The position numbers and the translations under genes were made by a program. Positions 1 to 47,347 of a DNA stretch of 47,347 bases are shown one piece after another. The notes beneath the pieces were generated by a model. That model was not told the origin of the DNA. It worked only from the letters and a program-made list of their open reading frames with translations, and did not search any database. Within the stretch, counting starts at the first letter, position 1. Each line of letters starts with the position of its first letter. Source of the stretch: a virus. The DNA is taken from positions 1 through 47,347 of the IMG/VR virus record IMGVR_UViG_3300023281_000775; one strand, written 5' to 3'.

Positions 1-55
1 CGGTCCCCCCTCGTATGGCTGTCCATACCGAGTTGGCAGCGACCGTGATTCCGTC
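1..55. repeat. 55-bp terminal overlap identical to 47293-47347 (closure of a circular contig or terminal redundancy)
   Basis: The 55-mer cggtcccccctcgtatggctgtccataccgagttggcagcgaccgtgattccgtc is read at both window ends. Confidence 0.97.
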
Positions 56-754
56 TATCGTGTCTGACGAGCTAGTGGGGTTCTCGCGTAGCGCCAGGCT
101 CGTTACGCCGGAGACCGCGCTAACGTTAGAGAATATCGCCTCCGACAGGGAACGCCCCTGTAAGGCTAGCTCGTTGAGCCGCGTCGTCCTCACACTGGCG
201 TCACTTTGTTCGGCCGCCCCAGGCGTCGCGGCGAGCGGGTTGGTAACGGTTTCCCACCCCAGTATATTAGTGACAATTATTGTCAGTGTGTTGGACCCGG
301 CGCCGATAGCCCCAGACTCGACGCTTTGAAATTGCCCGGAGACGGTACCCCCAACGCCGATAACGAGGTTAGCCACGCTCTCGAACAAGTCCCCGTCGGT
401 GGTTCGCGCCTGGGATCCCGACGGAATAGCAGTACTCGCGACGCCTGTTATATCGACCGTGACGAGCGAAGGCGTACCGGCGTCGCGAGACCCGCCAGTA
501 AGCGCGTAGACGGCGTCGAGGAAAACGCCCCCGGATATGTTGGGGTTAATCTGATTCGCTAAGGTGGCGTTGTTGTTGGCCACCGAGGCGCGGCTCGTCG
601 TCTCGGCCGAGATTAGCGCGCCCTCGGGCGTGGACGGGTCGGTTATGAAGTCCTCGCCAAATATCGCCTTATATTCGTCCTCGACTTCGGTCAATAGGTC
701 GGAGGTGTCCGCGACGACCGTGCCCGTAGCTTCTATGTAGTTATACAGTGCCAC
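1..754 (-). CDS. Baseplate J-like protein, 5' (N-terminal) part; the gene wraps through the circular junction and ends at 46853 (1194 nt, 397 aa in total)
   Basis: Absent from the ORF track because it runs off the window. The minus frame is open from GTG (754-752, preceded by in-frame TAA 757-755) down to nt 2, checked codon by codon. It translates VALYNYIEATGTVVADTSDLLTEVEDEYKAIFGEDFITDPSTPEGALIS... and is in frame with 47292->46853. It lies between the W/gp25-like and gpI-like genes. Confidence 0.85.
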   Translation of the reverse strand, partial: MALYNYIEATGTVVADTSDLLTEVEDEYKAIFGEDFITDPSTPEGALISAETTSRASVANNNATLANQINPNISGGVFLDAVYALTGGSRDAGTPSLVTVDITGVASTAIPSGSQARTTDGDLFESVANLVIGVGGTVSGQFQSVESGAIGAGSNTLTIIVTNILGWETVTNPLAATPGAAEQSDASVRTTRLNELALQGRSLSEAIFSNVSAVSGVTSLALRENPTSSSDTIDGITVAANSVWTAIRGGT

Positions 755-1094
755 TTATTTCCCCCACGCCGAACGACGTCAATATATTCGCTGAGTATTT
801 GAGCGTGTTATCTGCCAAATCGACACTAAACTCGAGGATAGCTTCGACGCCGTCCACGCGCGCGATAGCCGCCCGCGCTTGAGACTCAAAGATTAACAGA
901 TTTGGGGATCCGGCGAACACTTGGGTAAAGTAGTCAATGCCCTGAGATTGGTTATAAATCATACCCCCGCGACGAACTTCGACCGCGTGTTGGCAGGCTT
1001 CGAGGACCGCCTGTATTCCGGTCGACACCGCAAGACTTCCGCTAGACGTGGCGAATATGTCGTTATTTTCATTTCTCGCTAATATACTAGTCAT
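741..1094 (-). CDS. Baseplate wedge protein (gpW/gp25-like, Mu gp46-like position)
   Basis: 117-aa ORF between the spike gene and baseplate J (the J GTG start lies 14 nt inside its 3' end). Assigned by size and synteny only. Confidence 0.5.
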   Translation of the reverse strand: MTSILARNENNDIFATSSGSLAVSTGIQAVLEACQHAVEVRRGGMIYNQSQGIDYFTQVFAGSPNLLIFESQARAAIARVDGVEAILEFSVDLADNTLKYSANILTSFGVGEISGTV

Positions 1095-1103
1095 AAGTTA
1101 GCC

Positions 1104-1850
1104 TTAAGGTATGGGGGCGCCCGAGGTCCCCGTCACCGGAGCCGCTAAACTGTCCAGGTACGACCCGGCGGCTTGTGTGTGTGACGTTAGCGCGACAGTA
1201 CCGGCGGTTACCTCGGTGTCGGCGGTTATTGACGCTGTCGTATTGATATCGCTATCACTGGTAATGGTTGCCCCGGTTATGTTGATATCGCCTCCGCTGA
1301 TATCGATATCGATACCGTCTATCGAAAACACAAATTGAGGGGCGGTTACCTTAATCCGCGTGGCATCTAATGACATCCTTACCGACCCGTCTTTGTTCTG
1401 TATCACCATTGCGTCGGCGTCTTCGGCGTCGATAGTGTAGCCCGTCATAACATCGGGGATAAACAGCGCGTCGGAGAACGTGTGTAACCGTTTTGTGTTG
1501 GGCGCGGTTTCTTCGAAATTTTGCAAGAATAACGAGATATCGCGGTCGCTGGATTTTATCCACCCAAGGGATCCGGCCGGTAAATTAAAATCAATAAAAA
1601 AGTCACCCCCGCCGAGGGCCAAAACGGGGATGCTTTGCAACTCGCCACGGCTAACGAGCTCGCCTTCCGTCGTTAGCACTTGTATTAAAGGTTGGACCCT
1701 AACGCGTTTCGCGGCTCGGTCGTGCGCCCGCACAACGGCCGGTAACATATCGTCGGTGTTTTGTAAGAACTTTTTAAGTATTTCCTTAAACGTACCCGTG
1801 AGAGAATCATTGTTTACTGGGTTTAAGGAGGGCCTCGCGTTATCAACCAC
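1104..1850 (-). CDS. Baseplate central spike/hub protein (Gp138-N / gpV-like N domain plus C-terminal beta-helix repeats)
   Basis: LPAVVRAHDRAAKRVRVQPLIQ...IPVLALGGGDFFIDFNLPAGSLGWIKSSDRDISLF resembles spike OB-fold N domains. The C-terminus has the repeat IDGIDIDISGGDINITGATITSDSDINTTASITADTEV. Confidence 0.65.
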   Translation of the reverse strand: MVDNARPSLNPVNNDSLTGTFKEILKKFLQNTDDMLPAVVRAHDRAAKRVRVQPLIQVLTTEGELVSRGELQSIPVLALGGGDFFIDFNLPAGSLGWIKSSDRDISLFLQNFEETAPNTKRLHTFSDALFIPDVMTGYTIDAEDADAMVIQNKDGSVRMSLDATRIKVTAPQFVFSIDGIDIDISGGDINITGATITSDSDINTTASITADTEVTAGTVALTSHTQAAGSYLDSLAAPVTGTSGAPIP

Positions 1851-2670
1851 TGCGTAACCTCGAACATTCAGCCGTGTAATAAAAAGGGGTATCTCTATTT
1901 GTTAATGTGTAGTTTAACTTATAGATGACATAGCTACCTGTTAGCGCCGGGTATTGCCGACTGACCACGTTAAGGCGCCCGCCCACAACTGTTTGTGCAT
2001 CATAGAAAAACGTGATTCTAGCGCCTTGCTCCGTGAATGTGGGGACGCCAACCATTCCCGTGTCCGCGTTAATATTTCGGACTTTCCCCATTCTAGGTTG
2101 ACCTTTATCTTTTACGATTAACCGCTTGTTATCGACAAAGGCGTCAACGTCGGCTATTTCTTCGATTTTATCGATTTGCTTTATGGCGGCCCCTGAAAAT
2201 TGGTAGTTAGTCGATTCCTTATCAGTCGCCTGAAAATCTAAGGATAAGCCTAAGTCCCCGGCGACTTGCTGGGCGATACGCGATAGCGATGTCGTCGGCG
2301 TAATAGACCGGCCGACAATATTACCCTTTTGAAACTGCCCGGTAAGCGCTCGGATACTTAAGACGGAGTCGGGCGGTTGACCAATCGACGACCTAAAAAT
2401 GTTACCTGAGTATAGCAAGGTTAGGCCGGTTGATACTCGACCGGCTTCGACGCTAATACTTTTAGGTGTGCGGTTACTGTTATAGGGTGATGTTTCCGTA
2501 AGAATATAATCAGAAACCTCCTTTCTAAGATTCGTCAACGTTATGTTGCACTCCCCTTGGTTGGGGCTCGTGTATTTCGTTCCGGTCACCGTTATCGCAA
2601 TATCTTGATAGCTGCGAAGCTGGTTATTAACCTCAACATTTACCCGTAGTATTCTAGGGTCAAGCGCCAC
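1843..2670 (-). CDS. Baseplate hub-type tail protein (P2 gpD / Mu gp44-like by position)
   Basis: 275-aa ORF with 8-nt overlap onto the spike gene, in the slot between tape measure and spike. Function inferred from synteny only. Confidence 0.4.
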   Translation of the reverse strand: MALDPRILRVNVEVNNQLRSYQDIAITVTGTKYTSPNQGECNITLTNLRKEVSDYILTETSPYNSNRTPKSISVEAGRVSTGLTLLYSGNIFRSSIGQPPDSVLSIRALTGQFQKGNIVGRSITPTTSLSRIAQQVAGDLGLSLDFQATDKESTNYQFSGAAIKQIDKIEEIADVDAFVDNKRLIVKDKGQPRMGKVRNINADTGMVGVPTFTEQGARITFFYDAQTVVGGRLNVVSRQYPALTGSYVIYKLNYTLTNRDTPFYYTAECSRLRSG

Positions 2671-2980
2671 TTCGAATAGCCTCCAACTCGTCGGCCGTGT
2701 AAAACGACAAAAATTGAGTCACGCCGAAATCTGTATAAAACGGTAAGGTGTCCTCGGTGGTGCAAGTGAAAATAAAATTTCCGTCTTCCAAATAGCCGTA
2801 AGGAATTATCGGCGTCCCGAAAACGGCTCGCGTACTCGATAGGATAGTTACGTTATCGCGTATGATGGTTACGACGGTTAAGTTAGTCGCTGTTTTTAAC
2901 AGCAACCCGTAGCTAATACCGTCCACCACAACGGATAACGATTGATTGGGGACGGCTTGCAAGGGAATATCAAAACTCAT
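2660..2980 (-). CDS. Small tail/baseplate assembly protein, function unknown
   Basis: 106-aa ORF translationally coupled on both sides (overlaps at 2660-2670 and 2977-2980) within the tail module. Confidence 0.55.
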   Translation of the reverse strand: MSFDIPLQAVPNQSLSVVVDGISYGLLLKTATNLTVVTIIRDNVTILSSTRAVFGTPIIPYGYLEDGNFIFTCTTEDTLPFYTDFGVTQFLSFYTADELEAIRSGA

Positions 2981-3579
2981 ATTAGCCCACCAAACGTTCG
3001 GAATAACAGAGAGCCCTCGGCGTTTTGGTTATCGTTTGCCGTTGTCGGTGTTTGTTCCCCTCGGTCAATCGTCGACGCGTCTATCGGGTTTAGTACGTCC
3101 GTCTCTGTTAGTGGCTGTACGCTCGTGTCAAAAAATTGAACTTGTCGGAACTGTACGATAATCGTAACCGTGTCGAAAAACTCGGGGGTTTCCTCGTGCG
3201 GCATATTAGCGATATACATTTGCGTATAGTTATCGGTTTTAGTTTGCACGGTAAATTGTAGCGATAAGTTTTTTGCTTGTCGCATTAACAAATAGGTTTC
3301 CCGGTAATCCTCGGGGAGCATGATAAACGAAACCGACAATTCTATCGGCAGGATAACCCGGTTATCGATAACGGTTTTACCGGTTTCTAACGGATGCACC
3401 GCATAATTAACCGGCTCCGAGACCTGGACAGTAACCGGGCGAGCCCCTGGGAAAGCTTGGACGAGATTTAACTCGTTAAAGGCTCCCGGTAAGTCTATAT
3501 CGGGTATATTATCAATCGCTAAAAATACCGCGACGACATCGGCCGACGCGCTGGGGATTAGCGCGCTAAGAATAGTCAT
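2977..3579 (-). CDS. Tail/baseplate assembly protein following the tape measure (distal-tail or DNA-circulation-like slot)
   Basis: 200-aa ORF whose start overlaps the tape measure stop by 1 nt (3579). Function inferred from position only. Confidence 0.5.
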   Translation of the reverse strand: MTILSALIPSASADVVAVFLAIDNIPDIDLPGAFNELNLVQAFPGARPVTVQVSEPVNYAVHPLETGKTVIDNRVILPIELSVSFIMLPEDYRETYLLMRQAKNLSLQFTVQTKTDNYTQMYIANMPHEETPEFFDTVTIIVQFRQVQFFDTSVQPLTETDVLNPIDASTIDRGEQTPTTANDNQNAEGSLLFRTFGGLI

Positions 3580-5069
3580 TACGCTGCCACTCCGTCGTCA
3601 AAGTTATTAACCGCTTGTTTCATTTGTTCGCCTAACGCGGAGCTAACACCGCTCGCGATGTCTTTCGCGTCGCCGCCTCGAGCGTCTACGTTAACGTTAC
3701 CCACCGATACGCTAGTACTCGTGTTGGCCGTTTTGGTACTGCTCATACTCGTCATAGACTGGCCGCTAAGGGGGTTAGTATCCGCGCCCGTTATTTGCTC
3801 CCTACCAATGGCTAAGGCCTCGTCGGTTTCGCCACCCCCTAACCCTATCAACCCTAGCGCTCCCTCTTTTATGTCTGAAAAGCTGGGTATCTCGGGTATC
3901 GAGTCCTTAACCTTTTTAAAGCCCTCGACGATTTTATCGGGGAGGTGTAGCAGGAAGTCAAAAGCCTTAACAACAAATTCGGAAAACGTCTTAAAACTTT
4001 CTTTTAGCTTATCGACAACCTCGCCGATAATCGGGTACTTTTCCAATATTTTACCGATCATCGAATCTTGGCCGTTTGAAAATGCGACGATATCCTCGTA
4101 AACGAGAGCAAACACCACACCTATAGCGGTTACTACGGCGGCCAATAACAGAAACGGAGCCATAGCGGCGATAGCCGCCGTCGCCGCCGAAAACATGGCG
4201 GGCAAGTAATACAACGTAATGGCGCCCGCGATACCGACAAAAAACCCGATAACGAGGTCTTTATTTTCTACCAATAAGTCGGAGAAATCGTCAACGAGTG
4301 TAAACACTTGGGAAAGGACCGGTAAAACAACGGTACCCAAGGCGCGAAACGTGGCGCTACTTTGTTGCGCGAAGTCCGCCCAAGCGTCGTTAAACTCGGC
4401 CGCGAGTCTCGTGTCTTCTTTGGTGGTGATGCCTAATTCTTTTTGACGCCGTACCAAATCCTCGACCTCTCGGCGCCCTTGTTGTAGTAGTAGTATGGTC
4501 GACTGATCGAGGCCCAGTTTCTGGCCAAACGAAAAGGCCTCGGCCGCCGATAACCGTTCGAAGGCGTCGGCTAGATTCGGCAGCAAATCAAAAGCCGTTT
4601 TAATTTTCCCTTGGGCGTCAAACGCGGAGACACCCAAGCGCGACAACACCTCGATAGCCGGTCCGCCGCCCGTTAATAGAAAGTCGGTAAGCTGGCTAGT
4701 CAGAGACATTATAGAGCTACGGAACCCTTGGGCGCTTCCCCCGGCCCTTATTACCGCCTCACTCCACGCGCCTACCTCTTGCGCGTTTAACCCCAGGACC
4801 TTAGAAAATTTACCGAGTTGGTCGGCTTGCTGCGTAGCGTTCAGAACTCCGGCCGATATCGCCGCGAAGCCTATAACACTCGCGATTGCATTTTTAGCTG
4901 AGGTCGTGAGACCGAGAAACGACTTACCGAGCTTTTCGGCCACTACGTCGGTCGATTCGATTTTACTTTCCAAATCGTCGACCGCTTTCCCGGCCTCGTC
5001 CGCGCCCTTTTTGACGTCGTCGGCGTCGGACTCGAAAAGTATACCGAATGTCTCTAACAAGCTAGTCAC
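3579..5069 (-). CDS. Tail tape measure protein
   Basis: 496 aa directly downstream of the chaperone frameshift pair. It has a helical N half, a long hydrophobic block (FFVGIAGAITLYYLPAMFSAATAAIAAMAPFLLLAAVVTAIGVVFALVY), and a GTG start (5069-5067) overlapping the TAG of the frameshift product. Confidence 0.85.
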   Translation of the reverse strand: MTSLLETFGILFESDADDVKKGADEAGKAVDDLESKIESTDVVAEKLGKSFLGLTTSAKNAIASVIGFAAISAGVLNATQQADQLGKFSKVLGLNAQEVGAWSEAVIRAGGSAQGFRSSIMSLTSQLTDFLLTGGGPAIEVLSRLGVSAFDAQGKIKTAFDLLPNLADAFERLSAAEAFSFGQKLGLDQSTILLLQQGRREVEDLVRRQKELGITTKEDTRLAAEFNDAWADFAQQSSATFRALGTVVLPVLSQVFTLVDDFSDLLVENKDLVIGFFVGIAGAITLYYLPAMFSAATAAIAAMAPFLLLAAVVTAIGVVFALVYEDIVAFSNGQDSMIGKILEKYPIIGEVVDKLKESFKTFSEFVVKAFDFLLHLPDKIVEGFKKVKDSIPEIPSFSDIKEGALGLIGLGGGETDEALAIGREQITGADTNPLSGQSMTSMSSTKTANTSTSVSVGNVNVDARGGDAKDIASGVSSALGEQMKQAVNNFDDGVAA

Positions 5070-5622
5070 TACCGGCCCCTCGAATTATTTTTCGCGTGTT
5101 CAATGGCAAGGTATTCATTCACTCGCGGAACCATTATGGTTTCCCACATAAGAAAAGCATCCTCTAAACTGTAAATAGTTCTTAGCTCGTGTAGGCTTGC
5201 TTTCCCTTCCGCGATGATTGTGCCGAGAAGTCCGTCAATATTTTTAAAATCAATTGCTGCACTTTCTCGCCTAATCCCTCCAAGGCCCTCGAGGCCTTGC
5301 CATTGCCGAAAAAACTCGTGTTGTACTCCAACATTGCCAGTTCAAGTTTTGCCAACACCTGCCAATCCGCGCAGTGATTATCAATAAGCGCTTTAGTTTG
5401 CAAAGTTTGAAGACGACCGTCTAAATCGATAGCGACATACTTCAACATTTTCAACATTATTTTTTCGTTGACTTCGTAATCTCCTAGCTTTGGCATCGCG
5501 GAGACCGGGTAGGTTGCTACGACTTCGCGACCCACTGTCGCCGGTAGTTTTGATATAGTGAACGTGTACTCGGCGCCGTCTACGCCCGTAACCATTGTTT
5601 CTTTGGGTTCGATTAAAGTCAT
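5069..5622 (-). CDS. Tail assembly chaperone, -1 frameshift fusion product (gpGT / gpE+E'-like, about 184 aa)
   Basis: After a -1 slip at 5248-5242 the new frame stays open for 57 codons (NIDGLLGTIIAEGKASLHELRTIYSLEDAFLMWETIMVPRVNEYLAIEHAKNNSRGR). It stops at TAG 5071-5069, exactly filling the otherwise non-coding 112-nt gap before the tape measure gene. Confidence 0.7.
5182..5622 (-). CDS. Tail assembly chaperone (gpG/gpE-like, zero-frame product)
   Basis: 146-aa ORF between the tube and tape measure genes. It contains the slippery heptamer T_TTA_AAA about 60 nt before its stop. Confidence 0.8.
   Translation of the reverse strand: MTLIEPKETMVTGVDGAEYTFTISKLPATVGREVVATYPVSAMPKLGDYEVNEKIMLKMLKYVAIDLDGRLQTLQTKALIDNHCADWQVLAKLELAMLEYNTSFFGNGKASRALEGLGEKVQQLILKILTDFSAQSSRKGKQAYTS
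5242..5248 (-). promoter_or_regulatory. Slippery heptamer T_TTA_AAA for programmed -1 ribosomal frameshifting
   Basis: The minus strand reads caa ttg atT TTA AAA ata in the zero frame, which has the X_XXY_YYZ form. Confidence 0.65.
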
Positions 5623-6065
5623 TAAAAATCAGCCTTATTTTCAAACGCGAACACGTACGGCTTAGACTTAAACCGACCCGCACTCGCGACACTGTTACCG
5701 ACAATTGCGTCGGTTATGACGCCATTCGACAACACGATACCGTTACCGTCGGGATAAATCCCCGTCAAGGTTATAACGTCCCTCGACCCTGTTTTACCTT
5801 TACCGACGCGGTTAGCCTCCGCCAAAATCGCGAGGTTAATGTCGTCGGCTTGCCGGGGTATTAAGTTAATCGTCACGACAATCGCGGTCGCCGTCGACCA
5901 AGCCAATAAATCACCGTTCAACCCCATAGCCGTCGCTTTTATTGTTTGCGAGGGTATGTCGAAGGGGTCCGCGTCGTCGGCGAATTCTGTTAACGTTAAG
6001 CCGTTGGGAAAAGTCACACTCGCAGAGAGTGTAACAATTAGCCCAAAGCCTTCGATATCTGCCAT
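5622..6065 (-). CDS. Tail tube protein
   Basis: 147-aa ORF between the sheath and chaperone genes. It resembles, from memory, DUF3277-type tube proteins that accompany DUF3383-type sheaths. Confidence 0.7.
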
Positions 6066-6076
6066 AGTGTTTCACC

Positions 6077-7579
6077 TTATACGAGAATGTGTGAGCCTTC
6101 GACCTTACGAATAGCGTCGTCTTTAGAATATATCAATGTGTAAACTATCTTAAACTCCCCGGAGGCTGGCGGGTCTTCTACAATTTGCGCGTCTAACCAG
6201 TAGCCGGAGGTTTGCACTTGATAATGGGCGTTAGAGTCTCCGGTTTGTTCCGTTATAAAAATTATTTGCGTTGCGTTTAACGTTTTACCGACGCTTATCG
6301 TTCCGTTTAACAACGCTCGTTCCACGCCTTCGCGAACGACTAATATCGCTTGACCTCGGCCCGAGGCGTTAGCCGGTACGTTAGTCGCCAGTAAAAGATT
6401 CATAAGATTAACGCCTATAAAATCCTTTAACCATTGCTCGTTAGCAAACACGTTCATGTTAACCGGGTCGGTTCCGGATCCCGTCAAAAACCCGCGCTGA
6501 TAAAAACTAAGCGTCACGCCCGCGCTTTGCGTTTGGCCGTAGTAGTTAACTGTCAACCCGTCGTATAGGTTAGCGTTTGGGTTAGTGGTAACCGTGGGAC
6601 TTAACCCGTCTTGTTGAAACATATAATTTTGTGTGGCGCCGCGTTGGGTATAGTCCGTCGCGGCGAGTACCACCATAGGCATCATTTCGGGATACTCGGC
6701 GGGGGACAACGTCGTATCGTTTAACGTCATACCCGTTCCGCCCAAAGCCGACACCGCCGCACTAACCGCCGCCGCGTTGGCCGCGGTTACCGGTGTGTGG
6801 TACTGAAATAAAACGTTGTTGCCGTCGTTCCACGTCGCCGCCTCCAATATCTCGGCCTCGGTTAGCGTGGGGACGAACGCGAAGGATCCAAAATTATTGG
6901 ACGCCTCGGTCGTATCCGTCAAAACTTCGGTCACCGTTTGGGCGTCTACCCCAGGCGATAACCGGGTACTGACGTCGGTCCAACCGAGTAACGCGGCAAG
7001 GTCGGGGGCGCCCCCACCAACGATAGCGATAGCCGTCGCGCCCGTACCCCCACCGTTGAGATTAAAGCGGCTATTCGGGGCGTCATAGGTGACAGTACAG
7101 CCGGTGAATAGCGCGTCGACGTTGGCCGCTTGTATGGCTGTCTGAACATCGGCAGCGACGTCGGCCAAACTAGATGATGTCGACAAGTCTATGCTAGCCA
7201 CTACCTGCTCTATCGCTCCGAGCGTTAACGTAAAAGAGCCGGTGCTAACCGTGTTAAAATCGGTTAACAGTGTGTCGGTCTCGGCCCCGATTATCTGGGG
7301 GGCGGTGTCCACCTCGGCCCAGCGCGCGTAGCTTATTTTTTGAGCCCGCGTAATGTTTTTGGATACGAAAGCGAAGTAAAACAGCGCTCTAAAATACTCC
7401 GGGGAGGTAAAACCGAAATACGAACCCACGTCGGCCGCCGTGTCGAATTCACCAATCGACCCTGTAGGGATTTGGAAATCGGTCGTAAACAACCGGGCGA
7501 TAAGCTCGCGTTGAACGGCCCCCGCGCCTACCGCTAGCCCGCTCGTTATGCCTATATATCTAGTAAATGAAATAGCCAT
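6077..7579 (-). CDS. Contractile tail sheath protein
   Basis: 500-aa ORF immediately upstream of the tube gene. The N-terminus MAISFTRYIGITSGLAVGAGAVQRELIARLFT resembles DUF3383-type sheath proteins (from memory). Confidence 0.8.
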   Translation of the reverse strand: MAISFTRYIGITSGLAVGAGAVQRELIARLFTTDFQIPTGSIGEFDTAADVGSYFGFTSPEYFRALFYFAFVSKNITRAQKISYARWAEVDTAPQIIGAETDTLLTDFNTVSTGSFTLTLGAIEQVVASIDLSTSSSLADVAADVQTAIQAANVDALFTGCTVTYDAPNSRFNLNGGGTGATAIAIVGGGAPDLAALLGWTDVSTRLSPGVDAQTVTEVLTDTTEASNNFGSFAFVPTLTEAEILEAATWNDGNNVLFQYHTPVTAANAAAVSAAVSALGGTGMTLNDTTLSPAEYPEMMPMVVLAATDYTQRGATQNYMFQQDGLSPTVTTNPNANLYDGLTVNYYGQTQSAGVTLSFYQRGFLTGSGTDPVNMNVFANEQWLKDFIGVNLMNLLLATNVPANASGRGQAILVVREGVERALLNGTISVGKTLNATQIIFITEQTGDSNAHYQVQTSGYWLDAQIVEDPPASGEFKIVYTLIYSKDDAIRKVEGSHILV

Positions 7580-7582
7580 ATA

Positions 7583-8122
7583 TTAAACCCTGTTTATGTT
7601 CGCCTCGAACGTGTTAACGACTGGCGTTTTCAGTTGAAAAGTAACTCTATAGCTTATTGTAAAATCAAAACTCGGTATTTGTTCGTGCCGGTCCCTGTCA
7701 TCGATAAAGTATATTTCGCGAATGTCTTGGATCCGTTGGATACCGATGCCCGAGGCGAGTAACGTTTGACGAGACGACCGGGCCTGTAAGATATCCGCCG
7801 CCTTTTCGACGATATCGGACGCGGTTAAGCTGGTGATATCGGTCGGGTCCTGCGTAGCGAGCCCGGCTATCTGGAACGTTGGCGACCGCCAAATCGATTC
7901 AACGGTGTCGAAATCGTCGTCGCCCGGATTATAGGTGTCCGTCACGCCTGGGTAGCCGTACCGGGGCGCTAGTATCTTACTGAGAAATATCGCCCTATTG
8001 GTCGGCACACCTTGTAACGTAGGCTGGTAGGCCTGTTTAACGAGAACGTCGGAGATCCCGAGCGCCGTGTAACCGCTGTTAAGTAATGCGCCTAAGATGA
8101 TAATAACGTCGTTATCATTCAC
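7583..8122 (-). CDS. Neck / tail-terminator-type protein (position-based)
   Basis: 179-aa ORF directly upstream of the sheath gene and coupled to the upstream connector genes. Confidence 0.45.
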   Translation of the reverse strand: MNDNDVIIILGALLNSGYTALGISDVLVKQAYQPTLQGVPTNRAIFLSKILAPRYGYPGVTDTYNPGDDDFDTVESIWRSPTFQIAGLATQDPTDITSLTASDIVEKAADILQARSSRQTLLASGIGIQRIQDIREIYFIDDRDRHEQIPSFDFTISYRVTFQLKTPVVNTFEANINRV

Positions 8123-8490
8123 GGGGTAGGTACCTTAATCGCGAGAACGGCGTCCCAACCGTCGATAGTAAACCAATCGGATTCCTCCATAATCTCGTAA
8201 CGCTCGCCGCCGAATCCGACTTGATCCCCTGGGCGGTCCCTCATAAGATTTTCAAATTCTTGACTTGCCCATATAGCGATATACTCTTTATTAAAATCGA
8301 GGCCCATATCACTATACACTTTGCGGGGTACGGCCTGGACACTGGCCTCGACATCGACCGGGGCCGCGTACGTCGTAACGTCGAGTAATATCTCGTTGGT
8401 CGCGCGACTGTCAAACGCGTAGTATTGAATCGTCGTCGTCGCGATAATGGTCAACGCTAAATCGAGTAAGTTCTCGCCCGGCACTATCAT
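8119..8490 (-). CDS. Head-tail joining / tail completion protein (position-based)
   Basis: 123-aa ORF with 4-nt overlaps on both sides within the connector block. Confidence 0.45.
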   Translation of the reverse strand: MIVPGENLLDLALTIIATTTIQYYAFDSRATNEILLDVTTYAAPVDVEASVQAVPRKVYSDMGLDFNKEYIAIWASQEFENLMRDRPGDQVGFGGERYEIMEESDWFTIDGWDAVLAIKVPTP

Positions 8491-9056
8491 TTTTCGGCCA
8501 CCTCGTGAGTTAACGACGTTAACATAAAGCCGGTGAATACTAACGGCTTAGGGTTAATACCCGAAGAGTCCCCCAGTTCTCCGGCCCCGGTTTTACCTTC
8601 GGCGATAGCGGCGGCCACCTGGCCGACGAACTTACCACCGATAGGCGTACCGGCTAGCGCGTGTTTTCGCAACGCGAGGGTAACCAAGCTAAGCGGCGGT
8701 TCCTGTAATGTCGAAATCGCTTTTTTAACCTGGCCGACGATAATGAGGCCGAGCCTTTCCAAGGCTTCCTTGTTATCCGTTTCGCCTTCGAGAACCTTTT
8801 CATATTCAGCCGTCAAAAACTTAATCCACTTTTCTTTGTTCTCCGCCACGGTTGGCCGGAGAAACGGACGCGGCGGGATACTTCGCCCAGGCGCGCCGAA
8901 TTCTTGGACAGCGGCGACCCCAGCGACCGGTGTGCCGCTGTCGTACCGAGCCGATTCAAACCACCCAATGGTAAGTTTAAGGGCGTCCAGTGTCGCGAGC
9001 TTTATTTTAAGCTCGTCGAGGTCTATGACGCCTTTTGTTCTCACCACTTTAGCCAC
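8487..9056 (-). CDS. Head-tail connector protein (HK97 gp10-like)
   Basis: I place the start at GTG 9056-9054, two nt after the upstream TAG with GGGGGA upstream, instead of the track start 9194, which would overlap the previous gene by 136 nt. The PPRPFLRPTVAENKEKW segment resembles the gp10-like family. Confidence 0.55.
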   Translation of the reverse strand: MAKVVRTKGVIDLDELKIKLATLDALKLTIGWFESARYDSGTPVAGVAAVQEFGAPGRSIPPRPFLRPTVAENKEKWIKFLTAEYEKVLEGETDNKEALERLGLIIVGQVKKAISTLQEPPLSLVTLALRKHALAGTPIGGKFVGQVAAAIAEGKTGAGELGDSSGINPKPLVFTGFMLTSLTHEVAEK

Positions 9057-9058
9057 GG

Positions 9059-9493
9059 CTAAAAGATTCCCCCCACTTTGCGGAACGCCGCACGCTCCGG
9101 TAGCGATCCCGCGTAGATGCCGGCCGCGCCCGAGACTTGTAACAGCGCCAGCAATTGTTGCCCATAAGGCGTAAGACTTAACCACCATTGCCATTGATCC
9201 GTTTGCGGTGGGGGTTGTACCGATACCGATACACTCCCCACCGTGGCGCTCGTGACAAATTTGGGCGTCTTGCCCGCGTTAGCGAGATTTTGAATAGCGA
9301 GTAGGTGAGCCGTCATTAAGTAAATCGACTGTAATAAACAGGCATCACTTAAACATGGGTTAGCCTCGTTCTCGATATAACATTCAGCAATACTAAAGTA
9401 CGCTGTAATAAGCGAGTCGGGGTATGTTATGTCGCTAGCGAATTGCGGGAACTGCACCCTAAAATCCGCGATAACGGGGGTTACCTGGGCCAT
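9059..9493 (-). CDS. Head-tail adaptor (DUF4054-like)
   Basis: 144 aa. The N-terminus VIADFRVQFPQFASDITYPDSLITAYFSIAECYI...LMTAHLLAIQN resembles DUF4054 connector proteins (from memory). Confidence 0.55.
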   Translation of the reverse strand: MAQVTPVIADFRVQFPQFASDITYPDSLITAYFSIAECYIENEANPCLSDACLLQSIYLMTAHLLAIQNLANAGKTPKFVTSATVGSVSVSVQPPPQTDQWQWWLSLTPYGQQLLALLQVSGAAGIYAGSLPERAAFRKVGGIF

Positions 9494-9502
9494 AGTTAAA
9501 CC

Positions 9503-9934
9503 TTACGAGACTTTGCCCGTCGTCGGTGTTTTACCTTTTTCAAAATCACTCGGCTCTATTTGCGCCGAGTGGTCTTTCGGTGTCATACTTTTCGCGACCT
9601 CGTTAGGGTCCCCACGCTTTTCGGTTGCCGTTAGATATCCCCGGTCGTAGTGCTGCCTAAACGTTCTATTCCCTTTTAGCAACTCCATATCTTCCGCGCT
9701 AACGTGGGTAACCACACCGCGAGGGGTGACGTAATGTTTATTAACGACGTTAGCGCCGCCGTTAATAAGGACGCTCCGTTTTTTAATATTGGGGCCGCCC
9801 TCTTGGCCTTTCGGTTTAGCGACCCATAACGTGTACTCGTTAGGCGCGGTCAACGTCGAAAAAACGTAAAAACCGGGGTGAGATTTAGACCCGGTTTTTA
9901 CTTCGGGGGTTCGTGTTTCTTTACTTAATGCCAT
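9503..9934 (-). CDS. Hypothetical head-associated protein
   Basis: 143-aa Lys/Gly-rich ORF between the major capsid and adaptor genes. Confidence 0.55.
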   Translation of the reverse strand: MALSKETRTPEVKTGSKSHPGFYVFSTLTAPNEYTLWVAKPKGQEGGPNIKKRSVLINGGANVVNKHYVTPRGVVTHVSAEDMELLKGNRTFRQHYDRGYLTATEKRGDPNEVAKSMTPKDHSAQIEPSDFEKGKTPTTGKVS

Positions 9935-9964
9935 GGTTGATAGTCCTAGATAACGGGTTTAAGT

Positions 9965-11113
9965 TTACGGTGCTACGTCGCCGGATACGCCGGAATATCG
10001 GACAACCGCGTAAGGACGTTTTAACATAATGCCGGCCGTCGCGTTCGAGTAGTCCTCGATATAACTTTTAGAGCGTTGCTCTACGCCCAAGGTGAAAAAC
10101 CGGTTAGGGACAACCTGAATAAACGTCCGACTGTCATCACTTCCGGATTCGTCGACGGTTTCGGCGTACATGTAGAAAACGCCAAGACCGCCATTAGCTG
10201 TACTGAGTTCGGGAGCGGACACCACGCGAGTATTAGGATAGTTTTCATTTATCCATTGTTGGACGCTATTGCCGAACTGCGATACCGTCGATAGAAAGTC
10301 TACCGCGTTAGTCGCAATGGCTAGCGTAATCGCGTCTCGCTTGGGGTCGATAGCTTCTTGCGATTGTGCGCGCAGTGCCGCGTATCCCGTAAGCAAGTCG
10401 GCGACAATTTCTAAAAAGGTTTTATCGGCCCAGTTGGTCGTGTCCCCGACGCCGTCGGGCAGCGTGATGTAGGGCGGCAACTGGGGGTCGTTCAAAAACC
10501 CATACGTCCGGTTTGCCCCACTGTTATACCCGTTAAAGCCGACACGGTTACGCTCAATCTCCAACGCGGTAGCGGCGGCCTTACGTTTGCTTTCGGGGGA
10601 GTTCGCCCGAATGGCAGCGGCTCGCGCTTCCTCTAATCGTCCGACGACCATACCCTCTTCGAAACGGATAATTGTTCGACGCTCGTAGTTAACGTTCCAG
10701 CTCGCTTCGGGGACGTTGGTATAGTCGCCGTAAGGTATGGCGTTGCCGGTATACTCCATTAAGCCTTGCACGACTTCCTCGTCTTCCCAGGAACCCTGGG
10801 TTACCACGCCGACGAGCTCGTCGATTCTACGGGCCGCCGTGATGACTTCCACGAACCCCGGTAACCAAGCTTGTAAAAATTGTATGGGGGTCGTGATGCT
10901 CGCCGTGGTTAAGGGCGCGACTAGGTCCGCATCCATGCCGAATCCGTCCATAGCCGCGGCCATCATTTTCCCGAGTTCGCGGTCGGTTAGCGTAATCCCG
11001 ATATTATCGAGGTCTTTGTAATTCATCGCCAGCGACTCGACTTGGTCGGCGCTGACTCTTAACGGGGCATAGTCTCGACCCGGCCTATAGGACTTTTCTT
11101 GTACTCGTAGCAT
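9965..11113 (-). CDS. Major capsid protein (HK97-fold, DUF2184-like)
   Basis: 382-aa ORF after the protease/scaffold and decoration-like genes. It resembles, from memory, the capsid family that accompanies DUF1073 portals and DUF2213 proteins. Confidence 0.8.
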   Translation of the reverse strand: MLRVQEKSYRPGRDYAPLRVSADQVESLAMNYKDLDNIGITLTDRELGKMMAAAMDGFGMDADLVAPLTTASITTPIQFLQAWLPGFVEVITAARRIDELVGVVTQGSWEDEEVVQGLMEYTGNAIPYGDYTNVPEASWNVNYERRTIIRFEEGMVVGRLEEARAAAIRANSPESKRKAAATALEIERNRVGFNGYNSGANRTYGFLNDPQLPPYITLPDGVGDTTNWADKTFLEIVADLLTGYAALRAQSQEAIDPKRDAITLAIATNAVDFLSTVSQFGNSVQQWINENYPNTRVVSAPELSTANGGLGVFYMYAETVDESGSDDSRTFIQVVPNRFFTLGVEQRSKSYIEDYSNATAGIMLKRPYAVVRYSGVSGDVAP

Positions 11114-11148
11114 AATTTATAGCCTTAATTTGTCGTGGTCAAAATGCC

Positions 11149-11652
11149 TTAGTTTGTTAACTGGATAATTGCGAGACCTGGCCCGGTTGTCGAATTACGG
11201 ACAACGGTGGCGTTGGGTACTTGGTCGGTAAAGGCGCCAGGAGGCGCGGCCCCTACGGAAAGCGCCCCGTTATCGGGATCGTAATAAACGTTATCGCCAA
11301 TGGTAGCCGCCGCCGCAACGCTTACGATGATAATACCCATAGTAAGGAATTCGGCTTGTGTCTCGTTGGGCAGTGTTAGGGTCGGCTCCAAAGTACCCGA
11401 TACCGTCCCCGAGGTCGCGTAAACTTTAGGATTGACAAGGATCCCCGAAAAGACGCCGACGCCGGTACCTTGGTCGGCCGAGAATACGTCGTCGTTCCCC
11501 GCAACTAGCGTAAAGGCGCGGCCGACAATGTTATTAGCTTGGGAGGTGGACCGTAAAATACCCGGTTGCGCGCGCATCGGCCCGTCGAGAATTACCTCGC
11601 CGACTATGCCGGTAGTTTGGTTGATCCTAATTGTAGACTGGAAAGGAGGCAT
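11149..11652 (-). CDS. Head decoration / cement-like structural protein
   Basis: 167-aa Gly/Thr-rich ORF between the scaffold and capsid genes. Assigned from synteny. Confidence 0.45.
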   Translation of the reverse strand: MPPFQSTIRINQTTGIVGEVILDGPMRAQPGILRSTSQANNIVGRAFTLVAGNDDVFSADQGTGVGVFSGILVNPKVYATSGTVSGTLEPTLTLPNETQAEFLTMGIIIVSVAAAATIGDNVYYDPDNGALSVGAAPPGAFTDQVPNATVVRNSTTGPGLAIIQLTN

Positions 11653-12941
11653 TATTTTTTACTCCCGGTTATGTAATCGGTGATTGGGTTCGCGATTTTA
11701 GTCGCGCCGTCTTGTGCGACTGAGAATAGCGCCGGGCTCCCTTGGGGTTCGCGCCCGTGTAGGTAAGCGCGAAGCGCGTCAAGTTCCCGGCCTTCGGTTG
11801 CAGGCACTTCCAGCTTGTCGACACCGTATTTAGCGACCTCGTTTAACGTCATAGCGCTATGGTCGAAGGTACCCACAAATCGGCTAACTTTAGCGGCGAG
11901 CGAGTTACGTTCGTCGACTTCCTTTAAAAACGATTTGGAGTCGAAAGCCGTAGCGCCGACTTTTTCAAGCTTGTCCACCTTAGCCGCCAGGGGCTTAAGC
12001 GCTGCGTTGACCGCCTTTTTAATTGTTTGCTCGATTTTTTTATCCATAGCCGCGTAGTCTTCTTTTTCTTTGGGTTTATCCTCGTCCTCGACTTCGATTT
12101 CGACTTCGGGACCCTCCTCGGATTCCGGTAGAACCTCGCCGTTTTCTTCTTGGTCGTAAGTCTCGCCCCCGGCTTCGGGATCCCCGGCCCCCATTGCCAT
12201 ACTACTGAGCGCGCCCATAACCTTAGACATCTCGGCAATCTGGGGCATGATTTCTTTCAACATACCCGCGACCTCCGATATCGACATATCTTGGTCCTTG
12301 GCGTCGCCCGCTTTCTTTTTTCCGGGGTTAGCGTTAGCGTTTTGAATGCCTTCGGCTATCTTGTCTTTCTTGTGGTCCATTGATTCAACCCTCTCGGTGT
12401 CAATTGTGATTTTCATATCCATAGCGACGCTATCCATAACGGCGACGTCGGTTCGGCTAGCGTCGACCGAGGCTAAATGGTTGCCCCTTATGCGCCGTTG
12501 GACGACATTGTAACGTTTTCCCTCATATGTACCAATTTGCTCGAATTCGTACACACATTTATACCCTAACGAAAGTTCGTTTTTACCCTCGTCGATTTCA
12601 TCCTCCAACATATCCGACCATATTTTAAGGTTACCCTTAAGCCAGCCGTCGGACTCGTCAAAGTAAACGCTCTCCCCTATCGTCCCGTGGATCCCTTTAG
12701 CTTCCGGGGGCGAATCGTAGTCTTTGCCCAGCATCTTATGGTCGATAATCCAAGGCTGTAGGCGGAACGACTCGATACACGCCGGGTCCGCCAGTTCCTC
12801 GGGCGGCCTTAATACTTGGTAAATCCGGTTCGGCTCCGGGGCTCCGATTTCGGACCCCAGGTAGTCGAAGACACCGCCCCGGCTTAACTTATTGTCTTTA
12901 ATCTCGATAAAGCCGTTAGTATCTTTGGTTAGCGTTGCCAT
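11652..12941 (-). CDS. Prohead protease-like / scaffolding protein (DUF2213-like)
   Basis: 429 aa. The N-terminal roughly 190 aa (FIEIKDNKLSRGGVFDYLGSEIG...RIRGNHLASVD) resembles DUF2213. There is an acidic low-complexity centre (EEGPEVEIEVEDEDKPKEKED) and a helical C-terminus. Confidence 0.6.
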   Translation of the reverse strand: MATLTKDTNGFIEIKDNKLSRGGVFDYLGSEIGAPEPNRIYQVLRPPEELADPACIESFRLQPWIIDHKMLGKDYDSPPEAKGIHGTIGESVYFDESDGWLKGNLKIWSDMLEDEIDEGKNELSLGYKCVYEFEQIGTYEGKRYNVVQRRIRGNHLASVDASRTDVAVMDSVAMDMKITIDTERVESMDHKKDKIAEGIQNANANPGKKKAGDAKDQDMSISEVAGMLKEIMPQIAEMSKVMGALSSMAMGAGDPEAGGETYDQEENGEVLPESEEGPEVEIEVEDEDKPKEKEDYAAMDKKIEQTIKKAVNAALKPLAAKVDKLEKVGATAFDSKSFLKEVDERNSLAAKVSRFVGTFDHSAMTLNEVAKYGVDKLEVPATEGRELDALRAYLHGREPQGSPALFSVAQDGATKIANPITDYITGSKK

Positions 12942-12944
12942 TGC

Positions 12945-13823
12945 TTACGCTCCGTTTAATTCGAATACGGGGGCCATAGTGCATTTGCAATTGATTGCTT
13001 GCCCAGGTATGCCCCGCTCGCCGGTATTTTCCTCGATAATCGGTAAGTCGTCGAACGAGTAAATATTGCCGTTTAACACGTCTTTGTGAAGTGGACGAGG
13101 TTGTTGTCCCCCGCCACTGTGCACCCATTCGAATTTATTTATACCCACGTCTTTCATACGCGCCGCGTTTATGTTGTTGTACGCTTTTCGCGTTTGGTCG
13201 AGGGCGAGGTTTTTCGCTTTGTTCCGAATTTGTTTCGACCGGGCGTCGAGCATCTTATTAATGTTTTTGGTTAACTCGGCTATTCCCCCTTGATTCGGTT
13301 GCGCGATAGAACGCATAACCGCGCCGCGAACCTGGGTAAAGTATTGCTCGGGTATCGTTTTTATTAGGTCGACGTTCTCGGCTATCGTTGCTTTTGTTAT
13401 TTCTCGCAACTCGTTGTTAACGATATCGGTTTTAATCGATAGCCCGCCGGACAGCTTTTCGAGGCTACTGTGTAACGCGCTTTTACTTTCCTTGGCGACC
13501 CCGCGTACCATTTTCTCACTGTACGGCTTAGCCTGTTCGCTAAACATTTGGGTAAACCGTTTTTCTAGCTCATTCATCATAATTCTAGCTTGCGAGCCGA
13601 CCGTCGCGTCTACGGCGAAGTAAGCGCGACTGTCATCGGAGGCGAAAAACTTTCGGACCTCCTTAGACGTTTTAGAAACCATCTGATTAACCAAGCGTTC
13701 CCAGTCGGACACATAGCGGCGCTCGGTTCCCGCGTTACCGCGTAACGGCGTCCCCTTAAAGGCGACGTCGTCACGGTTCTCGGCCCAGTCGGCGCGCTTT
13801 TGTGTCAGTAACCGTTTAGCCAT
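12945..13823 (-). CDS. Head morphogenesis protein (SPP1 gp7 / Mu F-like)
   Basis: 292 aa downstream of the portal. The C-terminal PGQAINCKCTMAPV matches the NC+C motif typical of this family. Confidence 0.75.
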   Translation of the reverse strand: MAKRLLTQKRADWAENRDDVAFKGTPLRGNAGTERRYVSDWERLVNQMVSKTSKEVRKFFASDDSRAYFAVDATVGSQARIMMNELEKRFTQMFSEQAKPYSEKMVRGVAKESKSALHSSLEKLSGGLSIKTDIVNNELREITKATIAENVDLIKTIPEQYFTQVRGAVMRSIAQPNQGGIAELTKNINKMLDARSKQIRNKAKNLALDQTRKAYNNINAARMKDVGINKFEWVHSGGGQQPRPLHKDVLNGNIYSFDDLPIIEENTGERGIPGQAINCKCTMAPVFELNGA

Positions 13824-13824
13824 G

Positions 13825-14067
13825 TTATAGCGTTGCCCTTACCGCGGCGTCTTTGGCTTCGAGAAGCTTACGAAGCGCGACAGTACTTTCGTCGTTAACA
13901 GGTAACGCCCCGTCGATCATCGATGCTAAATCACAAAACGGCTGGCTTATGTTGGCCAGTCTTTCGGGTAAATGATCGTATTTAAAAAATTTCATTATTT
14001 CTCTGCCGCTCTTAACCTTCGGCATCGGTGTTTTTGTTTCCGTTTTCGGTAGCTGTGAATCGCCCAT
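13825..14067 (-). CDS. Small hypothetical protein between portal and MuF-like genes
   Basis: 80-aa ORF, tightly coupled (1-nt overlap with the portal stop). Confidence 0.5.
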   Translation of the reverse strand: MGDSQLPKTETKTPMPKVKSGREIMKFFKYDHLPERLANISQPFCDLASMIDGALPVNDESTVALRKLLEAKDAAVRATL

Positions 14068-15839
14068 TAACTCGCCTCATTCTGTTTAAAGTATTCTATC
14101 TCGCCCAGGCGTTTGGCCGCCGCCTCGTGGGAGTCGTACGGACCCCCGAGACGTTTACCCGATTCGCTGTACACATAATATTGCGAACCTTCCTTACGTA
14201 TGACATCCATCGCCCGCAACGCGACCGCGTCGGCAGCGTCACCAAATTGTCGGCCGTCGTCTTGGGGTTGATCCTCGGGCGCTTCCGGAACCTCGGGAGC
14301 TGCCGGCGGCTCGAGTATGCCGTCGTCTTCCTCGGGAGGTCGTTCGACCGTTTCGAGGCCGTTGTAGCCACTCCCATTATCGGCGGTTAGCCGGTCTCGT
14401 ATTTCGTAAGCGTCGATAGCGCCGGTATTTTGTAACTGGGCGTCGGCTTGCGCGTTAATGTGGTTAATCTCGGCCTGCTCTTTACTCGTCGGCACGTCGA
14501 CCGGGTTCCATTCGATAGTGATGTCGAACGGGTTCCCACCAAATTTAGGGAATATAATCGACCGACCTACGCAAATATGGTGCCGGTTAACGATAGCCGT
14601 AAGGTCGTTTTCCTGTATCGTCTCGAGTTCTTGGTTATACGTCTTAATCTCATGATCGCCGGTCGCGTTAAACCCCTTGGGGCTCGTCCCCAGTAGCTTA
14701 GTCGCGGGGACGTTGGCAACGGCAGCGACGAGCTGGTACATAGTCATAGTGACGTCGTCGAGGTCCGCTAGGCTCGTCTCGAGTTGCTGGGCCTCGTCGC
14801 CCTTATCGATAGCGAGAATACCGTAGTTATCGCGGGTCGCCGCTTGGAATTCTAACCCCTCTTGAAACCTGGCAGCGTTGGCGACGGCCTTCGATATATC
14901 CATTTTGCGGACGTTTAACCGTTTGGTCATGGCCAGTTGTGGGGACTCGTTAGCCGTACGCTCGGCCGCGTACACGCGCTCGTATATCCTTTGGGTAAGG
15001 GGAACCCCACCGTAAAGATACGACGGCTTAAGGATGTCGGGAACCTCGGGGCCGCGTAGCAAGACAAAATGCGACTTGTGGTACCGCTGACCCGAGATAA
15101 CCCAGTATGTTGGGTCGTAAAAGTCACGACTGGCGGGGCTTTGGACGGCCGCCGCGTCGAGATACGGCGAAACCCAGTAAGGATCGATTTGCGATATACC
15201 GCGGTAACTCCCGGGGCGGACCCCGTCGGGGTTGAACGGTTTTTCGTAGTACTCCTCGTCGGGCGAATCGACCACAAATAAAACGTGGCGGATCCCGAAT
15301 ATCTCGTTAAACCGGCTCGCGTTTTCGAGGTGTTGCTTAACGTTAAACGCGGTGTCGGCCTTAGCAATGGCGGCCAACATATCAGCGTTGACTTCGTTAC
15401 CGTCGTTAACTGTCACCTCGTACCCGTTACGTACCGCGTCGTCACCCTTAACAGAACACGCCTTGCTCACTAGCCAGTGTTGGGAAATAATCGCACACGT
15501 TTGATAACCGATAAATCCTTGGGTTACATACCACGAAAAAAGCGCCTCGGGTACGATTTGCTGGTTAACGTTAAACGCGGTTTTTACCGGTTGGGCGTTA
15601 CTTACGTCCATGCCGTCGCCCTTAACCGATAGCTTGATATCTCCCGGTTTAACAGGTATCGCGTTCTCTCGGATAAATTCCGCGTACCTTAGTTTATTAC
15701 GAAAGCCGTTCAATCTGGCGTGAGTTGTAAACGGGTTGTCGACGAGCTCGTCGTCGTCTTCGGCCGGTTTCTCGATAGGCTCGGGTTCCGGCTTGCGCTT
15801 GAATAGATTAACTAGCTTTTCTATTAAGGAAGACATCAA
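14067..15839 (-). CDS. Portal protein (DUF1073-like)
   Basis: 590 aa immediately downstream of terL, with an acidic/Pro-rich C-terminal region (PPEEDDGILEPPAAPEVPEAPEDQPQDDG). Confidence 0.8.
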   Translation of the reverse strand: MMSSLIEKLVNLFKRKPEPEPIEKPAEDDDELVDNPFTTHARLNGFRNKLRYAEFIRENAIPVKPGDIKLSVKGDGMDVSNAQPVKTAFNVNQQIVPEALFSWYVTQGFIGYQTCAIISQHWLVSKACSVKGDDAVRNGYEVTVNDGNEVNADMLAAIAKADTAFNVKQHLENASRFNEIFGIRHVLFVVDSPDEEYYEKPFNPDGVRPGSYRGISQIDPYWVSPYLDAAAVQSPASRDFYDPTYWVISGQRYHKSHFVLLRGPEVPDILKPSYLYGGVPLTQRIYERVYAAERTANESPQLAMTKRLNVRKMDISKAVANAARFQEGLEFQAATRDNYGILAIDKGDEAQQLETSLADLDDVTMTMYQLVAAVANVPATKLLGTSPKGFNATGDHEIKTYNQELETIQENDLTAIVNRHHICVGRSIIFPKFGGNPFDITIEWNPVDVPTSKEQAEINHINAQADAQLQNTGAIDAYEIRDRLTADNGSGYNGLETVERPPEEDDGILEPPAAPEVPEAPEDQPQDDGRQFGDAADAVALRAMDVIRKEGSQYYVYSESGKRLGGPYDSHEAAAKRLGEIEYFKQNEAS

Positions 15840-17280
15840 AAACCCCGTTATTCTCGTCGTATGGTGCGTTTATCATATGGAAGGCGTCGGCTAAATTCGG
15901 CGAGGGTTGCTCGGTTCGCTTTTCCATATCCTTTTTATCTTCCACGAGTTTTTTGCTGTTTACGCGTGATTTGACCCATAGCGGGCATGATAGCTCTTTA
16001 ACCAGTTTATTAAAAATTTCGTCGTCTTCTATGTCGATACTGATAACGTCGGCCGGGTCGACGTCGTGACCCAAAACGATAAACCGGTAAGTATTGTACA
16101 GTATTTGAGCGCTTATGCCGTGGGCCTGGGCTTTTAGATTGCCGTAAGTCTCGCCGTTAGTCTTGGCGGTTCCGGGTATTTCCTCGTCGGGGTTGGCGAC
16201 TTCGTGGCCCGCGTTGAACGGCTTGACGTCGACTTCAAACGTCCCCCTGGTTTCGTCCTTTACCTGGGTGATCTTATCATCCACGAATACCGCGACTCCG
16301 TCGCCATATCCGCCGCACTCGTCGTAGCGGAACTCGTCGGCGTTGAGCTCAACGACGTAGTCGAAAGCGGTATGTGTGGCCTCCCGGAGGTCTTTCGACC
16401 TTAGCCACTCTTTTACGTGGGTTACGATATTGCCGTCGGCCACTACTACGGCGTTAAAATCTCGCCCTTGCCCGGCCGGGTCGTAGCAAACCTTAACGCG
16501 GTCGTTGACGTGGACGAAACGAGGGTCGCGGCTAGCGAAGCGAGCCGCCCGGATCCATTCGCGGTCGATAATGACATCGCCGTCGGCGCCTTTGGGTTTA
16601 CCCTCCCATATATTATCGTAGTCTTTGCGCGGCCTAGTGTTAAGGCAGTGTACGCGTTGACGCTCGAGGTGTTCGGGAAAGTGTATATTATCTCGCCAGT
16701 TGATAAGCCTAGCCCGTGTCCCCGGCTCCGGGTTAACGATAAACCGCTGGTATGTGTCGTCGAGTTCGTCGTCCGGGTTAAAGATAACGATAATAATCGG
16801 GGGTTTTCCGGACCTGGGGCGTATGGAGGGCAGGAACTTATCCCACGAATTTTTTGATATGCCCTCGGATTCCTCGGCGAGTACGATATCGACATCGGCT
16901 ATCGATTTGATCGAGTTGATATTATTTCGTAACCCCTTGAATATAAACTGGGTACCATTGAGCGCCCGTATTTTCGTCTCGAGCACGGTGTAAAAGTGGG
17001 ATATGCCCCGGTTAACGATAGCCGCTTCGAGCTCGGCCTTAATCGACTCGTCGATAGACTTTTGAATCTCCCGGGTAACGAGTACCCTAATAGGCCGTAG
17101 GGAGCCCTCAACGATAACCGCGTCGGCAAACGTCCACGTCTTAGCCGAACCCCGACCGCCATAGGGGACAAAATATGTTCCACCTGGGCGGAAGACGGTA
17201 CGATTTTTAAGGATATCCGAGCGCTTAGTATAGAAAAAATCTCTGTACGCTGGCTGGGGATCCCAGGATAACCGAGACAT
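15808..17280 (-). CDS. terL: Terminase large subunit
   Basis: Walker A-like VPYGGRGSAKTW near the N-terminus. I prefer ATG 17280 (two nt after the terS stop) to the track start 17328. The gene is followed by the portal. Confidence 0.85.
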   Translation of the reverse strand: MSRLSWDPQPAYRDFFYTKRSDILKNRTVFRPGGTYFVPYGGRGSAKTWTFADAVIVEGSLRPIRVLVTREIQKSIDESIKAELEAAIVNRGISHFYTVLETKIRALNGTQFIFKGLRNNINSIKSIADVDIVLAEESEGISKNSWDKFLPSIRPRSGKPPIIIVIFNPDDELDDTYQRFIVNPEPGTRARLINWRDNIHFPEHLERQRVHCLNTRPRKDYDNIWEGKPKGADGDVIIDREWIRAARFASRDPRFVHVNDRVKVCYDPAGQGRDFNAVVVADGNIVTHVKEWLRSKDLREATHTAFDYVVELNADEFRYDECGGYGDGVAVFVDDKITQVKDETRGTFEVDVKPFNAGHEVANPDEEIPGTAKTNGETYGNLKAQAHGISAQILYNTYRFIVLGHDVDPADVISIDIEDDEIFNKLVKELSCPLWVKSRVNSKKLVEDKKDMEKRTEQPSPNLADAFHMINAPYDENNGVFDVFLNRKAS

Positions 17281-17282
17281 CG

Positions 17283-17924
17283 CTAGTTTTCCGTCTCGCC
17301 GTCCGTGTCGTCTCCGATAGCCGACCACGGGGTTAGCTCGTCCGCGTCTTCGACGACGATTTCGCGCTTATCCCGCCAGTTGGCCGAGTCTCGGTTTTTC
17401 AACCAAAAAATGGCGGAGGTGGGGTCCGGCGGGTAGTGTTTTGTGTACCCCTCGGAAATAATTTTGCCTTTGTACGTCCCTAAGTACGTGGCATCGTGGG
17501 AATATCCCACTGCCCGGTGATACAGACTGGCGGCGACCTTGGCGTCGGCTTCCCGTTTTCCGTCGTGAATCGCTCGGGCAAATTCAAGGTATTTGTTTTG
17601 CCACCTCCGGATAGTCTCGGTATCGACGTCGAAAAACGCTGCCAAATTGTCGTTGGTGGCCCCGAGTAAACAGTGTTTATAGGCCATATCGTTAAACTTT
17701 GGCCGGTACGTCGAGCAACCTACCCGGTTCATTAATCGTTTCTTACTCTCGATAATAGGGTCGACGGCGAGCGCTTCGCCGAGCTCGGCGTATGTGTCCC
17801 GCCACCTGGTGAAAGTCCTCGCGGGTATCTCGAGGAATTCGGAGATTTCCGCTAGGCTGAAACCCGCCTCCGTTAGCCTCCGTGCCTTTTTCACAATCTT
17901 AGGGTCAAGCGCTCGTCTAGACAT
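17283..17924 (-). CDS. terS: Terminase small subunit
   Basis: 213 aa directly upstream of terL, with two HTH-like segments (AGFSLAEISEFLEIPARTFTRWRD and ATNDNLAAFFDVDTETIRRWQNKY). Confidence 0.7.
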   Translation of the reverse strand: MSRRALDPKIVKKARRLTEAGFSLAEISEFLEIPARTFTRWRDTYAELGEALAVDPIIESKKRLMNRVGCSTYRPKFNDMAYKHCLLGATNDNLAAFFDVDTETIRRWQNKYLEFARAIHDGKREADAKVAASLYHRAVGYSHDATYLGTYKGKIISEGYTKHYPPDPTSAIFWLKNRDSANWRDKREIVVEDADELTPWSAIGDDTDGETEN

Positions 17925-17934
17925 GGATACCTAC

Positions 17935-18174
17935 TCAGTTACGCGATACGCAGGGGGGTACGGCTTCTATATCCCTCGCGCCCGCCGCGTCCTCCACGCC
18001 CGCCGCGCCTACCGCGTTAACGGCTCGTTGTACCTTGTCGAGAATGGACAAGGATAAATGAGCCCCCCGGAGCCCGTCCTCATAGCCGCTTTTGGCTTTG
18101 TGGTCGGTAAGAATGTTTAAGTGCGAGACTTCGGCCTCGGATAACGATACCGTAAAATGTGGGCCTTTTTGCAT
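17935..18174 (-). CDS. Hypothetical protein
   Basis: 79-aa ORF with an ATG start preceded by AAGGGAAG, upstream of terS. Confidence 0.5.
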   Translation of the reverse strand: MQKGPHFTVSLSEAEVSHLNILTDHKAKSGYEDGLRGAHLSLSILDKVQRAVNAVGAAGVEDAAGARDIEAVPPCVSRN

Positions 18175-18265
18175 TGTACTTCCCTTAATATTCTGTTTGT
18201 AAATTGTTAATATATTATATTGTTACGCGGAACGCTACCCCGAAAGGTAACGCCCCTCGCACTTT

Positions 18266-18550
18266 TTACCCTCTCGCTTTGTCCGCCGCCGTGGCTAATG
18301 CTTTATTAGCTGCGGGAACAGGAAGGGGTATAAGCTCCTCCTCACAAAAGCACGTCTCATGGACCGCGCACTCGTTACAATTCTGAACCATGTATCGAAC
18401 TGTATAGCAAGTAACCACCACGCGTTGACCGGTCGTACCGTCTAAACACTTCAATTCAGTACAGCATTTAACCACTAATCCTATATTATTGACGCAACCG
18501 GCCGCCGTGAAAGGTAGTATTTCTACCGTTGTTCCTACTGGGATAGCCAT
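18266..18550 (-). CDS. Cysteine-rich small protein (10 Cys in 94 aa), function unknown
   Basis: MAIPVGTTVEILPFTAAGCVNNIGLVVKCCTELKCLDGTTGQRVVVTCYTVRYMVQNCNECAVHETCFCEE... It is flanked by 71-nt and 91-nt non-coding gaps, unlike the tightly packed neighbours. Confidence 0.55.
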   Translation of the reverse strand: MAIPVGTTVEILPFTAAGCVNNIGLVVKCCTELKCLDGTTGQRVVVTCYTVRYMVQNCNECAVHETCFCEEELIPLPVPAANKALATAADKARG

Positions 18551-18621
18551 CTCATAGACTCCTATATCGTATTGACCAAAATTGGCTTGTCTATCTTACG
18601 CCACAATTGTTCCATTTATAT

Positions 18622-21600
18622 TTATCCATCTTGTGTGATATACATTGTCGCGTAAAAAGTAGTTACGGTGCTCGAGCCTGAGTTCCTTGTTATTCGTGGT
18701 CTAATGCTCCAACCTGTTTCGGCCCTTAGAGGAAAAGTTTTTGTAACGGATACTGAATCCGATCCTATGGAGACGAGCGCTTCAACAGCATCGGGTAAAT
18801 CAACAAATCCGCCACCGTCATTTATTTCCCATTTGTACCTGAAATCAACTATTCCGCCTGAGCTAACCGATGTGAAATCAAAAGTTATATGACCCGCAAA
18901 CGGCTCTAATCCTGTATAGATGAAAACTCCGGCAGTGTCATTTATAAGTTTCCACCTTTCCATGGTACTTCCTGCAATAAGGGCTCCGAACTCCATATTT
19001 CGGAATGTGTTATTAGTTATGGTGCCATTTGGTGTGGCATTATTGTTCACATACGACGTGGCTATGTAATGGCTAGACTCGTAGCCACTGTTACTGGACG
19101 CTAATACCCTTGGGTCAGACTGATCAATCCCGTTTGTTGACCACGATCCTGTTTGAGTAGCGCCAAAAGTTCTATTTATTTGAAAACTATTTGTTAACTG
19201 GTTATAAACCGTTGCGCCTCCGTCGTACTGAGTTGACAAATCCGTATCAATTGTCAGTGTGTCACCATTAACAAGAGCCGTTCCCGTGTCTGTCATTGTC
19301 ACAGAATTTGACAGGAAGCTTCCCGTTTCAGTAGTGCCGAAAGGAACGCTTGATACTTCAAAATAACCTACACCCGTTGCGGTGATGATAAAAATCCCGT
19401 TGTATGCTGTATTTGTTACGAAGGTACTGACTACAACTTCTTGATTTACGAATACTGTTGGGCCAACTGTGAAGTTAAAACGCGCTATTCCGCTGCTATC
19501 TGTCACACTTGTTATTGCAGTAGCACTAACCGCGGCGTCGGCAACAACAGTAAATGTTCCCGTTGCGCCGGATGTATCAAATAGCGCGCCGCCGTCACCC
19601 TTAATCGGAGAATTTGTTATGTTAACCGGCGCTCCATCTGTCCAGGCTGGATCCACTCTTATTAAGGTTTCACCGGCTGACAGTGTGCCAAACATACCAG
19701 TAAGACCAACGTCGAACTCAGCCTGGACAGTTGATACATTTATAAACGGCTGGTTAGCTGAAATTAATGGTGATAGTTGCGCAACTCTAAAGCCTGTCAT
19801 TCTCAAAGTAAGACAGTTTGTCAGCGTTAACCCACTACCCCACCCAGCCACAACAGTTTCGACGAAATTTACAAGAGGGCCAATTAACGTATTGTCGAGT
19901 GGTCTTATTGATCCCATTTCCCAGTTTACTAACAAACACTGCGCCAATCTTACTGACGACTGACTGTCGGCTTTAATGTCGAAAAGCGTTCCGCTAACGC
20001 CTTTTACCAGTCTTAGTTCTGTGATGTAGATGTCACAGTCATCGCCGGTAAAAAAAGTACCGGTTCCAAGGAATACGACCTGTTCCCCGTTCCCGTATAT
20101 ATTCAGGTTTGCGCCCAACGTTGCGTCAAACCTTGACGCTGTATTAATAGATTCCTTGAATATAATTAATGTATTTACTGTTATTGAAATAACACCAGCG
20201 GTTGCCAAAGCTTCAAATTCAGATGAATTATGTATCTCTATAATATCTACTGGGTTAACGCTTATACGTTGCCAGACTGCCCCTACTGTAGCCGCCATGT
20301 TAAAATACAAGGCTGATTCGTCTGTATCATCCCTAACTAGAATATCACCACCGGCCCCGGTTACTACTCCGTTTGGATCGCTATTTTCAACGAATATTTT
20401 TGATATACGTGATGCGGTAGTGCTCGCTAGCGATAGTATCTCTGCACCGGTACCCGCGCCAGATTGAATCTGTACTCTATCGTTAAGGCTTTCAATTATA
20501 ACCGTTTCATCTGCTAACACGTCAATGTCGTCAAGTGACTCAAGTACTAACCGGCCACTACCAAGCGTTGTTTGTATTTTTAATTCTGTTGATGAACTTC
20601 TTATTAATGAGTTCGTTGACGCATCCATTGAAATTGTTATATCTGTGCCGTCCCCTAATCCCTCTAGTGTAAATAAATCGTCGGTTGCTGTATCTTCCAG
20701 AACTAAATGGGCCGAAGTACTTCCGGTATAAATTCTAACGGTATTTAACGCCCCGCCAGTTTCGCCAGAAATTCTTGCAACGTTGCTTGACCCGTCCGCG
20801 AATGTTATCACCCCCGCGGTGTCCTGAGTTTGGATGAGAATATCGTCCGACGATAGAATCTCAAGGTCGGTTGTAGTGAGTACTCTTACTAAATCGGTTC
20901 CTTCTAAATACTCAAAAACGCCTTGTAGTACGTTTGAACTATCTTCTACCGCAAAACCCGCTATACCGGTAACACTCGGTGAAAATATAACAGCGGAATT
21001 AGTAGTGGCACCGTCGATAACAGTTAAAGGGGAGTCAGATAATAGCTTTCCTGTCGTTCCGTCCCATAAAGCGACAGCGGTATCGGTACTCGAAGACGGC
21101 CCTGTTACGCCAGAACTCGAACTAATAAGGTCTATCCAATCCGTTGTTGTTGCACCGGTGCCCTCGTGTATAAATATGCTTGAACTTGCACCATTTTTGC
21201 TGAAATAAACGTCACCGGGGGAACCGGTAACATTATTTAATGGAGAACGCGAACCGACAAACATATTTATCGCGGCACCATTCGCACCGCCGGTTTCTAA
21301 ATTTAATAAATTCTGTGTGTCGGGGAGCTGATAACCTACCAACTGAATGTCGGCGACATTATCATTTACGCTTAGAATTAAATCGTTAAATTGCGATCCT
21401 ACTTCAAGGTCACCTAACAACGATAACATTAACGTTAATTTTGTATTATCGTTGAATTGCAAATAAGAAGCTTGCACACCTAAACTGTCTTGCAGTTCGT
21501 AACGTGCTGTATCGTTCGTACCCGGTGCCTCAAGCTCAATTGTAAACACTGATGCAGCAAATACGGCTCTAAAATTCCCCTCACTGCTTAGCAAATTACC

Positions 21601-24600
21601 TGCCGTGCCATTCCAGCTTGCAATAGCATTATTTACGCTTGTATCTGGGCCGTCCAAATCACCAAATATTTTTTTCCACCCTGTATTTGTAACCGCTCCT
21701 GACCGATGCTGATATATTGAAGAGTCCGCACCATTTGACTGGAAATAAAATGAACCTGGATTTCCAGTAACATTACCTTCTGGATTTCTGGTTCCAAGAA
21801 AAACACTCATTGTTGAACCATTTGCACCGCCTGTTTCCCACGCCATCAAAGGCAGCGTGTCTGGCAGCGCACTTCCCGATATTCCTATAACGCCGGTTGC
21901 GCTTTGTGTATCAATATCTATGTTGTCAGATGAATGTAAATCGAGGTCGGTTGTGGTTAATATCCGGACTAAGTCGGTTCCTTCTAAATACTCAAAAACC
22001 CCTTGCAATACGTTTGAACTATCTTCTACCGCAAAACCCGCTATACCCGTAACACTTGGTGAAAATATAACGGCAGAATTAGAGGTAACGCCATCTATGA
22101 CAGTTAAAGGGGAGTCAGCAAGCAACGCGCCGGTGGTGCCGTCCCATAAAGCGACAGCGGTATCGGTACTTGACGAGGGTCCCTGTACCCCGCTAGATGC
22201 ATGTAAAAAGTCTGTCCACCCTGTATTACCACCATCGGACCTTTTCAAGAATAAGTCTGAACTTGTACCACTATCCCTAAAGTACAGCGCTCCGCCATCG
22301 GCTGTTATAAGTCCTTCTGGTGCTCTTGAGCCGACATAGAAATTAATTTGACCTCCATTAGCCCCCGATGTTAATAATTCTAAAAGTGGATTTGTATCGG
22401 GCGAGGAAACATTGATAATACCGAGTTTAGAAGTCGCTCCGCCAATTACAATCGCGATATCTTCGTCGGTTGCGGTTATTAATTCTAGCGGTCCTACTTC
22501 TCCTGATATGACTGATTTATTAGTGTTATCATCATAATCAATCATTAGGCCGGTACCTCCGCCGGCGTCCGACAATGTTATCTGTGCGGTACCCGATGTA
22601 GTTATCGCTTCGATATCAAGTCTTGAATCTGCGGCGCCCTCTATCATAAAAATACCGGCACCGATTTGTAGTGTCTTTGCGGTATTGGTTGGATTAATTA
22701 TAAAAGCGTCGGTTGTATCGTTGTACTGTATTGTTGCAACCGATACATCTGAAAAGTCTACAAATTCTATGGTTGTTGTGCCGGATGATGGAGGTTTTAA
22801 ACCTAGTGTTTTTGTTGTCGTATTGTATGTTAAATTTGAATCGCCGCCAAAAACCCCGCCATTGTTAAACTGAATGCTCTCGTTTGATCCCCCCGGTGAT
22901 GTTATTCCAGGTACAGATGAGGCCGCACTTTGCGCGCCGGTTATTCTAAAACTGGATTGATTGAAAAATTCTGCGTCGCCCGTATCACTTAAATCTGTTG
23001 CATCTTCCGCAATAAGTAGCGCACACCGGTATAGCATATACGGGAATGGCGTTTGCTCCTCAAATTGTTCACTACCTAAAGACTCTAACGCTAAACTTTT
23101 AGACGCAAAAATTTCTTGCCCATAAGTTACCGTTGTCCCCCCGTCCCTACTTCTAAATATACGCTGTATGGTCCAATTTCCGGCGGGAACAGTCTGTAGA
23201 GTTCCAGAACCGTTGTCATACATTGTTGGGCCGATAAGTGTGGTTGGCGAGGGTTCAAATATCGCGCCCGCTCCGGTAGACCTATAGCTTCTAAGAAAAG
23301 TAACAGGCGCGGCGCTAGCGAATGAAACTATATCTGAAAAACCGGGGTCGTTTCTGAAATTGGATCCAAGAAAAAACCCACGCCCACCTAAAACGTCGAT
23401 GTTTAAATTTGTACCATTTGCGCCGTATATATTGCCGTCAACATTTGCGGGCCCTATTATCTGAGACATAAAAGTGTTAAAACTTTCAATACCGTCATAG
23501 GCAACATTAAGTGGAGCTGTAATAATATTTGTAATAGTTCCCGATGTATGCGCGACTAAACCTATTATTATATTTTCTCGTTCGTTTGCCGCTGTTAATG
23601 CACTGGCTAATATTTCAACCATGGACCCGGCGGCGTTATACGCTATAAAAGTTCCGTCGGTTGACGCGATATTAGTCGGCGTGAAACCTGTTACCGCCGC
23701 CCAGGTAACCTCGGATATTACGGGGGATTCAGGGTTATCATAATCGGCTACCTGCCCGCTTCCGGCTGTCCAATCTACGGTAGTTCCGCTTGCCGCGGAT
23801 ATCAAACCCCCTTCCAGTAGCCCAGTAGCCTGGGATCTAATGGCTAGCGCTCTATCGGCCAGGTCAGTCGGCGGCCCGTCGTGGACTTCTAAAACAAGGT
23901 AAGGTGTTCCACCTATCTCCCCCTTAAGGTCTACCGAATCCCCTTTAAAAGAAAAATCTAACTGTTGCCCATTCTCAACTAAAAAAGGAACAAATCCGAA
24001 GTAGTACTCTGTCGCCGTATCCGTGCCTTCCTCGGCAAAGAAAAACATAATCTCTAGCGGCCCACCTAAACTAAGACCTGGGGCGGATCCTTCCCACGCG
24101 GCCTTGCTGGGTAGATATCTAACAGCTAAACCCGTAGCGTTATCCGTTACGCGCATAGTGACATTGGCCATGGGTCCGTTAGTTTTTAGCGTGGCTCTAT
24201 CGACCAATGTTACATCGGGGAGCGTGGCGGCCCCGGTGATAGAAAAATTCAACGGGTTAGCCGTCAATGTCTGGGTATCGTCTAAATTTATGTTGCTGTT
24301 GAACGGATCCCCAAATTTAAAGTAGGCCGGTGTAGAAGCTCCGCCAGCGTCGGAAAAATCTGAATTGACAGAAAACGCCATTGAGTCTTTTAACTTATCG
24401 ACAATAACTAGGTCAGCGACGCCTTCGGATAGTTGCAAGGCCTCACCGACATTAATCGATCCGCTAGGTACGTTTACGGTGTCGTCGAAAGTCACCTCTC
24501 CCGTGGATTGATCTACGTTTATTCCTTGAGATGTAAATTCACTACCATCGGATACCGCTACCGTACCCGCCTGTAAGCTTGTTGCGGATGATCCACTCTC

Positions 24601-24888
24601 CCCTTGAATCAGACTAGTGACGTCAACCCAAGTACTATTCTGTCTTTGCTGGTAAATCGCCGTATCGGGGTCCGTCCCCGTTAGCACAAGTTTAATAATT
24701 AAAAATTCATTTGCGTCGAGGGTCGCCAGGTCCGCCGGGTTAGCACCAAAATAAACGTCCCTGGCCGATTCCGCCGCCGTTTGATCAACCCCGGTATAAA
24801 TCGCCGGTTGGTTGTCCGCCGTTTGCGTAAATAGTTGAAAACCCGCACCGCCCCCCACTTGTAACCCGTACCCCGCTCGTGCTGCCAT
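18622..24888 (-). CDS. Giant repeat-modular fibre/adhesin-like protein (2088 aa), function unknown
   Basis: Uninterrupted 6267-nt ORF with an ATG start 5 nt after the upstream stop. Four internal modules share terminal motifs, and fibre-like motifs are present (SIQFNNGGVFGGDSNLTYN, GPSSSTDTAVALWDGTTG). Confidence 0.85.
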   Translation of the reverse strand: MAARAGYGLQVGGGAGFQLFTQTADNQPAIYTGVDQTAAESARDVYFGANPADLATLDANEFLIIKLVLTGTDPDTAIYQQRQNSTWVDVTSLIQGESGSSATSLQAGTVAVSDGSEFTSQGINVDQSTGEVTFDDTVNVPSGSINVGEALQLSEGVADLVIVDKLKDSMAFSVNSDFSDAGGASTPAYFKFGDPFNSNINLDDTQTLTANPLNFSITGAATLPDVTLVDRATLKTNGPMANVTMRVTDNATGLAVRYLPSKAAWEGSAPGLSLGGPLEIMFFFAEEGTDTATEYYFGFVPFLVENGQQLDFSFKGDSVDLKGEIGGTPYLVLEVHDGPPTDLADRALAIRSQATGLLEGGLISAASGTTVDWTAGSGQVADYDNPESPVISEVTWAAVTGFTPTNIASTDGTFIAYNAAGSMVEILASALTAANERENIIIGLVAHTSGTITNIITAPLNVAYDGIESFNTFMSQIIGPANVDGNIYGANGTNLNIDVLGGRGFFLGSNFRNDPGFSDIVSFASAAPVTFLRSYRSTGAGAIFEPSPTTLIGPTMYDNGSGTLQTVPAGNWTIQRIFRSRDGGTTVTYGQEIFASKSLALESLGSEQFEEQTPFPYMLYRCALLIAEDATDLSDTGDAEFFNQSSFRITGAQSAASSVPGITSPGGSNESIQFNNGGVFGGDSNLTYNTTTKTLGLKPPSSGTTTIEFVDFSDVSVATIQYNDTTDAFIINPTNTAKTLQIGAGIFMIEGAADSRLDIEAITTSGTAQITLSDAGGGTGLMIDYDDNTNKSVISGEVGPLELITATDEDIAIVIGGATSKLGIINVSSPDTNPLLELLTSGANGGQINFYVGSRAPEGLITADGGALYFRDSGTSSDLFLKRSDGGNTGWTDFLHASSGVQGPSSSTDTAVALWDGTTGALLADSPLTVIDGVTSNSAVIFSPSVTGIAGFAVEDSSNVLQGVFEYLEGTDLVRILTTTDLDLHSSDNIDIDTQSATGVIGISGSALPDTLPLMAWETGGANGSTMSVFLGTRNPEGNVTGNPGSFYFQSNGADSSIYQHRSGAVTNTGWKKIFGDLDGPDTSVNNAIASWNGTAGNLLSSEGNFRAVFAASVFTIELEAPGTNDTARYELQDSLGVQASYLQFNDNTKLTLMLSLLGDLEVGSQFNDLILSVNDNVADIQLVGYQLPDTQNLLNLETGGANGAAINMFVGSRSPLNNVTGSPGDVYFSKNGASSSIFIHEGTGATTTDWIDLISSSSGVTGPSSSTDTAVALWDGTTGKLLSDSPLTVIDGATTNSAVIFSPSVTGIAGFAVEDSSNVLQGVFEYLEGTDLVRVLTTTDLEILSSDDILIQTQDTAGVITFADGSSNVARISGETGGALNTVRIYTGSTSAHLVLEDTATDDLFTLEGLGDGTDITISMDASTNSLIRSSSTELKIQTTLGSGRLVLESLDDIDVLADETVIIESLNDRVQIQSGAGTGAEILSLASTTASRISKIFVENSDPNGVVTGAGGDILVRDDTDESALYFNMAATVGAVWQRISVNPVDIIEIHNSSEFEALATAGVISITVNTLIIFKESINTASRFDATLGANLNIYGNGEQVVFLGTGTFFTGDDCDIYITELRLVKGVSGTLFDIKADSQSSVRLAQCLLVNWEMGSIRPLDNTLIGPLVNFVETVVAGWGSGLTLTNCLTLRMTGFRVAQLSPLISANQPFINVSTVQAEFDVGLTGMFGTLSAGETLIRVDPAWTDGAPVNITNSPIKGDGGALFDTSGATGTFTVVADAAVSATAITSVTDSSGIARFNFTVGPTVFVNQEVVVSTFVTNTAYNGIFIITATGVGYFEVSSVPFGTTETGSFLSNSVTMTDTGTALVNGDTLTIDTDLSTQYDGGATVYNQLTNSFQINRTFGATQTGSWSTNGIDQSDPRVLASSNSGYESSHYIATSYVNNNATPNGTITNNTFRNMEFGALIAGSTMERWKLINDTAGVFIYTGLEPFAGHITFDFTSVSSGGIVDFRYKWEINDGGGFVDLPDAVEALVSIGSDSVSVTKTFPLRAETGWSIRPRITRNSGSSTVTTFYATMYITQDG
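20839..21102 (-). repeat. Intragenic repeat copy 2 (about 264 bp; aa 1263-1350 of the giant ORF)
   Basis: Lies exactly 1080 nt (360 codons) from copy 1. Shared runs include ggttccttctaaatactcaaaaac and gtttgaactatcttctaccgcaaaacccgctatacc. Confidence 0.9.
21919..22182 (-). repeat. Intragenic repeat copy 1 (about 264 bp; aa 903-990 of the giant ORF)
   Basis: GPSSSTDTAVALWDGTTGALLADSPLTVIDGVTSNSAVIFSPSVTGIAGFAVEDSSNVLQGVFEYLEGTDLVRILTTTDL; 79/88 aa identical to copy 2, with long identical nucleotide runs. Confidence 0.9.
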
Positions 24889-24892
24889 AGTC

Positions 24893-25231
24893 TTAGCCCT
24901 CCCAACTGTTAACAGTTATCTGGTAGGTGTACCCGGCATTTAACCCGGCGATAGTGAAAAAGTATTTTTGCGCGCTGGAAAGCTCCGGAAGCCACGCCCG
25001 CGCGTCGGTGGATAGGTCTATCGTCTCGGAAAAGTCTTCGCGTTGGTCCGCCCCGATTTTCTGGACTTGCCCGGTTATCACGCCAACCGCCGCGACGCCC
25101 GAAACCCCGCCAGCGTTAAAAATAGTGATTGTTATCTCGTGCCAACGGCGTTCCGCGTTGGCCCCCAGGTTGACTTCCGCCTCGCCTTGGGCTTCGGTAA
25201 AAGGTCCGAATTCTTGGAATGTAACCGTCAT
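24893..25231 (-). CDS. Hypothetical protein co-transcribed with the giant ORF
   Basis: 112-aa ORF with GGGGGGAG 6 nt upstream of its ATG; its stop is 4 nt before the giant ORF start. Confidence 0.6.
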   Translation of the reverse strand: MTVTFQEFGPFTEAQGEAEVNLGANAERRWHEITITIFNAGGVSGVAAVGVITGQVQKIGADQREDFSETIDLSTDARAWLPELSSAQKYFFTIAGLNAGYTYQITVNSWEG

Positions 25232-25295
25232 AAATACTCCCCCCGTCGTGTGCCATTCACTAACATCGACGACAGTATAGCGGACTTTTTAGGGG

Positions 25296-25331
25296 GGAAT
25301 AAGGAAAGCCCGAGGCCTAAAAGGCCCCAGG
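25296..25331 (-). terminator. Candidate intrinsic terminator/attenuator between the 163-aa gene and the giant-ORF unit
   Basis: The minus strand reads CCUGGGGCC-UUUUA-GGCCUCGGG (9-bp stem with two G-U pairs) followed by CUUUCCUUAUUCC. Confidence 0.4.
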
Positions 25332-25366
25332 TTATGGGGAGGGTATTTCGTGTTTCGTATAGCGTA

Positions 25367-25858
25367 CTATATTATATTATCGCCCGCAGCGATATCGCAA
25401 CACGCGACAAGCCGGGTATTGAGTTGGTGGCGGAGTCCGATTCGAGGCGCGAGAGCGGCGTAATACTCGTGTAGCCGGCCGGCGTAGCTGCGTCGTAACT
25501 CTCGGGGCTTTAATTCGTGCATCCGCCGGAGCTCCTCGCATAGGTGTATGTCGATAGCCGGTTTGCCGATATCGACGCCTATCGTTTCACGTAATATCCT
25601 AACCGCGTTACTTACTGAGGTTAAAATACAGCAATCAAAATACAAAAATCTAAAATCCTCTGGTAAGTAGTCCGCTAACGACCTGGCCCACAACGGCAGA
25701 TAATAACAATCAAAAGCGTCCCGTATCGTTACCTCGTCCATTTTCATAGATTGGGGGAAGCAAGTATCTGGAACCCCGAACCGTGTCTCGCGCTCGTTAA
25801 TTTTTTGTATGCGTTTTTGTTCGAAGTGGTTTATATGCAACATGATTTCGTTAAGCAT
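25367..25858 (-). CDS. Hypothetical protein (weak resemblance to a peptidoglycan-binding helical domain)
   Basis: 163-aa ORF. The segment LYFDCCILTSVSNAVRILRETIGVDIGKPAIDIHLCEEL only loosely recalls PG_binding_3-type domains, and no catalytic motif was seen. Confidence 0.5.
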   Translation of the reverse strand: MLNEIMLHINHFEQKRIQKINERETRFGVPDTCFPQSMKMDEVTIRDAFDCYYLPLWARSLADYLPEDFRFLYFDCCILTSVSNAVRILRETIGVDIGKPAIDIHLCEELRRMHELKPRELRRSYAGRLHEYYAALAPRIGLRHQLNTRLVACCDIAAGDNII

Positions 25859-25889
25859 TTTTCATATTCTCCAATCGTTGGTTAAGCGG

Positions 25890-26081
25890 TTAAACTTTCT
25901 TAAATACGAAACCGTTCTCGCCCGGTCCCGCGTATTCGAGCCCGTATTCGAGATATGTTTCAAGGATATGTAAGTCGATACCGAAACCTATCTCTACCTC
26001 GACATAGTTATCCGATAGCTCGGTGACTACGTTACCTTCGCTTTCTATGTGGTCTAAATTTTCCTGTTTAAATACCCCCAT
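25890..26081 (-). CDS. Small acidic hypothetical protein
   Basis: 63-aa ORF with an ATG start. Its only SD-like GGGGA lies inside the upstream hairpin. Confidence 0.45.
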   Translation of the reverse strand: MGVFKQENLDHIESEGNVVTELSDNYVEVEIGFGIDLHILETYLEYGLEYAGPGENGFVFKKV

Positions 26082-26084
26082 AAT

Positions 26085-26116
26085 AAAAAATCCCCGTGTT
26101 TTTTAAGACTACGGGG
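26085..26116 (-). terminator. Hairpin plus U-tract immediately upstream of the 63-aa gene (terminator/attenuator candidate)
   Basis: The minus strand reads CCCCGU-(13-nt loop)-ACGGGG followed by AUUUUUUAUUAUG. The 6-bp GC stem with a large loop makes it only moderately convincing. Confidence 0.4.
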
Positions 26117-26171
26117 TTATGTTACGTGGTGCACAACAAGAGTTCAACTAGATATTTTTATTATATTTTGC

Positions 26172-26177
26172 ACTATA
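26172..26177 (-). promoter_or_regulatory. -10-like element inside the shared decamer GGTATAGTGC
   Basis: The minus strand reads cggcggcGGTATAGTGCaaaat, the same 10-mer as at the early promoter candidate (31254-31263). There is no good -35. Confidence 0.3.
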
Positions 26178-26320
26178 CCGCCGCCGGTATGCTCCCGGCA
26201 CACGAACCATTCGGGCTTGTTTATTGTCATTCGTTGGGCGCTTTTTGATGCCGAAACAAAAGGTAAGATTGGCTACCGCTAACCCAATTACTACGCATAA
26301 ACCATTACGTAAAAAGTCGA

Positions 26321-26884
26321 TTATCGTTTAAGGGACCGCATTATCATGCCAGCAAACCCCGTGTTTACTGGCTCTCCGACGCTTGCCGCGTATCGCGCTT
26401 TTTTTTCTTCGGTACGCATTCCGAAATGCGCGCGGAGTAAAACGATAGGCGTACCGATTAAAGCGAGCAACGGCCAGACGGCGGCGTCTATGATTTTTAT
26501 GGTCTCGTAATCGTTGCCGAGAATCGCCCAGGCGAGCGCAAACGAAATAGGCAATATGCTGGCGCAAACGGTAAACGCCATAAGCAACGCGATAAACGGT
26601 CGAGTACTCGCGCCCGCCGCGTCGGTTTCGCTGTGGGTCTTTTGTATATCCGCCCAGGTTTCGGCCTTACGTATCTCGAGGTCGATTTCTTTTTCGAGTA
26701 GCTGTAATTGTTGATTCGATGGAAGCGTACCGAGAACGTTTTCGACTTGCTCGCCGTTCGCATTCATTGGTATTTTATCGCTCTCAGGTAAAAACGCATT
26801 GATAGCCGCAACCGCCGCCCCTAACGCTGGGTTAGCGTAAGCCACAACGCCCGCCGCGCCCCTGATTATGTCTTTTATTTTCAC
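26321..26884 (-). CDS. Holin-like membrane protein (GTA-type 3TM holin family-like)
   Basis: The GTG start (26884-26882) overlaps the endolysin TGA as GTGA. A helical N half is followed by hydrophobic segments FIALLMAFTVCASILPISFALAWAILG and AAVWPLLALIGTPIVLL. Family assigned from memory. Confidence 0.6.
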   Translation of the reverse strand: MKIKDIIRGAAGVVAYANPALGAAVAAINAFLPESDKIPMNANGEQVENVLGTLPSNQQLQLLEKEIDLEIRKAETWADIQKTHSETDAAGASTRPFIALLMAFTVCASILPISFALAWAILGNDYETIKIIDAAVWPLLALIGTPIVLLRAHFGMRTEEKKARYAASVGEPVNTGFAGMIMRSLKR

Positions 26885-27288
26885 GATATCACCCAATCGA
26901 TGCCGTTTTCGCAAATGAAATATTGCTTATTAACGCTTTTGTAGTCGCAGTGATAAAAATTGTTTTCCGGGTAATAACAAATACGCGTGTAAGGGCTTTT
27001 GTTAACGAGAACAACCCCCAGTTGCTCGATACGTTCGTGTGCGGTGTAGTCGGCCGCACCCTTACTCAAACCTTTAAAACAATGCTCTGAATCCCCCGAA
27101 CGGAACTTTTTTAATTCGTGTTCGACACTTCGATAACCGGATTTTTTAGACACGAGGATAGGCGCGTTAAAAATATGCCGGACTTCATTCATAGGTAAGA
27201 TATGGTACGTTATTATCTTGTTAGCGATAGCCGGGGGTATGAGTTCCTCGGCGGTGAATTCTTGTATCGTGAAGTAATTGAAGCTCAT
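26881..27288 (-). CDS. Endolysin, zinc peptidase M15 family
   Basis: SGYRS...SEHCF..GAADYT...YHCDY matches the SxH / D / HxD metal-binding pattern of M15 peptidoglycan peptidases. The ATG (27288) overlaps the upstream stop as ATGA. Confidence 0.75.
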   Translation of the reverse strand: MSFNYFTIQEFTAEELIPPAIANKIITYHILPMNEVRHIFNAPILVSKKSGYRSVEHELKKFRSGDSEHCFKGLSKGAADYTAHERIEQLGVVLVNKSPYTRICYYPENNFYHCDYKSVNKQYFICENGIDWVIS

Positions 27289-27533
27289 TTTTTCTTTTTT
27301 CCTCGCCGTTCCTTCCAATCTTTATGCACGTTAAAAATAATATTGATACCGACTAAGGCGCTAATCAGCAAACCTAAAACCCTCGCGATATCGTCGCCAC
27401 TTATTAAAAATAAACCTATGTCGTAAATCCTATCGAAATAACTTATGTACTCACTGGGGACGATTGTCGCGGCCAGTATTCCCACACCGCCGACAACCCC
27501 CGTCGATACTGCGTCGCTCGCGTTGTAATGCAT
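27285..27533 (-). CDS. Holin-like small membrane protein
   Basis: 82 aa from ATG 27533, with hydrophobic segments GVVGGVGILAATIV, IGLFLISG and VLGLLISALVGINIIF, and a highly basic tail KDWKERRGKKKK. It is translationally coupled to the endolysin. Confidence 0.6.
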   Translation of the reverse strand: MHYNASDAVSTGVVGGVGILAATIVPSEYISYFDRIYDIGLFLISGDDIARVLGLLISALVGINIIFNVHKDWKERRGKKKK

Positions 27534-27574
27534 GTATAACCCTGCCAAGTGTTATCGATGACATATAGAGTGCG

Positions 27575-28006
27575 TTAACCGTTAGGGCCATTAAAACCCA
27601 GGCGTGTCCGTACAATTCCGCTGAACACATCACTCCCACCTATTAATACCAGTATTTGGATTATGTTTATCGAATGAGTCACAAAATAATAGGGAACCCA
27701 GTCATAAAAATCATAATATAGGCCGAGACTTCCAAACACACATAAAAATAGCCCTATCAGAAATAATATAGGAATTATTGCATAGGACGCAATAACCGGC
27801 ATACAGCACAAAGCGACGGTATTTAGCCCCGCTATTAGCAAATAGGCCAAGATAGCGGGCATCTCTATCGCGTAGGGGTCCAAAACAACCCCCAATACCA
27901 GCGTGATAGCACAAATCCAGCACACTTGACGCTTTCGGGTATTTTCCGGGGAGTTCAGGAAAACCGCGGCCGCACAAAACGCGGCATAGACGAGAAACAA
28001 AACCAT
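27575..28006 (-). CDS. Polytopic membrane protein (about 4 TM), function unknown
   Basis: I prefer ATG 28006, preceded by AAGGA, to the TTG-initiated track start 28150. Sequence: MVLFLVYAAFCAAAVFL...AITLVLGVVL...ILAYLLIAGLNTVALCCMPVIASYAIIPILFLIGLFLCVFGSLGLYY. Confidence 0.6.
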   Translation of the reverse strand: MVLFLVYAAFCAAAVFLNSPENTRKRQVCWICAITLVLGVVLDPYAIEMPAILAYLLIAGLNTVALCCMPVIASYAIIPILFLIGLFLCVFGSLGLYYDFYDWVPYYFVTHSINIIQILVLIGGSDVFSGIVRTRLGFNGPNG

Positions 28007-28040
28007 ACAGCTATCCTTTTGTATGAGCCGATAAATCGGG

Positions 28041-28069
28041 ACTATACCCAGGTTACGCACCACACACAA
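28041..28069 (-). promoter_or_regulatory. Candidate sigma70-type promoter for the late/lysis arm
   Basis: The minus strand reads TTGTGT-17 nt-TATAGT (gtgTTGTGTgtggtgcgtaacctgggTATAGTccc), about 35 nt upstream of ATG 28006. Confidence 0.35.
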
Positions 28070-28347
28070 CACATCACAGAACGCGCGTAATCTCCCAAAG
28101 TCGCGCGATATGTTCCACGGTTCAGACCGGGGCGCCAAATCCCCTACCAATAATTACGGGAGATAATCGGTCGTTTTTTGTGCTGTCCACCCGGCCCACC
28201 GGGACCGGTTTTCTATTTGATATAAATAAAAAATACACTGTCGCCTTACAATGTTATCTAACACGACATAGTCACCTAATAGAACATTATAAGACGACAC
28301 ATAACAATTACTATAAAACTTATATATATAGTAGGACAGTAGGACAG

Positions 28348-28367
28348 TATAGTTATATATAACTATA
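28348..28367. repeat. Perfect 20-bp palindrome TATAGTTATATATAACTATA in an AT-rich tract
   Basis: Read directly. It abuts the tandem GTAGGACA repeat and lies in the strongly AT-rich stretch at about 28205-28390. Confidence 0.9.
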
Positions 28368-28444
28368 AGCTATTGATTTTGTGGAATTAAAAAAGTGTCC
28401 CCCCTATCCGTAATAAGTCGGACACCCTGGGGACGGTTGGACAG

Positions 28445-28484
28445 AAAAAAGTGCGCGATACGCATAACCCCACAAAACGTGGGG
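28445..28484 (-). terminator. Candidate terminator downstream of the primase-helicase gene
   Basis: The minus strand reads CCCCAC-GUUUU-GUGGGG, then UGCG-UAUCG-CGCA followed by CUUUUUU. The first hairpin also has a TTTT run in the plus orientation. Confidence 0.4.
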
Positions 28485-28512
28485 TTTTAGGGGGGACACC
28501 CAAGGGAAATTT

Positions 28513-30750
28513 TTAAAAGAGGGGGGACACGGTCGCGGGCGGTTTTGGGCCTTCCATAATCCGCTTTATTTCGGCGTCTGAATGATTATTTTTGGGGTTA
28601 AGGTTCCACGGGTAAACCCGTTTACCGTTTATCCGACGGCGGCTATATCGCGTGCATTCCTCCTGTAATAACTTAGTGATTTGCTTCTCGCTGATCCCCT
28701 CGTCCATAAGGTCGCCATCTCCCGATTTCTCTAACGCTTCGACTACCTCCGCGTGTGTCATAATCTCGCGCGGTGGGTTCGCCAGTAGCTCGAAGAACGC
28801 CGCCTCGCTATGGTTGCGCCCGTAATCAATCATTCGTTGACGGGCCGCCGTATCCATAGACCGCTGAAAGTTCCACCCCCGCAACTCGTACCGCTTTAAC
28901 CAGTTAAAGAGCTCCGCGATAGCGGTATCGTCGGCCAGCCAGGCCCCGTACCGGGTAAAGTAATCCAACCCCTTGATAACCTCGGGGCCTTCGAATACGT
29001 TAAGGCGCCTATCCTGGGGCGGTATGCGATAGGCGTCGAAGTGGTTCGACATAAGAAAAATTCGGCTGTAGACGTTCGTCGTCCCTTTAAACCCCCACTT
29101 AACATTGATCGGTAAGACGTCCTCGGCCAAGGTATCGCGAGTCTTGTCAGAGACCTCGAAGCGGCGGTTACCGTCCCCTTTTGCCTCGTCAAGGAACACG
29201 AACAACGATTCGTATAAATACTCGTTATAGTCACCGTCGATCAATGCGGACGCGCTGGTTTTCTTACAATTCCACTGTCCAAAAAGGCGGGCGATAGTCT
29301 TAGTCAGTAGACCTCGGCCCGCCCCGTGTTGGCGTGCAATATGGAGGGGGGAAACCTGGGGGCGTTCGCTGGGCCGCTGTGCAACATGGGCGAGCCACTG
29401 TAAGAACCATTGGCGCTCGGCCGGGTTGGGGAATAAATAATCGACATGGTCGAGAAACGGCTTAATCCTGTCCGAGCTCGTCACGGCTAAATGGTTGGGG
29501 AATGCGAAGGTATTATAATAGCTTTGCCCCTCCGCACTATACAACCGGTCGTTACCGGGGGCGTATGCCTTTTGAACGGCCGTTTTGCGGAGTGGGTCCA
29601 TAAGCCACAATTGGGCCACTGGAACCTTTTTGGTCGTCGGTTTTCCCGTCGGGGTTAATGCTGGCGTCTTGATCCGAACGTTAGCCAGTAGGTTTTTAAA
29701 CTCCGACAGTTTCCGTATCGCGTTGTGCGGCAATTGGCGCGTATCCGCCACGACATCACCCTCCCCGATGTAGATATAATTTTCCAATGTGTCGGCGAGT
29801 GGGTCGTCGCCGTGTATCTTGACCCCGGTCTCGTCGATCAGTGATCGGAAAGTGACGACGTTACCCGACTCGCGCTCGTCGTCGAACGTTGGCCATTTAG
29901 CCTCGAGGTCGTCTTTTTTGTAGTGCGGGCTTTGCTTACTCCACGTATGCCAAAGGGCGAGCCCCTTACGGTCCCCCTCGTATTGGTGGTGTAACGACAT
30001 TCCCACACGTACCCAATCGTCATAAGTCGTTGTATCGGTTACGGGAAGATTCGCCAGTACTAACGCGATATGCTCGTCGGATAAATCTGTCGGAGGCTTG
30101 ATCGAGGCCAACACACCACCGGAAAAATCCGACGTGTTGGCTAATTTTTGAGCGCCTTCGGTATCGTATCCCGCCGCTCGAGCCAGTCGCTCGAATTCGG
30201 AAAAGATAGCCTTAATATTAGCGCTGTCGATTATGGGTATGGCCGATATCTGCCATTCGTGAAGGGGTGAACCCTCCCAAACATAGTCCGATAGGGTATC
30301 GGGGTGGATCCCGTAAGCAACGAACTGTTGACCGAGGCCGAGCGCTTCTACCCGGTACCCTTTGGGGTAACTGGCGGCGGCAAACGTAGCGCTTACCGAT
30401 TTCGGCCGGTCGCTGACATCGGACCTATACACAAGTAACGTTTTTGGCTTATCCCCATAGCGTACGGGGCAGAGACCGAATTCAAACATACAGTAATTAA
30501 CAAGACTATCCACAATGGCCGGGTCTTTACAATCTATGTCGACACCGCAAAAGCGACCGGTCTTAACACCAACGCCCTGGCCTGGGGCGCTTATCCATCG
30601 GCGTACAAGCTCACAATTTGATTCGATAGTCTGCCAGGACTTGATACTCGGCGCTTTTGACTCGGGGCGTATTGGTATTATAGGAAATCCGTGGTCGTGT
30701 AACGGTTTACCGTAGGCCTGCATAAAATTTGTGTTGCCCGCACTTGACAT
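28513..30750 (-). CDS. Bifunctional primase-polymerase / SF3-type helicase (Prim-Pol N domain, PriCT-2-like, P-loop NTPase C domain)
   Basis: The N-terminus HGFPIIPIRPESKAPSIKSW...GVKTGRFCGVDIDCKD has prim-pol motifs. YDDWVRVGMSLHHQYEG...LWHTWS is PriCT-2-like. The C domain has a Walker B FVFLDEA but an atypical P-loop, QHGAGRGLLT. Confidence 0.8.
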   Translation of the reverse strand: MSSAGNTNFMQAYGKPLHDHGFPIIPIRPESKAPSIKSWQTIESNCELVRRWISAPGQGVGVKTGRFCGVDIDCKDPAIVDSLVNYCMFEFGLCPVRYGDKPKTLLVYRSDVSDRPKSVSATFAAASYPKGYRVEALGLGQQFVAYGIHPDTLSDYVWEGSPLHEWQISAIPIIDSANIKAIFSEFERLARAAGYDTEGAQKLANTSDFSGGVLASIKPPTDLSDEHIALVLANLPVTDTTTYDDWVRVGMSLHHQYEGDRKGLALWHTWSKQSPHYKKDDLEAKWPTFDDERESGNVVTFRSLIDETGVKIHGDDPLADTLENYIYIGEGDVVADTRQLPHNAIRKLSEFKNLLANVRIKTPALTPTGKPTTKKVPVAQLWLMDPLRKTAVQKAYAPGNDRLYSAEGQSYYNTFAFPNHLAVTSSDRIKPFLDHVDYLFPNPAERQWFLQWLAHVAQRPSERPQVSPLHIARQHGAGRGLLTKTIARLFGQWNCKKTSASALIDGDYNEYLYESLFVFLDEAKGDGNRRFEVSDKTRDTLAEDVLPINVKWGFKGTTNVYSRIFLMSNHFDAYRIPPQDRRLNVFEGPEVIKGLDYFTRYGAWLADDTAIAELFNWLKRYELRGWNFQRSMDTAARQRMIDYGRNHSEAAFFELLANPPREIMTHAEVVEALEKSGDGDLMDEGISEKQITKLLQEECTRYSRRRINGKRVYPWNLNPKNNHSDAEIKRIMEGPKPPATVSPLF

Positions 30751-30780
30751 ATAAAATACTCGCTCTCTATGTAGTTTGAT

Positions 30781-30790
30781 TTTGCGCTAG
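30781..30790. promoter_or_regulatory. Operator-like site TTTGCGCTAG (copy 1), part of GCGC-TAGTG-GCGC
   Basis: Exact 10-mer shared with 31203-31212. It lies between the XRE gene stop and the primase start. Confidence 0.4.
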
Positions 30791-30796
30791 TGGCGC

Positions 30797-30818
30797 CCCG
30801 CTATTTGGCGATAGCGGG
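30797..30818. other. Perfect 8-bp hairpin CCCGCTAT-TTGGCG-ATAGCGGG between the XRE and primase genes
   Basis: Read directly. It is followed by TTATTTAT only in the plus orientation; in the minus (gene) orientation no U-tract follows. Confidence 0.6.
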
Positions 30819-30825
30819 TTATTTA

Positions 30826-31173
30826 TCACCACCCCCGGAAGTGTCCGTCGTCGCCCTCGTCACCGTCTCCGCCGTCGTCCTCCTCTTCGCCCTCCCTCGC
30901 GTCGTCCACGAGTTCGGCTAATTTTCGCCCGTTTTCTTCGAGTTCCGCGTCCCATTCTTCCCGCCGCTTACGGGCATCGGCGACCGCGTCGAGAAAATCG
31001 TCGAGCGCCATATCGTAAGCTTTCGCCAAATTGCGGGCCGAGTCGACGCTTACCCCTTGGACACCATTCTCGACCCGGCTTACCGTACTGTGTGATACCC
31101 CCGTTTTTTGAGCGATGTCGTATATCGTTAAATTTAACGCCTTTCGACGCTGTCTTAATACGTTGTTTTCCAT
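30826..31173 (-). CDS. XRE-family HTH transcriptional regulator with acidic C-terminal tail
   Basis: LRQRRKALNLTIYDIAQKTGVSHSTVSRVENGVQGVSVDSARNLAKAY is a classic Cro/CI-type HTH. ATG 31173 is preferred to the TTG at 31176. Confidence 0.85.
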   Translation of the reverse strand: MENNVLRQRRKALNLTIYDIAQKTGVSHSTVSRVENGVQGVSVDSARNLAKAYDMALDDFLDAVADARKRREEWDAELEENGRKLAELVDDAREGEEEDDGGDGDEGDDGHFRGW

Positions 31174-31202
31174 CAAATTAGTCCCAGTTTAAAGGCGTAA
31201 AG

Positions 31203-31218
31203 TTTGCGCTAGACGCAA
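31203..31218. promoter_or_regulatory. Operator-like palindrome TTGCG-CTAGA-CGCAA (contains TTTGCGCTAG copy 2)
   Basis: Inverted repeat in the divergent control region between the XRE gene and the early operon. Confidence 0.45.
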
Positions 31219-31232
31219 CATAAAAGCAAGTA

Positions 31233-31261
31233 TTGCGCGCCGTGTAAGACCGTGGTATAGT
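31233..31261 (+). promoter_or_regulatory. Candidate early promoter (TTGCGC-17 nt-TATAGT with TGn extended -10)
   Basis: ttgcgcgccgtgtaagaccgTGgTATAGT, about 48 nt upstream of ATG 31309. It shares its architecture with 38417-38445. Confidence 0.5.
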
Positions 31262-31308
31262 GCGTCCCACACAACAAATCACAGCGTAAAACGAAAGGAA
31301 AAAGGACT

Positions 31309-31716
31309 ATGTTAGAAAGTAAAATCGACGCGTTAACAGTAGCAATAAATACGCTTAACGACACCATGCAAAAAATAGGTTTGCCGACTAAACCGCCCAA
31401 ACCCCACGCGGACCCCGGCGGCGAGTCCCAAGATATCGGCCTCCCAACCAAACCCCCCGAGACGGCAATCGACCTTAACCCAATCTCTGGCGAGCCTGTA
31501 AACGTGCAACCGGAGAAACCCGCCGAGCCACAATTCACCATCGACCAAGTAAAGAAGGCGTTAACGGTCGTCGTCGAAAAGCACGCCCTAAAATTTCAGG
31601 CGGCTACCGGGATCCTGGCCCGGTTTGGCGTGGCTACCGTACCGGCTCTTAAGCCCGAGCAGTACGCCGACGTTATTAAGAAGTGCGCCGCCGTGTTAAA
31701 AGGGGAGGCAATCTAA
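31309..31716 (+). CDS. First early protein, function unknown (Pro-rich repeat N half, helical C domain)
   Basis: 135 aa with AAAGGA upstream. The repeat IGLPTKPP occurs twice. Confidence 0.65.
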   Translation: MLESKIDALTVAINTLNDTMQKIGLPTKPPKPHADPGGESQDIGLPTKPPETAIDLNPISGEPVNVQPEKPAEPQFTIDQVKKALTVVVEKHALKFQAATGILARFGVATVPALKPEQYADVIKKCAAVLKGEAI

Positions 31717-31717
31717 A

Positions 31718-33412
31718 ATGGCCACAAGCCCTAAGCTAAAGTTTAGGGCTTCCGACGCGCACCGCTGGACTGATTGTTTAGCGTCCGTACGTGAGGAAGC
31801 CCGACGACCAAAGGAAGAAAACGCCTATGCCACCGACGGTATTGTCTTCCACGAAATTATCGAACCGTACACTAAACGACTCGACCCGATGTACGTCCCC
31901 GGCTGTCCGATCCCTGTCGTCGGTAGCCTGGTCACCGTCGACGGCGTAGAACATGAGGTAACCGACGAACACATAACGAACGTCGACCAATGCTTGGACT
32001 ACCTAAGCATGATTATCGAGCAAATCCCACACGAGAGGTTCTCGATATTAACCGAGGTTAAGGTCGACTATGGTACGTGGACCGTCGACGGCCAAATCGG
32101 GTACATCGATGTTGTTATAATCGACCGCGCCAACCGGGTACTCCACATACTCGATACCAAGTACGGGAAGGGTATCGAGGTTTACGCGGTCAAAAACGCC
32201 CAAGAAAGTTTATACGCCCTGGGGGCTATCCAGCAATTAGGGATATTCGAGGAAACCTTCGAGTCCGTCGAACTGCATATTATGCAACCCAGGCGGGACC
32301 ACTTCGACAAGTGGGTAACCACCGAGGACGAGCTCAACGCCTGGGGAGCCGAGACGAAAGCTATCGCCGACCGTATTATCGCCAGTGATGATCTACCCTT
32401 TAACCCGGCGGGTAAAACATGTAGGTTTTGTAAAGCGAAAAGTGATTGCCGAGCGTTAGCCGAGGGCGCTTTGTCGACTGTTTCCGCGGGTTTCGAGAAT
32501 ATTGTAGAGTCGTTTGACGCTATCGATAAACGTACCGCGATAACCCTACGCGAGGTACCCCCACTTACCCCCGAGGAAATATTCAACGTTTACCATAATA
32601 TCGACATGGTCCGCGTATTCCTTAAAGCGATTGAGGGGAGAGCTTACGGGTTGTACCGAGGCGGTAACGCGCCAGAAAATAACGGTTGTAAGCTCGTGCA
32701 CGGTAAGACTAACCGCGTGTGGTTGGATGAGAAGAAAGCCGACGCCGCTATCGGCCGCCAGAAAATCGGCGATAAGAAAATCGACAGCAAGACCCGGCGC
32801 GAACCATGGAAGTTAAAAAGCCCCGCCAAAATTGAGAAGCTGATCGGTAAAGATCATAAGATAATGCAAACACACGTCGATAAACCGCCAGGCGCGCCGA
32901 CGTTGGTACTATTATCGGATAAACGCCCGGCGATTAACGTCGTCGAGGACGCGGTCGACGGATTCGTCGGCGCCGAAGAGGGGAGCCTAACCGAAGGCGA
33001 CGTCCAATATTTCCCCTTGGGCGAGGCCGATCTAATGCTCGACTCGTCCAACCTTAACACCGAGCCGTTAGCTCTTGACGGACACACCCCATTCGATAAA
33101 CAGACCGACGGACAGGCGCGTATGGACTTCCTCGACAAAGACGGGGAAATCGTCGGCGGCCTGGGATTCGATAAGGATACCGGCGAAATGCTAAAACGCG
33201 ACCCGGACAATCCCAGGGGCGGCGAGCCGTGTGAATTTGTTGACATCCCAACTAACGTGGCCGCCGTGACGCACGACCCCTCCAACATGGCAGTAACCGA
33301 AGAACGCGACGTCGGAGAAATCGGGGGCCACTTTCTCGACGAGGCTTTCGACGATTCCGACTATCAAAAAATTAAACCGGTTAGCTTGTTCGACGAGGCC
33401 GATAATGAGTAG
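31718..33412 (+). CDS. PD-(D/E)XK nuclease, Cas4-like with Fe-S cysteines (DUF2800-like), plus long acidic C-terminal extension
   Basis: FRASDAHRWTDC (N-terminal Cys), IDVVIIDRANRVLHILDTKYGKG (D...DxK) and GKTCRFCKAKSDC (CxxCx5C). Confidence 0.75.
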   Translation: MATSPKLKFRASDAHRWTDCLASVREEARRPKEENAYATDGIVFHEIIEPYTKRLDPMYVPGCPIPVVGSLVTVDGVEHEVTDEHITNVDQCLDYLSMIIEQIPHERFSILTEVKVDYGTWTVDGQIGYIDVVIIDRANRVLHILDTKYGKGIEVYAVKNAQESLYALGAIQQLGIFEETFESVELHIMQPRRDHFDKWVTTEDELNAWGAETKAIADRIIASDDLPFNPAGKTCRFCKAKSDCRALAEGALSTVSAGFENIVESFDAIDKRTAITLREVPPLTPEEIFNVYHNIDMVRVFLKAIEGRAYGLYRGGNAPENNGCKLVHGKTNRVWLDEKKADAAIGRQKIGDKKIDSKTRREPWKLKSPAKIEKLIGKDHKIMQTHVDKPPGAPTLVLLSDKRPAINVVEDAVDGFVGAEEGSLTEGDVQYFPLGEADLMLDSSNLNTEPLALDGHTPFDKQTDGQARMDFLDKDGEIVGGLGFDKDTGEMLKRDPDNPRGGEPCEFVDIPTNVAAVTHDPSNMAVTEERDVGEIGGHFLDEAFDDSDYQKIKPVSLFDEADNE

Positions 33413-33617
33413 CGAGGAGGTCACAGTAACGGTGCGAGTAGGTACCGGGTACTCTGGCATCACCCCCACTAGCGAATTCGACATGGACCGCGAGGCGTGG
33501 GAAGCTATGAGCGTCAAGGAACAAGAGTCGCTATGTCTCGACGAGGTTTTCGAGCTGATCGATTGGGGCTATCAAGTAAAAGATAAGGAACACATCGCCG
33601 ACAACCCAAAAACGTAA
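33405..33617 (+). CDS. Hypothetical protein
   Basis: 70-aa acidic ORF whose ATG overlaps the end of the nuclease gene. Confidence 0.5.
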   Translation: MSSEEVTVTVRVGTGYSGITPTSEFDMDREAWEAMSVKEQESLCLDEVFELIDWGYQVKDKEHIADNPKT

Positions 33618-33642
33618 ACCCGACCAACAAAAGTGAGAGACT

Positions 33643-33906
33643 ATGATTAGATTAATTTTATTATTTCCGTTAGCCCTTTTGGCGTGTTCGACAGTACCGA
33701 GCGGAGGTTACCAAATCCACCACGACCCGTTAACCGTGGTCGAGTTGCGAATGTCTGCCGACGACAGACAAAAGGGTACCATCGTAATCACCGACCGCGC
33801 CCGGCTCCGTACCGAGTCCCACGAACTTAACATAAGTACGGGTTACCTCGTGACGCCAGAGGAGTACCATTTTTTAGTTAACATCGGGAGAATATCCGAG
33901 GAGTAG
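33643..33906 (+). CDS. Small lipoprotein
   Basis: Signal peptide with lipobox, MIRLILLFPLALLAC-S. Confidence 0.6.
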   Translation: MIRLILLFPLALLACSTVPSGGYQIHHDPLTVVELRMSADDRQKGTIVITDRARLRTESHELNISTGYLVTPEEYHFLVNIGRISEE

Positions 33907-33911
33907 CCGGT

Positions 33912-34118
33912 ATGACGCCATACATAGTCGTTATGGATTTGTACGGGTTACCGGTAGCCTTACCCGTCGGGGGTTTCGCGCTAAAACTCGAATCACATAA
34001 CTATATTAATGCCCACTATGGGGGCCAAATCTATCGCCTCCACGGGAGCGAATCCGTGGACAGCGTTCTCGACAAGATAGACAAAGCCCTATCGGAGAAT
34101 AAGTGTGCAAGACTCTAA
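33912..34118 (+). CDS. Hypothetical protein
   Basis: 68-aa ORF with GAGGAG upstream. Confidence 0.5.
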   Translation: MTPYIVVMDLYGLPVALPVGGFALKLESHNYINAHYGGQIYRLHGSESVDSVLDKIDKALSENKCARL

Positions 34119-34416
34119 AAAACCGCCCACGATTGTCGAAAACCGAGAAACCGACGTTTGCTATTCACAGCGGTACCGCGCCCTCACGCTGGCGGAAGAT
34201 GTCAGAGAGCTCGGGAATCGCGGCGAACCCCTTGGCGAACGCCTCGACGAGCTCACCAAAGTATTGCGCGAAGACAACCCTGGGGGGCCTATGTTGGACT
34301 CTCCCCGGATACAGGCGTTAGTTTGGGCGGATAGGCTTCGCCTTATGCGAACCTCCCAATCCATAACTAACCGGTGCATAAACTCACTTATCAACATATT
34401 AGATGGAGACTTTTAA
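34105..34416 (+). CDS. Hypothetical protein
   Basis: 103-aa ORF with a GTG start preceded by GGAG. The overlapping alternative frame (34103-34321) looks like low-complexity noise. Confidence 0.45.
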   Translation: MQDSKKPPTIVENRETDVCYSQRYRALTLAEDVRELGNRGEPLGERLDELTKVLREDNPGGPMLDSPRIQALVWADRLRLMRTSQSITNRCINSLINILDGDF

Positions 34417-34419
34417 ATT

Positions 34420-35013
34420 ATGTCAGAAACTGAAAAACCACCGTTTCGCCCGATCATCTGTATCGACTTTGACGGCGTACTACACTCGTATACCAGCGGT
34501 TGGAAAGGTGTAGGCGTGATACCCGACGCGCCCGTGCCTGGGGCTATCGAGTGGCTTACGAGTATTATCCCGGAAGCGGCCGACGTAGATATGCCCGGCG
34601 AAGTGCAACCCTGCATATATTCGTCAAGGTCGAGGGAACCGCGAGGCATCGCCGCGATGAAAACCTGGCTAATGGATAACGGGTTCCCTAAACAGCATAT
34701 ACAAGACGGGGCGCTAGGGTTCCCGCTCCAAAAACCGTCCGCGTTTTTGACTATCGACGACCGGGCGATGTGTTTCGACGGACACTTCCCAACCATAGAA
34801 ACGATGCGAGATTTTAAGCCTTGGTATAAAAAGGAAAGCGTGCTCGAGACTTTCCCGCCGTCGCTTAAGGCGACGCTCGCCGAATTTTTGGGGGAACTAA
34901 AGTGCGTACAACCAAGCCCCCACGCCACGTTATTAGCCGCTTTGGGTAACCGTCTTTATTGTGACTTGCACCAACTCGAAGACAATCTCGCCAGTATCTC
35001 GGAAACTATTTAA
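34420..35013 (+). CDS. HAD-superfamily phosphatase (5'-deoxynucleotidase/PNK-phosphatase-like)
   Basis: Motif I IICIDFDGVLH near the N-terminus and a later acidic motif LTIDDRA. Confidence 0.6.
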   Translation: MSETEKPPFRPIICIDFDGVLHSYTSGWKGVGVIPDAPVPGAIEWLTSIIPEAADVDMPGEVQPCIYSSRSREPRGIAAMKTWLMDNGFPKQHIQDGALGFPLQKPSAFLTIDDRAMCFDGHFPTIETMRDFKPWYKKESVLETFPPSLKATLAEFLGELKCVQPSPHATLLAALGNRLYCDLHQLEDNLASISETI

Positions 35014-35014
35014 A

Positions 35015-35188
35015 ATGGCCGTCACACCGTTAGAACACCAACGCATTAAAAAACTGGTTATCGATAAAAACCCGACGCGGTCTTTTATCGAAGACTTTAA
35101 CCGTATCCTGGGCTCGGACCCAAAGACAATCGAGCAGTACAACGAAGCCCGCAAAAAGGCATTGACACCGCGAGATACACACCGCTAA
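35015..35188 (+). CDS. Hypothetical protein
   Basis: 57 aa from ATG 35015, one nt after the preceding stop; shorter than the track ORF 34961-35188. Confidence 0.45.
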   Translation: MAVTPLEHQRIKKLVIDKNPTRSFIEDFNRILGSDPKTIEQYNEARKKALTPRDTHR

Positions 35189-35196
35189 TATTGTTG

Positions 35197-35224
35197 TGTA
35201 ACACGTAACCCGTAACCCGTAAAT
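35197..35224 (+). repeat. Four tandem heptads TGTAACA CGTAACC CGTAACC CGTAAAT upstream of the SSB-like gene
   Basis: Read directly. The array ends 15 nt before ATG 35240. Confidence 0.8.
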
Positions 35225-35239
35225 CGATAGGAAAAAATT

Positions 35240-35965
35240 ATGTCTGGTGAGACCTTTTTTATGTTGGCTAACGTTCGCGTATCCTTCCCACACTTGTTTG
35301 TTAAACCCACTATTAACGGAGAGCTGGGGAAGTACGGCGCTAATTTTTTATTCGACATTGCCAACGACCCTAAGCATAGACAGACGGTCGTTAATATGAT
35401 GAATCACGGTAAAACTCTAGTAGCCGGTAAACTCAACGGCGCTCGTATACCCGATGAAAAATGGTGTTTACGTGAGGGTAAGAAAACCTCGCGACCCGAA
35501 TACGACCCATTTTGGATTCTAAGCACAAACACTGGCAATAAACCCGTTGTGTTGGATCGGACGAACCCAAAGTTACGCATAATGGAAGCTGAGAATTGTC
35601 CTATTTACAGCGGTTGCCGTGTCAACGCTAAGGTTAGAATGTGGGCACAAGATAATAAATTCGGAAAGCGTATTAATGGCGAGCTTATCGCGATACAGTT
35701 TTTCGCCGACGACAAGCCGCTCGACGGAACGTACATCGACCCTGAAACGGCCGTCGAAGGCTTCGAGGGCTTCGACCAAACAGCCGACGGCTTCGGCGAC
35801 GGCTTCGGCGGCGACCTGGCGCTCGGTGCTGATCTGGGACCCAGTAACCCGCTCGGCGACCCGGGACTCGGCCTAGACGACCCAATGGCCGGGCTTGAAC
35901 TGGACTTAGGTGTACCCCCGGCTCAAAGCGCCGCCGACATCTTAGCGGAACTCGGCCTCGGTTAA
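35240..35965 (+). CDS. ssDNA-binding protein (DUF2815-like) with Gly/Asp-rich acidic tail
   Basis: FMLANVRVSFPHLFVKPTINGELGKYGANFLFD resembles DUF2815. The C-terminal tail is DGFGDGFGGDLALGADLG...ILAELGLG. It lies between the DUF2800-like nuclease and PolA, as in the known module. Confidence 0.7.
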   Translation: MSGETFFMLANVRVSFPHLFVKPTINGELGKYGANFLFDIANDPKHRQTVVNMMNHGKTLVAGKLNGARIPDEKWCLREGKKTSRPEYDPFWILSTNTGNKPVVLDRTNPKLRIMEAENCPIYSGCRVNAKVRMWAQDNKFGKRINGELIAIQFFADDKPLDGTYIDPETAVEGFEGFDQTADGFGDGFGGDLALGADLGPSNPLGDPGLGLDDPMAGLELDLGVPPAQSAADILAELGLG

Positions 35966-35991
35966 GGTAGTATTATTAATTCCCCTTGCTT

Positions 35992-36015
35992 GGTCGGGTT
36001 TTCTCGGCCTTTTTT
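35992..36015 (+). terminator. Candidate intrinsic terminator after the SSB-like gene
   Basis: GGTCGGG-TTTT-CTCGGCC (7-bp stem with two G-T pairs) followed by TTTTTT. Confidence 0.5.
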
Positions 36016-36029
36016 ATGGACAATACATT

Positions 36030-36263
36030 ATGGCAAAAGTGACGATAGTGCTCGAAGACACTCCCGACGATACCGTGTCGCTCGACCTGAAAATGGAAGG
36101 CGAAAAAGACCACGTAACCGTAGGTTCGCTAACCTTGGCTCAAATTTTCGGACTACTCATAGAATCCAATGGGCCGTTAATAATGGTAACGGCGCAACTC
36201 CGGCAAGCCCACATTAAAAACTGTGAGACGTGCAGAAATGATAGTAAACCGACCACACATTAG
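36030..36263 (+). CDS. Hypothetical protein
   Basis: 77-aa ORF with no clear SD; overlaps the PolA start by 26 nt. Confidence 0.4.
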   Translation: MAKVTIVLEDTPDDTVSLDLKMEGEKDHVTVGSLTLAQIFGLLIESNGPLIMVTAQLRQAHIKNCETCRNDSKPTTH

Positions 36264-38202
36264 CCACGACTACGAGACGTATAGCGACGTAAGCCTCGAG
36301 GACGTGGGCGCGTGGGCGTACTCCCAGCACCCATCGACCGAGGTGATAAGCTGGGCGATTAAGGTCGAAGACGATAAGCCCAGTTTATGGCTACCATGGG
36401 AGCCCTTACCGGAGACGGCACGAAAGACTAAGGATTACGTGTGGTTCGCGTTCAATGCCTTTTTCGAGTATGCGATATGGGTTAACGTGTTGAAGCTCCC
36501 ACCCCCACCCATAGAAAACATACAGTGTACGCGCTCCCTCGCCTTGGCTCTCGCGCTCCCGCCTACCTTGGCCGAGTGCGGCGAGGTGTTAGGGCTCCCC
36601 GACCACTTAATCAAAGACCCGCGAGGCAAGGAATTAATAGACCTGCTATGCAAGCCTCAAAAGGACGGGAGCCGGAACCGAGACACGAACCTCCTCGACG
36701 AGTTTTACGAATACAATCTACAAGACACGATTGCGGAACACGCCGTTAAAAAGTTATGCCGTCCATTAATTCCCAGTGAGCGCGAAGTGTGGGAGGTCGA
36801 TTTCAAGATGAATATTCGCGGGATCCCGATAGACGTCGACTTGTTAACGTGTGCCTCCCAGGTTTACCGCGACACGAAAGGCCCGTTAAAACAAAAGTTA
36901 AAAGAATTAACCGGACTCGATAACCCAAACAGCGGCAAACAGTTTAGTGAGTGGCTAGCCGGTAAAGGCTTCGAGTTACCCAATTTACAAAAGCCCACCG
37001 TCGAGGCGCTTATCGCGGACCTCGAAGACGCCGGGGATACTGAACTCGTTAAAATACTACGCTGGCGTTCCGCGTTGGCCCGGACTCCGTTAACCAAGTA
37101 CGAGAAAACTATCCCTAAGCTGGGAAACGACGGTCGGTACCACGGGGGTATGACCTACCACAAAGCCACCCCCGGCCGTTGGTCGTCGACGGGCGTTAAC
37201 TTTCAAAACCTCAACCGGCCAACCTTGACGGAAGCCGAAATCGATACCTGTATACGAGCGCTTAAGACCGCGTCGGCCGAGTTTATCGGAACCTTATACG
37301 ATGACCCTATCGAGGCTATGTCGTCGTGTCTCCGGGGTATGGTGAGGGCGTCGCCTGGGCATAATCTATGCGTCGCGGATTACAGCTCTATCGAATCTCG
37401 CGTGCTCGCCTGGCTGGCGGGACAACTCGATAAAATACGCGTATTCGAGACTCACGGCAAAGTGTACGAGCACGCGGCGTGCCAAATTTTCGGAATGAAA
37501 GACGTAGACACCGTCAGCGTTATGCAACGCTCGGCCGGTAAGGTATTGGAGTTAGCGTGCGGGTATCAAGGCGCCTACCGGGCCGTGCTGGGTATGGCAG
37601 TAAGCAACCGGATAGATTTACAGACGACGGCTCAATCCTTGGCCGGGATAGACGCGACCCCCTTCGCTAAAAAAATCGTCGCAAAGTGGAGGCAAGCCAA
37701 CGACAAGATAGAAAAATTATGGTACGACACCGACCGGGCCGCGATTAGGGCCGTACTCGAGCCGGGGACCGTTCAGCGTGTTAATAAACACCTCGCGTTC
37801 AAGAAAATCCCCGGTATGTTGCTAATGCAATTGCCCAGCGGTAGACAGCTATCGTTTTTCAACCCCAAGATAACCGACGGATCCCACGGCCCCCAGGTAA
37901 CCTATTGGTGTATCAATTCTAAGACCCACAAGTGGAGTAAAAAACACGGCTACGGCGGCGATTTCGTCCAAAGTGCGACCCAAGGCACGGCCCGCGATAT
38001 TATGGCCAGTGCGTTGCTGCGTATCGACGCGGCGGGTTTTCCTATCGTGTTACTGATACACGACGAGATAGCGACCGAAGTCCCCGAAGAGTGGAACGAC
38101 GCCTTAGACAGGCTTATCGCGCTAATGTGTGCGGGGGAACCTTGGGCAAAAAGCCTACCGATCAACGCGACCGGGTACTTGGGAAAATTGTACAAAAAAT
38201 AG
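36238..38202 (+). CDS. Family A DNA polymerase with 3'-5' exonuclease domain
   Basis: Exo I HDYETYSD, Exo II FNAFFEYAIW, Exo III YNLQDTIAEHA; motif A CVADYSSIESRVLAW, motif B RSAGKVLELACGYQGA, motif C LLIHDEIATE. Confidence 0.9.
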   Translation: MIVNRPHISHDYETYSDVSLEDVGAWAYSQHPSTEVISWAIKVEDDKPSLWLPWEPLPETARKTKDYVWFAFNAFFEYAIWVNVLKLPPPPIENIQCTRSLALALALPPTLAECGEVLGLPDHLIKDPRGKELIDLLCKPQKDGSRNRDTNLLDEFYEYNLQDTIAEHAVKKLCRPLIPSEREVWEVDFKMNIRGIPIDVDLLTCASQVYRDTKGPLKQKLKELTGLDNPNSGKQFSEWLAGKGFELPNLQKPTVEALIADLEDAGDTELVKILRWRSALARTPLTKYEKTIPKLGNDGRYHGGMTYHKATPGRWSSTGVNFQNLNRPTLTEAEIDTCIRALKTASAEFIGTLYDDPIEAMSSCLRGMVRASPGHNLCVADYSSIESRVLAWLAGQLDKIRVFETHGKVYEHAACQIFGMKDVDTVSVMQRSAGKVLELACGYQGAYRAVLGMAVSNRIDLQTTAQSLAGIDATPFAKKIVAKWRQANDKIEKLWYDTDRAAIRAVLEPGTVQRVNKHLAFKKIPGMLLMQLPSGRQLSFFNPKITDGSHGPQVTYWCINSKTHKWSKKHGYGGDFVQSATQGTARDIMASALLRIDAAGFPIVLLIHDEIATEVPEEWNDALDRLIALMCAGEPWAKSLPINATGYLGKLYKK

Positions 38203-38228
38203 GTGAAAGGTTAAAAAATAGGTTATTT

Positions 38229-38405
38229 ATGAAAAACTGCAAATATTGTAGCAAAAATCTAATGCTTACGAATTACAACTATTACCCCATTAGAAAGGCC
38301 GTGAAGCCCCCAGAATGGCCGCTTAGGTTTGTGAAAATCGGTTATTGCTGTGTTACCTGTAAGGGAGACGGACAACCGACGACAATCGACGAGTACCCAC
38401 GGTAA
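38229..38405 (+). CDS. Small zinc-ribbon protein
   Basis: 58 aa from ATG 38229, with CKYC...CCVTC cysteine pairs. Confidence 0.45.
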   Translation: MKNCKYCSKNLMLTNYNYYPIRKAVKPPEWPLRFVKIGYCCVTCKGDGQPTTIDEYPR

Positions 38406-38416
38406 CATCCTGTTTG

Positions 38417-38445
38417 TTGCGCGGCACGTACTTTTGTGGTGTAAT
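38417..38445 (+). promoter_or_regulatory. Candidate internal promoter (TTGCGC-17 nt-TGTAAT with TGn)
   Basis: ttgcgcggcacgtacttttgTGgTGTAAT. It has the same TTGCGCG...GTGGT frame as 31233-31261 and lies in a 178-nt gap upstream of the exonuclease gene. Confidence 0.45.
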
Positions 38446-38583
38446 GGGGTCTATCATTAGCGGGGGGTAGATAACGTGGAAATAGTACTGATTGAAACCG
38501 TAACGGTCGGAAATCTGGTAGCGCTTTTAATAGGCTTTGCCATTCCGTACATTTTTGTGTCCATTTTTAAATAAGGAAGATAA

Positions 38584-39176
38584 ATGCAACACGTAATGAT
38601 TGACCTCGAAACACTGGGGACGACTCCCGACGCCCCGATTATCGCTATCGGTGCGGTTAACTTTGATATCCGAACCGGGAAAACTGGGCCGGATATCAAA
38701 GTTAACCGCACCGATAGCGATAATCGGGGCGTCGTATTAAAGGCGATACGCTCAAATGGTGGATAAAGCAAAGCGCGGAAGCGAAGGCCGAAGTATTGGA
38801 CCCGACCAACGAAACATCACTCGTTGACGCTTTGCGGAATTTGTACGTGTGGTTTACCGAACTCGGACCGGGAGATATTTACGTATGGGGTAACGGTTCC
38901 ACGTTTGATATATCAATGCTCGAGCACGCGTTTGTGCAACTCGGTTTACATATCCCGTGGAAATATTACAACATACGTGACTGTAGAACGATCCAAATGC
39001 TAGCCGAGGACTTAATCGACCGTAACGACGTGAAGTTCGAAGGCGAGAAGCATAACGCGCTACACGACGCCCGTTGGCAGGCGGCCTACACGTCGGCTAT
39101 GTGGGTGGCTATTAAACACTTTACCCCGACCCTAATCGGAGACTCTGAAGATGGCTACAAGGAAATTTTTGGTTGA
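38584..39176 (+). pseudogene. DEDD-type 3'-5' exonuclease (Rv2179c/KapD-like) interrupted by a 1-nt frameshift at a G4 run
   Basis: Frame 1 gives MQHVMIDLETLGTTPDAPIIAIGAV...DSDNRG, then stops at 38764-38766. The -1 frame is open from 38724 and gives RRIKGDTLKWWIKQSAEAKAEVL...VWGNGSTFDISML...HNALHDARWQA. One extra G in GGGG (38726-38729) would give a continuous 197-aa protein. Confidence 0.75.
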
Positions 39177-39318
39177 GATATCGGAAGACGCTATCTATAA
39201 GGTCGACGCGGCCCACGTTAACCGGCAAACATTTAATAAACACATACGTGTGGAGTTGCAAGCCTCCGGCGGTGTGTACGGCCCGGGCGATTGCAACTCC
39301 GGATATTTAATAACGTGA
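39151..39318 (+). CDS. Possible small ORF (55 aa)
   Basis: ATG 39151 to TGA 39316-39318 fills an otherwise 173-nt gap; below the track cutoff and with no clear SD. Confidence 0.3.
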   Translation: MATRKFLVEISEDAIYKVDAAHVNRQTFNKHIRVELQASGGVYGPGDCNSGYLIT

Positions 39319-39349
39319 AAGTTACACCGTTAGACGACGAGGGTTAAAA

Positions 39350-39640
39350 ATGTGCCTGCTAAATTTAACCCAGTATTGCGCCGATTGTGGGGGTTGGTTT
39401 GACAAGGATAGTCGCAAGCTGAAAAGGGAATTACGCCAGACTGCCAATGGCGATTTTTTGGATATTATTTTTTGCCCTGAATGCAATCCGGGGCAAGAAT
39501 TAAAGGACGCGGCCGAGTATGGGATACAGACACCCTATCAAAAGGCGATTTGTACCGTCATAGCGGGCGAAATACTGATGTATGAGGAACGCATCGAATA
39601 CATGAAGGAACGCATACGCCGCTACGGTGGAGAGACCTAA
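39350..39640 (+). CDS. Zinc-ribbon protein
   Basis: 96 aa with CADC...CPEC pairs and GAGGG upstream. Confidence 0.55.
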   Translation: MCLLNLTQYCADCGGWFDKDSRKLKRELRQTANGDFLDIIFCPECNPGQELKDAAEYGIQTPYQKAICTVIAGEILMYEERIEYMKERIRRYGGET

Positions 39641-39653
39641 AAGAGGTACAGCA

Positions 39654-39818
39654 ATGCGAGTAGTTAAAAAGTTCGATTTTCTACGCTGGCGGGTTTACGA
39701 ACACGCGCTTACGAATAACGTCGAGTGTAAAACGCTTTTCGGTTTTAGATTCTATCGACGCGTGGGTAATATCGTTAGCTGGTTTGGGATATTCAATTTT
39801 GTCGAGGTACCCAAGTGA
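39654..39818 (+). CDS. Hypothetical protein
   Basis: 54 aa from ATG 39654, preceded by AAGAGG; shorter than the track ORF. Confidence 0.45.
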   Translation: MRVVKKFDFLRWRVYEHALTNNVECKTLFGFRFYRRVGNIVSWFGIFNFVEVPK

Positions 39819-40606
39819 TGGTTAACACCCCCGGAGGCGCCGCAAGCGGGATCCGCAGAGACGAGAACGGGGTAGCTCACATAGTCCCCGTTTCTGGCGG
39901 TAAGGATTCTACCTGCTTAGCGTTAGCGTTAAACGTCAAGGAACCCAGGCCCTACAATTATATTTATACGCCTACTGGCGACGAACTTCCGGAGATGGAA
40001 AAACACATAAGTAAGCTAGAGAATCTTCTAGGCCAACGCATAATAAAATTAGCTAACGGCACACTAGAGAGCCAAATAGATGCTAATAATATGCTCCCTA
40101 ACGTGTTCGCGAGGTGGTGTACAAGGTTACTCAAACTAAAGCCGGCCGGGGAGTTCTACACGGAAAACGCCCCCGTTGTGTGTTACGTAGGCATACGAGA
40201 CGACGAGGACGAGAGAGAAGGATTAAGGCCCGGAGGTTGCGGCGTGGCCAAAGACTTACAAGTTATACAAGACTTTCCTTTCCAGCGTTGGGGGTGGGGG
40301 ATAGACGAGGTTTTGTGGTATCTCAGCATTCTAGGCGTGGATGTACCCGAGCGCACCGACTGTGCTAGATGCCCTTATCAACGGCTTGGCGAGTGGTATA
40401 ACTTGTATATACGACACCCCGAGATATATGCGTCGGCGGAGTGGGACGAGACAAAGTTCGGGCACACCTACCGGTCGCCAGGACGGGACACTTGGCCCGC
40501 GAGTCTTAAAGAATTACGCGAGTGTTTTGAATCGGGAAAAATACCAACGAGAAGTTTAAATATGATGGATAAACGGAAAAATATGTGTAGGGTGTGCTCA
40601 CTATGA
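39818..40606 (+). CDS. PAPS-reductase-family PP-loop enzyme (DndC/CysH-like fold), substrate unknown
   Basis: PP-loop IVPVSGGKDSTCLALAL followed by YTPTGDELPEM. C-terminal cysteine pairs are DCARCPYQ and MCRVCSL. Confidence 0.7.
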   Translation: MVNTPGGAASGIRRDENGVAHIVPVSGGKDSTCLALALNVKEPRPYNYIYTPTGDELPEMEKHISKLENLLGQRIIKLANGTLESQIDANNMLPNVFARWCTRLLKLKPAGEFYTENAPVVCYVGIRDDEDEREGLRPGGCGVAKDLQVIQDFPFQRWGWGIDEVLWYLSILGVDVPERTDCARCPYQRLGEWYNLYIRHPEIYASAEWDETKFGHTYRSPGRDTWPASLKELRECFESGKIPTRSLNMMDKRKNMCRVCSL

Positions 40607-40794
40607 TTAAATCTTTCGAACAAGCTCAAAAAGTACAAGCTAGACGCGTTCTCCGTGGTCAAATCGGCCACAGTAAAGCCGTTCGCCGGTACATTAAACG
40701 CGATAAAAATTTGCGTTTTGTCGACGATTACGAGATGTATCTAACCGATAAATGGGCGTTACCTCATATGGGAAATTTCGGTGATGGCAGGTAA
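40603..40794 (+). CDS. Small basic hypothetical protein
   Basis: 63 aa; its ATG overlaps the upstream TGA as ATGA. Confidence 0.45.
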   Translation: MIKSFEQAQKVQARRVLRGQIGHSKAVRRYIKRDKNLRFVDDYEMYLTDKWALPHMGNFGDGR

Positions 40795-41122
40795 AATACC
40801 AGGGTTTAATTTTCCCGATAAAGACGACCCGCTCGAGAAAGTAATCGAGCGGGAAGTCGGGGCCTATGCGAAGTCGCGGGGCTGGTACGTCTCTAAGTGG
40901 AAGTCGGAAAACAATCGGGGCGTCCTCGACAAAATTTTTATCAACAAACACGGCCTCGTATTGTTTATCGAATTTAAACGAAAAGGCAAAAAACCGACCG
41001 AGCTACAAACTGAATGTATCGACGAGCTGGAAAAACGGGATTGTCTAACGCGGGTTATCGACGACATAGACAAAGGGAAAAAACTAATTGACGCGTACGA
41101 CTCATACGCCGAGTGGGGGTAG
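40784..41122 (+). CDS. VRR-NUC domain nuclease
   Basis: NRGVLDKIFINKHGLVLFIEFKRKGKKPTELQ matches the D...E.K PD-(D/E)XK core of VRR-NUC. Confidence 0.7.
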   Translation: MAGKIPGFNFPDKDDPLEKVIEREVGAYAKSRGWYVSKWKSENNRGVLDKIFINKHGLVLFIEFKRKGKKPTELQTECIDELEKRDCLTRVIDDIDKGKKLIDAYDSYAEWG

Positions 41123-41124
41123 GA

Positions 41125-41541
41125 ATGAAAATTGAATTTACGGCGATAAAAGAACCGGATCCGGTCGGGCCATCGGCTAACACACTGCTAACGTATAACG
41201 GCGACCGCCCAAAGTACGATTTAATGTTTGAGGGAGTGTGGAACGCCCCAGGTAAAGAATTCTTGGAAGCGGGTTATAAGAATTTAGTACCCTGGGGACA
41301 CGACCCAATCGACGGCGACCTCGATGTGTACACCGACGACTTAACGAGTGATCTACCCGCCCGAGGTGTTTGGGATATCGTCGCACTTGGTAAAGTTAAC
41401 GGCGAAACCTATTGGACAGATTGTGGTTATGAGCATGATATGTGGGTCGAATGGACGATTATATCGGCGAATAAGTTCCCGTCGTTTGGTGATCTTAAAC
41501 ATTGGTTTAAAAAGTGGAAAAAAGACAATGACACTGATTAA
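41125..41541 (+). CDS. Hypothetical protein
   Basis: 138 aa from ATG 41125, after GGGGTAGGA. Confidence 0.55.
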   Translation: MKIEFTAIKEPDPVGPSANTLLTYNGDRPKYDLMFEGVWNAPGKEFLEAGYKNLVPWGHDPIDGDLDVYTDDLTSDLPARGVWDIVALGKVNGETYWTDCGYEHDMWVEWTIISANKFPSFGDLKHWFKKWKKDNDTD

Positions 41542-41716
41542 ATTTTTACTACCTGGGTTGGTGTCCCTCGGGTTAATCACACTCGTGGGCCTTTCCATTA
41601 TCGGGCAAAACTCCGAGGTATTCGTTATCGGAGCTATCGTGGGCGCTTTTATTCAATTCTGGCTACAATCATTTTTCCCGTTTGTGGTTAAAGTCCTCGA
41701 TACTATTTTCGACTAA
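41528..41716 (+). CDS. Small membrane protein
   Basis: 62 aa from ATG 41528: MTLIKFLLPGLVSLGLITLVGLSIIG...VIGAIVGAFIQFWLQSFFPFVV. The longer track ORF (41348) overlaps the previous gene. Confidence 0.5.
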   Translation: MTLIKFLLPGLVSLGLITLVGLSIIGQNSEVFVIGAIVGAFIQFWLQSFFPFVVKVLDTIFD

Positions 41717-41724
41717 GGATAGCT

Positions 41725-43092
41725 ATGCTAAATCGTAAAGACTTGCACGCCTTTCAATCCGAGAAAATGGTACCACACATTATCAATAACCCTAAGTGTG
41801 CGTTATACGTCGACATGGGACTCGGCAAGACGGCCTCGACCTTGACGGCTATCTCGGATTTGTTCGACGATTTCGATATCGCTCGCGTCCTGATCATAGC
41901 GCCGCTCCGCGTGGCGCTGAACACTTGGCCGGACGAGCTAGAAAACTGGGGCCACACAAAACATTTAACCTACGCGCAATTGGCGGGCCTACCCTCTCGG
42001 GAGCGTAAAGCGGTATGCCTGCAAGACACCTCACAAATTCATATTATTAATGTAGATTTGGTGGCGTGGCTTGTCGAGTTCGTTAATAAAAAGTGGCCCT
42101 ATGATATGGTGGTGATCGACGAGGCGAGCCTATTTAAAGCGAGTAGTAGTAAGCGGTTTAAATACCTTGTCATGGTGTTGCACGCCGTCGGTATCCGTCG
42201 AATCGTCCAGCTAACCGGAACCCCGACGAGTAACGGCTTACTTGATCTATGGTCCCAGGTCTACTTACTCGATACCGGTAAGCGTCTCGGGTACTCGGCG
42301 AAAACCTACCGCGACCGGTATTTCGACCATAACGTGTATGAGAAAAAATGGGAGGTTAGGAAGGAAGCCGAGGAGGTTATACACGGCAGGTTAAAAGACT
42401 TGTGTCTCCGGTTGGATGCTAACGACTACCTTAAGATGCCCGACAAAATCGTTAACGACATATTCGTGGATATGCCCGAGGAACATCGGGACCTATACGA
42501 CGAGCTTAAGCGAAAATTTTTAATTGAAATCGAAGGCGAAAAGGTTGTCGCCGCGTTCGCCGCTTCACTGACAAATAAGCTTTTACAATTTTGTAACGGT
42601 GCGGTGTACGTAGACGATACCGGGCGCTATAAAAAGATTCACGATAAAAAGCTCGAGGCCCTAGACGACATTATCGAAGAGGCCGCTGGCGAGCCGGTTC
42701 TCGTCGCCTACCAATACAAAAGCGATAAGGAACGCATACTTAAAAGGTACAAAAACGCGGTAGCCTTGGATAAAGACCCGGAGACCATAAAGCGCTGGAA
42801 CGCGGGGAAAATCGACATACTCGTCGCGCATCCCGCGAGCGCGGGACACGGCCTTAACCTACAACACGGGGGGCATATTATGGTCTGGTTTGGCCTTACG
42901 TGGTCGCTCGAGCTGTACCTACAGTTTATCGCGAGGCTGTTTAGGCAAGGTCAAACGAGACCCGTAATCATACATAGAATTATGATGATAAATTCTATCG
43001 AGGCGATTGTCGCGGCCGCGCTAAACCGTAAATTTAAAACGCAATACGATTTATTAAACGCACTAAGAAAAACTGTGAGGGGGTTCGATTGA
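41725..43092 (+). CDS. SNF2-family (SF2) helicase/translocase
   Basis: Motif I DMGLGKT, motif II VIDEAS, motif III LTGTP, motif VI QFIARLFRQGQTRPV. Confidence 0.9.
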   Translation: MLNRKDLHAFQSEKMVPHIINNPKCALYVDMGLGKTASTLTAISDLFDDFDIARVLIIAPLRVALNTWPDELENWGHTKHLTYAQLAGLPSRERKAVCLQDTSQIHIINVDLVAWLVEFVNKKWPYDMVVIDEASLFKASSSKRFKYLVMVLHAVGIRRIVQLTGTPTSNGLLDLWSQVYLLDTGKRLGYSAKTYRDRYFDHNVYEKKWEVRKEAEEVIHGRLKDLCLRLDANDYLKMPDKIVNDIFVDMPEEHRDLYDELKRKFLIEIEGEKVVAAFAASLTNKLLQFCNGAVYVDDTGRYKKIHDKKLEALDDIIEEAAGEPVLVAYQYKSDKERILKRYKNAVALDKDPETIKRWNAGKIDILVAHPASAGHGLNLQHGGHIMVWFGLTWSLELYLQFIARLFRQGQTRPVIIHRIMMINSIEAIVAAALNRKFKTQYDLLNALRKTVRGFD

Positions 43093-43298
43093 AAGACATA
43101 AAACTGAATGAATCCGGTAGCGTAAGAATACCGGCGTATCTTGTCGTATTTTTAATAATGCTATCCGCCACTTTGGGCAATCTGTTAGGCATATGGATGA
43201 TTATAGAGCTTGATAGCTACCCTGGGGACGTGCTCGGGGCGTTTATAATAGCTGGATCTTTAACGACACTTTTTAAACTTAGAGACTATTACCTATGA
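43089..43298 (+). CDS. Small membrane protein
   Basis: 69 aa with two hydrophobic segments. The TTG start overlaps the helicase TGA (TTGA), so the start is uncertain. Confidence 0.4.
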   Translation: MKDIKLNESGSVRIPAYLVVFLIMLSATLGNLLGIWMIIELDSYPGDVLGAFIIAGSLTTLFKLRDYYL

Positions 43299-43333
43299 AT
43301 TTTCGAAACACATCAAAAAAGGACGGGTAAACC

Positions 43334-43654
43334 ATGGTATTGCGAGACATAGAAAATAAGCTTCCGGGTAATGAGATAGGGACGATTGAGGAACACACGT
43401 TTTCGGCTCATGATGTTGTGTGGTCTGTCACTGACTGGGAGGGTAACGCACTCAGCATAAAAGTTCCATTGAGACTTATATCGAGAGACGACGCGTTATT
43501 CCTCTTGAAAGACGGCGCCCCCGGTAGACTCAGGAATTACGAGATAGAGCAAGAGTTACACGAGCGTGTAGATATGGGGTATTTTATACCGGACGTATGC
43601 CCGATTAATGGTTTCTCGATATACAAACCACCGCAAAAAACAGTTGACAGATAA
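43334..43654 (+). CDS. Hypothetical protein
   Basis: 106-aa ORF with AAGGACGGG upstream. Confidence 0.55.
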   Translation: MVLRDIENKLPGNEIGTIEEHTFSAHDVVWSVTDWEGNALSIKVPLRLISRDDALFLLKDGAPGRLRNYEIEQELHERVDMGYFIPDVCPINGFSIYKPPQKTVDR

Positions 43655-43701
43655 CGCACCGCACAGAAGAACACATTTTTTAAACTTAGAGGATATTACC
43701 T

Positions 43702-44241
43702 ATGACATACTTAACAATTGTTCTATTGTTTTTACTGGCCGCGTGCTCCGGCCTCCCCGCCCAAGATTACGTAACCCCCGCTAAGGTGGCGCTATCCTCT
43801 GTGCATAAAGCGGTTTTCGCCAGCGAGCTGGCGGCCGTCGAACACGCGAGCCGAATGTATAACGACACATCGAAAAAACTCGACGTCGAGTATATGGGCG
43901 CCGTGTTAAAGAGTCCGTCGGGTAGCTACATATACACCGTGTCGAGCGGGGATCCTGGGGACCATAGGATAGCCTTAAAAATACGGATCCCCAAGGGTTA
44001 CGAGGTCGTATCGTTTTGGCATACCCACGGGGCCGAGAGATACACGAGTAAGTATTTTTCGGACGTCGATACAGGATTAGCGAACGCGACGCGTAAACCT
44101 ATTTACATGGTAGATAACTACGATACGTTGAGAGTCTATAAACCCGGAGCCCCGACGATGCCTAGACCACTAACTAAAAAACTACGACTAGGCAACCTAC
44201 CCGGGTTCGCGAAAGGCAACACGTTAGTCGTGTTACGGTAA
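43702..44241 (+). CDS. Lipoprotein with DUF4329-like domain
   Basis: Lipobox LLFLLAAC-S. EYMGAVLKSPSGSYIYTVSSG...FWHTHGAERYTSKYFSDVD...PIYMVDNYDTLRVYKP resembles DUF4329 (from memory). Confidence 0.6.
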   Translation: MTYLTIVLLFLLAACSGLPAQDYVTPAKVALSSVHKAVFASELAAVEHASRMYNDTSKKLDVEYMGAVLKSPSGSYIYTVSSGDPGDHRIALKIRIPKGYEVVSFWHTHGAERYTSKYFSDVDTGLANATRKPIYMVDNYDTLRVYKPGAPTMPRPLTKKLRLGNLPGFAKGNTLVVLR

Positions 44242-44898
44242 GAAAGTGATAACAATGGGTTGCCCAACAACGAGGCCGTGGGTGAACGTGCCTGCGGGCC
44301 ACGACCACTGGAACCGGGTAATAGGGTTACTATCGTCGTCGGTCGTCTCGTTAAATTGGTATACCGCCGCGTCCCCCGGGTCGCCGACGTTCGTGTTAAC
44401 CGTCCTCGTTCCAGCGCTACCCGGGAAAGGTATCGTCATAGACGAAAACGGGGGGCTTCCGGCAATGTGTCCGTTAAAAACCGCTTGCAATGAAAAAGTA
44501 GCCACCCCCGTGCTTAAGTTAGGGTCGTCGGTACCTTGATAAATCGCGCGAGCCGTAGCGCCATAAATATCCGTGGTCGAAATACTACCGAAACCCCCAA
44601 TAGGGTTCGTGTCCACGTTCGCCGACTGCCAAATGTAATTATAAAAACTCAATGCTAGGTTATGCCGGCCTATCGTAACGGTGGGCGCGGTAATGTTCTC
44701 GGCCCCGTAAAAGTCTAGCATATTGATAGCGCCCGACGTTGGTATGCCAGCGTTAGCCGGGATATCGGGAACGAGCCCCGCGCCTCGGTAGTAGTCTTGT
44801 AGACTTATATTCGACGTTGGTCCCTCGAACTCGGCCCGGATGTTGTTCGACTCCGACCCCGAGCCCAGGATTAAGGGGCCGCTGGCTGGTAATGTCAT
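44233..44898 (-). CDS. Second tail-fibre / receptor-binding-type protein
   Basis: 221 aa, the last gene of the late arm. The N-terminal motif IRAEFEGPTSNISLQDYYRGAGLVPDIPANAGIPTSGAINMLDFYGA recalls a motif common in small phage fibre proteins (from memory). Confidence 0.5.
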   Translation of the reverse strand: MTLPASGPLILGSGSESNNIRAEFEGPTSNISLQDYYRGAGLVPDIPANAGIPTSGAINMLDFYGAENITAPTVTIGRHNLALSFYNYIWQSANVDTNPIGGFGSISTTDIYGATARAIYQGTDDPNLSTGVATFSLQAVFNGHIAGSPPFSSMTIPFPGSAGTRTVNTNVGDPGDAAVYQFNETTDDDSNPITRFQWSWPAGTFTHGLVVGQPIVITFLP

Positions 44899-44901
44899 AA
44901 T

Positions 44902-46194
44902 TTACTCTCCGAGTATTCCTTCGAGTTTTTCGACCCGGTCTATCAAGGCCTTAAACGCGGCCGCGAGGATAACCGGCGACTTGTCGTACGCGAGAGTAAG
45001 CCAATTTTCACCGCTGATCGACCCGCCCTTACCGTCGTCGTCAATGGGCGACATCTTGACCACTTCCGGGTAGTTTTCTTGAAAGTCTTGGGCCATGAAC
45101 CCAATGTCGTATAGGCCGGGATCGACGTCCGGGTTAGCTTTCTTGGCTTTATCGTTCCAGCGATACCGGGCGACTCGACAAGCTCGGACAAATTCTAAGG
45201 CCTCCTCGGGGTCGATATCTTCGACGATATCCTTTAACCGCTCGTCGGAAAACGCCGCCGTTATACTACCCGTCGCGGTTATGCTGCCGGCAACCGTTAA
45301 GGTACCCGAGAAATTGTTGTTGGTTAAGTTCTGTAAGCCCATAGCGGACTTTAACGAGGACAGCGACCCGGCGCGTAGTGCACCACTGGCGCTGTTATCC
45401 GTGAACGCGACATCGTCCCCCGCGACAATCGACGCCGACGTTAATTCGCTTCCCTCGATAGCCAGCGATATATTCGCGCTTAAAGCCCCACCTCCCGATA
45501 GCCCGTAACCGGCGCTAACTGTCCGGGTCCCTTGAACGAAGCCGGTCGCCTGGATCCCGTCCAAGGTATCCGCGTCGACGTTAAGGCCGTCCACAAAGGA
45601 TTTTGTAACAACCGCCGACACTAAGTTAGTATTAGTGGCTAGCTTATTCGACCCGCCGTCGGCGATAGCGATAGTCGTCGCCCCCGAGACGGTCGGCTCG
45701 GTCGACAACCCGCTAAGGTCTAGCTCGACAGACACCGCGCCTACCGCAGGCGATACAGTTAGCCCTTGACTCCCGGTCGTCGCCAGTGACTCGACCGCGC
45801 TACCCGAGGTTAAGTAAGTATCGGTGTCTAGCCAATCGTTGACGGTATCGGGTAGCGAGGTGTTTGTATTGATTAGCGACTTATAAACCTTGAACCCGCC
45901 GCCGTCGTCGTACCGGCAAAGCGCCCCGATAGTGTACGGGAAGGGTACGCCCCCGTTATTAGCCGACGTAATAAAATCGTTAACCCCGAATTGCTGATAT
46001 TGCTGTATGGCCAGTTGCGCTTGGTATTGCAATTCGTTAAATTCGTTACGTTCTATGCGCTTTCCCGTTGTCGTCGGGTCTTCCTCGTAAACAGTCGGGT
46101 AGCCGTCGCTGTAGTTAATTACATCCGTACCCGTGTCCGGTATGGTCGTCCTATCCCCGGCGGTTGCGAAAGGTAGTCTAAAATACATGGCCAT
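44902..46194 (-). CDS. Tail fibre protein with C-terminal intramolecular chaperone (peptidase S74-like) domain
   Basis: The C-terminal 115 aa, SDERLKDIVEDIDPEEALEFV...YDIGFMAQDFQENYPEVV...LIDRVEKLE, match the self-cleaving chaperone domain pattern. The gene lies downstream of the J and gpI-like genes. Confidence 0.75.
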   Translation of the reverse strand: MAMYFRLPFATAGDRTTIPDTGTDVINYSDGYPTVYEEDPTTTGKRIERNEFNELQYQAQLAIQQYQQFGVNDFITSANNGGVPFPYTIGALCRYDDGGGFKVYKSLINTNTSLPDTVNDWLDTDTYLTSGSAVESLATTGSQGLTVSPAVGAVSVELDLSGLSTEPTVSGATTIAIADGGSNKLATNTNLVSAVVTKSFVDGLNVDADTLDGIQATGFVQGTRTVSAGYGLSGGGALSANISLAIEGSELTSASIVAGDDVAFTDNSASGALRAGSLSSLKSAMGLQNLTNNNFSGTLTVAGSITATGSITAAFSDERLKDIVEDIDPEEALEFVRACRVARYRWNDKAKKANPDVDPGLYDIGFMAQDFQENYPEVVKMSPIDDDGKGGSISGENWLTLAYDKSPVILAAAFKALIDRVEKLEGILGE

Positions 46195-46199
46195 AATGT

Positions 46200-46856
46200 T
46201 TAAGCTCCAAAGGACCCGTTGGTAAAATTTAACCCAAAGTCGGCAAAACCAAAAGTTTCAAAATCCGTAATAACGAAGTTAACGAGAACGCCCGCCGGTC
46301 TCGGTAGTATATCAAACAGTTCAAAAAGGCTTTGCATACTAATAGCCGTGTTACCTACCAATACGTAGTTAATCGTCATGTCGAGAACGTCGAAAGCGTA
46401 AATCTGGTTAGGGCCGAAAAGCGTGTTTAAAAATCGATTGACGGCCGGAGTCGCCCCCCGCGTAGTGAGTTGATAATAACGCAACTGAAGTAGTAACCGT
46501 TTTTGTTCCAGGGGGATACCAAAAACGCCCTTGGCGTCCGTCGCGAAATTGCCGTCGAAAAAGTTATGCCCATACGTGGGACCAAAACCCCAGGCAGGAT
46601 AACCCGGCGGCGACTCGTCACTTTCGCCGAATAGTGGTAAATCCAAGATAACCGACCAAACAGACAGGCCGAAAGCGTTAGCCGTTCGCATATCAAAAAC
46701 GTCGACTATCCAATCATTCCAAAAAGCGGTTTGGTTTTCGTCGTACCAATTTTGCTTTAATTGGGTTAATCCTTGTAAATTGACGGCGTCATTATACGAC
46801 CACAAAATCGAGGTTAGCAGGTCTAGTGAAAAGTCGAATTCTTGGACAGTACTCAT
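46200..46856 (-). CDS. Baseplate/tail protein downstream of J (gpI / DUF2612-like)
   Basis: 218 aa with 4-nt overlap onto the J stop. Assigned from synteny plus a loose family resemblance. Confidence 0.5.
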   Translation of the reverse strand: MSTVQEFDFSLDLLTSILWSYNDAVNLQGLTQLKQNWYDENQTAFWNDWIVDVFDMRTANAFGLSVWSVILDLPLFGESDESPPGYPAWGFGPTYGHNFFDGNFATDAKGVFGIPLEQKRLLLQLRYYQLTTRGATPAVNRFLNTLFGPNQIYAFDVLDMTINYVLVGNTAISMQSLFELFDILPRPAGVLVNFVITDFETFGFADFGLNFTNGSFGA

Positions 46857-47347
46857 AATAGAATGACCGCGATATCGTTCTCGACTATGGTCGCTATCTC
46901 ATCTAGGGCTATGGCAAACGTCGTTGTGATATACGTAGCGTCGTCGTCGGAAATTTCACAGAGATTAACGAATATCTCCGGGTTTTGGATGTTAACCGCT
47001 CCGGCCAACTCGAACGGCGAGACGTCCGCGCCGACAACAAAACCTCGTTCGCCGTCAATATCGCCGTTGGCGTAGTCGAGTATCGATTGCTTAACCGCCG
47101 CCGTCGGGTCTATACCCGTAGCCCCTATCAGCCGAACCGTAACACGAGCAAACATAGGTATCTCGGTCGGCCGGTCGTATGAGACGTCGTTATCTTGGCC
47201 GCTGGTTTGGTCGGTGACTACCGTTGTAGTCGTCCCGGTCCACCCACACCCCATACTTTTAGCCTCATACAAAGCCTCGGCGACGTCCTCGTCGGTCCCC
47301 CCTCGTATGGCTGTCCATACCGAGTTGGCAGCGACCGTGATTCCGTC
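46853..47347 (-). CDS. Baseplate J-like protein, 3' (C-terminal) part; continues from nt 754-1 through the junction
   Basis: The frame of track ORF 46853-47272 stays open upstream to the window end and is in phase with 754->2 (1194 nt in total). Confidence 0.85.
   Translation of the reverse strand, partial: DGITVAANSVWTAIRGGTDEDVAEALYEAKSMGCGWTGTTTTVVTDQTSGQDNDVSYDRPTEIPMFARVTVRLIGATGIDPTAAVKQSILDYANGDIDGERGFVVGADVSPFELAGAVNIQNPEIFVNLCEISDDDATYITTTFAIALDEIATIVENDIAVILL
47293..47347. repeat. 55-bp terminal overlap identical to 1-55
   Basis: Direct comparison of the two window ends. Confidence 0.97.

Follow-up and report, generated by a model that had tools for sequence, protein, structure and literature searches.

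The 2088-aa protein encoded between the lysis cassette and terS of this 47,347-nt stretch of viral DNA (the window; IMG/VR record IMGVR_UViG_3300023281_000775) is probably an accessory virion fibre, a likely homotrimer that would bind the host surface (probably glycans) beside the S74-type fibre. Among the grounds for this reading, a homolog, PhiPsa374 gp055, is a proven component of the virion whose gene has the same unusual location. The uninterrupted ORF of the original prediction was recovered in full, with an ATG start, on the minus strand, which had not been specified (Table 1). The start codon is supported by a preceding Shine-Dalgarno sequence, GGGAGGG, and by the identical MAARAGYGL start of the fibre gene in a relative, L038. 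When the two most similar of its internal modules were compared as paralogs, dS was 1.33 and dN 0.25; the resulting dN/dS of 0.19 shows purifying selection on the gene, which is therefore a genuine coding sequence rather than an ORF arising by chance. Pfam and PHROG matches to the surrounding genes (terS, terL, portal, head, sheath, tape measure, hub, a DUF2612 protein and, upstream, a Peptidase_M15_3 endolysin) confirm the proposed location outside the tail module. They also bear out that the protein is additional to a conventional fibre, since the window separately encodes one of 430 aa with a Peptidase_S74 domain, after the DUF2612 protein in the tail module.

Table 1. Features of the giant fibre-like gene and its surroundings (positions in the window; aa, residues of the giant protein).
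Feature	Residues	Position	Strand	Basis
Giant fibre-like gene	2088 aa + stop codon	18622..24888	minus	ATG start; ORF listing
D0, conserved alpha/beta domain	~13-100	24589..24852	minus	sequence conservation, model
D1, beta-rich domain	~101-345	23854..24588	minus	homology, model
D2, conserved domain w/o assigned function	~346-690	22819..23853	minus	homology
Shaft, four to five ~180-aa repeat modules	691-1545	20254..22818	minus	self-similarity
Module-end domain, copy 1	828-897	22198..22407	minus	HMM match, E 1e-35
Module-end domain, copy 2	1007-1076	21661..21870	minus	HMM match, E 5e-36
Module-end domain, copy 3	1187-1257	21118..21330	minus	HMM match, E 5e-35
Module-end domain, copy 4 (more diverged)	1476-1545	20254..20463	minus	HMM match, E 2e-32
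Beta-helix-like stretch	~1546-1765	19594..20253	minus	AF2 pLDDT above 90, many short regular strands
Small beta-domains	~1766-1935	19084..19593	minus	pLDDT about 90
Likely TNF/C1q-like jelly-roll tip	~1936-2088	18625..19083	minus	Foldseek, about 10 model strands
112-aa ORF, upstream partner		24893..25231	minus	conserved, lineage-specific
94-aa Cys-rich ORF (9 Cys), second cassette gene		18266..18550	minus	inside block non-homologous to L038
5' cassette boundary, first ~8 codons (MAARAGYG)		24866..24888	minus	L038 junction alignment
3' cassette boundary, strong hairpin, then AT-rich stretch with TATAAT		18208..18266	minus	90% identical to L038

The link to the virion runs through the myovirus PhiPsa374. 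Residues 22-303 of its gp055 (phiPsa267 gp060; Otagovirus 'tail fibre protein') align with residues 31-331 of the giant protein (E 2e-24, 29% identity over ~300 aa), the two being homologous over D0 and D1. The gp055 gene lies outside the tail module, directly upstream of terL, with small ORFs on its flanks, as does the giant gene beside its own terminase genes. In purified PhiPsa374 virions gp055 was detected by LC-MS/MS with 44 unique peptides and 74% coverage, and for related Pseudomonas phages the published table gives no gp055 homolog (PMC9796965 Table 1). The PhiPsa374 tail module holds gp080 (DUF2612) and the tail fibre gp081, and it is gp081 and gp083, not gp055, that are the predicted receptor-binding fibres. 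The two-fibre layout is thus the same in both phages: the tail module encodes a DUF2612 protein and one fibre, and a D0 protein is encoded beside the terminase. Because the PhiPsa374 fibres are not visible by cryo-EM, gp055 has no assigned place on the particle. It differs from the giant protein in being only 603 aa long, in lacking D2, the repeat modules and the C-terminal block, and in following an unrelated 87-aa ORF instead of a partner of the 112-aa family.

The family was predicted to be unknown, and no match to the giant protein was found in Pfam, PHROG, NCBIfam or profile searches of PDB sequences; as far as sequence comparison can tell, none of its building blocks is present in current protein-family databases. 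Its relatives are unannotated mosaic proteins of 650-2600 aa, with 27 large homologs on phage-sized contigs, in which the N-terminus is conserved and the remainder is mosaic. GC3 of the giant gene is 0.39 overall, as against 0.58-0.67 in core structural genes, and falls from 0.51 over residues 1-100 to 0.35-0.39 distally; this combination of a conserved N-terminus, a mosaic remainder and a distal fall in GC3 is typical of receptor-binding proteins. Some family members contain lectin-type domains: Laminin_G_3 in P0022 and, in P0017, PF02018, a carbohydrate-binding module.

What had been described as a single unique N-terminal region of ~690 aa turned out to be three separable domains, each common to different relatives. 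D0 (~90 aa, pLDDT about 90) is 55-81% identical between proteins that are otherwise unrelated, and it was found in gp055 (E 5e-15). Across 1.84 billion proteins it occurs in 345 representative clusters and almost without exception occupies the very N-terminus. It is a putative virion-anchor or trimer-nucleating domain. It occurs in phage contexts of myo-, sipho- and podovirus appearance that have no other detectable gene in common with the window, and this spread over unrelated backbones is awkward for specific docking; D0 may be only a folding or trimerisation nucleus. D1, modelled at pLDDT about 90 over residues 190-345, is common to PhiPsa374 gp055, phiPsa267 gp060, Vibrio phage 1.284.A gp15 and the family proteins P0020 (70%) and P0023, and in BFVD it matches the phiPsa267 'tail fiber protein' best (E 2.5e-25). 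D2, for which model confidence is only moderate, recurs in Flavobacterium phage 11b gp46, a 1775-aa 'tail fiber' of Stenotrophomonas phage DLP6, 'tailspike' proteins of Streptomyces phages and five family proteins (P0014, P0016, P0025, P0028 and P0029). Fold matches of the N-terminal model in BFVD are to phage proteins only, the few named ones being tail fiber, minor tail and tail proteins, and its top PDB match, a weak one, is Bdellovibrio Bd2133.

The repeat region behaved as predicted, with all four module-end motifs located (residues 853, 1032, 1212 and 1501) and the entry motifs found as GPSSSTDTAVALWDGTTG at residues 903 and 1263 and as GPDTSVNNAIASWNGTAG at residue 1080. A GP-x-S-T...(W/F)-D-G-T-T-G entry motif, which recurs in 15 family proteins, opens each module, and a conserved domain of ~70 aa closes it. 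The period is about 180 aa; residues 783-1022 resemble 1143-1380 (up to 92% identity) and residues 801-891 resemble 974-1071, and in the DNA 20840-21111 and 21920-22191 are 81% identical. A MAFFT alignment shows the modules to be homologous along their whole length and the fourth to be about 1.5 modules long. Relatives carry 3-4 or 7 modules, and the last module-end copy marks where the C-terminal block shared with them begins. Positions 13-51 of the module-end profile align with single blades (P-x-G...G-x-Y-V-x-D-x-G) of the designed 'Pizza' proteins, which are NHL-repeat beta-propellers. However, each blade contributes about 12 bits, the E-value of 1e-12 stemming from six or seven identical repeats; the natural NHL protein PknD matches, through its sensor domain, at E 3.2 only; the motif occurs once per 180-aa module and not in tandem array; and Pfam NHL has no match in the giant protein. 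Because the AF2 monomer model of the shaft region is poor, we infer the fibre architecture, and the indications of a trimeric fibre are the collagen-like Gly-X-Y runs that follow D0 in relatives (P0026, PF01391; a 714-aa protein of L039) together with a tip fold that matches obligate trimers.

The C-terminal region had been read as beta-helix-like followed by a beta-sandwich, and the AlphaFold2 model of residues ~1549-2088 agrees, being all-beta with pLDDT mostly above 85. Its most widely conserved part is the small beta-domains, with a consensus, ITSVTDxSGxARFNF...YNGT..TATGAG.FE, common to P0004, P0008, P0021, P0022, P0026 and P0034. With Foldseek the model matched TNF/C1q-like folds at probability 1.00 and a TM-score (target) of 0.55-0.64 over ~155-170 columns, the matches including ExsFA/BxpB, BclA, C1q-like proteins, TNF ligands, the Bdellovibrio Bd2734 tip (8okw) and the phi812 spike knob. 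These are fold-level matches of a predicted model, at 8-17% sequence identity. Foldseek gave no query coordinates, so the match was placed on residues ~1936-2088 by its aligned length and the strand count. The fold families in question are obligate trimers that bind glycans or other ligands, and the predicted jelly-roll would be the putative ligand-binding end.

Known fibres offer partial parallels. The mosaic adhesive trimer (MAT) fibres of Bdellovibrio bacteriovorus (Bd2734, Bd2439 and Bd2133) are likewise large and chimeric, with a long beta-rich stalk, beta-helical in some, and an exchangeable C-terminal tip, and in Bd2439 and Bd2734 the tip is TNF-like and binds glycans (PMC10769870). However, they are bacterial surface proteins, not phage-encoded, have no sequence similarity to the giant protein, lack D0, D1, D2 and the 180-aa modules, and in many cases end in an S74 chaperone domain, which the giant protein lacks. 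BclA and ExsFA/BxpB of the Bacillus exosporium nap resemble it, as do C1q/TNF trimers, in the predicted jelly-roll, although an identity of 8-17% does not establish homology. The order of parts in BclA (N-terminal anchor, collagen-like stalk, C1q-like tip) is echoed by the family members with Gly-X-Y runs, whereas the giant protein has a vestigial Gly-X-Y stretch only and a stalk of 180-aa modules. Several tailed phages carry two fibre sets, as in the L-shaped fibre pb1 of T5, Stf of lambda, and the long and short fibres of T4. Such auxiliary side fibres are a second, long, non-essential-looking fibre besides the primary receptor-binding protein, with a conserved N-terminus and a distal part that varies and is exchanged from phage to phage; a small assembly factor is often encoded downstream. 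Unlike the giant gene, their genes are found in the tail module or beside it and fall into described families; D0 and the repeat module are absent from all of them, and sequence searches detected no similarity of the giant protein to them.

The locus was expected to vary between related genomes if it encoded a host-interaction protein, and it is hypervariable. In L038, a syntenic relative (terL 86%, portal 84% and the 112-aa ORF 89% identical), DNA homology stops 23 nt into the giant gene and resumes just past the 94-aa ORF, at a hairpin with a predicted folding energy of -23 kcal/mol whose adjoining coding DNA is unrelated. These breaks show the giant gene minus its first ~8 codons, together with the 94-aa ORF, to be a cassette that related phages exchange. 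M..AGYG-type starts occur in L038, L039, L040 and L043, and alternative fibre versions measure 1893 aa in L038, ~1067 in L043, 714 in L039 and 949 in phage 1.123.O. Of the three-gene unit originally proposed, the giant gene and the 94-aa ORF therefore stand as exchanged together; the 112-aa ORF is conserved backbone, with a backbone-like GC3 of 0.64. This ORF is probably translationally coupled to the giant gene, which follows after a 4-nt gap and whose Shine-Dalgarno overlaps the ORF's end. Its homologs in L038, L039, L043, L045 and phage 1.123.O each directly precede a large ORF, with D0 shown in all except that of L045; in L040 the large ORF comes before. It has no Pfam, PHROG or PDB match, a weak hit to PDB 9in6 ('SHP of VP1') having failed an hhalign test (6.5% probability), and its product may be an adaptor or assembly factor. 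The 94-aa ORF (GC3 0.45, own ribosome-binding site) had no homolog in our search; small Cys-rich ORFs unrelated to it also lie downstream of the family members in L004, L006, L007 and L018, and its product is a putative cognate assembly or tip factor.

Of the options in the original prediction for a giant host-interaction protein, a fibre is supported by the modular architecture and the virion-proven homolog; a depolymerase found no support. We consider it rather improbable that the fibre serves mainly to deliver an enzyme, with capsule, exopolysaccharide or O-antigen broken down by the beta-helix region. The CBA120 TSP4 catalytic domain does top the Foldseek list by E-value (1.4e-4), the Det7, Sf6 and K2-2 tailspikes also appear, the short strands are regular and confidently modelled, and the gp055 gene neighbours that of a virion SGNH hydrolase. 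But the tailspike matches are poor (TM 0.08-0.18, rmsd above 20 A, probabilities 0.3-0.8), the beta-helix-like stretch is only about 215 aa long, and neither Pfam at E <= 0.1 (Beta_helix, pectate lyase, glycoside hydrolase and esterase families) nor the PDB-sequence profile searches returned a match. Very improbable, in our view, is a late protein that is no part of the virion but is set free at lysis or exposed on the infected cell, and that would act, for instance, as an unattached adhesin, as a factor binding biofilm or matrix, or in superinfection exclusion. Such a role would suit a gene outside the head and tail modules next to the lysis cassette, the lack of detectable likeness to annotated structural families, and a D0 found in unrelated backbones; against it, gp055 is abundant in purified virions, the N-terminal sequence has neither signal peptide nor transmembrane segment, other phages carry the gene within their structural operon, and the architecture is like that of known virion and surface fibres.

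A more serious competitor, though we think it doubtful, is a variant of the accessory fibre with another point of attachment and another task. Here a filament mounted on the capsid or collar, fixed there by D0, perhaps by way of the 112-aa protein, would widen the capture radius or tether the phage to flagella, particles or polymer matrices without triggering infection. The gene adjoins packaging and head genes in the window, in L017 and L018 and in Otagovirus, and in L009, L004, L008, L006 and phage 1.284.A (gp15) it comes either right after the major capsid gene or between the head and tail genes; the former position is ambiguous, since podovirus-like genomes also place tail genes after the capsid gene. 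A D0 found across tail morphotypes fits a common target such as the HK97-fold capsid or the portal/neck region, the S74 fibre beside DUF2612 presumably fills the baseplate fibre sites, and the best tip-fold matches, BclA and ExsFA, belong to the hair-like nap of Bacillus spores. Yet in L005 the gene comes last in a tail module of siphovirus type, behind the tape measure gene; D2 homologs such as 11b gp46 occupy distal tail positions; known head fibres and decoration proteins showed no similarity to the giant protein; and no capsid fibres are reported for PhiPsa374, although flexible ones would average out.

For the accessory virion fibre that we prefer, we infer the trimeric state, host binding, anchoring by D0 and the roles of both small ORFs, and the parts might work as follows. 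The first ~10 residues and D0 would attach the fibre to the particle, be it at the tail or baseplate or at the neck or capsid, nucleate the trimer, or do both, perhaps with the co-translated 112-aa protein assisting; D1 and D2 would form its proximal body; and the four to five modules would make a long segmented shaft whose length is set by their number. The distal end, comprising the beta-helix-like stretch, the small beta-domains and the likely TNF/C1q-like tip, would contact the ligand. Recombination would swap the cassette at its conserved ends, one lying in the first codons of the fibre gene and the other at the hairpin after the 94-aa ORF, and such a swap would alter adsorption specificity.

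The giant gene is, as the original prediction held, a single uninterrupted frame, and its predicted surroundings match as well. A Peptidase_M15_3 endolysin and membrane proteins are encoded upstream of it, and downstream come the 94-aa Cys-rich ORF and a 79-aa ORF, then terS and terL, followed by portal, head, sheath, tape measure, and hub genes. This gene set identifies a contractile-tailed phage with a normal tail-fiber module, and the giant gene lies outside that module, between the lysis genes and terS rather than within or at the end of the tail and baseplate genes. It was also correctly read as an addition to a conventional S74 fiber: the giant protein lacks a C-terminal Peptidase_S74, and that domain belongs to a 430-aa fiber in the tail module of the same phage (see the table). 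The minus-strand late operon appears to run off the start of the window (wedge and hub near 741-2670) and to resume at its end with the DUF2612 protein and the fiber, across the edges 1-740 and 46853-47347, and the window, at 47,347 bp, is exactly as long as the JGI contig on which P0001 lies; this suggests a complete, circularly permuted genome.

The protein was said to belong to an unknown family, and the searches agree, with no Pfam, PHROG, NCBIfam, or PDB sequence match; the 2 flanking ORFs likewise gave nothing usable in these searches. Megablast of the region against GenBank phages found no match, tblastn against the same phages gave matches confined to the N-terminal blocks, and nothing significant was found in the PDB by sequence, whether with the whole protein or with profiles of the N-terminal domain D0, the N-terminal 900 aa, the C-terminal 889 aa, or the entry motif of the repeat modules. 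By terL the phage is nearest to Vibrio phages (55-59% identity). The closest GenBank relatives by this gene, Vibrio phages vB_VcM_SY and PS34B.2 (approximately 55% identical), lack a large gene upstream of terS, but they are too distant for dating the acquisition of the giant gene.

Features of the giant gene, its protein, and related loci (nucleotides of the window unless a contig is named; aa, residues of the giant protein)
Feature	Position	Strand	Description
Giant gene	18622..24888	minus	2088 codons
112-aa ORF	24893..25231	minus	upstream neighbor
94-aa ORF	18266..18550	minus	downstream neighbor; 9 Cys
59-nt element	18208-18266	minus	90% identical to L038
Terminator-like hairpin	25309-25331	minus	GC-rich, 10 bp; between 163-aa and 112-aa ORFs
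Sigma-70-like site	25371-25400		10-of-12 match
Tail module	741-9194 and 44233-47272
DUF2612 protein	46200-46856	minus	far end of late operon
430-aa fiber	within 44902-46856	minus	after DUF2612 protein; Peptidase_S74 at aa 316-380 of the fiber
D0	aa ~13-100		55-81% identity across otherwise unrelated proteins
D1	aa ~101-345		common to Otagovirus and Vibrio phage proteins
D2	aa ~346-690		common to large distal tail proteins of other phages
Repeat region	aa 691-1545		~180-aa modules
Module-end motifs	aa 853, 1032, 1212, 1501
"GP" entry motifs	aa 903, 1263, 1080
C-terminal blocks	aa 1483-1956, 1740-2020, 2000-2088		common to relatives in differing combinations
L038 fiber, full open frame	L038:10344-16025		1893 aa, begins MAARAGYGL, includes D0
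112-aa-family paralogs of phage 1.123.O	L046:3589-4214		NVP1123O_63 and _62
P0011, relative with insertion	L009:3302-8476		~90 aa inserted at residues ~1580-1680
Cys-rich family, ~107-120 aa	L004:15389-15751, L006:6264-6590, L007:18053-18376
Cys-rich family, ~88 aa	L007:17741-18010, L018:8297-8563

We consider it probable that the giant protein is an accessory adhesion fiber of the virion. Its N-terminal ~300 aa are similar to those of gp055 (603 aa) of the Otagovirus PhiPsa374, including the AARD-x-YF...NP...L / W-x-D core, which places it in the gp055-like D0 plus D1 family. BLASTP aligns the 2 proteins at an E value of 2e-24 over aa 31-331, the D0 HMM matches gp055 at 5e-15, and Foldseek against BFVD finds the phiPsa267 ortholog at 2.5e-25. 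In PhiPsa374 the gene order is gp055, gp056, and terL (gp057), with small ORFs on both sides of gp055 and the tail module far away; the same placement, upstream of the terminase and outside the tail module, is found in the window and on contigs L017 and L018 (where the gene precedes terS/terL), L038, L039, and L043. The 63-kDa gp055 is part of the PhiPsa374 structural proteome, with 44 unique peptides, 74% coverage, and about twice the abundance of the portal (PMC9796965 Table 1). The predicted receptor-binding tail fibers of that phage are gp081 and gp083, beside the DUF2612 protein gp080 (PMC9796965); the mutations by which the phage escapes changes in host LPS lie in gp080 and gp081. The pairing of gp080 with the fiber gp081 is the arrangement seen at the DUF2612 and fiber genes of the window. 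Comparison of the loci thus indicates that both phages have a conventional DUF2612-plus-fiber set and, by the terminase, an extra D0 protein, which in PhiPsa374 is physically in the virion. Presence in the particle is demonstrated only for gp055 itself; fibers are invisible in the PhiPsa374 cryo-EM averages, and hence the site of gp055 on the particle was not seen.

A search of 5.8 billion proteins returned 27 relatives of 1200-2600 aa, all unnamed and most on 40-80-kb contigs. BLAST against them splits the giant protein into blocks (see the table), each common to a different subset of relatives; in a minimal version, P0034 (686 aa), D0 is fused straight to the C-terminal block. The D0 family is small, since 1.84 billion proteins yield 345 clusters of it at 50% identity, and D0 is nearly always N-terminal. 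Ten mid-sized members were checked and none has a Pfam domain. In an attempt to find hosts via prophages, D0 was found on just 2 short MAG contigs among 185,579 species-representative genomes. Apparent internal tandem D0 repeats in P0038, P0068, and P0084 were judged probably spurious, these being coiled-coil or cadherin-repeat proteins; the partial matches to the D0 profile occur in several copies within long coiled-coil proteins and within a cadherin-repeat protein of 3281 aa that also has a secretion-system sorting domain (Por_Secre_tail).

The 4 module-end motifs and 3 entry motifs described from the sequence were found exactly where they had been placed. Segment-versus-segment BLAST of the protein reveals a periodicity of ~180 aa and a near-duplicate pair offset by 360 aa, and alignment of the modules shows that they are homologous along their entire length, the fourth being ~1.5 units long. 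Over the duplicated stretch the DNA is 81% identical, with dS of 1.33 and dN of 0.25; the resulting dN/dS of 0.19 implies that the giant reading frame is under purifying selection. Each module is closed by a conserved module-end domain of ~70 aa, present in 4 copies here and in 1-6 copies in 19 of 37 proteins in an HMM scan; the entry motif is present in 15 proteins, and neither has a Pfam counterpart. The shaft is built of a previously undescribed 180-aa module, and all domains of the giant protein are absent from current family databases. The module-end profile does weakly resemble single NHL-type propeller blades of the designed "Pizza" proteins, at ~12 bits per blade, but that score is inflated by identical designed repeats and the natural protein PknD is not significant (E 3.2). 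An NHL-repeat beta-propeller was rejected, there being 1 blade-like motif per 180-aa module rather than 5 or 6 tandem ~40-aa blades and no Pfam NHL match; the likeness is a weak lead only.

Two AlphaFold2 runs were made on monomers with family alignments, covering aa 1-900 and 1200-2088. In the N-terminal model D0 is a small alpha/beta domain predicted with confidence, as is aa 190-345, and D2 is moderate. This model has no convincing PDB match; against BFVD it finds many uncharacterized phage proteins, and the handful that are named are called "tail fiber," "minor tail," or "tail protein." The shaft is poor (pLDDT 30-55), as is expected when an intertwined fiber is modeled as a monomer. From aa ~1549 to 2088 the model is confident and all-beta, passing from regular short strands through small beta-domains to a sandwich of ~10 strands. 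Foldseek matches it to trimeric TNF/C1q-like jelly-rolls with probability 1.00, the TM score (by target) being 0.55-0.64 over 153-171 columns, with an rmsd of 4.3-5.6 Å for the better matches and a pLDDT of ~75-87 in that region. These matches include ExsFA/BxpB and BclA from the Bacillus exosporium nap, C1QL3, the C1q domain of Caprin-2, 4-1BBL, the Bdellovibrio Bd2734 fiber tip, and the phi812 spike knob. Since Foldseek gave no query coordinates, the length of the alignment and the number of strands were used to place the match on the last ~150 aa. By sequence, Pfam has no C1q or TNF match and the PDB profile search was empty; the likely jelly-roll tip is a prediction of the model. In the relative P0011, an insertion lies in the region that aligns with this predicted tip; where a ligand is bound, such variation in loops or inserts is what one would expect.

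The original prediction left room for a depolymerase, and the C-terminal model does contain a beta-helix-like stretch, with weak matches to the tailspike beta-helices of CBA120 TSP4, Det7, Sf6, and K2-2. The stretch is only ~215 aa long, and superposition on these tailspikes is poor (TM 0.08-0.18, rmsd 20-30 Å). Moreover, no catalytic Pfam family (Beta_helix, pectate lyase, glycoside hydrolase, or esterase) matches at E ≤ 0.1, with one sub-threshold HIT-like match, and there is no PDB sequence match, so that a tailspike-type depolymerase is in our view distinctly unlikely. A role outside the virion conflicts with the proteomics of gp055 and is more improbable still, to the point that we give it little weight. 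The accessory adhesion fiber is the reading that we retain.

Whether the locus varies was assessed with syntenic relatives, reached through homologues of the 112-aa ORF, and it does. In the close relative L038, identity to the window is 86% for terL, 84% for the portal, 89% for the 112-aa ORF, 75-84% for the lysis proteins, and 64% for terS. DNA homology runs from 28995 down to 24866, which is 23 nt inside the giant gene, and ends there; it restarts with the 59-nt element directly past the stop codon of the 94-aa ORF and carries on across terS and terL into the beginning of the portal gene. The replaced block of L038 encodes a 1893-aa protein plus ORFs of 265 and 120 aa. This protein has the same first 9 residues as the giant protein, a diverged D0, and 7 module-end domains, and is without D1, D2, and the C-terminal block. 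Its recorded gene call begins at 11166 (1619 aa), whereas the open frame truly starts at 10344, 4 nt past the 112-aa homologue; truncated calls of this kind could mask D0 in database searches. Other versions are found elsewhere in the lineage: L043 has a fiber protein of ~1067 aa with 3-4 modules; L039, a 714-aa fiber protein with a collagen-like run and then a 1064-aa protein; L040, a 651-aa protein that precedes the 112-aa homologue; and the cultured Vibrio phage 1.123.O (host Enterovibrio norvegicus), 2 tandem 112-aa-family paralogs followed by a 949-aa D0-bearing protein, which makes it a convenient experimental system for the role of the small partner.

The 59-nt element is conserved in L038 though the adjoining coding DNA is unrelated, and it was not found in more distant relatives. 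It consists of a strong hairpin, GGGGCGTTACC-TTTC-GGGGTAGCGTTCC (-23 kcal/mol), then AACAATATAATATATTA, the part after the hairpin being AT-rich with TATAAT; the two parts may serve as a terminator and then a promoter for terS, and the cassette's 3′ recombination boundary lies at this element. A second terminator-like hairpin and a sigma-70-like site lie upstream of the 112-aa ORF, and together with the 3′ hairpin these could delimit a separate transcription unit of the 112-aa ORF, the fiber gene, and the 94-aa ORF. In a scan for promoters and terminators, site counts equaled the shuffled expectation; the 2 hairpins are individually strong.

These breakpoints bear on the claim that the giant gene and its 2 neighbors form a single three-gene unit. 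It does not stand as one unit, but it does as 2 things: a conserved 112-aa partner, and an exchanged two-gene cassette consisting of the giant gene from about codon 9 and the 94-aa ORF. Base composition agrees, since GC3 is 0.58-0.67 in core structural genes and 0.64 in the 112-aa ORF, against 0.39 in the giant gene and 0.45 in the 94-aa ORF, and within the giant gene it falls from 0.51 in D0 to 0.35-0.39 distally. Domain mosaic, GC3 gradient, and cassette replacement all describe a conserved N-terminal region joined to a horizontally exchanged distal part. The giant gene's ribosome-binding site, GGGAGGG, overlaps the 3′ end of the 112-aa ORF, a 4-nt gap separates the 2 genes, and the 112-aa ORF is a backbone-conserved, probably translationally coupled partner, whose product may be an adaptor or chaperone specific to the lineage. 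A role for it as a head decoration protein was rejected (9in6_c, "SHP of VP1," E 0.86, hhalign 6.5%), and neither it nor the giant protein has a Pfam or PHROG match among decoration and head fiber proteins (gpD/SHP, Hoc, phi29 gp8.5).

A three-gene unit conserved across the whole family was likewise rejected, since jackhmmer and HMM searches with the 112-aa, 94-aa, 79-aa, and 163-aa ORFs turned up no relatives next to family members beyond the lineage. Unrelated Cys-rich small ORFs do recur downstream of family members in 4 other loci. They fall in 2 mutually unrelated families (see the table), just downstream of giant fiber genes in different phage backbones; the 94-aa ORF shares their position and does not detectably resemble either family. 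Giant fibers may generally be accompanied by a Cys-rich accessory protein, and the 94-aa protein, because it changes together with the distal fiber, is a candidate cognate assembly factor or tip partner.

Beyond the lineage, the gene follows the major capsid gene on podovirus-like contigs (L004, L008, L009), precedes the tail tube gene on a siphovirus-like one (L006), and stands at the end of the tail module only on L005, the sole such case among the family members examined; these morphotype labels are our reading of Pfam markers (among them SU10_portal, Phage_stabilise, Phage_tube_2, tape measure, and sheath). With the giant gene set aside, the window has hardly anything in common with these family loci: its terL matches that of L016 weakly, and a 659-aa protein is shared with L015. 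This implies that the family moves between unrelated backbones. Attachment to the tail or baseplate is favored by the position in L005 and by the D2 homologues; attachment to the neck or capsid is favored by the frequent adjacency to capsid or packaging genes and by the occurrence of the same D0 on phages with different tail types. A tentative and rather doubtful elaboration is that D0 is a portable, tail-type-independent anchor that attaches not to a baseplate but to something every tailed phage has, such as the capsid surface or the portal/neck, and that the giant protein is a head/neck fiber whose shaft has a new, knot-like design. Phages as unrelated as myo-, sipho-, and podovirus-like ones would then exchange this fiber, the module-end domains of 3 chains would assemble propeller-like "knots" from NHL-like blades, and the 112-aa protein would be the lineage-specific adaptor. 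What keeps this elaboration in play is the presence of D0 across morphotypes, the gene's frequent location by capsid and packaging genes, and the failure of monomer models for the shaft.

For the accessory adhesion fiber itself, we infer a trimer on the particle surface, based on collagen-like Gly-X-Y runs after D0 in relatives and on the TNF/C1q-type fold. D0 would serve in attachment, trimer nucleation, or both; the shaft modules, whose number varies among lineage members, would provide reach; and the tip would be where a surface ligand, probably a glycan, is bound. This choice of ligand is suggested by analogy with the Bdellovibrio Bd2439 and Bd2734 fiber tips (PMC10769870) and by the lectin-type domains of some family members (Laminin_G_3 in P0022).

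A second, exchangeable phage fiber is a familiar functional theme. Unlike known second fibers, this one has domains that lie outside the databases, a terminase-side gene, a D0 found across tail types, and an undescribed 180-aa module. Current pipelines give the gene no annotation, and 4 blocks are fit for profile models (D0; D1/D2; the 180-aa module, end domain included; and the C-terminal block, with its likely TNF/C1q-like tip), and such models could bring hundreds of dark phage proteins to notice as candidate fibers. With its boundaries mapped, to the first ~8 codons and to the conserved hairpin that follows the 94-aa ORF, the cassette is a natural place at which to swap fibers, and the docking target of D0 is directly testable in cultured phages such as 1.123.O or PhiPsa374. 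Because the gene takes up 13% of the genome, and because the lineage has kept the locus yet constantly remodels it, the giant fiber is likely to be a second host-recognition device and a major factor in deciding where these marine (Vibrio-type) phages adsorb, and to what.
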